DNA from: Gemmata obscuriglobus
Lineage (GTDB): Bacteria; Planctomycetota; Planctomycetia; Gemmatales; Gemmataceae
Assembly: GCF_008065095.1 (NCBI RefSeq)
Contig: NZ_CP042911.1
Span: 1,620,001-1,652,000, forward strand
Reading direction: 5' to 3'
Length of the DNA stretch: 32,000 nucleotides
The notes beneath the pieces were generated by a model that worked only from the letters and a program-made list of their open reading frames with translations, ran no database searches and was not told the origin of the DNA. The position numbers and the translations under genes were made by a program. Numbering within the stretch: position 1 is the first letter of the stretch; each line of letters opens with the position of its first letter. Below, in pieces: positions 1 to 32,000 of this stretch.

Positions 1-173
1 GCGCCGTAATACCGGGCGCGTCGCGTGCTAAGTTTGCTGGGCGGGGTGGTTGTTCGGTCGGTTTTCGGCCGACGCCCGCGCTGGTCCCGGCTCCGGCTTC
101 GGCCCGAGCCTCAAAATAGAAGGGTTCGCAGGAACGCGAGCCCGCCCGCGCCTCAACGCCGGAGACTCTCACG

Positions 174-2423
174 ATGGCCCGTCCGATCGCCGGTGACCCG
201 CCCGCGAGCCCGCCGCCCGCGCCGTTCCCGACCCCCGGCGGGGTTCCGGCCCCGGTCGCACCGTCGCCGTTCAGCTACACCAACCAGCCGAGCCTGCCCG
301 GCCCGACGGTGTCGTCCGCGCCCACCCCGAGCGGGCTGTGGAACGCGTTCCGCCGCCGGTGGGTGCTGAGCACCTTCGTCGGCGCCCTCGTGGCCGCGGC
401 GGTCGCCGTCGGCGCGTGGCTGGCCATGCCCGCCGGCAAGCACCAGGTGCGCGCGCTGGTGCAGCTCCAGCCGCAGCACGCGTACATCACGAACAAGGGG
501 CAGGAAGACTTCGAGTGGTACCGGCGCCGGCAGATCTACCTGCTGACGAAGGACCGCGACCTGTTCAACCGGGTGCTCGCGGACCCGGCCGTGTCCAGCC
601 TGGCGCTGGTGAAAACGGCCGACGACCCGGTCGCGATGCTCGAGGACGCGGTCCGGGTGTCGGTCGCGGCCCCGGAGATGTTGGAAGTCACCCTGACGGG
701 CAACCACCTCGACGACATGAAGGTGCTGCTCGACCGCCTGATCAAGCGGTACCTCGACGACACCAACGCGTTCGACAACCGGTCCCGCACCGAGGAGCGG
801 GAGCACCTCCGGAACCGCCGCAGCGAGGTGCAAAACGAGATCGCGCAGGGCGAGCGGGTGATCGAGTTCACGGCCCGGAACCTGGGCGTCAACGGGACGG
901 GCGACGCCAACGGCTCGACCCAGCTCCTGCACATCAAGTTCGGCGAACTCGACCGCATGTTCACTGCGGCCAACCACGAGCTCGGCGACCTGCAGAGCCA
1001 GCTCAGCGTGTACCAGGACCAGTTGGAGGAGCGGAAGCGCGACCCCAAGAAGTTCGCGGCGGACACGCAACTGCTGAAGCTGGCGGTCGCGCGGGACAAG
1101 CGGGTGGTCGCGGCCAACGAGCTGTGGCAGGCGGCCAACGACCTGTACACCAAGGAGCTGAAGAACTCCAACCCCGAGAACGCGTACATCCAGGAGCTGA
1201 AGGCCGCGGCCGACAAGTACAAGAAGGCCCTGGACGACGTGCAGAACCAGGTGACGACGGAGGCCGAAACCGCCCTCCGGTTCAGCGACCTGGCCGAGCG
1301 GCAGAAGAAGGTCAGCGACCTGGCGGACCAGATCGCCATCAAGGAGAAGGTGCGCAACGGCCTCCGGACCGAGCGCGACACGGCCAAGAAGACGATCGAG
1401 AGCACCGCCGGCGGCGGCGCCAGCATCGACGCGCTGCGCAAGAACCTGGAGCCGCAGCGGGCGCTGCTCTCCCGGCTCGACGAGCAACTGCTCCAGTTGA
1501 GCACGGGCGAGGGCCGGACCCGGGCCAGCGCCCGCGGCGAGGCCGAGAAGATCCCGAACAACAACCAGAACAAGAAGCTGGCGATGTCGTCCGTGGGCGG
1601 CCTCGGGGCGTTCCTCACGGTGGTGCTGCTGATCTCATTCCTGGAGTGGCGCACCCGCCGCGTGGACGGGGTGGACCAGGTGGTGACCGAACTCGGGATG
1701 CGGGTGATCGGCACCGTGCCGGTGTTCCCGAACCGGGCCAGCCTCCAGGCCGCGGTCGAGGCCGGCGGGGCCAACTGGCGGTTCGTGCTCAACGAGAGCA
1801 TCAACTCGACCCGCACCATGCTGCTGCACACGGCCAAGAGCCAGTCGATGCAGGTGGTGATGGTGACCAGCGCCACCCAGGGCGAGGGGAAGACCTCGAT
1901 CAGCAGCCAGCTCGCCACCAGCATGGCGACCGCCGGGATGCGCACCCTCATCGTGGACTGCGACCTGCGCAACCCGTGCGTCATGAAGCTGTTCGAGGTC
2001 CCGCTCACCCCCGGCGTCTCGGAGGTGCTGCGCGAGGAGGTGGACGTGAGCGACGCCGTCCAGGCCACCGCGGTGCCGAACCTGTGGGTGATCCCGGCCG
2101 GCCAGTGCTCCAACGCGACCATCGCCGCGCTGGCGCAAGGTCACCCGCTGGAAACGTTGTTCAACCGGCTCCGCGGGCAGTTCGACTTCGTCATCGTGGA
2201 CAGTTGCCCCGTGCTGCCGGTCGCCGACGCGCTGCTGATCGCGCAGCACGTCGACGGCGTGGTGTTCTCGATCATGCAGGACATCAGCCAGTTGCCGAAG
2301 GTGATGACCGCCTCCGAGAAGCTGACCCAGCTCAACATCCCGCTGGTCGGCGCGGTCGTGAACGGGATCAAGCAGGACGTGTACTCCTACGGGTACAACT
2401 ACGTGAAGCAGTTGCCCGCTTGA
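174..2423 (+). CDS. Polysaccharide chain-length determinant (Wzz/GumC-like) fused to a BY-type tyrosine autokinase (Wzc / EpsF-EpsG-like)
   Basis: 749-aa ORF. It has a Pro-rich N-terminus, a TM segment (VLSTFVGALVAAAVAVGAWLAM), a long coiled-coil region and a second TM (GGLGAFLTVVLLISFL). The kinase part carries Walker A VTSATQGEGKTS, Walker A' LIVDCDLRNP, Walker B FDFVIVDSCPV and a C-terminal Tyr cluster YSYGYNY. Confidence 0.85.
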   Translation: MARPIAGDPPASPPPAPFPTPGGVPAPVAPSPFSYTNQPSLPGPTVSSAPTPSGLWNAFRRRWVLSTFVGALVAAAVAVGAWLAMPAGKHQVRALVQLQPQHAYITNKGQEDFEWYRRRQIYLLTKDRDLFNRVLADPAVSSLALVKTADDPVAMLEDAVRVSVAAPEMLEVTLTGNHLDDMKVLLDRLIKRYLDDTNAFDNRSRTEEREHLRNRRSEVQNEIAQGERVIEFTARNLGVNGTGDANGSTQLLHIKFGELDRMFTAANHELGDLQSQLSVYQDQLEERKRDPKKFAADTQLLKLAVARDKRVVAANELWQAANDLYTKELKNSNPENAYIQELKAAADKYKKALDDVQNQVTTEAETALRFSDLAERQKKVSDLADQIAIKEKVRNGLRTERDTAKKTIESTAGGGASIDALRKNLEPQRALLSRLDEQLLQLSTGEGRTRASARGEAEKIPNNNQNKKLAMSSVGGLGAFLTVVLLISFLEWRTRRVDGVDQVVTELGMRVIGTVPVFPNRASLQAAVEAGGANWRFVLNESINSTRTMLLHTAKSQSMQVVMVTSATQGEGKTSISSQLATSMATAGMRTLIVDCDLRNPCVMKLFEVPLTPGVSEVLREEVDVSDAVQATAVPNLWVIPAGQCSNATIAALAQGHPLETLFNRLRGQFDFVIVDSCPVLPVADALLIAQHVDGVVFSIMQDISQLPKVMTASEKLTQLNIPLVGAVVNGIKQDVYSYGYNYVKQLPA

Positions 2424-2822
2424 TTCACGGTCCAATTGCTGGTGCAACGTTTTGGGCTTTGTCGTTGTGGCACAGGTGAGAGTTTCTGTGTGGCGCGCAA
2501 GGTCGCACAGACGGGAACGTCTGTGCCACAAGAAGCAGGCACCAGCCGGGGCGTTTTGAACGGCCCGGTAGAAATCGTGCGCGTCACTCGCTTCAGGTGC
2601 CACGCGGTCGCGAGCCGGTTCCGTCCGGCTCTTCTCGCGGGTTCGGAATCGGGAACTTGGAGCCCGAGACCGGGAACTAATGACGCAGAGTTGCAGCGCA
2701 ACCGCTGCCGCGCGATCGGGTTCGGTGCCCCTTGCGGGTGGCCGCGAGAGCCGACGAGGAAAGGGTAAGGGTTTGAGCTTGTTGAGTCGGGCCGTGCTCC
2801 CCGCCGTCCGTGCCTGATCACC

Positions 2823-3584
2823 GTGCCGCCCCGCCGCACGACACTACCAAACAAAGCACCCGAACACATGAGCATTCCGCCTGCCAGCCCGTTCTACCCT
2901 CAAACCCAGCGGCGCCCCCGGCGCGAGTGGCCCTTGTGGGCGCGCGGGGCGGTAATCGGATTGGCGGTGGTTGGGCTGGGGGCGGCGGCATACCTCGAAG
3001 GTTCCCGGTCGGGCCGGTGGGGCGCGCCTGCGGAGCGCAAGGCCGCCGCCGCCAAACTCACCGGCGTCCCGCGCGCGTTCGGCGCGTGGACCAGCCAGGA
3101 CATTCCGCTCGACGAGAAGGTGGTCCGGGTGGCCGAGGCCGACGGGTACGTGCAGCGGAATTACCGGAACGGAAAGACCGGGGCCGACGTGACCGTACTA
3201 CTCTTGTGCGGCCCGAGCGGCCCGATCGGGGCGCACACGCCGGAGTACTGCTACGCCGGGAACGGGTACGCGGTGGCCGGCGCCCCGGAAAAACGGACGG
3301 TCGCGGTCGGGGCCACGGGTGCCTCCTATTGGTCGGCCCGGTTCGAGCGCCAGTCCCCCCCGGGCGACCCGCTGCGGGTCTGCTGGATGTGGGGCACCGA
3401 CGGCGACTGGGAGGCCGCCGACAACCCGCGACTCGGCTTGAAAACGGCGATGTACAAGCTGTACGTTGTCCGCGGCGAGCCGGTCGCCCCGCGCGACGGC
3501 GCGACCGATCCGGTACACGAATTTTTGACCGAGTTTCTGCCGGAAGTGAAAAAGGCGCTCGGCGTCCCGCCCGCTCTGAACTGA
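2823..3584 (+). CDS. Exosortase-associated EpsI-family protein
   Basis: 253-aa ORF starting at GTG 2823; an alternative ATG lies at 2868 (MSIPPAS...). It has one N-terminal TM (WARGAVIGLAVVGLGAAAYL). The following domain matches the EpsI-like pattern (WTSQDIPLDEKVVRVAEADGYVQRNY...VTVLLLCGPSGPIGAHTPEYCYAGNGY). Its position after the chain-length/kinase gene is typical of eps loci. Confidence 0.65.
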   Translation: MPPRRTTLPNKAPEHMSIPPASPFYPQTQRRPRREWPLWARGAVIGLAVVGLGAAAYLEGSRSGRWGAPAERKAAAAKLTGVPRAFGAWTSQDIPLDEKVVRVAEADGYVQRNYRNGKTGADVTVLLLCGPSGPIGAHTPEYCYAGNGYAVAGAPEKRTVAVGATGASYWSARFERQSPPGDPLRVCWMWGTDGDWEAADNPRLGLKTAMYKLYVVRGEPVAPRDGATDPVHEFLTEFLPEVKKALGVPPALN

Positions 3585-3667
3585 CCGGACGCCGCGACAC
3601 CCGGGGGCGCTGTTGCCCCCCAGACCAGCTGATACGATTTGCCCAGACGCCGGAGAACAGATCTATT

Positions 3668-4498
3668 ATGAGCGCAGCGCCGACGACGCTTCTGACGCCG
3701 CCGAATTCGCCAGCGCCCGCCAACCGCGAGACGTGGCCCGAGATCGACCGGCTCCCGGCCGACACGGTCCTCGACATCCGGGCCGACCTCGGCTGGTACG
3801 CGGCCGTCAAGACCGCGTTCGACTACGGCGCCGCGCTCGCGCTGCTGCCGTTCGCGCTCGTCCTGATCGGCCTCGCCGCGCTCGCCGTGAAGCTGACCTC
3901 CCCCGGCCCGGTGTTCTACACCCAGACCCGCGTCGGGCTGAACGGGCGCAAGTACAAGATCATCAAGATCCGCTCGATGCGGGCCAACGTGGAAGCGACC
4001 TCCGGCATCCAGTGGTCGCAGAAGGGCGACAGCCGCGTCACCCCGATCGGGAAGTTCCTGCGGACGTCGCACATCGACGAACTGCCCCAACTGCTCAACG
4101 TCCTCATGGGCGACATGAGCCTGGTCGGCCCGCGCCCGGAGCGCCCGGAAGTGATCCAGGCGAAGGGGCTGAACCACCTCGTCCCCGGGTACCGGCACCG
4201 GCTCCGCGTGAAGCCCGGCGTGACCGGCCTCGCGCAGTGCCAGCTCGACGCCGACAGCGACGTGACCAGCGTCCGCTACAAGATCGTGTACGACCTGTAC
4301 TACGTCGAGAACCAGAGCCTGTTCCTGGACCTGCGGCTGATCGGCGCGACCCTGCTCCGCGCGTGCAAGGCGGGACCGACCACGCTCCGGCGCCTGTTCC
4401 TGCTGCCGAGCCGCCGGACGGTCGCGGCCGGGTTCCTGGCGAACGTCGTGAAGCCGCCCGCCGGCGCCCCCCCGGTCGCCGTGCTCCAACCGGCGTGA
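3668..4498 (+). CDS. Priming polyprenyl-phosphate sugar-phosphate transferase (bacterial sugar transferase family, WbaP/EpsB-like)
   Basis: ATG at 3668 inside ORF 2810..4498; the upstream part of that ORF is Arg/Gly-rich junk. There is a TM (ALALLPFALVLIGLAALAV). The family core is clear: LTSPGPVFYTQTRVGLNGRKYKIIKIRSM...GDSRVTPIGKFLRTSHIDELPQLLNVLMGDMSLVGPRPERPE. Confidence 0.85.
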   Translation: MSAAPTTLLTPPNSPAPANRETWPEIDRLPADTVLDIRADLGWYAAVKTAFDYGAALALLPFALVLIGLAALAVKLTSPGPVFYTQTRVGLNGRKYKIIKIRSMRANVEATSGIQWSQKGDSRVTPIGKFLRTSHIDELPQLLNVLMGDMSLVGPRPERPEVIQAKGLNHLVPGYRHRLRVKPGVTGLAQCQLDADSDVTSVRYKIVYDLYYVENQSLFLDLRLIGATLLRACKAGPTTLRRLFLLPSRRTVAAGFLANVVKPPAGAPPVAVLQPA

Positions 4499-4560
4499 CC
4501 GGCCCTCGCCGCGCCGCGTTCCTTCCAGCACGCGAAGACACTTCCCCCGTCGGTGCTCGT

Positions 4561-5763
4561 TTGGTCGGCTCACCCTCTCTCCCGCGTGTCCTCTATCTGA
4601 CGCACCGCGTCCCGTACCCGCCGGACAAGGGCGACCGCATCCGCACGTACCACCTGCTCCGGCAGATGGCCGCCCGCGGCCGCGTCTGGCTCGGGTGCCT
4701 CGCGGACGAGGCGGTCCCGCCCGAAACGCTCGCCGCCCTGAACGGGCTGTGCGAGCGGGTCGCGGTCGTGCCTGTGGGCGCCCGCACGCGGTGGCTCCGC
4801 GCCGGGCTGAGCCTGGCGACCGGCGCGAGCCTGTCCGAGGGGCTGTTCCGCTCCCACCAGCTCGCGCGCACGCTTTCGGCCTGGGCCGCGGAAACCGTCT
4901 TCGCGGCGGCCGTCGCGTCGTCGTCCGCCCTGGTCCCGTACCTGCGGCTCCCGGCGCTGCGGCACGTGCCCGCGGTCGTCGACCTGATCGACGTGGACAG
5001 CGAGAAGTGGCTCGACTTCGCGGCCGCGAGCCGGCCGCCCAAGCGGTGGCTGTACCGGCTCGAATCCGCCCGCGTCCGCAAGGTCGAGAAGGCGCTCGCC
5101 GGCCGGGTCCGGGCGGCAAGCGTTGTTAGCCGCGCGGAAGCACAGGTTTACGACTCGTTCACGCACGCTGGCGCCGCCACCGTCGCGACCAACGGCGTCG
5201 ATCTGGATTATTTCGCGCCGGCGGGGTGCGAGCAGCAGCAGGCGTGCGCGTTCGTCGGGGCGCTCGACTACCTGCCCAACGAAGACGCCGCGGTGTGGTT
5301 CGCGCGGGACGTCTGGCCGGAGGTCCACGCCCGGTTCCCGCACGCCGAGTTCCGCATCATCGGCCGGAAGCCGTCCCCGGCGGTTCGCGCGTTGGCGCAC
5401 CTGCCGGGGGTGAAGCTCGTCGGCCAGGTGCCGGATGTGCGGCCGTTTGTGGCCTCTTCGAGCGTGGTGGTGGTGCCGCTGCGGCTCGCCCGCGGGGTGC
5501 AAAACAAGGTGCTGGAAGCGATGGCGATGGCGAAAGCGGTCGTCGCCGCCCCGCCCGCGCTGGCGGCGCTCGGCACCGAGCCCGGCGTCCACCTCCTGAG
5601 CGCCGCGAGCCGCGAGGACTGGGTGCGCGGCGTGTCCGAACTCTTCACCGATGCGGCGCGGCGACAGGAGCTGGGGGCCGCGGCCCGAAAATACGTCGAG
5701 CAGCATCACCACTGGGAACGCTGTTTGCTACCGCTGGCCGACGCGATTTTCGCACAACCCTGA
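4561..5763 (+). CDS. GT4-family glycosyltransferase (resembles the PEP-CTERM/EpsH1-system-associated sugar transferase class)
   Basis: The protein-like part of ORF 3613..5763 begins at LVGSPSLPRVLYLTHRVPYPPDKGDRIRTYHLLRQMA. The only in-frame start candidate nearby is TTG 4561. The C-terminal GT-B signature is PLRLARGVQNKVLEAMAMAKAVVAAP. Confidence 0.75.
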   Translation: MVGSPSLPRVLYLTHRVPYPPDKGDRIRTYHLLRQMAARGRVWLGCLADEAVPPETLAALNGLCERVAVVPVGARTRWLRAGLSLATGASLSEGLFRSHQLARTLSAWAAETVFAAAVASSSALVPYLRLPALRHVPAVVDLIDVDSEKWLDFAAASRPPKRWLYRLESARVRKVEKALAGRVRAASVVSRAEAQVYDSFTHAGAATVATNGVDLDYFAPAGCEQQQACAFVGALDYLPNEDAAVWFARDVWPEVHARFPHAEFRIIGRKPSPAVRALAHLPGVKLVGQVPDVRPFVASSSVVVVPLRLARGVQNKVLEAMAMAKAVVAAPPALAALGTEPGVHLLSAASREDWVRGVSELFTDAARRQELGAAARKYVEQHHHWERCLLPLADAIFAQP

Positions 5764-5824
5764 TTGCCTCCGCGCCCCTCACCGCGGAGCCGGTCTCCGA
5801 CCTACACTAACTCCACTACCCGCC

Positions 5825-7033
5825 GTGGACATTGCCGACTCTTTGTCACAACCGTTTACGACCTTGTCCGAAGCCCTCGATGCCGACCGACCGCCCGAGC
5901 CGCCGGCCCCGCCGGTGGTGCTGGACGCCCGCGTCGTGACCGGCGCCGGGGGCGGTCCGGAGAAGACCATCCTGAACTCGCCGCGGTTCCTGGAGCCGCT
6001 CGGCTACAAGATGGTGTGCGCGTACATGCACCCGCCCGGCGACCCCGGGTTCGAGGTGCTGAAGCAAAAGGCCGAGCGGTACCGCGCGCCGCTCGTGTCG
6101 ATCCCGGACCGCGGCGCGTGGGACTGGCGCGTCATCTCGCAGATGCTCGCGGTGTGCAAGCGGGAACGGGTCACCGTCTGGCACGGCCACGACTACAAGA
6201 CGAACGCCCTCGGGCTCTTGCTCAAGCGGCTGTGGCCGATGCGCCTGGTCACCACCGTCCACGGGTGGGTGCAGCACACCAGCCGCACCCCGCTGTACTA
6301 CCGCATCGACCAGCTCTGCATTCCCCGGTACGAGCGTGTCATCTGCGTTTCGGACGACTTGCTGGAAGAGTGCCTCCGCGTCGGCGTGCCGGCCAAGAGC
6401 TGCGTGCTGCTGGAGAACGGCATCGACACGGCCGAGTACGCGCGGCGCCAGACCCGCGCGACGGCGAAGGCGGCGCTCGGGCTCCCGCCGGACGGGCTCC
6501 TGATCGGCGCGGTCGGCCGGCTGTCGGGCGAGAAAGGGTTCGACGTCCTGATCCGTAGTGTTCATCAGCTCGTCGCGCGGGGCCTGGACGCGCGGCTGGT
6601 GATCGTGGGCGAGGGCGGCGAGCGCGGGCCGCTCGAGGCCCTCATTCGCGAGCTAGACTTGGGCCAGCGGGTGCGGCTCGCCGGCTGGCAGGCCGACGTC
6701 CGCGGCTTCTTCGAGGCGATGGACGTGTTCGCCCTGAGCAGCCTGCGCGAAGGGCTGCCGAACGTGCTGCTCGAGGCCATGGCGCTCGAGGTGCCCGTGG
6801 TTTCCACGCGGGTAAACGGCGTGCCGCGGCTCGTGCAGGACGGCCGCAACGGGTTCCTGGTGAACGCCGGCGACCTCGACGGGCTCACCCGGGCCCTGGC
6901 GGGGTTACTGAAGAACGACGGCCTGCGGGAGATGTTCCGGGCGGCCGGCCGGCGCACCGTCGAAACGCGGTACAGCTTCGCCACCCGGATGCAGCGCCTC
7001 GCCCGCCTGTACGACGAACTCCTGGCCCGGTGA
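5825..7033 (+). CDS. GT4-family (group 1) glycosyltransferase
   Basis: In ORF 5651..7033 the first start after the upstream gene's stop (5763) is GTG 5825. The protein shows the GT-B fold pattern (VVLDARVVTGAGGGPEKTI...). It also carries the EX7E-type motif SSLREGLPNVLLEAMALEVPVVSTRVNGVPRLVQDGRNGFLV. Confidence 0.8.
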   Translation: MDIADSLSQPFTTLSEALDADRPPEPPAPPVVLDARVVTGAGGGPEKTILNSPRFLEPLGYKMVCAYMHPPGDPGFEVLKQKAERYRAPLVSIPDRGAWDWRVISQMLAVCKRERVTVWHGHDYKTNALGLLLKRLWPMRLVTTVHGWVQHTSRTPLYYRIDQLCIPRYERVICVSDDLLEECLRVGVPAKSCVLLENGIDTAEYARRQTRATAKAALGLPPDGLLIGAVGRLSGEKGFDVLIRSVHQLVARGLDARLVIVGEGGERGPLEALIRELDLGQRVRLAGWQADVRGFFEAMDVFALSSLREGLPNVLLEAMALEVPVVSTRVNGVPRLVQDGRNGFLVNAGDLDGLTRALAGLLKNDGLREMFRAAGRRTVETRYSFATRMQRLARLYDELLAR

Positions 7034-7040
7034 ATAAGGA

Positions 7041-7169
7041 GAAGCAATGGCCGCAAAAAAGCACAAAAAGCACAAAAAAGAAGCAAAAGCCAAGGAGTAG
7101 ATTGCGTAAGGATGGAATGATTTTTGATTTCCTTTTGTGCTTTTTGTGCTTTTTTGCGGCCATTGCTTC
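7041..7169. repeat. Perfect 37-bp inverted repeat with a 55-nt spacer; AT-rich palindromic element
   Basis: The left arm (7041-7077) is gaagcaatggccgcaaaaaagcacaaaaagcacaaaa. The right arm (7133-7169) is ttttgtgctttttgtgcttttttgcggccattgcttc, its exact reverse complement. The element starts 8 nt after the GT4 stop and ends 28 nt before the FemAB start. It is strikingly AT-rich for this genome. Confidence 0.95.
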
Positions 7170-7196
7170 TTCGGTTCGCATCCATCCGGAATCCGT

Positions 7197-8279
7197 ATGA
7201 TTCGCCTCATGTCGTCCTCGCCCCCGCCGACGTTCACCGTCACCGCGCACCCGCGGGCCGCGATCGCCGGTCGGGTCGCGGACCTGGCGGCGTTCGTGCG
7301 GCACTCGGCGCCCGAGGTGCCGCTCAGCAAGCACCCGCTCTGGCTCGACGTCCTGCGGTCGTCGCTCGGCCACGAGGTGTACGCGCTCGAGGCCACCGCC
7401 AGCGGCCGCACGGTGGGGTTCTTGCCCCTGGCGTGCGTGGACTCGGTGCTGTTCGGGCGGTTCCTGGTCAGCCTCCCGTACCTGAACACCAACGGCGTCA
7501 TCGCCCCGACGGCCGACGTGCGGGCAGAGCTGATCGCGCGGGCCGCGGGGCTGGCCGACGAACTCAACGTGCGGCACCTCGAGCTGCGGCACGAGGCCCC
7601 GGTCGCGCACCCGGCCCTCACGGCGTCGATCACCAGCAAGGTCCACATGCGGCTCGCCCTCCCTTCCACGCCGGAGCGGCTGTGGAAGGGGTTCGACACC
7701 AAGGTGCGGAACCAGATCCGCAAGGGCGAGAAGGGCGGCTTCGCGGTCACGTGGGGCGGCGCGGAGTGCCTCGACGGGTTCTACGACGTGCTAGCCGAGA
7801 ACATGCGCGACCTCGGCTCGCCGGTGTACGGGATCGAGCTGTTCCGGGCGATCCTCGCGACCTTCCCCGGCGACGCCGAGATCTGTCTGGTCCGCTCCGG
7901 CGCAACCCCCGTCGCGGCGGCGCTCCTGCTGCACGGGTGGGGGGTCACGGAGGTGCCGACCGCCTCGTCGCTGCGGGACTACAACCCGAGCAACGTGAAC
8001 ATGCTGATGTACCACGCGCTGCTGCTGCGGTCGGTCGAGCGCGGGCAGCGGGTGTTCGACTTCGGGCGGTCCACCGCCGACGGCAGCACGTTCAAGTTCA
8101 AGAAGCAGTGGGGCGCGGTGCCGCACCCCGCGGCGTGGCAGTACGCGGTGCAGCGGGGCGAGGTCGGCGAGATGCGGCCCGACAACCCGCGGTACCGGCT
8201 CGCGATCCGCCTGTGGCAGAAGCTCCCCGTCGAGCTGACGCGGGCCTTCGGGCCGCGGATCGTGCGCGGCATCCCGTGA
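7197..8279 (+). CDS. FemAB-family (GNAT-fold) protein of the PEP-CTERM/exosortase-associated type
   Basis: ATG 7197 in ORF 7137..8279; the first 20 codons of that ORF merely read through the palindrome arm. Family-like core: GFLPLACVDSVLFGRFLVSLPYLNTNG...KVRNQIRKGEKGG...LLLHGWGVTEVPTASSLRDYNPSNVNMLMYHALLLRSVERGQRVFDFGRSTADGSTFKFKKQWGA. Confidence 0.75.
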   Translation: MIRLMSSSPPPTFTVTAHPRAAIAGRVADLAAFVRHSAPEVPLSKHPLWLDVLRSSLGHEVYALEATASGRTVGFLPLACVDSVLFGRFLVSLPYLNTNGVIAPTADVRAELIARAAGLADELNVRHLELRHEAPVAHPALTASITSKVHMRLALPSTPERLWKGFDTKVRNQIRKGEKGGFAVTWGGAECLDGFYDVLAENMRDLGSPVYGIELFRAILATFPGDAEICLVRSGATPVAAALLLHGWGVTEVPTASSLRDYNPSNVNMLMYHALLLRSVERGQRVFDFGRSTADGSTFKFKKQWGAVPHPAAWQYAVQRGEVGEMRPDNPRYRLAIRLWQKLPVELTRAFGPRIVRGIP

Positions 8280-8449
8280 CCCGCTTCCGCTGTTGTGCGG
8301 CTCTCCTCTCCCCGCACCCATCCCCCCGCGACACGCCTCGCAACCGGCTGCACCCGTTGGTTGGTGGCCGAGAACTTAAAACGCACGGGACGCGATTTGC
8401 GTTCTAGAGTTGTTACCGGTAGCGTTTTGCGCGTCTGGAGGAGCTTCCC

Positions 8450-8635
8450 GTGGCTATCGGCGCTCACTATTCGTCCATCCTGGCACTGCTCCAGTCACTC
8501 CCGGGCGCCGCGTCACCGGCGCTCGCCCAGGCGGCCGCCGCGCCGCCCGTGAGCCCGCTCCGGGCCATCCTCCTTGGTGCCGCCGCGGCGGGCATCGACA
8601 CGCACCTCGGGCAGTCGGTCGACGTGCTGGCGTAA
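8450..8635 (+). CDS. Hypothetical small protein (61 aa), uncertain
   Basis: GTG start 8 nt downstream of a GGAGGA Shine-Dalgarno-like motif. Third codon positions are strongly G/C-biased, as in the real genes here. I recognise no family. It is the only plausible ORF in a 1.08-kb gap. Confidence 0.3.
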   Translation: MAIGAHYSSILALLQSLPGAASPALAQAAAAPPVSPLRAILLGAAAAGIDTHLGQSVDVLA

Positions 8636-9357
8636 GCGCCGGGTGAGAGCACCTGCGAGCCGGATCTCCGTTCCTACATTCCGCACCGCCGTTCGTGCCT
8701 CGTGAGTTGAACGCGCCCCATTTCGCCCACAACGTGGCGCGGTCTTTTGCTAATGCTGCTATCACTGGTCGGAAGAATCACTCCGCCTCGAAGCTGACGC
8801 CTTCCGCGATCCGATCGGCCCCGGGCCGTCGCCGCGCCGCCCGCCCCTGCGCGACGCTGGCGTCGGCGCCAGTTTGGGGCGAAGACGCTCGTGTATGTGC
8901 GGGTCTATGCCCACCGACGTTTCGGAATTCATGTCGCACTGACTCGCTAAAAGTGACCAACCGTTCTCGCCGCTCGACCCAACCTGAGCGGTTACCGGCC
9001 TCAATGTTCTGGGCCGCGCGTTAACATTTTAACACAGGCCACGCGCGCCCCCTCGAACCGCACGCGGGGCCTCGCTTTTGAGGCGCGTTCACTGCCACGT
9101 GAAAACGGCCAGTTTTGTCACCGTTATTCTGGTCTCGCAGCAACGTCCGACACCGTTTGTCCGGTATTTCCCGCAACTTCCGTGCGACCGGTTGCTTCGC
9201 CTCTGTTTGTAAACTTTGCTTGATCGTGGATACACAACCCGAAACTTTTCCGCATCGGTGGGTGGGACCGGCGGGCAAAGCGACGGTTGCCCCGGTCGCG
9301 CCGGCAGACGCTCGGCGCGGCCGTCAACAGTGATCGCTCGCGGAGTCACGCAACACT

Positions 9358-10797
9358 ATGGGTTCTTCCCGCCGGCTCGTCCTCGTCGCCAACGACCCGC
9401 GGTTCGCCGCGATGGTACAGGGGCACCTGCAGCGCGCCATTCAACTGACCGTTCCGGTCGTCCGGTGCGAGGACGTGCCGAACCTGCTCACGCCCGAAAC
9501 CGACGGCGACCTGCTGCTGCTCGCGTCCGAGCCGTCCGACGCGGCCGCGATCGAAACGGTGGTGCGCGAGACCAAGGTCCAGCACCTGCCGGCCGTGCTC
9601 TCGTTGCTCGAGAGCGACGCGGCCCGCGCGAGCGGGAAGCTGGACTGCCTGAACGCGTACCTCAGCGACCGGTTCGCGTGGCCGCACCACTCGCGCGAGC
9701 TGACCGCGTGGGCGCACCGCGCGTTCGCTCCGGGCACCCCGTTCGCCGACCCCGCCGCCGAGGGCACCCCCGAGACCATCCGCCGGCGGCTCATCAACCA
9801 CACGCCCTCGCTGACCACAATGGTCGAGCAGTTGTGCATCGCCGCGGCGCACGACGTGACCGTGCTCATCGAGGGCGAAACCGGGACCGGCAAGACGTTC
9901 CTGGCGAAACTGGTTCACGACTGCTCCGCGCGGCGCGCCAACCGGTTCATGGTGGTCGCGTGCGGCGCGCTCTCGAGCAACCTCATCGCGGCGGAGTTCT
10001 TCGGCCACGCGCGGGGCGCGTTCACCAGCGCCGACGCCGCGAAGGTGGGCAAGTTCGCCGCGGCCGGCGAGGGGACGATCCTGCTCGACGAGATCGACAC
10101 CCTCGGGATGGAGCACCAGGCGAACCTGCTGCGGGTGATCGAGACCGGCGAGTTCGAGCCGGTGGGCAGCAACGAGACGCAGGTGTGCAGGGCCCGGATC
10201 GTCGCGGCGACCAACTGGAACCTCGCCGACGCGGTCGAGCGGCACTCGTTCCGCCGCGACCTGTACTACCGGCTGCACGTCATCAGCTTCCACCTGCCGC
10301 CGCTCCGCAACCGGCCGGAGGACATCGCCCCGCTGGTGCGCGGGATGGTGGCGCGGTTCGGCACGAAGTACAGCAAGCGCCTGTTCGGGGTGTGCCCGGA
10401 GGCGCTGCGGGTGCTGGAGGCGTTCCCGTGGCCCGGGAACATCCGCCAGCTCGAGAACGTGATCCAGCAGGCGGTGCTGACCAGCGCCGGCAACGAGCTG
10501 AAGCTGCACCACCTGTCGCCGCAGGTGCTCAACCGGGTGGAGGCGCCCGGCGGCGTGGCGGCGGTGCCGAGCGGGTTCGACGGCACGCTGAAGCAGACCC
10601 GCGAGGCGACCGAGCGGGCCAACATTCTGCGCGCCCTCGAGAAGGCGAACCAGAGCCGCACCCGGGCGGCCCAGATGCTCGGGGTGAGCCGGGTCACGCT
10701 GTACAAGAAGATGAAGGCGTACAAGCTGCTCAAGGAAAAGGACGGGCCGTTCGGGCTCCCGTTCGACGAACTCAACCCGCGGGCCGGCAGCGTGTGA
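9358..10797 (+). CDS. Sigma-54-dependent Fis-family transcriptional activator (bEBP; PrsR-like context)
   Basis: The N-terminal domain is receiver-like but degenerate (LVLVANDP...DLLLLAS). The AAA+ core has Walker A LIEGETGTGKTF, the sigma-54 contact loop as GAFTSA (a variant of GAFTGA), Walker B ILLDEIDTL and the motif FRRDLYYRL. The C-terminal Fis HTH is RTRAAQMLGVSRVTLYKKMKAY. Confidence 0.9.
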   Translation: MGSSRRLVLVANDPRFAAMVQGHLQRAIQLTVPVVRCEDVPNLLTPETDGDLLLLASEPSDAAAIETVVRETKVQHLPAVLSLLESDAARASGKLDCLNAYLSDRFAWPHHSRELTAWAHRAFAPGTPFADPAAEGTPETIRRRLINHTPSLTTMVEQLCIAAAHDVTVLIEGETGTGKTFLAKLVHDCSARRANRFMVVACGALSSNLIAAEFFGHARGAFTSADAAKVGKFAAAGEGTILLDEIDTLGMEHQANLLRVIETGEFEPVGSNETQVCRARIVAATNWNLADAVERHSFRRDLYYRLHVISFHLPPLRNRPEDIAPLVRGMVARFGTKYSKRLFGVCPEALRVLEAFPWPGNIRQLENVIQQAVLTSAGNELKLHHLSPQVLNRVEAPGGVAAVPSGFDGTLKQTREATERANILRALEKANQSRTRAAQMLGVSRVTLYKKMKAYKLLKEKDGPFGLPFDELNPRAGSV

Positions 10798-11108
10798 CAC
10801 CGACCGCGCGGCCCTCGCGGCCGCCAGCGGACCGGCGCCGTCCGCACCCGGCACCCGGTCGGTCGTTACGCCGAGCAATCGAATTCCCGGAGCTGCGGAC
10901 GGGACGTCCGCGGTCCCAGGGAACGGCCCGCCATCGACTGTACTCGTGCGACTGACACGCTCGCGCATTGCAGGTCGCGGCCCGCGTGGCTATCCTGATT
11001 CCAGTTCCATTGGTGTTCAGCTCGTCGCTCTGCGACAGGCTGATGTTGCGTCAGCCGGGCTTCTGCCTTCACACCCCGCGCGGGGAGCGCTGTTCCAGCA
11101 CCGCTTTC

Positions 11109-11191
11109 GGCCAGGGTCTGGCCAAAGTTGCGGCAGTCTGGAGCAACCCCGCGAGTCGTGGTTCAGCCACAACTTTGGCCAGACCCTGGCC
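11109..11191. repeat. Perfect 22-bp inverted repeat with a 39-nt spacer (long hairpin element)
   Basis: ggccagggtctggccaaagttg (11109-11130) pairs with caactttggccagaccctggcc (11170-11191). It lies in the intergenic region between the convergent sigma-54 activator and outer-membrane genes. Confidence 0.9.
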
Positions 11192-11248
11192 GGCGGTGCC
11201 GTGAGCGCTCCGCGCCACAGGTTGAGAAGTGAACGCCTTGGGAACGCA

Positions 11249-11287
11249 CCGGGCCGCGAGGTTTTCCTCGCGGCCCGGGTTCTTTTG
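11249..11287. terminator. GC-rich hairpin terminator candidate between convergent genes
   Basis: ccgggccgcgagg-tttt-cctcgcggcccgg forms a 13-bp perfect stem with a 4-nt loop. On the + strand it is followed by gttcttttg. It lies 36 nt beyond the stop of the minus-strand gene ending at 11314. Confidence 0.6.
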
Positions 11288-11313
11288 CGGGCACAGTCCG
11301 CCGTCGCGCGGAA

Positions 11314-13311
11314 TCAGAACGTGAAGATGATTTCCGCGAACCCGTTGAGCAGCGACTGCACCTTGCCGCCCTTGTCGTTGTAGAGCTGCCGGAACCCGCC
11401 GCCCGGGATCAGCGTGCTGATCCCGGCCAGGATGATCCCGTTGTTGTTCAGCCGCGGCCGGTACTCGAACCCGGTGCTCAGGTCCACGCCGATGAACCGG
11501 TCGATGTTCCCCTGGAACGTGAACACCTCCAGCGGGTTGGTCTTGTCGAAGAACAGCGCGTTGGCGTTGTTGATCGACCGCAGCCGCGGGGTCAGGTCGA
11601 AGTCCACGCCGGCGTTGATGAGCCAGAGCCCCGGGTTCACGAAGTTGCTCTGCCCCTGGATGCGGCTGGACCGCAGGTTCGCCAGGTTGCTCTGGTCGTT
11701 CGTCAGCCCCACCCCGAACAGCGGCACCCGGTTCCGCCGCCAGAAGCTGAACTCGCCCCCGAAGTTCTGCTGGTCCAGGATCGAGTCGAAGCCCGTGGCG
11801 TGCCCGTTGCGGGCGTCGCCGTCGCCCGACTGGTACAGGCCGCTCACGCGGAACCGCGCCCAGTCGCGGTCGTAGGACAGTTCCACCGCGGCCAGTTGGG
11901 CGCTGATGCTCGTCGGTTGCCCCGCGATCGGGTTGCGGCTGTCGCGCCCCAGCACCCAGTAGAAGGCGTGCGAGATGTTGTACCGGTCGATGTGGCCGTC
12001 GCCGGCCCAGCCCAGGTAGTGCGCCTCGACCCGGTGCGGGGTGAACGTGCCGGCCGGGTCCGGGCGCGCCAGGAACCCGTTCTTGTCGAACTTGAGCGAC
12101 GGCCCGTCGTTGTTGAAGTGGTAGCTCAGGCTCGCCGTGTACCCCGGGAAGATGAAGTCCTGCCGGTACAGGTTCGCGATCACCACGTCCTGGTTGCGGT
12201 CGCTGAACGTGTTCAGCCCGCTGTTGGTGTCCTTCTCCAACTGCCGGAAGTACGCCAGGTTGAACTGCGTGCGGTTCCCGTCCAGGTTCCCGAACAGCCG
12301 CACGCCGCGGTTCACGTCGCTGTAGACGAACCCGCGGAAGTCGCTGGTGAACGGCTGCGCCCCGGCCCGCACCGAGAGGAAGTCGTACTGCTCGCTCAGG
12401 TCCGCGAGCTTGTACTCGCCGAACCACTCCTGGAGCGTGGCCCACGACCGCAGCCGCACCGTCCCCTTGCGCACGTCGGGGCTGACGACGCCCAGCTCGG
12501 ACACCGACAGCGCGTTGTAGTTGAACGCCGGGGTCAGCTTGACGGCCCAGTCCTTCGGCTTGAACGCCGCGTCGCCGTGGAACAGCTCGAACGACGCGGT
12601 GGTCAGGTTCGAGAACAGGAACTGCCCCGGGCGCTGGAAGAACTCCTCCTGGAGCGGCCGCGCGGTGCTCTCGAACGGCGTGGTGGCCGTCGGGATCATG
12701 CGGCCCTCGAACAGGCTGCTGTTCGTGCCGGTGAACACGAAGAACGTGTGCTGCCCGAACACCGGGTAGTCGCCCTTGAGCACGTTCTGGCGGTACGGGT
12801 CGTACCAGCGCCCGAGCTGGTACGGGTAGTCGAAGACGCGCGGGTGGTTGAGCCCGTACCGGTCCCACTCCGGGAACCCGGTGCGCCACCGGTCCTCGAC
12901 GGTGTCGTACTCGTTGTTGCTGCCGGACCGCGGCAGCACCCCGCTCTGGCCGGCGAACCCGAGCGTGGGGAAGTACGCGTAGGCGGACGCCTGCACCGCG
13001 GCGTCCTGCGGCCCGCCCGGCTGCGCCGGCGCGGCCGGCTCCAGCAGCCGGTCGATGGGCTGGCGGGTGGTGTCCTTCGGGGCGGCCTTCGGCGGCTGGG
13101 GCGCCGCGGCGGCCGTCGGTTGAGCCGCAAGCGCGCCCGGTGGCGGCGGAAGGGACGGCCCGCCGGGCGGTGCCGGCAGGCGCGGGAGCGCCGGGGCGGC
13201 GTCGGCGGCCGGCGGTGCCGGGGCGCCGGTCGGTGCGTCCGCCCGCGCCTGGCCCGTGGCGCACAGGAGCGCACCCGCAACGCAGCGGCTCAGCTTCCAG
13301 ATCGGGCGCAT
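11314..13311 (-). CDS. Putative outer-membrane beta-barrel protein (possible polysaccharide-export porin)
   Basis: I chose ATG 13311 because it gives a signal peptide (MRPIWKLSRCVAGALLCATGQARA). A long Pro/Ala-rich linker follows. The remaining ~520 aa have alternating-hydrophobic, Gly/Asn/Tyr-rich, strand-like sequence and end in the OMP-type C-terminus IIFTF. I did not recognise the exact family. Confidence 0.55.
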   Translation of the reverse strand: MRPIWKLSRCVAGALLCATGQARADAPTGAPAPPAADAAPALPRLPAPPGGPSLPPPPGALAAQPTAAAAPQPPKAAPKDTTRQPIDRLLEPAAPAQPGGPQDAAVQASAYAYFPTLGFAGQSGVLPRSGSNNEYDTVEDRWRTGFPEWDRYGLNHPRVFDYPYQLGRWYDPYRQNVLKGDYPVFGQHTFFVFTGTNSSLFEGRMIPTATTPFESTARPLQEEFFQRPGQFLFSNLTTASFELFHGDAAFKPKDWAVKLTPAFNYNALSVSELGVVSPDVRKGTVRLRSWATLQEWFGEYKLADLSEQYDFLSVRAGAQPFTSDFRGFVYSDVNRGVRLFGNLDGNRTQFNLAYFRQLEKDTNSGLNTFSDRNQDVVIANLYRQDFIFPGYTASLSYHFNNDGPSLKFDKNGFLARPDPAGTFTPHRVEAHYLGWAGDGHIDRYNISHAFYWVLGRDSRNPIAGQPTSISAQLAAVELSYDRDWARFRVSGLYQSGDGDARNGHATGFDSILDQQNFGGEFSFWRRNRVPLFGVGLTNDQSNLANLRSSRIQGQSNFVNPGLWLINAGVDFDLTPRLRSINNANALFFDKTNPLEVFTFQGNIDRFIGVDLSTGFEYRPRLNNNGIILAGISTLIPGGGFRQLYNDKGGKVQSLLNGFAEIIFTF

Positions 13312-13513
13312 GTCCGTAACCCCCAACGTCGCGCTCACGCACGCACAACGGTACAGCGCGGTGCTTCATCCCTTGAATCGACCGGCCGCGGGCCGGTCAT
13401 GAGGATTCTTCTGATTCTGCATGGGGCGAGCACCAGCGAAAGTAATCCGTCAAGACCGGTTGTGCGGGCTGCCGATACAGACTGCGGGCGAAATACGACC
13501 ACCGGGCCGCGTC

Positions 13514-15877
13514 ATGCACACCGCAACCGACCGCGCCGCGCTGCGGCGAACCACTCTCTGGTGCGAGGCCCTTGAGGACCGGGCGCTGCTGGCCACCGCG
13601 GCGCTGGCCGGCGGGGTGCTCACCGTGACCGGGACGGACGGCGACGACCGCGTCCGCATCTTCGGCGCCGGCGGCGCCCTCCACGTGCTCGACGGCACCA
13701 CCGAGATCGGCGCCTTCGTCTCGACCGACGTGACCTCGATCACGGTCAACACCGGGGCCGGTAACGACGCGGTGGTGGTCGACCCGGACGTGACCCAGCC
13801 GGCCGTACTCAGCGCCGGCGACGGCACGAACAAGTTGAGCGCCGGCAACGGCAACACGACGCTGAACGCCGGCGGCACCCGGAACGCGCTGTTCGGCGGC
13901 GACGGGACCAACACGTTCAGCGGCACCGGCGCGGTCAACGCGCTGTTCAACGTGAAATCGACCGACACGGTGCTCCCGGGGGGCGGCACCTTCCTGCTGG
14001 CGGCGCTCCCGCGCGGCGCCGCGGCCCCGGCCGCGCCGGTCAGCCAGCTGACCACCGACGAGGTGAACGCGCTGCTCCAGCGGGCGGCGGCGGCGTCCGC
14101 CAGCTCGGACGCGATCATCGTGGTGACCGACCGGAACGGGCGGATCCTCGGCGTGCGCGTCGAGAGCGGGGTGGACCCGAACATCACCGCCAGCGCGGAC
14201 AACCTCGTGTTCGCGATCGACGGGGCGTACTCCAAGGCGCTGACCGCGGCGTACTTCGCCAACGACCAGGCCCCGCTCACCTCGCGCACGGTCGGGTTCA
14301 TCAGCCAGTCCACGATCACCGAGCGGGAGGTGAACTCGAACCCCAACGTCACCGACCCGAACTCGACGGTCCGCGGCCCCGGGTTCGTGGCGGCGGTCGG
14401 GAGCAAGGGGCACTTCCCGCCGGGCGTCGCGAACACCCCGCAGGTGGACCTGTTCGGGATCGAGCACACCAACCGCGACGGCACGTTCGCGGTCGGCGCC
14501 GACGGGATCAAGGGCACCGCCGACGACCTCCTGCGGGAACTCCGGTTCAACGCCGACCGCAACTCCGTGCTCGCCGGCCAGGAGCTGTTCGTTCCCGACT
14601 CCTACGGGTTCCAGTCGGGGCTGAAGCCCGGCGCGCAGTCGCGCGGGATCGCGACCCTGCCGGGCGGCGTGCCGATCTACAAGGACGGGCACGTGGTGGG
14701 CGGGATCGGCGTGTTCTTCCCGGGCAAGACCGGGTACGCCACCGAGGAGAACTCGTCGCTCAGCAGCACGTTCGACTCGCGCAAGCCGGACCGGACGCTG
14801 GAGGCCGAGTGGATCGCGTTCGCGGCGGTCGGCGGCACCACCGCGAGCGTGGACGGCACCGCGACGCTCCCGGTCGGCGCGCTGGGCGGGGTGACGCTGT
14901 CGAGCCGCTTCGGGCTGCCCACCGGGCGCATCGACCTCGTGGGCATCCAGCTCGACGTGTTCGGCCCGGGGGGCGCGTTCCAGGGCGCCCAGCAGCTCCA
15001 GCTCACGGCCGCAGTGGTCGGCCGCGGGGACCCGAACGACGGGCAGAACCAGCAGGTGGCCGCGAACGGGGCCACGCTCCGCGGCGGCCAGGCGGTGCCG
15101 GACGGGTGGCTCGTCCTGCCGCACGACGGGGACGGCATCCGCGCCGACGAGGTGGTCGCGATCGTGGCCAACGGGCTCCAGCAGGCGAGCCAGACCCGGG
15201 CCGCGATCCGGCTGCCGATCAGCTCGCCGGCGAAATTCGTGTACGCGGTGTCGGACCGCCAGGGCAACATCGTGGGTTTGTACCGGCAGCCGGACGCCAC
15301 GGTGTTCTCGATCGACGTGGCGGTGGCCAAGGCGCGCAACGTGTCGTACTACTCGAACCCGCTCCAGTTGCAGCCGATCGACCAGGTGCAGGGGCTCCCG
15401 CCGGGCGTGGCGATGACGGCCCGCACGTTCCGGTACCTGGCCGAGCCGCGGTTCCCCGAGGCCATCGACACCGCGCCCCCGGGTCCGTTCTCCCAGCTCA
15501 ACGACGACCCGGTGAACACCAACCGGTTCACCGGCCGGCTGGTGGGGCAGGCGCTGCCCGCGTCGGCCTACCAGAGCGTGCTCGGGCACGACGCGTTCAA
15601 CCCGGGCACCAACTTCCACAGCCCGTTCAACCTGCTGAACCAGAACGGCATCATCTTCTTCCCGGGCAGCTCGCCGCTGTACACGGCGGGGCTCCTGAAG
15701 GGCGGGTTCGGGGTCAGCGGCGACGGCGTGGACCAGGACGACGTGGTGACGGTGGCCGGGGAGAACGGGTTCAACGCCCCGGTGGGCGCGCGGGCCGACC
15801 AGTACCTGGTGAACGGGGTGCGGCTGCCGTACCAGAAGTTCAACCGGAACCCGGAGGGCGGGCTGTTCACCGATTGA
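13514..15877 (+). CDS. Secreted multidomain protein: N-terminal LEDRxLL motif, RTX-like 9-residue Gly repeats, two GlcG/HbpS-like (DUF336) domains
   Basis: ATG 13514 (MHTATDRAALRRTTLWCEALEDRALLA). Nonapeptide-period repeats follow: SAGDGTNKL/SAGNGNTTL/NAGGTRNAL/FGGDGTNTF/SGTGAVNAL. The DUF336-like signatures are AIIVVTDRNGRILGV...LPGGVPIYKDGHVVGGIGVFFPG and FVYAVSDRQGNIVGLY...GLLKGGFGVSGDGVDQDDVVTVAG. Confidence 0.7.
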   Translation: MHTATDRAALRRTTLWCEALEDRALLATAALAGGVLTVTGTDGDDRVRIFGAGGALHVLDGTTEIGAFVSTDVTSITVNTGAGNDAVVVDPDVTQPAVLSAGDGTNKLSAGNGNTTLNAGGTRNALFGGDGTNTFSGTGAVNALFNVKSTDTVLPGGGTFLLAALPRGAAAPAAPVSQLTTDEVNALLQRAAAASASSDAIIVVTDRNGRILGVRVESGVDPNITASADNLVFAIDGAYSKALTAAYFANDQAPLTSRTVGFISQSTITEREVNSNPNVTDPNSTVRGPGFVAAVGSKGHFPPGVANTPQVDLFGIEHTNRDGTFAVGADGIKGTADDLLRELRFNADRNSVLAGQELFVPDSYGFQSGLKPGAQSRGIATLPGGVPIYKDGHVVGGIGVFFPGKTGYATEENSSLSSTFDSRKPDRTLEAEWIAFAAVGGTTASVDGTATLPVGALGGVTLSSRFGLPTGRIDLVGIQLDVFGPGGAFQGAQQLQLTAAVVGRGDPNDGQNQQVAANGATLRGGQAVPDGWLVLPHDGDGIRADEVVAIVANGLQQASQTRAAIRLPISSPAKFVYAVSDRQGNIVGLYRQPDATVFSIDVAVAKARNVSYYSNPLQLQPIDQVQGLPPGVAMTARTFRYLAEPRFPEAIDTAPPGPFSQLNDDPVNTNRFTGRLVGQALPASAYQSVLGHDAFNPGTNFHSPFNLLNQNGIIFFPGSSPLYTAGLLKGGFGVSGDGVDQDDVVTVAGENGFNAPVGARADQYLVNGVRLPYQKFNRNPEGGLFTD

Positions 15878-16019
15878 CCGGTTCGCGGCCCGGTGGGCCG
15901 GGCGGGATCGGAAATTCGCACGCAACCCGGAAGGCGGGGCGAGCCGATAAATGGGGGGCTGTGCCCGGCCCGGCGCGTTCGACCGCGCCGCGCGGGCTCG
16001 TGCGTACCCCCGGTGTCCC

Positions 16020-16589
16020 ATGCGCCAGCTCTCCGCCCTCGCGGGCGTGATCGTTTTAGCCGCTACCGTTTCCGCTCGCGCCGACGACCGGCCGCTGCTC
16101 CAGCGGATCGCGGAGCGGACCCCGAAGCCGCACACGCCCGTGGAGCACTCCGCGGCCCGCGCCGGTTACCCGCTGAGCGTGAAGGCGCACGCGGTCCCGA
16201 GCGTGACCCGGTTCGACCACGGCGGGTACGTCGGGGGCGGCTCGCTGAAGGGCAACAGCCTACTCGCCCGCGGCCCGGGCTCGGCGCTGGGGGCGCCGTG
16301 CGTCGGCACCTACGGCACCGACTTCGGCGGGTTCCGGGCGCACCTCGGGCGCGTGTTCCTGGCCCCGTCGGTCGACCCCTCCACCGGCAAGCCGATTCAG
16401 AAGCTGTACAACGCGGACGGCCCGCGGGTCGTGGACGTGCTGGCCTTGCGCCCGCTGCGCAAAGCGGTGCTGGAGCGGCGCGAGGACATGGAGCACGCCA
16501 AGGAAGGGCACGGCGGCGGTCACGGGGCCGACGCCGGTCACGGCGGGGAAGCGAAGAGCGGCGGCGAGGCTAAGGGCGGCGGGCACTAA
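16020..16589 (+). CDS. Secreted hypothetical protein with a Gly/His-rich C-terminal tail
   Basis: ATG 16020 gives a signal peptide (MRQLSALAGVIVLAATVSARA). Codon bias is gene-like. The tail is HAKEGHGGGHGADAGHGGEAKSGGEAKGGGH. Confidence 0.55.
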   Translation: MRQLSALAGVIVLAATVSARADDRPLLQRIAERTPKPHTPVEHSAARAGYPLSVKAHAVPSVTRFDHGGYVGGGSLKGNSLLARGPGSALGAPCVGTYGTDFGGFRAHLGRVFLAPSVDPSTGKPIQKLYNADGPRVVDVLALRPLRKAVLERREDMEHAKEGHGGGHGADAGHGGEAKSGGEAKGGGH

Positions 16590-16699
16590 CCGCTCAGCCG
16601 CTGCTCGGCGCCGTTCTTGTGGTTCATTTCCTCAGACGTAACTCGCCCCACGCCGCCGGGGCCGTCTCGGTGAGGTCTTCCGTTGTTGCTAGGCCGTGC

Positions 16700-17935
16700 T
16701 CACGCGGCACCCGTCTTGCCGAGTTCGGCCACCAGCGACCGCAAGAACGGTTCGGCGTCGCTGACGATGCCCACCGTCTGCGTGCTGCCGCGGTCCATCA
16801 GCTTGGTGACCGTCGCGGGGCTGATGTCCACACACGCCACCTTCACCCACGCGGGCAACAAGTTCCCGACCGCGATTGAGTGCAGCGTCGTCGCCACCAT
16901 TAAGCAGAACCCGACGCCCGGGATGAGCTTGCGCATCGCGTCCTGGGCCGCCAGCGCGTCGGTGACCACCTCCGGGAGCGGGCCGTCGTCGCGGATGCTG
17001 CCGGCCAGCACGAACGGCACGTTCCGGGTCACGCACTCGAACATGATCCCGCTCGCCAGCTTTCCGGCTTTAACGGCTTCGCGAATCCCGCCGAGCCGCC
17101 GGATCGAGTTGATGGTGCGCAGGTGGTGCTCGTGGCCCTCGTCGGTCGGCAGCCCGTGCGTCAGCGACACCCCGAGGCTGGTGCCGTAGAGCGCCTGCTC
17201 CATGTCGTGGGTGGCCAGCGCGTTCCCGGCGAACAGCACGTTGATGAGCCCGTCGCGGACGAGCTGCGCGACCAGTTCGGAGCCGCCGGTGTGAACGACC
17301 GCCGGCCCGAGCACCGCCAGCACCTTGTCGCCGGCCGCGCGGGTTTTGCGCATCGCGTGGGCGATCTCGCGGACGCTCACCGCCTTCGGGCGCTCGCTCG
17401 AAACCGGGCTCGCCATGAACTCGAACAGCTCGTGCTTGCGCATCTCCGCTTCCGGGGGCAGCACCCGCGTCCCCGTCCGCCCGACGAGCACCCGGTCACC
17501 CTTTTTCACGCCGGTCATCGGCACGCAGCGCGCGGCTGCGCCTTCGGAATCGACGACGATGCCGCAATCCATCTCCTGGTCCTCGACGTCGATCCACTCG
17601 CCGTTGAGCCGGACCTGGGTGCGGAAGTTGGTGGAGCAGTAGAACCCGTCCGGGAACGCGCCGTCCATGTCCGCCGGCGCGGTGCGGCCGTCGCCGGTCT
17701 GCGCGGGGACCGCGCCGTGCGGGTGGACCTCGGCGAGGATCGCTTCGAGCTGCTCGGCGGTGTCGGCCCGCACCTCGATGCGGACGAAGCTGGCGTCGTC
17801 CTGGCGCTGCCCCAGCCGCAGGGTCTCGATGTTGTAGCGCCCGCCCCGGGAGAGGATCGCGTCGAGCACCTTCGGCAGGAGCAGCGAGTCGACGATGTGG
17901 CCGGTCATTTCGAGGTGTTCGACGTGGGTGGCCAT
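16700..17935 (-). CDS. LOR/SDH-domain TIGR00300-family protein (ornithine cyclodeaminase-like)
   Basis: ATG 17935 inside ORF 16700..18346. The N-terminus is MATHVEHLEMTGHIVDSLLLPKVLDAILSRGGRYNIETLRLGQ, the ACT-like LOR/SDH N-domain pattern. The C-terminal Rossmann-like part includes VLAVLGPAVVHTGG...NVLFAGNALATHD. Confidence 0.65.
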   Translation of the reverse strand: MATHVEHLEMTGHIVDSLLLPKVLDAILSRGGRYNIETLRLGQRQDDASFVRIEVRADTAEQLEAILAEVHPHGAVPAQTGDGRTAPADMDGAFPDGFYCSTNFRTQVRLNGEWIDVEDQEMDCGIVVDSEGAAARCVPMTGVKKGDRVLVGRTGTRVLPPEAEMRKHELFEFMASPVSSERPKAVSVREIAHAMRKTRAAGDKVLAVLGPAVVHTGGSELVAQLVRDGLINVLFAGNALATHDMEQALYGTSLGVSLTHGLPTDEGHEHHLRTINSIRRLGGIREAVKAGKLASGIMFECVTRNVPFVLAGSIRDDGPLPEVVTDALAAQDAMRKLIPGVGFCLMVATTLHSIAVGNLLPAWVKVACVDISPATVTKLMDRGSTQTVGIVSDAEPFLRSLVAELGKTGAA

Positions 17936-18007
17936 TCGGTGAACCTCCGTGAGGGGTTTGCTCTCTCCTTTTTCATACCGGACGCGGAACGCGGGTACGA
18001 GGCGGGT

Positions 18008-18847
18008 ATGGCGGACGGACTGGCCGAGCGCATGAAGTTGTACGAGGGGGCGGAGTCGGGCCGCCGGCTGATGCCGCGGCTGCCGGCGCTGGCGCGGCTC
18101 GACGGGCGGGCGTTCCACGCGTTCGTGCGCGGCTTGGCCCGGCCCTTCGACCAGCGCCTCTCGGACCTGATGATCGACACCCTGGCGGCCTTGGTGCGCG
18201 AGACCAACGCAACGGTCGGGTACACGCAGTCGGACGAGTTCACGCTCGCGTGGGTGCCGTTCGGGGCCGGCACGCAGGTGTTTTTTGACGGGCGCATTCA
18301 GAAGATGACGTCCGCCCTGGCCGCGCTGTGCTCGGTCCACTTCCACCGGCGGTTGCCGGCGTTCCTGCCGGCAGATTACACCGACCGGGTTCCGACGTTC
18401 GATTGCCGGGTGTGGAACGTGCCGACGTTCGACGAGGCGGCCAACGTGTTCGTGTGGCGCGAACTGGACGCGAAGAAGAACTCGATTTCAATGGCGGCCC
18501 GCGCCTACTACGACCACGCGACGGTTCACGGCCGTACCGGAGCCGAGTTGCAGGAGCTGCTTTTTCGGGAGGGTGTGAACTGGAACAGCTACCCGGCGTG
18601 CTTCAAACGGGGCACGTATTCGCGCCGCCGCGCGGTGCGCCGCCCGTTCACGGCCGACGAGCGGGACGCGCTGCCGGCAAAGCACCAGGCGCACCGCACC
18701 CCGGATCTGGTGATCGAACGGTCCGAGGTGGCGGTGTTCAACTTACCGCCGCTCTCGAAGTTAGAGAACCGTGCCGGGGTGCTGTTTCGAGGTGAAGAGC
18801 CGGTACTCAAAAGGGGCACGGCCACCGTGCCCCCGGAGCACGAGTAA
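18008..18847 (+). CDS. Thg1-like protein (TLP), tRNA 3'-5' nucleotidyltransferase family
   Basis: ATG 18008 inside ORF 17123..18847. Family pattern: RMKLYEGAES...LPALARLDGRAFHAFVRGLARPFDQRLSDLMIDT...VGYTQSDEFTLAW...FDGRIQKMTSALAALCSVHF. It is divergent from the LOR/SDH gene, with a 72-bp gap. Confidence 0.8.
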   Translation: MADGLAERMKLYEGAESGRRLMPRLPALARLDGRAFHAFVRGLARPFDQRLSDLMIDTLAALVRETNATVGYTQSDEFTLAWVPFGAGTQVFFDGRIQKMTSALAALCSVHFHRRLPAFLPADYTDRVPTFDCRVWNVPTFDEAANVFVWRELDAKKNSISMAARAYYDHATVHGRTGAELQELLFREGVNWNSYPACFKRGTYSRRRAVRRPFTADERDALPAKHQAHRTPDLVIERSEVAVFNLPPLSKLENRAGVLFRGEEPVLKRGTATVPPEHE

Positions 18848-18853
18848 CGGAGG

Positions 18854-19141
18854 TCAGTATGCGGTCCGGCGCGGAGGGCGGGTGAGCAGACCGATGACTG
18901 TGGCGAACAGCACGCCGCCGATGATCGACCAAACGATTGGGAACGGCTTACCGCCGACCTCGACGATGAAGATCTCGGGCATCCCGGTGGCGCGCTGGAG
19001 CCACAGACCGACGAGCGCTCCGATGAACCCTACGGCGATGGCGACAAGGAGGCCGCCGCGCGAGAAGCCGGCAATCACCTGTGCAACGGCCCCGCAGATC
19101 GCCGCGACGAGTAGCAGCAGGAGGAAGTCGAGTACGTCCAT
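18854..19141 (-). CDS. GlsB/YeaQ/YmgE-family small membrane protein
   Basis: 95 aa with three hydrophobic segments and Gly-rich connectors (ICGAVAQVIAGFSRGGLLVAIAVGFIGALVGLWL), typical of this family. Confidence 0.75.
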   Translation of the reverse strand: MDVLDFLLLLLVAAICGAVAQVIAGFSRGGLLVAIAVGFIGALVGLWLQRATGMPEIFIVEVGGKPFPIVWSIIGGVLFATVIGLLTRPPRRTAY

Positions 19142-19321
19142 TGTTCAGCCCTCGTATCGAAGCGGGCCGCCGAGTGTGGCCCGATAAAGTAATCTCAAGC
19201 AACCTCCATGCCGGGTCACACTTCTTGCTTTCGCGAGAAATGCAAAGGACGGTTGACCCAATCGCGTGCGCTGCTAAAATCAATGGTGTAAATGAGTGGA
19301 TCGAAGTTGTTGGCTCTTGAT

Positions 19322-19396
19322 GGTGGCTGTAGCTCAGTTGGTTAGAGCGCCAGATTGTGGATCTGGATGTCGCGGGTTCAAGTCCCGTCAGTCACC
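19322..19396 (+). tRNA. tRNA-His (anticodon GTG) with genomically encoded G-1; no encoded CCA
   Basis: Cloverleaf read by hand. The acceptor stem is GTGGCTG/CAGTCAC and the D arm is GCTC-AGTTGGTTA-GAGC. The anticodon arm is CCAGA-TTGTGGA-TCTGG and the T arm is GCGGG-TTCAAGT-CCCGT. The discriminator is C73, opposite an extra 5' G at 19322. Confidence 0.92.
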
Positions 19397-19410
19397 CTGA
19401 ACGAAAGACG

Positions 19411-19448
19411 CGTAAGCCCTTGGAAAAACAAGGGCTTACGTCATTTTT
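19411..19448 (+). terminator. Rho-independent terminator after tRNA-His
   Basis: cgtaagcccttg-gaaaaa-caagggcttacg forms a 12-bp perfect stem and is followed by tcattttt. Confidence 0.8.
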
Positions 19449-19634
19449 GTGGCAGGGCATTCACCTGGACGGTTGTGCGTACCCTGTCCAGACCTGACGA
19501 TACTTGGCGGGGCAAAGTACGCAAGAATCACGCAAGCGATTCCTGGACACCGTTTTCGCCCAATTCCCAAGACCAATGAGCTAAACGGCCCTGACGGAAA
19601 GCCGTGGTCCTGACTGATGGTCGCAGTTGCGCCC

Positions 19635-19662
19635 TTGCCGCAGACCGCGAACGAGCTATATT
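19635..19662 (+). promoter_or_regulatory. Sigma-70-type promoter candidate for tRNA-Arg
   Basis: TTGCCG, a 16-nt spacer, then TATATT. The -10 element ends 12 nt before the mature tRNA 5' end. Confidence 0.4.
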
Positions 19663-19674
19663 TTCTAAAGCAAT

Positions 19675-19748
19675 GTGCCCGTAGCTCAACTGGATAGAGC
19701 GTCGGCCTCCGGAGCCGAAGGTTACAGGTTCAACTCCTGTCGGGCATA
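19675..19748 (+). tRNA. tRNA-Arg (anticodon CCG); no encoded CCA
   Basis: Cloverleaf read by hand. The acceptor stem is GTGCCCG/CGGGCAT (G1-U72 wobble) and the D arm is GCTC-AACTGGATA-GAGC. The anticodon arm is TCGGC-CTCCGGA-GCCGA and the T arm is ACAGG-TTCAACT-CCTGT. The discriminator is A. Confidence 0.9.
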
Positions 19749-19752
19749 CTAG

Positions 19753-19782
19753 AAAACCCCTGGGAAACCGGGGTTTTTTTTA
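19753..19782 (+). terminator. Rho-independent terminator after tRNA-Arg
   Basis: The stem is cccc(t)gg-gaaa-ccgggg and it is followed by a run of 8 T. Confidence 0.75.
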
Positions 19783-20145
19783 TTTGCACCGCGGTCCGAG
19801 TGATGGTCGCCGTACCAAATTCCGTACTAAACCGTCCTTGTTTTGCGGGATTGACGGCGCTGGCGCCTTGGATCGGTGTGCCGCCCTCGGCCTACGGACG
19901 TAGACGCTCTCAAGCGATAGATTACCCTCGGTCACCGACCGAGAAGCAGGCGGGAATCCCCTCTCGGCAGGCTGTCTGGCTCTGCGGTCAAGCTCCGGGT
20001 ATAAGCGTCCGAGCGAGATCGGCAGCAGCGGTCGGCACCCGCAGCCCAACGGTGCCAGAAGGGGCGTACTCGGCTCCGAATCGGTCACGCGGGCAATGTG
20101 TCCAAGCGGCAGCACGAGACCGGCAAGAGCCATGAGGTTGCGAAG

Positions 20146-21159
20146 ATGTGGCCGGATACGCCCTTCGAAAAACAGCTCAAGACAGCCCTGAAAAAAATCA
20201 ACGCGCGCGGCGACGTGCTCGCGGGGAACTTCGCGTCGTCAAAAAAGTTCCTCGTTGAGAACGTCTACGAAGAGATCAAACGCGAAGAACGGCACTTGAG
20301 CGACCACGGGCCGCGGCACATCGTGAACGTCTTGGAGAACATCGGGACACTTCTCGGAAAAGAGTACGGTGGCTTCTCGCCCGAGGAGATGTACTGCCTC
20401 GGGATGATCACCCTCTTCCACGACGTCGGGAACATGTACGGCCGCAAGGAGCATCAGGACAAGATCAAGCAGATTTACACGAGGGCAAGGGCGGGAGCAA
20501 ACGAGGACAAGAGCGAGAGGGTGATGGTCCTGATGGCGGCGAAGGCCCACACTGGCGAGGCATCGGACGGGAGCAAGGACACGCTCAAAGATCTTGATAA
20601 TCGTTACTATTTTCAGGGGAGCATCGTTCGGCTTCAGGAAATCGCGGCTATCTTACGGATGGCGGACGAGCTTGCCGAAGGGCCGCAACGAACCTCCCGA
20701 TTGGTGCTGGAGACGCACGGCTACGATGAGAGTAGCCGCATCTACCACCGCTACGCGACGTGCGTCCACGTCAGCATCGACCGCGAGCGAGGTCTCTTCG
20801 CCTTGGACTACCACTTTGCGGTGGATCCGAACGCCGGAGACATTGAGTCGGCTCTTGCGGATATCAAAGAGCTTATAGAATTCTCATACAAACGACTCCT
20901 AAAGCTAGACCAGGAGCGAAGTTATACAAAGTTTTACTGCCCTGCTCTCAGCCCGTTCAAAGCCTCCTCGGCCACGTACCGTTTCTGGATCGGAGACGAC
21001 GAGTGTGGGACGAGACTCCCGGCGCTCTACGTTGACGACAAAGTTGTGCCGGGGGTGAATGCCCGTAGCGTGCCGCAGATCAACCCGCTGTACGAGCCGG
21101 CAACCATAATCGAACAACTGCGAGGCTCGATCCAGCAAAGGAATGGGGGTGTCGCATGA
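20146..21159 (+). CDS. HD-domain metal-dependent phosphohydrolase (candidate effector)
   Basis: The ORF is open from GTG 20098. ATG 20146 has a GAGG motif 9 nt upstream, so I prefer it. The HD signature is DHGPRHIVNVLENIGTLL...MYCLGMITLFHDVGNMYG...ILRMADELAEG. The ~150-aa C-terminal part is unrecognised. The stop overlaps the next start (ATGA). Confidence 0.75.
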   Translation: MWPDTPFEKQLKTALKKINARGDVLAGNFASSKKFLVENVYEEIKREERHLSDHGPRHIVNVLENIGTLLGKEYGGFSPEEMYCLGMITLFHDVGNMYGRKEHQDKIKQIYTRARAGANEDKSERVMVLMAAKAHTGEASDGSKDTLKDLDNRYYFQGSIVRLQEIAAILRMADELAEGPQRTSRLVLETHGYDESSRIYHRYATCVHVSIDRERGLFALDYHFAVDPNAGDIESALADIKELIEFSYKRLLKLDQERSYTKFYCPALSPFKASSATYRFWIGDDECGTRLPALYVDDKVVPGVNARSVPQINPLYEPATIIEQLRGSIQQRNGGVA

Positions 21160-22877
21160 GCACGTCAAACCCTTTCCAGTACGAGGCTGCGAACAACCTG
21201 TCGCCGAGCATGATCGCGGCGTTCTACGTCGAGGATTTCAACTTCTCTCGCGTGATTCAGTCCAAGCGGAACATCTTCCTGGTGGGAGAGCGCGGATCGG
21301 GCAAGACGATGACCTTGCTTTACAACTCGCTTCGCGTCCGCTTGGCGGCCGGAGGCAGGGACGCAAAGTCGCTGGAGATGATCGGGGTGTACATCCCCTG
21401 CAACACGCCCCTTGTTCACCGAAAGGAGTACCAACTACTCAATGAGATCCAGGCCGCCGCAATCTCCGAGCACTTCCTGGTGCTGACGGTAATTTACAAC
21501 ATCGCGGATACTTTGAACGAAGTCCCCGATACCCTCGACGGTGTCAAGCAGAAGGATCTGCGGTCGGATATCGAGTACATACTCGGTATCAAGCTCCGTG
21601 ACACTGTAAACCTGTACGAAGGGATCAGGGAATGGGCCCAGAAGGACATCGTTGCCACCCAGCGCCACATCAATCAGCCGAAGTCTGACTTGTTCTATGA
21701 CAATTGTCTGTCTTTTGCCTCCGGCGTGATGCCCTTGCTGGGCTGCATTCGCAAGATTCCGGTGCTTAAAGACTCGCACCTCATGCTCATGATGGACGAT
21801 GCTCACGACCTGAACGAGCATCAGGCGAGGTCACTGAACTCGTGGATCGCCTACCGCGACCATTCGGCTTTCAGCTTTAAGGTGGCAACCGCGAAGGTCG
21901 GCAAGCCGGACTTCAAGACGACGTCGGGAGGCGCGGTCCTCGAAGGGCACGACTTCACAACGATCGACATGGAGCAGCCGTTCCAGACCGCGTCCTCCGA
22001 CTTCGGGAAGATGTCGGCGAGCATCATCGATCGCCGGCTCAAACGTTGCGGGATTGAGAAAGGTGCGGCGGAGTTCTTTCCCGTAAGCCCACAGTTCGAT
22101 GCCGATATGCGGAAGTGCCACGATCAGGTGAAGGTGCGGGTGGCAAAGGAGCACCCGGACTGGTTGCCGTCGCGGGTGCAGGACTACGTCTACAAGTTCG
22201 GCCGTGCCGAGTACTTCCGAACCCGGTCGCCCAAAGCGAATCGTCCCACCTATTCGGGCTTCGACACGCTCGTGTACCTTTCCACGGGTGTGATCCGTAA
22301 CCTGCTGGAACCGTGCTACCTGATGTACGACGCCGTGCAATCGCGGCGGCACGACGGGGCGGCCGGAGCGGCGCCGACGGAGATTCCCCCGGACGATCAA
22401 TGCGACATCATCCTGCGACAAAGCGAAGCGATGTGGGCAAGGCTGAAGGAAGGTCTCGACAGATCCATTGACGGATGCTCTTCGAAGCAGGCGCGGCAGA
22501 TCGTAACGCTCTTCGAAAAGCTGGCGATGTATTTCCGCGTTCGGCTACTCAACCACGAGTCGGAACCGCAAGCCAACTCCTTCAGCATCACGGGAATGAC
22601 GGAGGCAATTGAGTCCGAACTCTCACCCCTGTTGATGATTGCCCGCAAGGCACAGCTACTTTACATGCGGTTCGGGCCAGCCAAGGCGGGCGGCTTGCGT
22701 GAGGCCTACTACGTTCCGAACCGGATGCTATGGCCGAGCATCGGCTTGGACCTGCACGGACAACACGCCCGCGCATCGCTCAAGGCCAAAGACCTGCTGG
22801 CAGCGAGCAACGGCACGGACATCCCGGTTAAAAAGCCGGACGCCGCGCCTGAACAGCGGGGGCTTTTCGATGAGTAA
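21156..22877 (+). CDS. P-loop NTPase (ORC/Cdc6- or STAND-like AAA ATPase), family unassigned
   Basis: 573 aa. Walker A is NIFLVGERGSGKTMTLLYNS and Walker B is HLMLMMDDAHDL. The ~330-aa C-terminal region is helical and unrecognised. The gene shows 4-nt start overlap with the HD gene and 8-nt stop overlap with the next gene. Confidence 0.75.
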   Translation: MSTSNPFQYEAANNLSPSMIAAFYVEDFNFSRVIQSKRNIFLVGERGSGKTMTLLYNSLRVRLAAGGRDAKSLEMIGVYIPCNTPLVHRKEYQLLNEIQAAAISEHFLVLTVIYNIADTLNEVPDTLDGVKQKDLRSDIEYILGIKLRDTVNLYEGIREWAQKDIVATQRHINQPKSDLFYDNCLSFASGVMPLLGCIRKIPVLKDSHLMLMMDDAHDLNEHQARSLNSWIAYRDHSAFSFKVATAKVGKPDFKTTSGGAVLEGHDFTTIDMEQPFQTASSDFGKMSASIIDRRLKRCGIEKGAAEFFPVSPQFDADMRKCHDQVKVRVAKEHPDWLPSRVQDYVYKFGRAEYFRTRSPKANRPTYSGFDTLVYLSTGVIRNLLEPCYLMYDAVQSRRHDGAAGAAPTEIPPDDQCDIILRQSEAMWARLKEGLDRSIDGCSSKQARQIVTLFEKLAMYFRVRLLNHESEPQANSFSITGMTEAIESELSPLLMIARKAQLLYMRFGPAKAGGLREAYYVPNRMLWPSIGLDLHGQHARASLKAKDLLAASNGTDIPVKKPDAAPEQRGLFDE

Positions 22878-23751
22878 CACCGAACTTTTCGTCACGATGG
22901 CGAGCTGGGAGGAGCGTTTCCTACTAGGCGCGCGGGAGGTCTTCAGCCAAGACGCACCCCGCAAGGCGATCATGTACTACGCGCGGGAGAACGCGGCGAA
23001 TTCGCAAGAGAATCGAGATGGATTTGAGGAGCTTTGCGAGGGGCTGCATGTACAGGTGAAGACCCGAGAGGTCTCGTTCGGATCGCCAGCCGACACCTGG
23101 CGATCACTGCAGGCCGACCTTGCGAGCCAAACGGTCGCCGCGAGCCGGGCGACCGTAGATATCACTACGATGCCGCGGGACATCATCTGGCTGACCTTCT
23201 CATTTCTGAAGGAGGTTGGGTGCGAAGTCAATTACGTATACCACAAGCCCAACTCTTACAACAAGGACTGGCTCAGCCGAGATCCTGATCGACCGCGGCT
23301 GGTTTACAAACTGTCCGGTGAAGCCCGCCTCGGCTGCCCAACGACGTTGATCGTCCTTACGGGGTATGATGTCCGCCGCACAGAGCAACTTATCCGCTTC
23401 TACGAGCCGAAGACAGCATTTCTGGGCATTCAGACGGGCAGCCAATATGGCAACCAGTCGAAAAACACGGACGTGCATGCACCTTTGATTTGCCCGGACG
23501 GGAGCGTGGAGCGGTTCGATGTCGATGCCTACTCGGCAGACAGGGGACTTGCTGCTATCCGAGCCAAGCTCGAGGGCTGCATTGACGACAGCAACGTAGT
23601 TCTCAGCTCGCTGGGGCCAAAGCTGTCTGCCGTCGCGCTATTCCAGCTACACCAAGCCTTCCCCCAGGTGGCGTTAGCTTACGCACCCTCTCAGGAGTAC
23701 AACATTGACTACTCCTCTGGGATCGGTGAGACTGTACGTGGCCAGCTCTGA
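22870..23751 (+). CDS. Hypothetical protein with a Rossmann-like alpha/beta pattern (CARF/Csa3-N-like or SLOG-like?)
   Basis: ATG 22870 lies inside ORF 22639..23751, and ATGAGTAA overlaps the upstream stop. The protein is 293 aa with no TM segment or signal peptide. It shows alternating strand and helix segments ([15 protein letters not shown]..., [59 protein letters not shown]). Confidence 0.6.
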
Positions 23752-23759
23752 GCCAAATC

Positions 23760-24980
23760 ATGGAAGATCAGACTATCGAGGGCGTGCGGTCGCATTTCAC
23801 AGCGGCTGACCTGTTTGCCGGAGCCGGCGGACTTAGCCTTGGCTTCGAACAAGGCGGAGCCACAATCGTGTTTGCGGTGGAGCGAGATGCAAATGCAGCT
23901 CGCACATACCGCGCAAATCGCACCGACGTGAAACTGTTTGATAGGGATATTCGAGAGCTAGACCCGGCCACTTGCATGACGTCGGCGGGCATTAAGTCCG
24001 GCGAGCTTTGTGTGTTGATTGGTGGTCCACCGTGCCAAGGATTCTCAGAATCAAACAAGCGAACGCGAACGCTGGAAAACCCTAACAATCACTATTATTT
24101 GGAGTATTTTCGTTTCCTTGCAGCGTTGCAGCCGCAGTGGTTCGTCATCGAAAACGTTGCCGGCTTGAAAACTTTGGCGGGTGGCGCGTTGCTCGATCGG
24201 ATCGCAGAGCAGGCGGATCAGTTGGGGTATACGGCGAGTTGCCTCCAGCTTGAGGCATCCGCGTTCGGGGTACCACAAGTGCGGCGAAGGTTGTTTATCG
24301 TCGGGAACCGCCTTCAGTTGCCCATCATAACCCCGCAGCCAATCTTCGGCGAGGGCTTGGCCAAACCTGTGACTGTTCAAGAGGCGATCGGCGACCTGCC
24401 TCGATTGAGCGCTGGGGCTGCGATCGACATTCTGCCCTACCCTAGCCGCTCCAAACTATCCGACTACCAGTTGCGGATGCGGCGAGGTTCCGTGTCTGTT
24501 CAAGGCAACCTGGTCACAAAAAATTCACCACTGGTGCTGAAGCGGTACGAAGTCATTCGGCCTGGCCAGAACTGGGAGTCGATCCCGAACCGCCTTCTGA
24601 AGAACTACAGCGATGCTTCTCGGTGTCATACCGGTATTTACTACCGGCTGGTAGCCAACCAGCCTTCGAAGGTGATCGGCAACTTCCGCAAGAACATGCT
24701 TATCCACCCCTCTCAGCACCGGGGGCTCTCGGTGCGCGAGGCAGCGCGCATTCAGTCTTTCCCCGACGCCTACCAGTTCACGGGAAGCATCGGGTTCCAG
24801 CAACAACAGGTCGCTGACGCGGTACCGCCCCTTCTGGCAAAAGTCGTCGCCCAAATGATTCTAAGTTCGATGCTTCAGTTGCCTCCTGGCAACAAGCAGG
24901 CAAGGCACCGCTCACTAGGCCGTGGAAGTAGAACAAAAGGCTCGCGGAAGTCGGCCCGCAGGGCGGTTGGGGTTCGTTGA
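23760..24980 (+). CDS. DNA (cytosine-5)-methyltransferase
   Basis: The motifs are all present. Motif I is [12 protein letters not shown] is GGPPCQGFS and VI is FVIENVAGL. Motif VIII is [12 protein letters not shown] is [16 protein letters not shown] and X is ADAVPPLLA. The gene starts 8 nt after the upstream stop. It has an unusual ~40-aa Arg/Lys-rich C-terminal tail. Confidence 0.92.
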
Positions 24981-24989
24981 CAGCGGACC

Positions 24990-25018
24990 TGGCAAAGGGT
25001 ACTGTTCGCCCGTATAAA
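24990..25018 (+). promoter_or_regulatory. Weak sigma-70-like promoter candidate upstream of thyX
   Basis: TGGCAA, a 17-nt spacer, then TATAAA, ending 29 nt before the thyX ATG. The -35 element matches only 3 of 6 positions. Confidence 0.25.
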
Positions 25019-25047
25019 AGCCACTGGCTAGAACCCGGGAGACAGCA

Positions 25048-25983
25048 ATGGAACAGATCGAACGCCCCGTCGTTCCGGCCCTCGACGCGATCCTCGGCCA
25101 GCAGTTCAAGGTGCTGGACAACGGGTTCGTCCGCGTCGTCGATTACATGGGGTCGGATGACTCGATTGTGCAGGCGGCCCGCGTTTCCTACGGAAAGGGA
25201 ACGAAGAAGGTTTCTGAGGATCGCGGCCTGATCCGGTACCTCCTGCGAAACTGGCACACCACGCCGTTCGAGATGTGCGAGCTGAAGCTTCACGTCCGTG
25301 TTCCGATGGACTGCTGGCGGCAATGGATTCGACACCGCACGGCCAACGTCAACGAGTACTCCACGCGATACTCCGAAGCGATCGATGCCGCACAGGTCAC
25401 TGCCCCCGATGGATGGCGTAGCCAATCCTCCGCAAACCGTCAGGGTAGCGCGGGAGTACTCGACACTGCAATCGGCGAAGAACTAACGGCAGAAGAGGAG
25501 CGGCTCCTGAAGCACAGCCGCTCAGTGTACGAGAAGCGGCTGTCGGCTGGGGTAGCCAGAGAGCAGGCCCGCAAAGACCTCCCTCTGTCCACCTACACCG
25601 AGGCCTATTGGAAGGTGGACCTCCACAACCTCTTCAACTTCCTTCGCCTGCGGATGGACGCGCACGCCCAGCTTGAAATTCGATCCTACGCCACGGTGAT
25701 CGGGAACGAGATCGTAAGCCGCTGGTGCCCGGTGGCGTGGGAAGCGTTCGTCGATTACCGACTCAACTCTGTGGCCCTGTCACGGCTGGAAATCGAGGTG
25801 ATTCAGGCGCTTGCCGGCAATAATGTGGCCGGAGCGGTCCGCCTCGGGATCGAAGCCGGCTTGCTGGACGAGAACGGATCGCCATTGAAGCAGAGTCGTG
25901 AACGCGGAGAGCTGGAAGCGAAACTAGCCCGGCTCGGCATCGCCTGCCCGTGGGCTCAACCTGCAGTGCAGTCAGCACAGTAA
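25048..25983 (+). CDS. thyX: FAD-dependent thymidylate synthase ThyX
   Basis: The ThyX motif is RHRTANVNEYSTRY (RHR-x7-S). N-terminal family pattern: FKVLDNGFVRVVDYMGSDDSIVQAARVSYGKG...LIRYLLRNWHTTPFEM. At 311 aa the protein has a C-terminal extension compared with minimal ThyX proteins. Confidence 0.9.
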   Translation: MEQIERPVVPALDAILGQQFKVLDNGFVRVVDYMGSDDSIVQAARVSYGKGTKKVSEDRGLIRYLLRNWHTTPFEMCELKLHVRVPMDCWRQWIRHRTANVNEYSTRYSEAIDAAQVTAPDGWRSQSSANRQGSAGVLDTAIGEELTAEEERLLKHSRSVYEKRLSAGVAREQARKDLPLSTYTEAYWKVDLHNLFNFLRLRMDAHAQLEIRSYATVIGNEIVSRWCPVAWEAFVDYRLNSVALSRLEIEVIQALAGNNVAGAVRLGIEAGLLDENGSPLKQSRERGELEAKLARLGIACPWAQPAVQSAQ

Positions 25984-27080
25984 CGCACTGGCTCATCATC
26001 TCTCGTGAATTACTGGAGGCGGCCGGCTGTGCAGCCTTGCTTGGCCTGCGGCCATTCCCTGCCCTGCCTTTCCTTCCCGTCGCCGTCGGTCGCGTTCGAC
26101 ATGCCCTCCCTGCCTTGCGCGCCGTCGGCCGTCGGGATGTAGTATCGCTGGGTTCCATCCATCCCCGCGATGCGGAGCCCGAGAGGCCAGAGGCGCGTGC
26201 GTGGGATGGTTTTCTCGCGCTACGCTTGAGGTCAGAGGGGGCAGCGGAGTGGGGTTCTTCTGCTCTCCGCGAGGTTGCTGACTCGCCCGCCTCGGCTTTG
26301 AACGGCACGCCCACGGCGCGGGGCGCGTTAAGCTGGTCTCACGAATCGCGGTAAGCTGGCGACCGCCAACCCAACTTGGCGAACCGATTACGGCCGCCGG
26401 TCCTGCTACAAAGCAGAGGCCGGGGGCCGTTTCCCGTTTGAAGACGGAGGTTGCCATGCCAGAGGGCCTCGCGCGGACGCTGGGCACGACGATGGTGTTG
26501 CTCGTCACCGAGTTGGAGGCGTAACTCGATCGGGATCAACCCGACACCACGTGAGTGATTTCGGGTGGTCTACTCCCGGGCTCTTACCGGGAACGGGGTC
26601 GAATCGCCTCCCTCCATTCGATCGCACCCGTGGAATCGTACGTAAATGCCCTTTTCACGCCGATTCGCCCCTCCCGGCTGGGGCAGCTGCTCCTCGACCC
26701 GTACCGCGTCTCGCAACCCGGTTTCCGGGCCAGTACGATGGTGTCCGCTCGCCCTCCTTCCCTCAATGCCCTTTTTCACGCACGACGTTGTCCGCCTGCG
26801 TCGGCCTCGGAGGTTCTGCGAACCTCATTCGATTCGATTAGAGGTCCACGGTCGAGACAGCGAACGAGCCAACGCCCATGAATTTCGTTCCCGTGACGTG
26901 CCCCGCCACGGTGCGTGCGCCTGATCGGCCGTGCCTCCGCGCTCACCGACACGGGATTCCCGTTTCTTTTCCGTCATCCGGGCCTTTCGATCGTGCTGCT
27001 TTCCGTGCCACCGGTGACAGGGCACTGATTCACAACGGTTTTGGGGCCCAGGGCCCCGAGCAGGTTTCTGGCCGCGCGCG

Positions 27081-27089
27081 TTATCCACA
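27081..27089 (+). promoter_or_regulatory. Consensus DnaA box TTATCCACA
   Basis: An exact 9-mer match to the consensus, located 11 nt upstream of the AT-rich stretch. Confidence 0.6.
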
Positions 27090-27100
27090 GGCCCGGCACG

Positions 27101-27150
27101 TTACAACAAGTTACAGTATAAATCGTTAGATTTATAGTTAAGTAAGTTAG
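27101..27150. other. AT-rich DNA-unwinding-element candidate
   Basis: The sequence is ttacaacaagttacagtataaatcgttagatttatagttaagtaagttag. It contains repeated AGTTA submotifs and is by far the most AT-rich 50 bp of the window. Confidence 0.6.
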
Positions 27151-27194
27151 CCGACCCACAACGCCTTGAACGGTCGCAAGAAATCGGGCCTCCG

Positions 27195-27282
27195 TGCGCC
27201 TGATCGGCCGTGGGTGCTGCGTCTGATCGGCCGTGCCCACTTGCGCCTGTTCGGCCGTGCCTCTTGCGCCCGATCGGCCGTG
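27195..27282 (+). repeat. Four tandem 18-bp iterons at 23-24-bp periodicity
   Basis: The four copies are tgcgcctgatcggccgtg (27195), tgcgtctgatcggccgtg (27218), tgcgcctgttcggccgtg (27242) and tgcgcccgatcggccgtg (27265). A fifth, identical copy lies at 26916-26933. Confidence 0.85.
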
Positions 27283-27386
27283 CCCGGGGATGGTTCTATG
27301 GATAACTCGGCAACGGCCGCCCGGTCCGGACGTGCGGGAGCACTCGCGGACCGGGACGTGGGCGGGTACGAGCGGGAAGCGTACGC

Positions 27387-28319
27387 CTATTCGGCCGTGA
27401 CTGCCTGCGCGAGTGTGAGGGCCGGCTCGGCGATTGTTGCCTTGGCGTGCCGGTGGCGCGCCCGCGGGGGTTGGAATCGTGGGTCCGCGGGCGGCAGGTG
27501 GCAGCGCGGGAGGAACGTCACTACCTCATCTTCGGCGGTGCGGTGTACCGCCAGTGCGTACTCGGGCAGGCTATCGGCCTCGACCACCTTGCGCACGTCC
27601 AGGGCGAAGTCCGAGAACCGGGCCGCCGAGCCGGACTTGGCGTACAGCTGGCGCATGGTGAACGTCCACCCGGCCGGCTGCGTGCCGGCGTGCTTGCGGG
27701 CCACCCGGTACAGCCACCGCTCGATCCCCCCGGTGAGCAGGAAGTAATCCTCGTGGATGGTCAGCACTCCGCCCTTGGCCACGATCCCGGTGTACAGCCA
27801 GTCGGGTAGGGTCATGGTCATGTGCGCGGTCTCCCCGGTGGCCTCGTTGACCTCCTCGGTCCACGATTCGAGCCAGTGGAACGAGGCCGATTTCTTCTTC
27901 CCCTGCACCCGGATGTTTGTACTCACCGCGGTGTGTGTCAGCCGGTTCAGGGCCTCGCGGAGCCGCCGATAATGGTCCCCGCCGACCGACCGGCGGACGC
28001 TCTTGAGCAGGTTGTACGGATGGAAGTGGATGACCCGGGACGGTGCGTGTCCTCGGTCCAGGGCCTCGGTCACCTGGGTAGACGCCCAGATCAGGATGTC
28101 CGCATCCCAGATCGACGCCATCCCGAACTTGGGGTTGGCCGTGACCTCGACCCACACGTCCCCGACCTGGTACTCGATGGGCGCCAGCCGGGGCTTCTTG
28201 GACAGGCTGAAGAACGGCCGCTCCATGGTGTCACGCTGGTCGCGGATCGGGATGTCGGCGAACGTGCCGGCGAACAGGTCGGGCTGGTGGTCCCCCTTGG
28301 GGTGGTGGCGCTTGGACAT
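27387..28319 (-). CDS. repA: Plasmid replication initiator protein A (RPA/RepA family)
   Basis: The ORF is open to TTG 28361; I prefer ATG 28319 (MSKRHHPKGDHQPDLFAG...). Family-like N-terminus: IPIRDQRDTMERPFFSLSKKPRLAPIEYQVGDVWVEVTANPKFGMASIWDADILIWASTQ. It is adjacent to the iterons. Confidence 0.8.
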   Translation of the reverse strand: MSKRHHPKGDHQPDLFAGTFADIPIRDQRDTMERPFFSLSKKPRLAPIEYQVGDVWVEVTANPKFGMASIWDADILIWASTQVTEALDRGHAPSRVIHFHPYNLLKSVRRSVGGDHYRRLREALNRLTHTAVSTNIRVQGKKKSASFHWLESWTEEVNEATGETAHMTMTLPDWLYTGIVAKGGVLTIHEDYFLLTGGIERWLYRVARKHAGTQPAGWTFTMRQLYAKSGSAARFSDFALDVRKVVEADSLPEYALAVHRTAEDEVVTFLPRCHLPPADPRFQPPRARHRHAKATIAEPALTLAQAVTAE

Positions 28320-28401
28320 GGGCCGGATGATAGCGCGACCCGCGGCGGACGCAAGCGACAATTACTCCCCGTCTGTCCCGCAGGCGAGCTCCACTTTTCA
28401 C

Positions 28402-28430
28402 GAACGCAGGAATTCCGGAACGCCCGAATT
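28402..28430. promoter_or_regulatory. Two tandem copies of a 13-bp GAACGCCnGAATT-like motif upstream of repA
   Basis: The copies are gaacgcaggaatt (28402-28414) and gaacgcccgaatt (28418-28430), in the gap between the parG-like stop and the repA start. The same motif recurs upstream of parA. Confidence 0.55.
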
Positions 28431-28766
28431 CTACTTATCCAGTTTGCGTGCCTTTTCCCAAGCGTCGAGGGCTTCAAACAGTAATTCGTTGAGCCGTAGG
28501 TCGGCGGTGGCGGCGCGTTGACGGAAGCGGCGACGGAAAGAAGGGGGCACCTTAAACGAGAGCGACGTCAGGTCCGCAGTCGCCACTCGCTCAGCCATCC
28601 GCTTGCTCTCGGTTGACGGCTTCGGCTTGGCCACGGGGGGCTTGAGAGCAGGCTCAATGGGCACTGGAACCGCCGGGGCACGCTGCACGGCTTCGGGCAT
28701 TGGGGCTGCCACATCGGCCGTGAGGGAGGTGAGCTGATCGTAGTTAATCATCGGGCGCTTGTTCAT
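28431..28766 (-). CDS. ParG-like ribbon-helix-helix partition/centromere-binding protein
   Basis: 111 aa. The N-terminal half is disordered and Pro-rich. The C-terminal RHH-like segment is LSFKVPPSFRRRFRQRAATADLRLNELLFEALDAW. Its start overlaps the parA stop (ATGA). Confidence 0.6.
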   Translation of the reverse strand: MNKRPMINYDQLTSLTADVAAPMPEAVQRAPAVPVPIEPALKPPVAKPKPSTESKRMAERVATADLTSLSFKVPPSFRRRFRQRAATADLRLNELLFEALDAWEKARKLDK

Positions 28767-29437
28767 GCCGCCTGCCCTCCCGTGCGGACTTTTTCGCTTT
28801 CGTGCGTGCGCTCTTTCACGGCGCGCCAGATGCCGGCCAGTTCGGTGACCGCTTTCCCTTCGGGCTCGATCTCGAACGCAGTTTTGCCGTGGGCGAAGCT
28901 CTCGGCGTAGACGACTCGTTCATGCATCCGGGCGGGAATCACCAGGCCCAGGGTCTCCAGCGCTATTGCCACCCCTTCATTGTTGCGCAAGTTGGGTCGA
29001 ACCCGGGCGAGGACGAATTGGAACGGGCGGCCCGAGCGCTTAATCATCGGTAGTCCTTTGACCAGTGCCCGCATATCGGCTGGGGTGGGATTGAGTGGGA
29101 TCAGGATCAAATCGGCGACGGCAAACAGCTCTGCATTGACGGTGCCGACGGAGGGGGCGGTGTCGACGAACAGGTAGGATGCGCCAGCGGCGGTCAACTG
29201 GTCGACGGTGGTGCGCAGAGCGGCCAAGTTCAGCGGAGCGTAGCGCGGGGTCTCGAGACCGCCTTTGCGGCGCTCGTTGAACCAGTCGGCGGTGCTCGCC
29301 TGGGGGTCCGTGTCAGACAGCACGACGGGGCCGTCGCCGCAGGTCTCGGCGGCGACGGCCAAGTGGGTGGTGAGGGTAGACTTCCCCGATCCACCTTTTT
29401 GGTTGGCAATCACGATCGTCTTCATAAGGCCGACCAT
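28763..29437 (-). CDS. parA: ParA-family partition ATPase (small, type Ib-like)
   Basis: The deviant Walker A is IANQKGGSGKSTLT, followed by DTDPQAS and Walker B LFVDTAP. Start candidates are ATG 29437 and ATG 29425 (MKTIVIANQKGG). Confidence 0.88.
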   Translation of the reverse strand: MVGLMKTIVIANQKGGSGKSTLTTHLAVAAETCGDGPVVLSDTDPQASTADWFNERRKGGLETPRYAPLNLAALRTTVDQLTAAGASYLFVDTAPSVGTVNAELFAVADLILIPLNPTPADMRALVKGLPMIKRSGRPFQFVLARVRPNLRNNEGVAIALETLGLVIPARMHERVVYAESFAHGKTAFEIEPEGKAVTELAGIWRAVKERTHESEKVRTGGQAA

Positions 29438-29491
29438 TCCACATTTCGCGCGTTCGCGAAAGTACTATTTTCATGAAGGTACGAATGATGC

Positions 29492-29615
29492 CATTCGGGC
29501 GTTCCAGAAGTGCTCCGTTCCAGAAAGGCAGAACACACGAACGCCGGAATTTGCTAATTCTACCGTTCGGGAACGCCGGAACGGTGGCAAGCGTGATTTC
29601 CAGAACGCCAGAATT
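29492..29615. repeat. Four copies of the 13-bp GAACGCCnGAA(T/C) motif upstream of parA (operator/centromere candidate)
   Basis: One copy is inverted: cattcgggcgttc (29492-29504). The other three are direct: gaacgccggaatt (29539-29551), gaacgccggaacg (29571-29583) and gaacgccagaatt (29603-29615). Confidence 0.6.
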
Positions 29616-29748
29616 CATGAACTCCCACTTTCCTTCGTTAGCGCCCACGGTCGAGGTGACCGACGCACGCAACATTCGATGTGTGGGGGAGGTCTCGGAG
29701 AGAGCACGATGCGGACGCAGTGCCACACCGCCCTCACTATGCCTGCGG

Positions 29749-32000
29749 TCATTTCGGCGCACCGAGGATGATGAGGAGATCCCGGCTCGTGTAATCGAGA
29801 ACGCCATCGAGGTGCAACTGTACGGGATCGACGAGGACGTCGGTCACGCATGGCTTCGAGGTCAGATTGGCGACACGGATGATGACGTAGGTTCCGGACT
29901 TCGGGTCACCGTGGCACCCCTGGGCCACCTCCCACTCGTTCGTCGTCATCTCGAACACGCTGCCGCCGTCATGCGCGGACGACTTCACCTCGATGAGGCA
30001 GCGTGGCATGATACGAGAACCTGCGAGAGCGCCGGTGACGTCGTCATAGGAGAAGTCATAGCCTAAGGTATCGTTCCCAGCGCTGAACCCGAAGCGCTCC
30101 CTGCCTTTCGACAGCCAATTCGTCAGGTCAAAGTCCGGACACAGCGCCTTCAACTGCTGGTAGACGAAGTATTCGCCGACGGCCCCGAGGACTGCGAGGT
30201 AGTCCTCTGACACGCGCGTCCGGGCGCCTCCTCCACTGCCCGCGCCGGGTCGGCCCCGCTTCGTGGGACGTTGCACTGCGCCGCGGGACACCGAGCGGAT
30301 GGCTGCGAGATTGAGAGCGGGGTTGACTGCCGCTTCCAGGTTCTGTGCGACCGTCCCGGCCGGCCCCTTGGCGGCGGAGGTTTCGAAGTCCTCGCGCGTC
30401 CAGCCGGCGCTGAGGACGTTGAAGGTGGGTTTCGGCGGTGCCGGGGCGGGCGGTGCCGGGATGTCTCCCAGCTCCTCAAATTTCTTCCAGAGTGATCGCC
30501 AGTCCTCGACTTCCCGGAATGCAGACCGCTCCTTCATTCGTGCGGCCGTGCGCGGGGCCGCGGCCTCGAGGGCGTCCCGAACGGCGGCGATGACGGCCAC
30601 GCGGTTCCCCCAGAAGCCCTGGCTCAGCAGCGTCACCAGTGCGTGCCCCGTGATTGCCGCGGGGTCGATCGTTTCTTCGAACTTCGGCGCGAGCTCGCCC
30701 GCCACCTTGAGGACGATGTTCACCGCGTCTCCCGCCTGCTGCGCTCGAACGATCTCGTCGTCCCGCTCGTAGATGCCCGCTGACTTGTCCGGTTCATCCT
30801 TCAGCTTGAGAGCGGAGAGTTCCGACGGTGGCGACTCGGAGAGCTTGCGCAGCGGATCGACGAGCTGCGCGGCACCCGCGACGGTGGGGCGGGGCGCGGC
30901 GAGCGCGAGGGCATCACGGGCGACGCGGCCGACAATCGCTTCGGGGTTGAGGGTCTCCTCGGCGACCTCCGTAGGCACCGCGAGCCGACGAACGTCTCCC
31001 ACCCAGCCCGCCACGTCGTCCGCGAGTGCTGCGGGCACTGTCGGGCCGGAAGATCGCGGGACGACGAGGTAGGCGAACCAGGCCATCAAGTGACCCGCGA
31101 CGGCATCGCGGGCGGATGTGTAGTGGCGCTCGGAGGGGGCGAAGCGCCACCGCGGCTCGCCGAGCTTCGTGCGAGCGCTCTGCCAGACCGCGACCGAGAG
31201 CCCCAGACCCTTCAGGAGCGACAGCGATCCTTGCGGTTCGTCCACGCGTGATGCCGTTTCCAGGCGCACGTGCAAGTCGGGCCAAGCGAGCCACGCGCTG
31301 GCGGTCTCGGGCGAGCGGGCATGCTGGGACCACTCCCGCCGGAAGTCGTCGAGCGTTCCGTCCGGGTGATCGCGGTCCCAGAGCGCGAGGCAGATCGGTT
31401 GGAAGTGCCGCAGACGGCGCTCGAAGCCCAGGCCGATGGCGACTTTCACCTCCATGCGCTCGGTCGCAGTGGTCCCATAGTCCTGGAAGAATTGGTCACA
31501 GGCACCCGCGCGGAGTTCCTGTGCGTAGGCGGTCCAGAGAGGGCGATACGACGTTCCGAGCAACTGCCAAGTCTCGCTGACGACCTCGTGCGGTGCCAGC
31601 GTGGAATCCACGAGGAGGGCGGGGCCGCCGGCACGCTGCGCATCGAAGCAGGCGCGTTCGGACATCGTGCCCTCGAACCTGCCGCGGATGAGGCTCGTCC
31701 GCGAGAACAGACGCCAGGCGGCGCGGAACGCCTCGTCGGTCGGTAAGGTCGCCTGGGTCGCGCCCTTGAGAATCAGCAGCGCGAGATCCTCCGCCACCAG
31801 CCGCTCCGGAACGGTATCTCGCAGGTAGTCGACGAGGGGAACGCCATGCGCGAGCGGGTTGAAGGGCACGTCGATCGGAAGCTCGCTGACACGGGCCACC
31901 CGCGTTGACCCCAAGAGCGTGCGCAGGGCGTTCACGAGTTCGCGATACGTGTGCTGGAAGCGCCTCGGGAGAACCCACGCCTCCCGGAAACCCGCGACGT
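29749..32000 (-). CDS. DUF3883-domain (PD-(D/E)xK restriction-endonuclease-like) protein; 5' end outside the window
   Basis: The C-terminus matches the DUF3883 pattern: VGEYFVYQQLK...LGYDFSYDD...CLIEVKSSAHDGGSVFEMTTNEWEVAQ...GTYVIIRV. The reading frame stays open upstream of the ORF-track start (GTG 31935) to position 32000 (...VAGFREAWVLPRRFQHTYRELVNALR), so the gene is probably longer. Confidence 0.7.
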   Translation of the reverse strand, partial: VAGFREAWVLPRRFQHTYRELVNALRTLLGSTRVARVSELPIDVPFNPLAHGVPLVDYLRDTVPERLVAEDLALLILKGATQATLPTDEAFRAAWRLFSRTSLIRGRFEGTMSERACFDAQRAGGPALLVDSTLAPHEVVSETWQLLGTSYRPLWTAYAQELRAGACDQFFQDYGTTATERMEVKVAIGLGFERRLRHFQPICLALWDRDHPDGTLDDFRREWSQHARSPETASAWLAWPDLHVRLETASRVDEPQGSLSLLKGLGLSVAVWQSARTKLGEPRWRFAPSERHYTSARDAVAGHLMAWFAYLVVPRSSGPTVPAALADDVAGWVGDVRRLAVPTEVAEETLNPEAIVGRVARDALALAAPRPTVAGAAQLVDPLRKLSESPPSELSALKLKDEPDKSAGIYERDDEIVRAQQAGDAVNIVLKVAGELAPKFEETIDPAAITGHALVTLLSQGFWGNRVAVIAAVRDALEAAAPRTAARMKERSAFREVEDWRSLWKKFEELGDIPAPPAPAPPKPTFNVLSAGWTREDFETSAAKGPAGTVAQNLEAAVNPALNLAAIRSVSRGAVQRPTKRGRPGAGSGGGARTRVSEDYLAVLGAVGEYFVYQQLKALCPDFDLTNWLSKGRERFGFSAGNDTLGYDFSYDDVTGALAGSRIMPRCLIEVKSSAHDGGSVFEMTTNEWEVAQGCHGDPKSGTYVIIRVANLTSKPCVTDVLVDPVQLHLDGVLDYTSRDLLIILGAPK

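Follow-up and report, generated by a model that had tools for sequence, protein, structure and literature searches.

A predicted methylation-gated conflict cassette combining HD-CE, an ORC/Cdc6-like ATPase, a tandem CARF-like protein and a Dcm methyltransferase in Gemmata obscuriglobus

We identified a compact gene cassette in the Gemmata obscuriglobus window (the whole 32,000-nt stretch of DNA that was analysed) that looks like a CRISPR-independent immune system found in multiple phyla. With moderate confidence, we read it as a methylation-gated conflict or defence cassette of four genes (five in this copy), carried on an integrated plasmid-like element beside a tRNA-Arg gene. The features of the locus are the following:

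19675..19773, + strand: tRNA-Arg(CCG) and a terminator-like hairpin, upstream edge of the low-GC block (ARAGORN, GC profile)
20146..21159, + strand: HD-CE phosphohydrolase, predicted effector (Pfam PF24391; start from homologue alignment)
21156..22877, + strand: ORC/Cdc6-like P-loop ATPase, 573 aa (Pfam PF24389)
22870..23751, + strand: tandem CARF-like sensor protein (CARF6 clade), 293 aa, predicted (PADLOC PDLC01917, AlphaFold2, Foldseek)
23760..24980, + strand: C-5 cytosine DNA methyltransferase (Dcm), fourth core component (Pfam PF00145, TIGR00675)
25048..25983, + strand: ThyX flavin-dependent thymidylate synthase, recurrent accessory (TIGR02170, Pfam Thy1)

Gene layout and genomic setting

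Three open reading frames on the forward strand (20098-21159, 21156-22877 and 22870-23751) encode products of 353 aa (counted from a GTG), 573 aa and 293 aa; genes 1 and 2 overlap by ATGA (21156-21159), and genes 2 and 3 by the 8 nt ATGAGTAA (22870-22877). An earlier sequence-only reading had described these co-directional frames and both overlaps, which proved exact when re-read in the sequence. The true start of gene 1 is most likely the ATG at 20146 (337 aa) rather than the GTG at 20098, since its homologues begin with “MW” aligned to M17. A gap of 8 nt separates the stop of gene 3 from the start of Dcm, which is therefore in the same operon, and ThyX starts 67 nt past the stop of Dcm.

Over about 19000-25500 the GC content falls to 0.57-0.61, from about 0.70 on either side. 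Upstream of the cassette are tRNA-His and tRNA-Arg (the latter with a terminator-like site at 19758-19773), and downstream RepA and ParA, this copy being flanked by RepA, iterons and ParA. The GC profile, ARAGORN and the RepA/ParA genes thus agree with the low-GC stretch, nearby tRNA genes and plasmid genes noted earlier; no att-like repeat of the tRNA-Arg 3′ end was found within the window.

Predicted components

Gene 1 belongs to Pfam family PF24391, HD-CE (2.9e-27; 96 bits against a cutoff of 27). Counted from the GTG at 20098, residues H70, H74, H108-D109, H119, H151 and D190 are conserved at 95% or more among 64 orthologues, and the predicted metal ligands are intact; solved HD proteins, among them the Cas10 HD domain, Lin1889 and class I PDEs, are only marginally similar. 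The authors who defined the family reportedly predicted nucleotides as its target. In the Pfam name, CE stands for “conflict effector”, a term explained in PMC12871103, which cites Nicastro, Burroughs, Iyer and Aravind (NAR 2023) for the definition of the “CE” families.

Gene 2 belongs to Pfam PF24389, ORC-CDC6-like (1.4e-106; 358 bits against a cutoff of 27). The match spans residues 5-539, that is, model positions 1-568 of 571, and so is full-length; the large C-terminal region previously called unrecognised is part of the family. Walker A (G44-x-R-G-x-G-K50) and Walker B (D214-D215) are invariant among about 65 orthologues, and across a similar number of orthologues both the H...HD...D pattern and the Walker motifs first spotted in the single sequence are present and conserved. 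The ATPase has no relative of solved structure at sequence level, and it resembles ORC/Cdc6 and BrxL-type models only weakly. It also matches, weakly (E = 0.033), the PADLOC fusion profile “CARF6--CARF_STK_AAA”, which hints at a CARF/ATPase pairing inside one polypeptide.

Gene 3, whose product is 100% identical to GobsT_13930, matches PADLOC PDLC01917 “CARF6” over its full length (7.3e-35); the label presumably follows the scheme by which Makarova et al. 2020 classified CARF proteins. Its AlphaFold2 model (pLDDT 95.8, pTM 0.93) consists of two beta-alpha Rossmann-like halves, and Foldseek matched the model with probability 1.00 to the CARF domains of Cam1, Csa3, Csm6 and Can1 (rmsd 3.4-4 Å over about 130 columns). 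Conserved motifs are D97-x-T99-T100-M-P-R103 (DxTxxxR) and S247-x-G-P-K251; the motif after strand 4 is of the [DN]x[ST]xxx[RK] type, and members of the family match Pfam Csa3_N and HFX_2341_N weakly. The fold class given earlier, “Rossmann-like”, was right, and the CARF6 profile and Foldseek narrow it to a tandem CARF; profile, model and Foldseek together supply the sensor in the proposed combination of an NTPase, a hydrolytic effector and a possible sensor. We thus predict that gene 3 encodes a tandem CARF-type nucleotide sensor, whose ligand would be of nucleotide type. Neither the cassette nor the commonest families in its flanks include a signal-generating enzyme (Cas10, CD-NTase or mCpol).

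The Dcm protein matches Pfam PF00145 (2.2e-59) and TIGR00675 dcm. Its motifs FxGxGG, PC (C92), ENV (131-133) and QxRxR (173-177) are conserved at 95% or more, the target-recognition region is also conserved across orthologues, and the enzyme is predicted to be catalytically intact.

Conservation, variants and neighbours

We compared 54 homologous loci, from at least 10 phyla, having at least 2.4 kb on either side of the ATPase gene. Dcm is present in all 54, HD-CE in 53 and the CARF protein in 53; 44 loci are arranged as Dcm>HD>ATPase>CARF, and 8 share the HD>ATPase>CARF>Dcm order of our window. Since the arrangement recurs in 53-54 of the 54 assessable loci, in other organisms, it is far beyond chance, and the same layout is seen in loci that were independently called and annotated. 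A clade carried by plasmids of Agrobacterium and Yoonia, at 24% identity, keeps the layout as well and matches PF24391 and PF24389. The distribution is patchy, with 40-53% identity across phyla, which indicates horizontal transfer.

The HD-CE, ATPase and CARF genes are translationally coupled and co-evolving: in homologous loci, too, they overlap or lie almost end to end, and their pairwise identities correlate at r = 0.77-0.83 (the maximum in permutations being 0.13). The Dcm gene follows the trio more loosely (r = 0.50 against the ATPase, again with a permutation maximum of 0.13). The sequence-only reading had therefore been right about the three-gene unit, and the co-location of homologues that it proposed to check is found; it had, in contrast, taken the methyltransferase for context, and the presence of Dcm in 54/54 loci makes the unit a quartet. 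Two rare variants, L056 and P0343, have a CARF protein fused to GNAT and SAM-methyltransferase domains, and the HD-CE gene is missing from L056; by comparison with these, HD-CE may be a swappable output module.

Vsr and ThyX head the list of neighbours, and both recur as in-operon accessories. Vsr comes first (8/132 nearest flanking ORFs; 17/72 loci), and we count this as support for DNA 5mC in vivo. ThyX, which matches TIGR02170 thyX (179 bits against a cutoff of 88) and Pfam Thy1 in the window, is co-directional and beside or inside the cassette in 10/72 other loci (about 15%), from at least five phyla; on an Agrobacterium plasmid, thyX is annotated beside the cassette on the opposite strand. 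Finding ThyX as an in-operon accessory was unexpected, and the methylation-gated model gives it no role. Flanks of homologues also carry Type I R-M, SIR2, AAA_15/AAA_21, Schlafen/AlbA_2 and AbiEii genes and integrases. These defence genes and integrases, together with RepA and ParA in the window, bear out the defence or mobile setting suggested before. As for enrichment in defence islands, the trio is conserved, but defence-type neighbours occur in a minority of loci only, and ordinary metabolic genes flank many.

Candidate mechanisms and relation to known systems

In the methylation-gated reading, Dcm would mark the host chromosome with 5mC as “self”, and the ATPase and the CARF protein would form the sensor and switch. 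The ATPase may engage DNA (a role suggested by the family name) or assemble in an ATP-dependent manner, and a nucleotide-type ligand bound by the tandem CARF protein would set or relay the activation threshold. When unmethylated foreign DNA enters, the switch would release the HD-CE effector, which would hydrolyse nucleotides or, less certainly, nucleic acid; the invader, and probably the cell too, would be kept from replicating, as in abortive infection. Vsr would limit the mutational cost of 5mC.

Foremost among the alternatives, which we nevertheless consider unlikely, is that methylation supplies the alarm itself: Dcm would tag the chromosome rather than shield self DNA, phage-induced breakdown would free 5-methyl-deoxycytidine nucleotides, and the CARF protein would bind these and, via the ATPase, turn on HD-CE, leading to nucleotide depletion and aborted infection. 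There is a direct precedent: PUA-Calcineurin-CE-HAD responds to Dam-derived m6-dAMP, set free when the chromosome is degraded, by depleting dNTPs (PMC12871103). Given that CARF domains sense nucleotides and that the cassette has no linked cyclase, a metabolite-type ligand is plausible; recurrent ThyX and Vsr both bear on 5-methylpyrimidine chemistry, and the swap to GNAT and methyltransferase domains fits an effector of abortive infection more readily than one that cuts DNA. Yet any 5mC methylase would serve such an alarm, whereas all 54 loci are linked to one orthologous Dcm lineage, and this linkage and the conserved target-recognition region look more like an obligate self-protection partner. 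We also know of no CARF domain that binds mononucleotides, and the 573-aa ATPase would have no clear job.

The same obligate linkage within one operon could be that of a nuclease-type restriction-modification system, ranked next and likewise unlikely, in which HD-CE would be a metal-dependent DNase like the Cas3 HD domain that cuts unmethylated DNA, the ATPase would track or recognise DNA, the CARF-like protein would be structural or regulatory and Dcm would provide the cognate modification. HD domains can be nucleases, HD-CE weakly matches Cas10 HD models, the ATPase is weakly similar to ORC/Cdc6 and BrxL-type models, and some homologues adjoin other R-M systems. The cassette has no recognised restriction-nuclease fold, however, and variants lacking HD-CE carry on the CARF protein a GNAT and a SAM-methyltransferase, incapable of DNA cleavage; the system, the methylase's target-recognition region included, varies unusually little between phyla, whereas the specificities of classical R-M systems diversify, and the nucleotide target reportedly predicted for HD-CE also speaks against a DNase. 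It is improbable that the cassette is non-immune, either an element-stabilising addiction module or an accessory of a mobile cytosine methylase handling 5mC side effects (HD-CE clearing 5-methyl-dCTP/dCMP, Vsr repairing T:G, ThyX balancing dTMP, ATPase and CARF protein regulating): the prominence of Vsr and ThyX, the metabolic flanks and the plasmid-like element with RepA and ParA would fit, but a CARF protein, a large P-loop ATPase and a “conflict effector” HD are typical immune architecture, the patchy, horizontally transferred spread over at least 10 phyla and the bona fide defence genes beside several loci point the same way, the GNAT-methyltransferase swap is hard to reconcile with pool sanitation, and ThyX occurs in only about 15% of loci.

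The gene combination matches no PADLOC-DB v2 system or NCBIfam model, and PADLOC-DB v2 holds no model for the HD-CE protein or the ORC/Cdc6-like ATPase, in line with the earlier statement that it fits no named system; the novelty was overstated, though, because the parts are in curated families. With its parts covered by PF24391, PF24389 and CARF6 profiles, the cassette has almost certainly been spotted computationally before, and the near-consecutive accessions PF24391 and PF24389 suggest a common source. Among the papers covered by a literature search, there was no experimental study of the cassette.

PF24391 and PF24389, to which genes 1 and 2 clearly belong, are the families of the predicted HD-CE/ORC-CDC6-like conflict systems, and HD-CE counts as a family of immune effectors. 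Gene 3 matches solved domains of type III CRISPR ancillary CARF proteins bound to cA4 or cA6 (Cam1, Csa3, Csm6 and Can1) and, similar to Can1, has two CARF-like halves in one chain. In contrast to type III CRISPR, neither the cassette nor its commonest flanks contain cas genes or a cyclic-oligoadenylate synthase; its CARF protein is as a rule a separate polypeptide with no effector fused to it, and a P-loop ATPase and a DNA methylase always accompany it. RtcR, a sigma-54 transcription activator, offers a CRISPR-independent CARF domain gating an AAA+ ATPase; the likeness is at the domain level, since CARF and ATPase are fused there and are separate proteins here, with an HD effector and a methylase.

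Similar to BREX, whose BrxC is assigned to the ORC/Cdc6 clade (PMC12839542), the cassette combines a self-marking methyltransferase, an ORC/Cdc6-type ATPase and a phosphoesterase, without a classical restriction nuclease; in BREX the methyltransferase is PglX and the phosphoesterase PglZ. Its methylase is C5-cytosine, whereas that of BREX is N6-adenine, and it has four small genes with a CARF sensor, without PglZ, BrxA, BrxB or BrxL. It is not a member of BREX, and no BREX model matched significantly (BrxL gave only E = 0.0098, and this for the distant homologue). In PUA-Calcineurin-CE-HAD, a nucleotide-sensing domain controls a “conflict effector” phosphoesterase, with dNTP depletion and abortive infection (PMC12871103); the two systems are alike in placing an effector phosphoesterase under a nucleotide sensor, with DNA methylation central to the trigger. 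They differ in the sensor (PUA there, CARF here) and the effector (calcineurin and HAD there, HD here), and PUA-Calcineurin-CE-HAD uses host Dam, with neither a methylase of its own nor an ATPase, whereas the cassette has both.

The cassette and its conservation

An earlier sequence-only reading of this region described three co-directional genes joined by overlapping stop and start codons, and ORF calling reproduced the three genes; the junction letters in the sequence itself read ATGA at 21156-21159 and ATGAGTAA at 22870-22877. The stop codon of gene 3 lies 8 nt from the start of a C5 methyltransferase gene (Dcm), whose own stop is followed after 67 nt by thyX.

Genes of the cassette (genes 1-3 from ORF calling) and the adjoining thyX
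20098-21159, + strand: gene 1 ORF, HD-CE
21156-22877, + strand: gene 2, ORC-CDC6-like ATPase
22870-23751, + strand: gene 3, predicted CARF protein
23760-24980, + strand: Dcm, C5 methyltransferase
25048-25983, + strand: thyX

Gene 1 probably starts at the ATG at 20146 (giving 337 aa), since its homologues begin with "MW", which aligns with Met17 of the ORF. Gene 3 is 100% identical to GobsT_13930.

We aligned homologues of the ATPase and scanned one genome per species, which gave 72 loci with 40-71% identity from Planctomycetota, Bacteroidota, Acidobacteriota, Verrucomicrobiota, Chloroflexota, Gemmatimonadota, Desulfobacterota, Pseudomonadota, Clostridia, Actinomycetota, and others. Partner HMMs, for which the window and three loci with independent gene calls supplied the sequences, were searched against six-frame ORFs; 54 loci had at least 2.4 kb on either side of the ATPase and could be assessed. 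Dcm was found in 54/54 of these, and HD-CE and the CARF protein in 53/54 each. The order was Dcm>HD-CE>ATPase>CARF in 44 of the 54 and HD-CE>ATPase>CARF>Dcm, as in the window, in eight; the two exceptional loci are one that is frameshifted and one with a truncated ATPase. Chance juxtaposition of the trio (genes 1-3) is thus rejected by the neighbourhoods of the ATPase homologues, where HD-CE and the CARF protein are each kept in 53/54 loci. The methyltransferase had been taken as mere downstream context, a view that does not survive its presence at every assessable locus: the functional unit is four genes, not three, and Dcm is a core component, obligate to the cassette.

The same layout is seen in independent gene calls with precomputed Pfam annotation, in which the ATPase and CARF genes overlap by 11-14 nt, and the HD and ATPase genes overlap by up to 4 nt or stand up to 8 nt apart. 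Pairwise identities across 59 loci are correlated at 0.77-0.83 within the trio and at 0.50 between Dcm and the ATPase (permutation maximum 0.13). Judged by sequence, the cassette genes are co-transcribed or translationally coupled, and co-inherited. In addition, a distant clade (23-26% ATPase identity) keeps the order Dcm>HD-CE>ORC-CDC6-like>CARF6 on two alphaproteobacterial plasmids. After the cassette come thyX, vsr, a hypothetical gene, and a second Dcm in Agrobacterium salinitolerans pDG3-1c (locus L077), and an IS element with an AbiEii toxin-antitoxin pair on a Yoonia sp. plasmid (locus L078). PGAP names the three core proteins of this clade "hypothetical." No phage-borne copy of the ATPase was found in 50,697 phage records.

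Component proteins

Gene 1 matches the Pfam family HD-CE (PF24391, HD superfamily) over residues 65-246 (96.4 bits, cutoff 27; E = 2.9e-27). H70, H74, H108-D109, H119, H151, and D190 are at least 95% conserved among 64 orthologues, and the metal ligands (H...HD...D) are invariant once a homologue with 23% identity is added, so that the HD phosphohydrolase motifs recognized earlier are borne out by both the profile match and the conserved His/Asp ligands. Similarity to solved HD enzymes in a PDB profile search was marginal (E = 0.016-0.3).

Gene 2 matches ORC-CDC6-like (PF24389) with 357.9 bits (1.4e-106) over model positions 1-568 of 571, and its C-terminal half alone scores 145 bits. Because the match spans the whole protein, the C-terminal region, previously called large and unrecognised, is part of a defined family. 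Across 26 sequences there is no change at the Walker A residues G44, R46, G47, G49, and K50 or at the Walker B residues D214 and D215; in a set of 68, their conservation is at least 95%. The TIGR02928 orc1/cdc6 model gave E = 0.08, and a profile search found no relatives of gene 2 among PDB sequences.

Gene 3 had been described as a soluble, Rossmann-like alpha/beta protein, a description that holds for the fold but misses the CARF sensor. It has no match in Pfam, and a PDB profile search returned nothing; however, the PADLOC "CARF6" profile PDLC01917 matches it along its entire length at 7.3e-35 (model positions 15-293 of 308), as do five more CARF6 profiles. PDLC01917 fits best the CARF protein of the distant plasmid clade (1.2e-94), and weak matches to the Pfam models Csa3_N and HFX_2341_N occur in members of the gene 3 family, which comprises 1,198 clusters (50% identity) at E <= 1e-3 and 195 at E <= 1e-30. 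The AlphaFold2 model (110-sequence alignment; pLDDT 95.8, pTM 0.93) has two beta-alpha Rossmann-like halves, and Foldseek matched it in the PDB with probability 1.00 to the CARF domains of Cam1 with cA4 or cA6 (8t66), Csa3, including a cA4 complex (2wte, 6wxq), Csm6, including that of T. thermophilus (5fsh, 8jbb), and the two-CARF nuclease Can1 (6sce), at rmsd 3.4-4 A over 125-138 columns and target-normalised TM-scores of 0.45-0.67. Generic tandem-Rossmann proteins also score, only at rmsd >16 A. The CARF signature [DN]x[ST]xxx[RK] follows strand 4, and gene 3 fits it: D97-I-T99-T-M-P-R103 stands right after strand 4 (93-97) in the first half, with T100, M101, P102, and R103 invariant in 110 sequences, and S247-L-G-P-K251 holds the equivalent position after strand 242-247 in the second half. 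On the modelled fold, gene 3 is a tandem CARF protein of the CARF6 clade and a predicted nucleotide sensor.

The methyltransferase matches Pfam PF00145, TIGR00675, and PADLOC MTase_II (6e-105) and keeps all C5-MTase motifs, including Cys92. It forms one orthologous lineage across the loci, with the target-recognition region conserved too. The nearest solved relatives of the window's copy are eukaryotic DNMT1 catalytic domains (E ~2e-38), in an alignment that spans both halves including the target-recognition region and that ranks above M.HaeIII and M.HhaI. By sequence, all four enzymes or domains of the cassette are intact.

Genomic setting and associated genes

The low-GC context, tRNA genes, and plasmid genes noticed earlier were all recovered. 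GC content is 0.57-0.61 over about 19000-25500, against about 0.70 in the flanks. Upstream lie ArgZ-like and Thg1-like housekeeping genes, then tRNA-His and tRNA-Arg(CCG), each with a terminator-like hairpin on its 3′ side; on the downstream side are iteron-like repeats and genes for a RepA initiator, for ParA, and for a NOV_C-domain protein.

Features downstream of the cassette
27195-27286: four tandem iteron-like repeats of 22-23 nt (TGCGCCTGATCGGCCGTGCC)
26916-26937 and 27382-27403: two dispersed copies of the repeat
27387-28361, - strand: RepA initiator (Pfam RPA, 2e-80)
28763-29437, - strand: ParA
29749-31935, - strand: 728-aa protein with C-terminal NOV_C/DUF3883, matching the C-terminal part of PADLOC "TmtA" models (1.7e-14)

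Together, the iterons, RepA, and ParA form a module for replication and partition of the plasmid type, here lying within the chromosome. Given the tRNAs upstream and this module downstream, the cassette belongs to a plasmid-like element that has integrated next to tRNA genes; no att-like repeat of the tRNA-Arg 3′ end was found in the window. The 728-aa NOV_C protein may be a further defence-related gene on the element.

A promoter and terminator scan of the window stayed at chance level, except for the hairpins after the tRNAs. From the tRNA-Arg terminator to gene 1 there is an interval of ∼350 nt (19780-20135) whose only ORFs are two that overlap each other on opposite strands (111 and 117 aa) and look spurious; this interval may hold the operon promoter, and a sigma-70-type scan of it returned nothing. 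The Thg1-family tRNA-His guanylyltransferase domain (∼18000-18847, + strand; Pfam 1.5e-26) lies just upstream of tRNA-His (19323-19397). The long ORF at 17123-18847 overlaps the opposite-strand ArgZ-like gene, and the real Thg1-like gene is probably shorter than this ORF.

We also surveyed the flanks of about 37 loci, taking the two nearest ORFs on each side (132 ORFs). Vsr (8) and ThyX (6) lead the commonest Pfam families, which also include ATPases of the OLD/Gabija type (AAA_15, AAA_21, and DUF2813), further C5 methylases, Schlafen/AlbA_2, subunits of Type I R-M systems, and integrases; single loci adjoin Type I R-M, SIR2, or AbiEii. The recurrence of Vsr speaks for 5mC in DNA as the product of the methylase. 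ThyX, which in the window comes directly after Dcm, is co-directional with the cassette and adjoins it or lies inside it at 10 of the 72 loci, which represent five phyla or more (L064, L024, L031, L034, L014, L010, L051, L056, L007, and L044; in L051 it stands between Dcm and HD-CE). On the Agrobacterium plasmid, thyX is annotated beside the cassette with vsr, on the opposite strand to it. A coincidental housekeeping neighbour is rejected as an explanation for ThyX, since it recurs in the operon in several phyla, too frequently for a single-copy housekeeping gene.

Variants with another effector also occur. A rumen Desulfovibrio locus (L056, 3820-6300) has no HD-CE, and its CARF protein carries a fused GNAT acetyltransferase domain and a class I SAM-methyltransferase domain, the latter matching PADLOC "mad2" (1e-19); an exhaustive search of the CARF family returned a second CARF6-GNAT-SAM-methyltransferase fusion (protein P0343). 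Because GNAT and methyltransferase domains are fused to CARF where HD-CE is missing, the variant identifies HD-CE as an output module that can be swapped and that is under the control of the CARF protein. The same replacement favours an effector that is toxic or abortive over one that is a site-specific DNase.

Proposed mechanism and relation to known systems

The defence-like interpretation given earlier to the trio was reasonable but incomplete, with the methylase a core component and the third protein a CARF sensor. We lean, modestly, towards a methylation-gated switch that releases HD-CE. Dcm would mark the cell's own DNA; a switch dependent on ATP and a ligand, formed by the ATPase with the tandem CARF protein, would answer unmethylated incoming DNA; and this switch would free HD-CE to hydrolyse nucleotides, possibly nucleic acid. 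No signal synthase linked to the cassette was found in the 54 loci or among the commonest families of the 132 flanking ORFs.

An unlikely alternative is an alarm derived from the methylome, in which the CARF protein senses 5mC nucleotides freed by DNA breakdown; it has a precedent in PUA-Cal-HAD, a sensor of m6-dAMP (PMC12871103). Less probable again is a nuclease-type R-M system with the HD protein as the DNase: the cassette does have a cognate methyltransferase, as in classical Type II systems, but restriction endonuclease models (Pfam, PADLOC, and NCBIfam) did not match genes 1-3. We rank on a level with that reading, and so as speculative, a self-contained, CRISPR-independent CARF signalling system whose ligand would be a 5-methylpyrimidine nucleotide: Dcm would tag the chromosome, the signal would come from infection-driven DNA breakdown or a ThyX-buffered imbalance, and it would pass from CARF to the ATPase to the swappable HD-CE or GNAT and methyltransferase output. 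If true, CARF domains would gain a new class of ligand, and cytosine methylation would be put to a new use in immunity. Improbable, finally, is a non-immune module that deals with side effects of 5mC or serves addiction.

If functional, the cassette would be a compact immune system spread across many phyla, joining three usually separate ideas: epigenetic self-marking by a C5 methylase, a CARF nucleotide sensor without CRISPR or a visible synthase, and a non-nuclease HD effector. Three features give it value: a CARF sensor that is independent of CRISPR and has no visible source for its signal, a C5 methylase that is obligate, and the puzzling ThyX association. The cassette is also a tractable case for asking what CARF domains sense when type III CRISPR is not involved, how the state of methylation is linked to an effector that is abortive or targets nucleotides, and why such a system so often has a thymidylate synthase for company.

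The claim that the trio fits no named system stands insofar as genes 1-3 match none of the PADLOC models of Gabija, Septu, PARIS, Lamassu, Hachiman, Qat, Mza, Dnd/Ssp, BREX, or DISARM; PADLOC system models match neither gene 1 nor gene 2, and no NCBIfam model names genes 1-3. Its novelty was overstated, since the parts are already catalogued as HD-CE, ORC-CDC6-like, and CARF6. The "CE" of the name means conflict effector, and PMC12871103 attributes the families to Nicastro et al. 2023; the neighbouring Pfam accessions of HD-CE and ORC-CDC6-like suggest a common origin. A literature search, with Nicastro 2023 and the Makarova 2020 CARF classification outside its reach, returned no experimental study of the cassette, which belongs to a computationally known, experimentally uncharacterised kind whose families are already defined. 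Current censuses of defence systems therefore miss the cassette: PADLOC-DB v2 does not contain it, NCBIfam gives it no name, and PGAP calls its three core proteins "hypothetical."

Component tests reject membership in BREX, DISARM, Druantia, classical Type II R-M, and the ancillary modules of type III CRISPR. Unlike type III CRISPR-Cas, the cassette lacks cas10, other cas genes, and a cOA synthase in the 54 loci, and none of these is among the 25 commonest Pfam/PADLOC families of the 132 flanking ORFs (two nearest on each side). For DISARM and Druantia, the window's methyltransferase alone matches the generic DrmMII and DruM models, whereas genes 1-3 match no partner (DrmA/DrmB, DruA-E). The BREX models PglZ, BrxC, and PglX do not match the window's cassette, and BrxL reaches only E = 0.0098 against a distant homologue; the cassette is nevertheless similar to BREX in coupling a methylase, an ORC/Cdc6-type ATPase, and a phosphoesterase. 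RtcR pairs a CARF domain with an ATPase, and the cassette is alike in this.

Follow-up and report, generated by a model that had tools for sequence, protein, structure and literature searches.

A four-gene cassette of Gemmata obscuriglobus, encoding an HD-CE protein, an ORC/Cdc6-like AAA+ ATPase, a tandem-CARF protein and a C5 cytosine DNA methylase, forms an obligate, co-inherited unit. Judged by their sequences, all four genes have intact catalytic and ligand-binding signatures, and neither a restriction endonuclease nor a nucleotide cyclase is present. The module is conserved and horizontally mobile in many bacterial phyla, and it looks like an anti-phage system other than classical restriction-modification. 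We tentatively favor an immune module that is coupled to methylation, with an effector that probably acts on deoxynucleotides.

Genomic setting of the cassette

The window, which is the whole stretch of 32,000 nucleotides that we analyzed, contains a low-GC island that adjoins a tRNA-Arg gene and bears the genes for the HD-CE protein, the ATPase, the CARF protein, the methylase and a thymidylate synthase, ThyX. The features are as follows.

19323-19397: tRNA-His, just upstream of tRNA-Arg
19675-19749, + strand: tRNA-Arg(CCG), left edge of the low-GC island (ARAGORN, Rfam)
19758-19783: terminator-like hairpin just after tRNA-Arg
20146-21159, + strand: HD-CE phosphohydrolase, predicted effector, GobsT_13910, 337 aa (Pfam PF24391)
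21156-22877, + strand: ORC/Cdc6-like AAA+ ATPase, predicted NTP-driven sensor or switch, 573 aa (Pfam PF24389)
22870-23751, + strand: stand-alone tandem-CARF protein, predicted nucleotide-ligand sensor, GobsT_13930, 293 aa (PADLOC, AF2, Foldseek)
23760-24980, + strand: C5 cytosine DNA methyltransferase, 406 aa (PF00145, TIGR00675)
25048-25983, + strand: ThyX, FAD-dependent thymidylate synthase, long form, 311 aa, 67 nt after the methylase

At 19-26 kb of the window, GC content drops to 0.57 from a level of about 0.70. The four island genes scored have a GC3 of 0.64-0.78, compared with 0.77-0.98 (mostly ≥0.87) for the upstream genes. Because its GC3 is 0.74, ThyX is island-borne as well. Low GC3, the tRNA edge and the RepA and ParA genes downstream of the cassette together give it a mobile setting.

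The HD and ATPase genes overlap by 4 nt and the ATPase and CARF genes by 8 nt (22870-22877). The CARF gene ends with TGA at 23751, and after gccaaatc the methylase begins with ATG at 23760 on the same strand, leaving a gap of exactly 8 nt, as the original prediction had stated. A simple scan of the + strand found no promoter-like or terminator-like site between the cassette genes. The start of the first gene had been placed at GTG 20098, which gives the longest open reading frame; ATG 20146 is the likeliest start instead, and it yields the 337 aa of the deposited GobsT_13910.

Conservation of the four genes

Scanning 185,579 species genomes for the gene pattern identified 77 loci, distributed patchily over more than 15 phyla. 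In 65 of 67 related loci, which come from more than 15 phyla, an orthologous C5 methylase (45-62% identical, tblastn) lies directly beside the trio of HD, ATPase and CARF genes on the same strand; the other two loci reach a contig end, which cuts the methylase in one and leaves one not assessable. Asked whether homologous trios usually lack a methylase, we found the opposite: every assessable trio of the 67 loci has one. The pairing of methylase and trio is far beyond chance, since each of these loci has the same four genes side by side. The methylase comes first in 57 loci and last in eight loci and the window. Distant clades, found on plasmids of Agrobacterium and Yoonia and on nine IMG/VR contigs, also have this gene set, with an ATPase that is only 24-41% identical. 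The pairwise-identity matrices of the trio members correlate with one another at r 0.77-0.80 and with that of the methylase at r 0.49-0.55, and none of 500 permutations reached the observed values. Neighbors of the cassette elsewhere are of the kind found in defense islands, including extra methylases, HsdM, Schlafen/AlbA_2, AAA_15/AAA_21 and AbiEii.

Counting as an endonuclease any PD-(D/E)XK, HNH, GIY-YIG or PLD fold beside the methylase, we found no such domain in the five island proteins by Pfam, PADLOC and NCBIfam scans, and no restriction endonuclease recurs among the neighbors of the 67 loci. Domain scans and a tblastn search for Vsr bear out the earlier statement that a classical restriction enzyme, Vsr, McrBC and HsdR are all absent from the operon. 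Neither Cas10 nor any other cyclase appeared in the island proteins or their recurrent neighbors, the sole Cas10 signal being a weak match of the HD protein.

The HD-CE protein and the ATPase

For two of the trio proteins the match is to a curated Pfam family, and for the third it is to a CARF model of PADLOC. The HD protein matches the HD-CE family PF24391 (E 3e-27; 96 bits, cut-off 27) and keeps the H...HD...D metal-binding set, with H54, H58, H92-D93, H103, H135 and D174 invariant in 40 homologues. We found no relative with a solved structure by sequence. Its AF2 model (pLDDT 89) gave weak Foldseek matches only (best E 2e-3), to PPX/GppA and cyclic-nucleotide phosphodiesterase entries, which are small-molecule phosphohydrolase domains, and no Cas3 or Cas10 nuclease was among the 50 neighbors listed. 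Nucleases of the HD type do exist, and the N-terminal part of the PADLOC Cas10 model is matched weakly (E 0.007). The family match and these structural neighbors nevertheless speak against the earlier designation of the protein as a nuclease, and it is predicted to be a phosphohydrolase that has diverged yet keeps its catalytic site intact. The HD-CE name reportedly comes from Nicastro, Burroughs, Iyer and Aravind in NAR in 2023, who are said to have predicted nucleotide-degrading immune effectors.

The ATPase matches PF24389, ORC-CDC6-like, over profile positions 1-568 of 571 (E 1e-106, 358 bits). Its Walker A residues (G44-x-R46-G47-x-G49-K50) and Walker B residues (D214-D215) are invariant in 16 homologues. 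The database holds at least 1082 relatives, at about 50% identity across phyla, and sequence searches found none with a solved structure. ORC/Cdc6-like ATPases have been described as recurring in DNA-capture defense systems (PMC12839542).

A stand-alone tandem-CARF protein

The third protein had been labeled simply as Rossmann. It is instead a tandem CARF protein: it matches the PADLOC model CARF6--CARF_CARF_CARF over almost its full length (E 7e-35), and its AF2 model (pLDDT 94), which shows two Rossmann-like halves, has as top PDB matches in Foldseek the CARF domains of Cam1, Csa3, Can2 and Csm6, with probability 1.0. The ligands in the matched structures are cyclic oligoadenylates or A2>p rather than mononucleotides. 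The canonical CARF motif occurs as D97-x-T99-xxx-R103, in which D97 and R103 are invariant, and the loop W13/E14/R16 is invariant too; the second half has equivalent conserved loops, G165/D167/R170 and S247/G249/P250/K251.

Makarova et al., in NAR in 2020, reportedly took a census of CARF proteins that includes a CARF clade 6, which we take to be the group that PADLOC's CARF6 model names refer to. The window protein shares with this clade the model match, the CARF fold and the ligand-loop motifs. It differs in being stand-alone and tandem, an intramolecular pseudo-dimer, and in lying beside neither CRISPR-cas genes nor any cyclase.

The C5 methylase

The methylase had been described as a complete Dcm-type enzyme, and it indeed matches PF00145 end to end (E 2e-59) as well as TIGR00675 (dcm). 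Motifs I (FxGxGG), IV (PC92), VI (E131-N-V) and VIII (Q173xR175xR177) are invariant in all cassette methylases that cover these columns, which are 65 of 66. Motif X reads A-D-A-V-P-P and not G-N-A-V-P-P, a variant common to 15 of 66 orthologues. With a median pairwise identity of 0.52, compared with 0.34-0.46 in the trio, the methylase surpasses its three partners in conservation. In 66 orthologues its target-recognition region (260-320) is conserved to the same degree as the catalytic core, and this region stays near-constant across phyla even where identity in the trio falls to 24%. An Arg/Lys-rich C-terminal tail, which had been singled out as unusual, does exist: 12 of the last 52 residues are K/R, and the last 30 or so form the basic tail. 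It is not conserved, however: orthologues extend a median of 18 residues past the point where these 52 begin, and their longer tails are unrelated in sequence. The tail is lineage-specific and no feature of the system.

Thymidylate synthase and Vsr genes near the cassette

ThyX, a recurrent fifth gene of the cassette, matches PF02511 (E 9e-51) and TIGR02170 thyX (179 bits, cut-off 88). Directly beside the cassette, 12 of the 67 loci and the window have a thymidylate synthase, in the form of a long ThyX, a short ThyX or ThyA. Long ThyX orthologues (53-78% identical) follow the cassette in seven other loci from several phyla, while a short ThyX or ThyA, which is unrelated to ThyX, takes the same place at five further loci. 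Thymidylate synthases also accompany the cassette in the distant plasmid clade and on four viral contigs. A Vsr gene lies within 6 kb of the cassette in 12 of 67 related loci; in the window, tblastn with a cassette-linked Vsr gave no match below E 0.7.

Comparison with known systems

No library that we scanned names the four genes as one system. Among PADLOC-DB v2 and NCBIfam 2026, no named-system model scored above its cut-off on the trio, which matched the CARF accessory model only; P-loop matches stayed below threshold (NF053860, 16 bits against 370; NF047389, 20 against 75), and the trio falls into no PHROG family. Our literature search found no experiment on the cassette or any of its members, and no reported activity for the HD-CE or ORC-CDC6-like family. 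One close likeness is to these two conflict families themselves (PF24391 and PF24389), whose genes adjoin in the window. Because both window proteins match well above threshold, the two models were built from proteins of this type.

Type III CRISPR signaling, in which Cas10 makes cyclic oligoadenylates that act on Csm6, Can1/2, Cam1 and Csa3 effectors, shares with the cassette the CARF sensor fold, an HD domain, also found in Cas10, and a nucleotide ligand that gates an effector. In contrast to it, the cassette has no Cas10, crRNA machinery or cyclase, its CARF is unfused to an effector, and a DNA methylase is obligatory instead. BREX, DISARM and Druantia likewise combine an obligatory DNA methylase with an ATPase and other proteins and have no classical endonuclease, and the window methylase matches the DrmMII and DruM models of PADLOC. 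Here, however, the partners are an HD-CE protein, an ORC/Cdc6-like ATPase and a CARF protein, and in PADLOC the trio and ThyX match none of PglZ, BrxC, DrmA/B/C and DruA-E. Type II restriction-modification and the Dcm-Vsr pair resemble the cassette in having a complete C5 methylase and, at the loci described above, a Vsr; the cassette, however, has no restriction endonuclease domain, and the window has no Vsr. Unlike that of type II systems, the specificity of the cassette methylase appears fixed across phyla rather than diversified.

A further parallel is PUA-Cal-HAD (PUA-Calcineurin-CE-HAD), for which a preprint reports a Dam-derived m6-dAMP as trigger and dNTP depletion as output (PMC12871103). 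By analogy, the cassette may resemble it in its effector, which carries the same CE naming, and in a trigger that is a methylated nucleotide from the host methylome. That system uses the host's Dam and a PUA sensor, whereas the cassette brings its own C5 methylase together with CARF and HD proteins.

How the module may act

In the reading that we tentatively favor, the methylase would mark host DNA as self by placing 5-methylcytosine at a fixed motif, and the AAA+ ATPase, predicted to be an NTP-driven sensor or switch, would respond to invading DNA that has no such mark. The response would be gated by the double CARF through a nucleotide ligand that it binds. HD-CE would then stall phage replication by hydrolyzing phosphoester bonds, and its substrate is most probably the pyrimidine dNTP/dNMP pool of deoxynucleotides and not DNA. 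The recurrent thymidylate synthase may buffer or restore host dTMP, which is our rationalization of its presence, and the recurrent Vsr would repair T:G mismatches arising from the module's own 5mC. It is the CARF nucleotide-sensor fold and the recurrent thymidylate synthase that point to action at the level of nucleotides. Several points argue against this account: the structural matches of HD-CE are weak and nucleases of the HD type exist, the CARF sensor has no obvious ligand source, and the almost constant recognition region of the methylase is unusual for a mark of self and non-self. Such marks normally diversify.

A somewhat unlikely alternative gives the methylase no protective role. 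It would seed host DNA with 5mC, a phage that degrades the chromosome would free 5-methyl-deoxycytidine nucleotides, and CARF would bind this otherwise absent nucleotide; the ATPase would then assemble and HD-CE deplete nucleotides, in an abortive or static defense. A CARF sensor with no cyclase or other signal-making enzyme conserved near the cassette is consistent with this scheme. The methylase, as the most conserved component with a recognition region constant where the trio diverged, fits the role of making a signal precursor, under no pressure to change specificity. Thymidylate synthase and Vsr link the cassette to pyrimidine deoxynucleotide metabolism, and PUA-Cal-HAD would be a direct precedent. 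On the other hand, the ligands in the matched CARF structures are not mononucleotides, the ORC/Cdc6-like ATPase is given no clear role, and the solitary methylases that we found on four viral contigs (47-48% identical) better fit phage evasion of a methylation-sensitive restriction. A self-contained version, in which CARF would sense nucleotides from the module's own 5mC, the ATPase-activated HD-CE would collapse the pyrimidine deoxynucleotide pool and thymidylate synthase would provide metabolic immunity, is unlikely; if true, it would be the first case of a mononucleotide CARF ligand not made by a cyclase.

True restriction, the idea raised in the original prediction, would have the ATPase and HD protein form an NTP-dependent nuclease on DNA that has no 5mC, with CARF being only a regulator. 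HD domains of Cas3 and Cas10 cut DNA, and the strict linkage of the methylase, the weak Cas10 match of the HD protein, the recurrence of ORC/Cdc6-like ATPases in DNA-capture systems and the solitary viral methylases would all suit such an enzyme. We consider it improbable: the HD protein matches the HD-CE family, its listed structural neighbors include no HD of the nuclease kind, the cassette has no helicase or translocase motor, and both the CARF sensor and the recurrent thymidylate synthase would be left unexplained.

It is very unlikely that the cassette serves not immunity but epigenetic or nucleotide hygiene on mobile elements, where the methylase would modify the genome, the HD, CARF and ATPase proteins would sense and clear 5-methyl-dC nucleotides from DNA turnover and thymidylate synthase and Vsr would manage the consequences for the T/5mC pool. 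All accessory genes (Vsr, ThyX, ThyA) do concern C5-methyl pyrimidines, and the specificity region of the methylase is conserved. Pool sanitation needs no AAA+ switch, however, and the trio changes faster than the methylase does, the 77 loci are spread patchily, and the cassette lies on islands and plasmids beside other defense genes, which are hallmarks of conflict systems.

Finally, the view that chance alone has placed the methylase, as an orphan or a part of some other system, beside the trio in this genome is almost certainly wrong. Beyond the missing cognate endonuclease nothing supports it, whereas methylase and trio lie side by side wherever a locus could be assessed, with either gene order and also in distant clades, and among viral-contig methylases of this family the trio accompanies nine of 13 at ≥45% identity and only one of 68 at lower identity.

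A methylase, an HD protein, an ATPase and a CARF protein form one module

The original prediction placed a C5 cytosine methylase gene 8 nt downstream of the trio, and the open reading frames called in the window reproduce this spacing exactly. Five plus-strand genes are tightly packed in the low-GC island:

20146-21159 (longest ORF from 20098), plus strand: HD protein, HD-CE family (PF24391)
21156-22877, plus strand: ATPase, ORC-CDC6-like family (PF24389)
22870-23751, plus strand: third gene, encoding the CARF protein (PADLOC CARF6 model)
23760-24980, plus strand: C5 methylase (Pfam DNA_methylase)
25048-25983, plus strand: ThyX (Pfam Thy1/ThyX)

The first three genes overlap, HD with ATPase by 4 nt and ATPase with the third gene by 8 nt. 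We found no promoter-like site, and no terminator-like site on the plus strand, between the cassette genes, which together with the gene spacing confirms the predicted arrangement. The first and third proteins are 100% identical to GobsT_13910 and GobsT_13930 of Gemmata obscuriglobus, respectively.

Had homologous trios usually occurred without a methylase, the prediction would by its own terms have been refuted. A pattern scan with one genome per species contradicts this. It returned 77 loci, of which 67 have the full trio. A C5 methylase, 45-62% identical to the window's by tblastn, directly adjoins the trio on the same strand at 65 of these. At the remaining two loci the methylase is cut by a contig end (L024) or the contig ends short of the methylase position (L035). 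The order is methylase-HD-ATPase-CARF at 57 loci and HD-ATPase-CARF-methylase at 8 loci and in the window. Carriers belong to the Planctomycetota, Bacteroidota, Acidobacteriota, Chloroflexota, Verrucomicrobiota, Desulfobacterota, Gemmatimonadota, Gammaproteobacteria, Chlorobiota and others. Comparison of pairwise-identity matrices gave r of 0.77-0.80 within the trio and 0.49-0.55 between the methylase and the trio, values that none of 500 permutations reached.

The association extends to distant relatives. Plasmids of Agrobacterium salinitolerans and Yoonia encode an ATPase that is only 24% identical, yet their gene order is still methylase, HD-CE, ORC-CDC6-like ATPase and a fourth gene, which hhalign places in the cassette's CARF family (probability 98%). 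Among IMG/VR viral contigs, 13 encode a methylase that is at least 45% identical; diverged HD and ATPase genes are present on 9 of these 13, on most together with the CARF gene. Of 68 methylases at lower identity (34-40%), only one (L080, 44% by tblastn) was accompanied by the trio. Since the methylase lies beside the trio at every assessable locus and also in these distant clades, the link between them is strongly supported, and the four genes constitute an obligate, co-inherited module.

The third protein is a predicted tandem CARF sensor

The first gene product matches the HD-CE family (E 3e-27), and its structural model (pLDDT 89) keeps the H..HD..D metal site. Its structural neighbours are weak: they are PPX/GppA entries, with a best E of 2e-3, and phosphodiesterases of cyclic nucleotides, and the 50 listed include no protein of the Cas3 or SAMHD1 type. 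The second product matches the ORC-CDC6-like family over profile positions 1-568 of 571 (E 1e-106), with invariant Walker A and B motifs; this family has more than 1000 database members and is about 50% identical across phyla.

The third product has no match in Pfam, but it matches the PADLOC model CARF6--CARF_CARF_CARF (E 7e-35). The CARF6 label presumably comes from the 2020 CARF census (Makarova 2020). The AlphaFold2 model of this protein (pLDDT 94) has two Rossmann-like halves. Compared with PDB structures, it is closest to the CARF domains of Cam1, Csa3, Can2 and Csm6, each with a probability of 1.0 and each spanning one half. The protein has the canonical CARF motif D97-x-T99-xxx-R103, in which D97 and R103 do not vary. 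Invariance extends to W13, E14, R16 and F17 in the loop after strand 1, and the second half conserves its equivalent loops. The fold matches, the two halves and the conserved motif and loops identify the protein as a stand-alone tandem CARF, an intramolecular pseudo-dimer. When PDB sequences were searched with profiles of the HD, ATPase and CARF proteins, no meaningful relatives emerged. Intact signatures of a metal-dependent phosphohydrolase, an AAA+ NTPase, a CARF ligand sensor and a C5 methylase are present in the four cassette proteins.

A check for gene fusions (Rosetta-stone evidence) covered the best 150 of 1146 representatives of the CARF family and brought up only one long protein. 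This is P0455, a metagenomic protein of 810 residues, in which a tandem CARF precedes a GNAT acetyltransferase domain and a class I methyltransferase domain. The one case may be either a genuine fusion or an artefact of gene calling.

The methylase is the most constant component

The methylase matches Pfam DNA_methylase (E 2e-59) and the PADLOC models for Type II, DrmMII and DruM methylases, and its catalytic residues are invariant. By sequence, its closest solved relatives are the catalytic domains of eukaryotic DNMT1 (E 2e-38), ahead of M.HaeIII and M.HhaI, and the DNMT1 match takes in part of the region after motif VIII. Median pairwise identity is highest for the methylase (0.52), followed by the ATPase (0.46), the HD protein (0.37) and the CARF protein (0.34). 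The target-recognition region (residues 260-320) is conserved to the same degree as the catalytic core, and in the plasmid clade the methylase is still 46% identical, recognition region included. Because this region stays conserved while the ATPase diverges, the alignments suggest that the whole methylase family has one fixed methylation motif, unlike ordinary restriction-modification systems. CpG depletion, the footprint expected of CG methylation, is absent from the window (observed/expected 1.22).

The original prediction also drew attention to an Arg/Lys-rich C-terminal tail on the methylase. The tail is real, but we reject it as a functional feature of the system because it is not conserved. 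Most orthologues stop about 18 residues past motif X, and a Pirellulaceae orthologue has a basic tail of unrelated sequence.

Thymidylate synthases recur beside the cassette

The ThyX in the window (Pfam Thy1/ThyX, E 9e-51) has counterparts elsewhere: a thymidylate synthase abuts the cassette at 12 of the 67 loci in addition to the window. Seven of these loci (L025, L035, L040, L048, L051, L054 and L058) encode a long form of about 300-312 residues, with some 80 C-terminal residues beyond the Pfam Thy1 domain, that is 53-78% identical to the window's ThyX across phyla. At most loci ThyX exceeds the adjoining trio proteins in identity, so it travels with the cassette. Three further loci encode a short form. 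At the last two, from Flavobacteriales and Gallionellales genomes, the neighbour is the classical and unrelated enzyme ThyA, whose gene overlaps the methylase start in one of them:

L036, 7081-7941: ThyA
L070, 12656-13627: ThyA

ThyX also adjoins the Agrobacterium cassette and is present on four viral contigs. This recurrence appears to be far above chance, because a genome has one or two thymidylate synthase genes among thousands. ThyA in the ThyX position is a non-orthologous replacement of an accessory gene, and such a swap of one family for another argues for a functional link between the cassette and dTMP synthesis.

Other neighbours are typical of defence islands, namely HsdM, Schlafen/AlbA_2, AAA_15/AAA_21 and AbiEii. 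Vsr occurs within 6 kb at 12 loci, though none is present in the window, and a second C5 methylase occurs at 9 loci. The module is mobile, patchily distributed and linked to thymidylate synthase and Vsr. The original prediction that no classical restriction endonuclease accompanies the cassette is borne out, and among the neighbours of related loci there is likewise no recurrent endonuclease, helicase or nucleotide cyclase. A separate observation concerns a 618-residue AAA/STAND-like ATPase with weak AAA_22 and nSTAND3 matches, which lies a few kilobases from the cassette at five loci, mostly in Bacteroidota (L022, L023, L038, L046 and L054).

Possible mechanisms

We infer an immune role for the cassette, one that is coupled to cytosine methylation. 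The mechanism that we tentatively prefer, while giving it less than an even chance, is one in which 5mC would mark self DNA and the ORC/Cdc6-like ATPase would sense DNA lacking the mark. A nucleotide ligand would then let the CARF protein gate the response, the HD-CE protein would act on deoxynucleotides rather than on DNA, and thymidylate synthase would buffer the host pool. Two rivals lie close to this scheme, each changing one step.

In the first rival, the CARF ligand would be 5-methyl-dC nucleotides freed from degraded host DNA, so that the methylome would serve as an alarm. The fixed specificity of the methylase and the lack of a signal-making enzyme in the cassette both fit this idea, and there is a precedent for a methylated-nucleotide trigger in PUA-Cal-HAD, reportedly triggered by Dam-derived m6-dAMP (PMC12871103). 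However, four IMG/VR contigs (L084, L086, L089 and L090) carry solitary orthologous methylases, 47-48% identical, with no HD, ATPase or CARF gene found within 6 kb. Such genes may let phages methylate their own DNA and so escape the system; they favour a self mark instead. We regard the alarm as unlikely. In the second rival, which we regard as about equally unlikely, the HD protein would be a nuclease carrying out true DNA restriction. The evidence leans toward action at the nucleotide level.

Relation to known systems

The cassette is a real, well-delimited, non-classical methylase-coupled module. It differs from Type II restriction-modification in missing the defining endonuclease, from type III CRISPR signalling in missing Cas10 or its cyclase, and from BREX, DISARM and Druantia in missing their signature partners. 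PADLOC assigns neither the HD protein nor the ATPase to a defence system, known or candidate, no NCBIfam family covers the trio, and the cassette is not named as a system in PADLOC-DB v2 or NCBIfam (June 2026). The HD protein and the ATPase do belong to curated Pfam families, and the "CE" family names belong to the survey by Nicastro, Burroughs, Iyer and Aravind (2023), which deals with nucleotide-targeting immune effectors. Full-text literature searches found no description of the cassette in the papers that they covered, and there is no mention of it in Kaur 2020, Makarova 2014, a 2026 BREX survey or a 2025 modularity preprint. The Gemmata locus is a member of a computationally catalogued kind that, as far as we know, is experimentally uncharacterised.

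Its architecture is unusual for an immune system in tying DNA methylation to deoxynucleotide metabolism. Four features set it apart: strict linkage to the methylase, a methylase recognition region that is near-constant across phyla, fast divergence of the other three proteins, and repeated recruitment of three forms of thymidylate synthase. What is understood of CARF sensors comes almost entirely from CRISPR Cas10 and the cyclic oligoadenylates that it makes. In this cassette the CARF protein is instead firmly tied to a DNA methylase, an HD phosphohydrolase and an AAA+ switch, and no enzyme that would make its signal accompanies it; its ligand is therefore a directly testable question. The main draws of the cassette are this orphan sensor, the fixed specificity of the methylase and the connection to thymidylate synthase, all of which can feasibly be tested in cultured carriers. 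These include Gemmata obscuriglobus, Metapseudomonas otitidis DSM 17224, Bacteroides oleiciplenus YIT 12058, Runella defluvii and Pontibacter amylolyticus.

The cassette probably lies on a mobile element

Whereas the G+C content of the window is about 70%, it falls to 57-61% in a block at about 19-26 kb. GC3 is 0.64-0.78 in the four island genes scored, compared to 0.77-0.98 (mostly at least 0.87) in upstream genes, and we therefore conclude that the block was acquired horizontally. Two tRNA genes directly precede it, and further genes follow ThyX:

19323-19397: tRNA-His
19675-19749: tRNA-Arg-CCG
27387-28361, minus strand: RepA-type replication initiator (PF10134, E 2e-80)
within 27387-29437, minus strand: ribbon-helix-helix protein
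28763-29437, minus strand: ParA/MinD-type ATPase
29749-31935, minus strand: 728-residue protein whose sole Pfam match is a C-terminal NOV_C (NO VEIN C-terminal) domain

A 22-nt direct repeat resembling TGCGCCTGATCGGCCGTGCCTC occurs in six copies at 26916-27403. Four of these stand in tandem at 27195-27286, spaced 23-24 nt apart, just past the 3' end of the RepA gene. The repeats resemble the iterons or origin of a plasmid. Given RepA, ParA and these repeats, the cassette is probably carried by an integrated plasmid-like element next to tRNA-Arg, with the RepA, ribbon-helix-helix and ParA genes as its backbone; the 728-residue NOV_C protein may be further cargo of the same element. No flanking direct repeats that could be attachment sites were found around the island, and the right end of the element falls outside the window.

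A phage origin was considered and rejected: no PHROG family corresponds to the trio, and a tblastn search of 50,697 GenBank phage records with the ATPase gave no match. The flanks of one IMG/VR contig contained no phage hallmark genes. Elsewhere in the window, two large ORFs have host composition. One, of 674 residues (11314-13338, minus strand), has no Pfam family, and the other, of 818 residues (13421-15877, plus strand), has only a C-terminal HbpS-like haem-degrading domain.

What the first reader, a model, noticed from the sequence alone, without database searches (positions are those of the whole stretch)
26916..29437. Complete plasmid-type maintenance module (oriV + repA + parG-like + parA) in the same window as EPS and tRNA genes
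The origin carries five copies of an 18-bp iteron (TGCGCCTGATCGGCCGTG and one-mismatch variants). Four are in tandem at helical-repeat-compatible 23-24-bp spacing. It also has an exact DnaA box (TTATCCACA) and a ~50-bp AT-rich block. These lie just beyond the 3' end of an RPA-family initiator gene, which is co-directional with a ParA / RHH-ParG pair.

This looks like a functional iteron-plasmid replicon. So either this contig is itself a plasmid or chromid that carries an EPS locus and tRNA genes, or a plasmid has integrated here. Either answer affects how the adjacent defence-like operon should be interpreted, because it would be plasmid-borne cargo.
Basis: partly seen in the sequence, partly recalled or inferred. 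Interest (0 to 1): 0.65.

Follow-up and report, generated by a model that had tools for sequence, protein, structure and literature searches.

The report
Integrated plasmid replicon in Gemmata chromosome
The repeats and genes are a real, intact plasmid-type replication-and-partition module, but it sits inside the 9-Mb chromosome of Gemmata obscuriglobus as part of an integrated mobilizable plasmid, a situation already noted in outline for this species.

Summary
Five 18-bp iterons (plus a sixth degenerate copy over the repA stop codon), two DnaA boxes and a 61-bp AT-rich block lie 3' of an RPA-family repA. A ParF-like parA and a small RHH gene sit upstream, with their own GAACGCCNGAAT repeats.

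The order repA stop/iteron, DnaA box, four iterons, AT block, inverted DnaA box, distal iteron recurs almost base for base in four other planctomycete loci. It recurs in weaker form in dozens of metagenome contigs, so it is a conserved origin.

The window is not a plasmid or chromid. It matches CP025958.1, the 8,998,893-bp Gemmata obscuriglobus chromosome, without mismatch. The module lies in a low-GC island of at least 25 kb that starts after tRNA-Arg(CCG). The island also carries defence genes, thyX, a Tiamat-like giant, ParDE, a MobF/TrwC relaxase and an IS66 fragment.

No integrase or att repeat was found in those 25 kb, and the right end is unresolved. Whether the replicon still fires is untested.

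A 2024 preprint already lists two chromosomal RPA genes in G. obscuriglobus as integrated plasmids. This is therefore a new member of a known kind. Its practical value is as a candidate native replicon for Planctomycetota vectors.

The parts
26916..26933 (+). Distal (outlier) iteron, exact copy. It lies about 280 bp beyond the tandem array.
   Evidence: An equivalent distal iteron sits at the same relative place in L010, L011 and L012.
27081..27089 (+). DnaA box TTATCCACA on the far side of the AT-rich block. On the repA-sense strand it reads TGTGGATAA.
   Evidence: It is invariant in all 5 aligned loci. In the metagenome loci listed it usually lies about 110-135 nt after the start of the last tandem iteron.
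27096..27156 (.). AT-rich block, the candidate DNA-unwinding element.
   Evidence: at least 70% A+T in a region of about 64% GC. The sequence itself is conserved across loci (TAAC..TTTAACTAT..ATCTAA.GAT..ATA..TAACG).
27195..27282 (+). Four tandem 18-bp iterons, with starts at 27195, 27218, 27242 and 27265.
   Evidence: The same four-iteron array, with 22-24 bp spacing and nearly the same sequence, is in L010, L011, L012 and L016.
27297..27305 (-). Second DnaA box (TTATCCATA, 1 mismatch), between the repA end and the iteron array.
   Evidence: An exact TTATCCACA sits at the same position in L010, L011 and L012.
27382..27399 (+). Degenerate iteron (3 mismatches) that contains the repA stop codon.
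   Evidence: It is at the same position in L010 and L011.
27387..28319 (-). repA, an RPA-family (PF10134) replication initiator of 310 aa.
   Evidence: -: E = 2e-80.
- 5778 proteins with E <= 1e-10. The best 120 are 69-100% identical, and all that carry a source's organism name are Planctomycetota.
- 41-52% identical RepA genes are on 1196 PLSDB plasmids.
- an AF2 model (pLDDT 71) matches RctB domains 2-3 (3e-10) and RepE (4e-5).
28402..28429 (+). Two GAACGCCNGAAT repeats in the RHH-repA gap, over the presumed repA promoter.
28431..28766 (-). 111-aa ribbon-helix-helix protein. It has a conserved basic N-terminal tail and a Pro/Ala-rich linker, and is ParG-like in architecture.
   Evidence: -: PF23807 RHH_10 at E = 2.3e-4, 21.8 bits, below the cutoff of 27.
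- 35 of 36 homologues hit RHH_10.
- the conserved pattern is strand, helix, helix.
- the AF2 monomer model has two C-terminal helices but low confidence.
28763..29437 (-). parA, a small (224 aa) Walker-type partition ATPase with the deviant Walker A motif KGGSGKST and no N-terminal DNA-binding domain.
   Evidence: -.
- full-length matches to TP228 ParF (4dzz, 5e-11) and to a 214-residue chain deposited as 'ParA' (5u1g, 3.5e-11).
- Motif read directly from the translation.
29493..29614 (.). Four GAACGCCNGAAT repeats (one of them inverted) upstream of parA. These are the candidate centromere and operator.
   Evidence: Related loci carry different short repeats at the same place.
19675..19749 (+). 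tRNA-Arg(CCG). This is the left edge of the low-GC island that holds the module.
   Evidence: GC falls from 68-72% to 57-60% here.
20098..25983 (+). Island cargo: HD-CE, an ORC/CDC6-like AAA+ protein, a 293-aa CARF-model protein, a C5 DNA methylase and ThyX.
   Evidence: GC3 is 0.64-0.78, against 0.87-0.97 in three of the four flanking host genes measured (0.77 in the fourth).
29749..32000 (-). C-terminal part of a 1863-aa giant protein that matches Tiamat TmtA models and has a NOV_C/DUF3883 end. The gene runs off the window.
   Evidence: TmtA 1.2e-85.

Best explanation
**What it is.** This is the intact replication and partition backbone of a plasmid of at least 25 kb that carries a relaxase (so is potentially mobilizable). 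It now lies in the Gemmata obscuriglobus chromosome beside tRNA-Arg(CCG).

**How it would work (inferred from the family and anatomy, not shown here).**
1. RepA, a tandem winged-helix initiator of the RPA family, binds the four tandem 18-bp iterons.
2. Host DnaA binds the two inverted DnaA boxes that bracket the iterons and the AT-rich block.
3. Together they open the 61-bp AT-rich element so the host helicase can load, giving theta replication.
4. The outlier iterons, at the repA stop codon and about 280 bp distal, would serve copy control by pairing (handcuffing).
5. The RHH protein binds the GAACGCCNGAAT repeats upstream of parA, forming a centromere that the ParF-like ATPase segregates.
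6. The two further repeats over the repA promoter would let the RHH protein also repress repA.

**State in the chromosome.** The module is carried passively. It is most likely kept quiet, or fires only if the element leaves the chromosome.
For: **Anatomy and statistics.**

**Protein families.**
- RepA hits PF10134 at 270 bits. Its model has a tandem-WH fold like RctB and RepE.
- Homologues sit on 1196 real plasmids.
- ParA matches ParF over its full length.

**Conservation.**
- The whole origin architecture recurs in L010, L011, L012 and L016.
- In 48 of 58 metagenome loci an iteron-like site lies within 700 nt after repA, and 27 have tandem runs.
- A parA homologue lies upstream in 41 of 45 loci with enough sequence.

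**Chromosomal location.** The window has zero mismatches to CP025958.1 (8,998,893 bp), and neighbouring proteins are named Gemmata obscuriglobus.

**Island.**
- GC and GC3 drop across it.
- It carries a MobF/TrwC relaxase, ParDE and an IS66 fragment.

**Literature.** RPA initiators with putative iteron origins are the main replicon type of planctomycete plasmids. Two chromosomal RPA genes in G. obscuriglobus are read as integrated plasmids (bioRxiv 10.1101/2024.01.22.576637).
Against: - No integrase and no att-type repeat of the tRNA end were found between 19.7 and 44.8 kb. The mode of integration and the right boundary are therefore unknown.
- No free circular contig carrying this RepA clade was found among 80 metagenome loci.
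- No PLSDB plasmid has a RepA more than 60% identical. Every complete-genome example of the clade is chromosomal.
- RepA-iteron binding, DnaA dependence and RHH-repeat binding are all inferred.
- The RHH protein misses Pfam's cutoff, and ParA misses the NCBIfam equivalog cutoff.
Confidence: 0.8

Rival explanations
1. **Integrative and replicative element.** The island is a living element that excises, replicates through RepA and oriV as a plasmid, is mobilized through its TrwC relaxase and re-integrates. This would resemble the actinomycete integrative elements pSAM2 and SLP1, but with a theta replicon.
For: - Every part of the module, and the relaxase, is intact.
- The same intact cassette sits in at least four other large planctomycete contigs or chromosomes with different neighbours.
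- Assembly contigs from three sequencing runs break at 19721 inside tRNA-Arg, which implies that a 30-mer there is repeated or branched.
Against: - No integrase or excisionase lies in the 25 kb seen, and none within 10 kb either side in L010, L011, L012 or L016.
- The two contig ends (19721 and 44822) share no core sequence.
- The right-hand break is in an IS66 fragment, so it is explained by a repeated IS.
- A tRNA paralogue would explain the left-hand break.
Confidence: 0.2
2. **Inactive remnant.** The module is a recently integrated but dead passenger that has not yet decayed. It has no current role, and its intactness only reflects a young insertion.
For: - It lies in the chromosome beside an IS66 fragment.
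- The Frigoriglobus chromosomal copy has lost the adjacent parA-RHH pair and sits among IS66 genes, which shows such copies do get rearranged.
- An active iteron origin inside a chromosome is generally expected to be selected against (general knowledge).
Against: - There are no frameshifts or stop codons.
- The iterons differ from the cross-locus consensus by 0-1 bases, and both DnaA boxes and the AT block are kept.
- RepA has host-like GC3 (0.90) while its neighbours do not. This could mean long residence in GC-rich hosts rather than recent arrival.
Confidence: 0.35
3. **Plasmid or chromid.** The contig is itself a plasmid or chromid that carries EPS and tRNA genes.
For: Only the presence of a complete plasmid-type module in the same window as housekeeping-like genes.
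Against: - The window is part of a 8,998,893-bp record, and of a 9,032,617-bp contig in another assembly.
- That is about the whole genome size of this species (own knowledge).
- Composition changes sharply at tRNA-Arg.
Confidence: 0.02

Closest known systems
RPA-family (PF10134) plasmid replicons. This covers the planctomycete plasmids of bioRxiv 10.1101/2024.01.22.576637, pBTK45-type plasmids, and many alphaproteobacterial plasmids (Sphingomonadaceae, Methylobacterium, Azospirillum).
   Same: - The initiator family is the same (270 bits).
- Iterons and an AT-rich stretch lie next to rep, and a type I partition pair is adjacent.
- The preprint already reads chromosomal RPA genes in G. obscuriglobus as integrated plasmids.
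   Different: - This RepA is at most 52% identical to any PLSDB plasmid RepA.
- It belongs to a tight clade of 69-81% identity spread over several planctomycete families. In complete genomes that clade is seen only in chromosomes.
- The detailed origin layout, with two inverted DnaA boxes bracketing four iterons and the AT block, is not described in the main text of that preprint.
Classical iteron theta replicons: F RepE/ori2, R6K pi/gamma ori, pPS10 RepA, RK2 TrfA/oriV and Vibrio chromosome-2 RctB.
   Same: - Tandem directly repeated sites about two helical turns apart, DnaA box(es) and an AT-rich unwinding element.
- An initiator with tandem winged-helix fold (Foldseek: RctB 3e-10, RepE 4e-5).
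   Different: - There is no detectable sequence similarity to solved initiators.
- The origin lies 3' of rep, and one iteron overlaps the stop codon.
- No iteron-like operator lies in the rep promoter. Instead that promoter carries the partition protein's repeats.
Type Ib partition system ParF/ParG/parH of plasmid TP228.
   Same: - A small ParA without an N-terminal domain, matching ParF end to end.
- A small downstream protein with a flexible basic tail and a C-terminal RHH.
- Short repeats upstream of parA.
   Different: - The RHH protein does not hit Pfam ParG (PF09274), and hits only RHH_10 below its cutoff.
- Repeats also sit in front of repA.
- Binding and ATPase stimulation are untested.
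The pPALBO2-like plasmid integrated in the chromosome of strain SH-PL62 (Ivanova et al. 2017, PMC5352709).
   Same: It is a planctomycete chromosome holding a cluster of plasmid genes that is read as an integrated plasmid. The SH-PL62 chromosome also carries the same parA-RHH-repA-oriV cassette.
   Different: The host family and the cargo differ. I did not check whether the 23-kb locus of that paper is the locus L016.

Membership tests
Pfam PF10134 RPA replication initiators | Full-length match above the gathering score. | tested here: met
   270 bits against a cutoff of 27, covering profile positions 1-228 of 228.
Iteron-type theta replicon | At least 3 directly repeated 17-22-bp sites in tandem, about 22 bp apart, next to the rep gene. 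| tested here: met
   four tandem 18-mers at 23, 24 and 23 bp, plus two outliers. 6 found against 0.08 expected.
Iteron-type theta replicon | An AT-rich unwinding element and DnaA box(es) adjacent to the iterons. | tested here: met
   The positions are conserved in 4 other loci and in many metagenome loci.
Iteron-type theta replicon | An initiator with tandem winged-helix (WH1-WH2) fold. | tested here: met
   The AF2 model has pLDDT 71 and pTM 0.58. The top Foldseek hits are RctB domains 2-3 (3e-10), RepE (4e-5) and a Rep WH1 domain. TM-scores are only 0.25-0.44, so this is moderate support.
Iteron-type theta replicon | The initiator binds the iterons and the fragment replicates autonomously. 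| not testable with these tools
   Needs EMSA or ChIP and a cloning test.
Type Ib (ParF/ParG-like) partition system | A small ParA with the deviant Walker A motif KGGxxK[ST] and no N-terminal DNA-binding domain. | tested here: met
   Length is 224 aa with the motif KGGSGKST. It matches ParF 4dzz over residues 5-197.
Type Ib (ParF/ParG-like) partition system | NCBIfam NF041546 ParA_partition equivalog score. | tested here: not met
   144.9 bits against a cutoff of 180. This is the best hit and covers the full length, but it is below the cutoff.
Type Ib (ParF/ParG-like) partition system | A downstream small centromere-binding protein with an RHH fold (ParG, PF09274). | tested here: inconclusive
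   - There is no PF09274 hit.
- RHH_10 scores 21.8 bits against a cutoff of 27.
- 35 of 36 homologues hit RHH_10.
- The AF2 monomer model is low confidence at pLDDT 62.
- A profile search of the PDB found nothing.
Type Ib (ParF/ParG-like) partition system | Repeated binding sites upstream of parA. | tested here: met
   six GAACGCCNGAAT sites, all at the parA and repA promoter regions. Binding was not tested.
tRNA-targeted integrase-borne genomic island or integrated plasmid | Lies next to a tRNA gene and has atypical composition. | tested here: met
tRNA-targeted integrase-borne genomic island or integrated plasmid | A tyrosine or serine recombinase gene in the element. | tested here: not met
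   None is found from window-equivalent position 18.8 to 44.8 kb. Sequence further right was not obtainable.
tRNA-targeted integrase-borne genomic island or integrated plasmid | A direct repeat of the tRNA 3' end at the far boundary. | tested here: not met
   No repeat longer than 15 nt was found between the tRNA region and any sequence up to 44,822. It remains untested beyond that point.
Chromid or secondary chromosome | A plasmid-type replicon is the maintenance system of a separate large replicon. | tested here: not met
   The host record is 8,998,893 bp, the main chromosome.

The most novel reading that the evidence does not exclude
The repA-oriV cassette is a still-competent replicon shared across the phylum and used by elements that live mostly integrated in planctomycete chromosomes. 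If so, the 1.5-2.8-kb fragment from this window would replicate autonomously in Gemmata or other Planctomycetota. That would give the first replicative vector for the phylum. It would also raise the question of how an intact iteron origin is kept silent inside a chromosome.
Probability: 0.3. Interest if true: 0.6.

Novelty: new member of a known kind. Interest (0 to 1): 0.35.

Why it matters
**Annotation.** This settles how the neighbourhood should be read. The defence-like operon, thyX, the Tiamat-like giant and ParDE are cargo of an integrated mobilizable plasmid in the chromosome. They are neither plasmid-borne genes nor core genes.

**Practical use.** Planctomycetota model strains still lack a replicative plasmid, and the elements needed for replication are stated to be unknown (PMC11958385). 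This locus and its relatives define a compact, strongly conserved candidate minimal replicon that could be tested directly. It consists of repA, four iterons, two DnaA boxes and the AT block, with an optional parA-RHH pair and its repeats.

Tried and rejected
- **Exact lookup of the 728-aa ORF at the window end.** It is not on record, because the real gene is 1863 aa and runs off the window.
- **Genome-contig scan with the giant protein.** The aim was to fetch the source genome and reach the right boundary.
- **Protein search with the partial YhcG nuclease.** The aim was to walk further right. The exact Gemmata protein was not returned. Walking succeeded later through cluster lookups, but all public short-read contigs stop at the IS66 fragment at window-equivalent 44,822.
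- **att search.** Exact 10-mers and short-word BLAST of the tRNA region against everything up to 44.8 kb gave only chance-level hits.
- **Contig ends as att sites or a circular junction.** The ends at 19721 and 44822 share no sequence.
- **Circularity of 80 metagenome contigs.** None has a terminal overlap.
- **Small ORFs called downstream of oriV in relatives.** They are not conserved and are probably spurious.
- **Rfam on the whole window.** Only the two tRNAs were found.
- **PDB by sequence.** Nothing was found for RepA or for the RHH profile.
- **Promoter and terminator scan of the module.** Nothing exceeded chance.
- **Foldseek on the RHH model.** Not run, because the model confidence is too low to be meaningful.


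Full report
**1. Observation**

The repeats are real.
- The 18-mer TGCGCCTGATCGGCCGTG occurs exactly at 26916 and 27195, and with one mismatch at 27218, 27242 and 27265. A sixth, weaker copy (3 mismatches) is at 27382.
- That is six matches against 0.08 expected, and none of 100 shuffles reaches six.
- The four central copies are spaced 23, 24 and 23 bp apart.
- The exact DnaA box TTATCCACA is at 27081-27089. A second box with one mismatch lies inverted at 27297-27305.
- In this window alone the DnaA-box count is not above chance (3 vs 1.27). The weight comes from positional conservation, described below.
- A 61-bp stretch (27096-27156) has at least 70% A+T in a region of about 64% GC.

**2. 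Genes**

*repA.*
- The ORF at 27387-28361 (-) matches Pfam RPA (PF10134) over the whole profile, E = 2e-80.
- Homologues start at the ATG at 28319, so repA is 27387-28319, 310 aa.
- The sixth iteron contains the repA stop codon.

*parA.*
- parA (28763-29437, -) encodes a 224-aa Walker ATPase with the deviant motif KGGSGKST.
- It aligns end to end with TP228 ParF and with a 214-residue chain deposited as 'ParA' (4dzz, 5u1g).
- It falls short of the NCBIfam ParA_partition cutoff, 144.9 against 180 bits.

*The RHH gene.*
- The 111-aa gene between them (28431-28766) overlaps parA by 4 nt.
- It hits RHH_10 below cutoff, and 35 of 36 homologues also hit RHH_10.
- The family alignment shows a conserved basic N-terminal tail, a Pro/Ala-rich linker and a C-terminal strand-helix-helix. 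This is the ParG layout, although Pfam ParG itself is not hit.

*A second repeat family.*
- GAACGCCNGAAT has six copies in the 32-kb window. Four lie upstream of parA (29493-29614) and two lie in the RHH-repA gap (28402-28429), against 0.75 expected.
- I read these as the centromere/operator of the RHH protein. This is inference.

**3. RepA fold**

- No solved structure matches RepA by sequence.
- An AlphaFold model built on 35 homologues (pLDDT 71, pTM 0.58) gives as best Foldseek hits RctB domains 2-3 (3e-10), RepE bound to its operator (4e-5) and a Rep WH1 domain.
- This supports the tandem winged-helix fold of iteron initiators. TM-scores are low (0.25-0.44), so support is moderate.

**4. 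The origin is conserved**

Close RepA relatives were looked up in their contigs.

*Gene order.* Two MAG contigs (L011, L012) and the SH-PL62 chromosome (L016) keep the order parA, small RHH-type gene, repA, then 600-700 bp of non-coding DNA. The Frigoriglobus tundricola chromosome (L010) keeps repA and the non-coding stretch but lacks the adjacent parA-RHH pair.

*Origin layout.* Read in the repA direction, L010, L011 and L012 show the same series as the window:
1. an iteron at the stop codon (in three of the five loci);
2. a DnaA box;
3. four iterons, 22-24 bp apart, with almost the same sequence (CACGGCCGATCAGGCGCA);
4. an AT-rich block whose sequence is itself conserved;
5. an inverted DnaA box;
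6. a distal iteron about 280-330 bp further on.

L016 keeps the iteron array, the AT block and the inverted box, but has no first box in the same orientation and no detected distal iteron.

*Metagenome loci.* Among the 80 loci fetched with a RepA profile, 58 have at least 450 nt after repA.
- Of these 58, 48 have at least one site within 3 mismatches of the Gemmata iteron, and 27 have tandem runs.
- In the loci listed, an inverted DnaA box usually lies about 110-135 nt after the start of the last tandem iteron.
- A parA homologue lies just upstream in 41 of 45 loci with room for it.

*Partition repeats.* The short repeats upstream of parA differ in sequence from locus to locus but sit at the same place. 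In L016 they also appear in the RHH-repA gap.

**5. Where the window comes from**

- The ParA protein is encoded on NCBI record CP025958.1 (GCA_003149495.1), 8,998,893 bp. The fetched stretch L008 matches the window over 13,238 shared bases with no mismatch.
- Neighbouring proteins carry the source name Gemmata obscuriglobus and also occur on a 9,032,617-bp contig of another assembly.
- The window is therefore chromosome, roughly positions 6.368-6.400 Mb, read in reverse complement.
- The plasmid/chromid reading is refuted.

**6. The island**

*Composition.*
- GC is 66-73% (mostly 68-72%) up to 18.5 kb, 57-61% from 19 to 25.5 kb, and 61-66% over the module.
- GC3 is 0.87-0.97 in three of the four flanking host genes measured (0.77 in the sugar transferase). 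It is 0.64-0.78 from HD-CE to ThyX and in parA and the RHH gene, 0.90 in repA, and 0.83 in the giant gene.

*Gene content, walking right through public contigs*:
1. tRNA-Arg
2. HD-CE
3. ORC/CDC6-like AAA+
4. 293-aa protein that hits a PADLOC CARF model
5. C5 methylase
6. ThyX
7. oriV
8. repA
9. RHH gene
10. parA
11. 1863-aa protein that hits Tiamat TmtA models (1.2e-85)
12. 230-aa protein
13. ParE and ParD
14. two small proteins
15. YhcG-type nuclease
16. MobF/TrwC relaxase (882-898 aa)
17. two hypothetical proteins
18. a fragment with an IS66 zinc-finger match

Together this is a typical mobilizable-plasmid backbone plus defence cargo, at least 25.1 kb long.

*Relatives.* RepA relatives in Frigoriglobus and in L011 also sit near TrwC relaxases, and the Frigoriglobus one near IS66 genes.

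**7. What could not be settled**

- No integrase and no repeat of the tRNA 3' end occur anywhere from 19.7 to 44.8 kb.
- Public short-read contigs from three runs break at 19721 inside tRNA-Arg, and contigs from five runs break at 44,822.
- The two ends share no sequence. The right end lies in the IS66 fragment, so ordinary repeats explain the breaks at least as well as an att site.
- The right boundary, the mode of integration and any excision remain open.
- No metagenome contig carrying the cassette shows terminal overlap.
- No PLSDB plasmid has a RepA above 60% identity. The best are alphaproteobacterial plasmids at 41-52%.
- At DNA level the parA-RHH pair is closest to an Acidiphilium plasmid, 71.6%. 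RHH homologues with names are alphaproteobacterial. The RHH proteins of the other planctomycete cassettes are only 17-29% identical. The partition pair therefore looks exchanged as a module.

**8. Literature**

- A 2024 preprint on the planctomycete plasmidome reports that 13 of 21 known plasmids encode RPA initiators with putative iteron origins and type I partition systems.
- It also reports five chromosomal RPA genes, two of them in G. obscuriglobus, forming a separate recent clade that it reads as integrated plasmids (10.1101/2024.01.22.576637).
- An integrated plasmid in the SH-PL62 chromosome was proposed in 2017 (PMC5352709).
- A 2025 tools paper states that model planctomycetes lack a replicative plasmid and that the elements needed for replication are not defined (PMC11958385).

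**9. Verdict**

- The finding is a correct description of an intact iteron-type replicon with a ParF/ParG-like partition cassette.
- It lies in the chromosome as part of an integrated mobilizable plasmid. This was already noted in outline for this species, so it is a new member of a known kind.
- What this analysis adds is the precise origin anatomy, its strong conservation across planctomycete families, the candidate partition and operator repeats, and the extent and cargo of the island.
- Whether the replicon is active is the open point, and a cloning test can answer it.

Noticed in passing
window 29749-32000 (-), continuing to window-equivalent 35340 (L008:4098-9689): A 1863-aa protein directly upstream of parA hits PADLOC Tiamat TmtA models (1.2e-85) and ends in a NOV_C/DUF3883 domain. 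Relatives 53-55% identical occur in Gammaproteobacteria, Lautropia and Burkholderiaceae contigs and in a Planctomycetales MAG.
   Followed up: partly
window 20098-24980 (+): A four-gene operon of HD-CE, an ORC/CDC6-like AAA+ protein, a 293-aa protein with no Pfam hit that matches a PADLOC 'CARF6' model at 7e-35, and a C5 cytosine methylase. HD-CE and the ORC/CDC6-like protein hit no PADLOC model. It looks like an NTPase-based conflict system with low GC3.
   Followed up: partly
window 25048-25983 (+): A thyX gene (TIGR02170, 179 bits) lies inside the island and has island-like GC3 of 0.74. I did not check whether the chromosome has another thymidylate synthase.
   Followed up: no
window 25984-26915: About 930 bp between thyX and the distal iteron has no convincing ORF, no Rfam hit and no conserved small gene.
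   Followed up: partly
window 19721 (inside tRNA-Arg, 19675-19749): Contigs from three independent sequencing runs of this organism end exactly at 19721. This implies that the 30 nt from there to just past the tRNA end occur elsewhere in the genome. The cause could be a tRNA paralogue or a distant att copy.
   Followed up: partly
window-equivalent 39160 (L009 end; inside the YhcG/DUF1016 nuclease gene): In run SRR5887565 the sequence departs from CP025958.1 at this point, and a second contig (L021) resumes nearby. This suggests an insertion in that culture or clone.
   Followed up: no
window 28431-29437 compared with L011, L012 and L016: The parA-RHH pair of this locus is closer to alphaproteobacterial plasmid genes (Acidiphilium plasmid, 71.6% nt) than to the pairs in the other planctomycete cassettes (RHH only 17-29% identical). 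Meanwhile repA and oriV stay 70-81% conserved. This points to modular exchange of the partition genes.
   Followed up: partly
window 28320-28340 (just upstream of the repA ATG): A -10-like GCTATCAT lies about 10 nt before the repA start codon. A similar GCTATCGT sits at the same place in L011. repA may have a very short leader or none.
   Followed up: no
window-equivalent 40323-43019 and 44211-44822 (L017): A full-length MobF/TrwC relaxase and an IS66-type fragment belong to the same island. A chromosomal traI in G. obscuriglobus is mentioned in the literature.
   Followed up: partly
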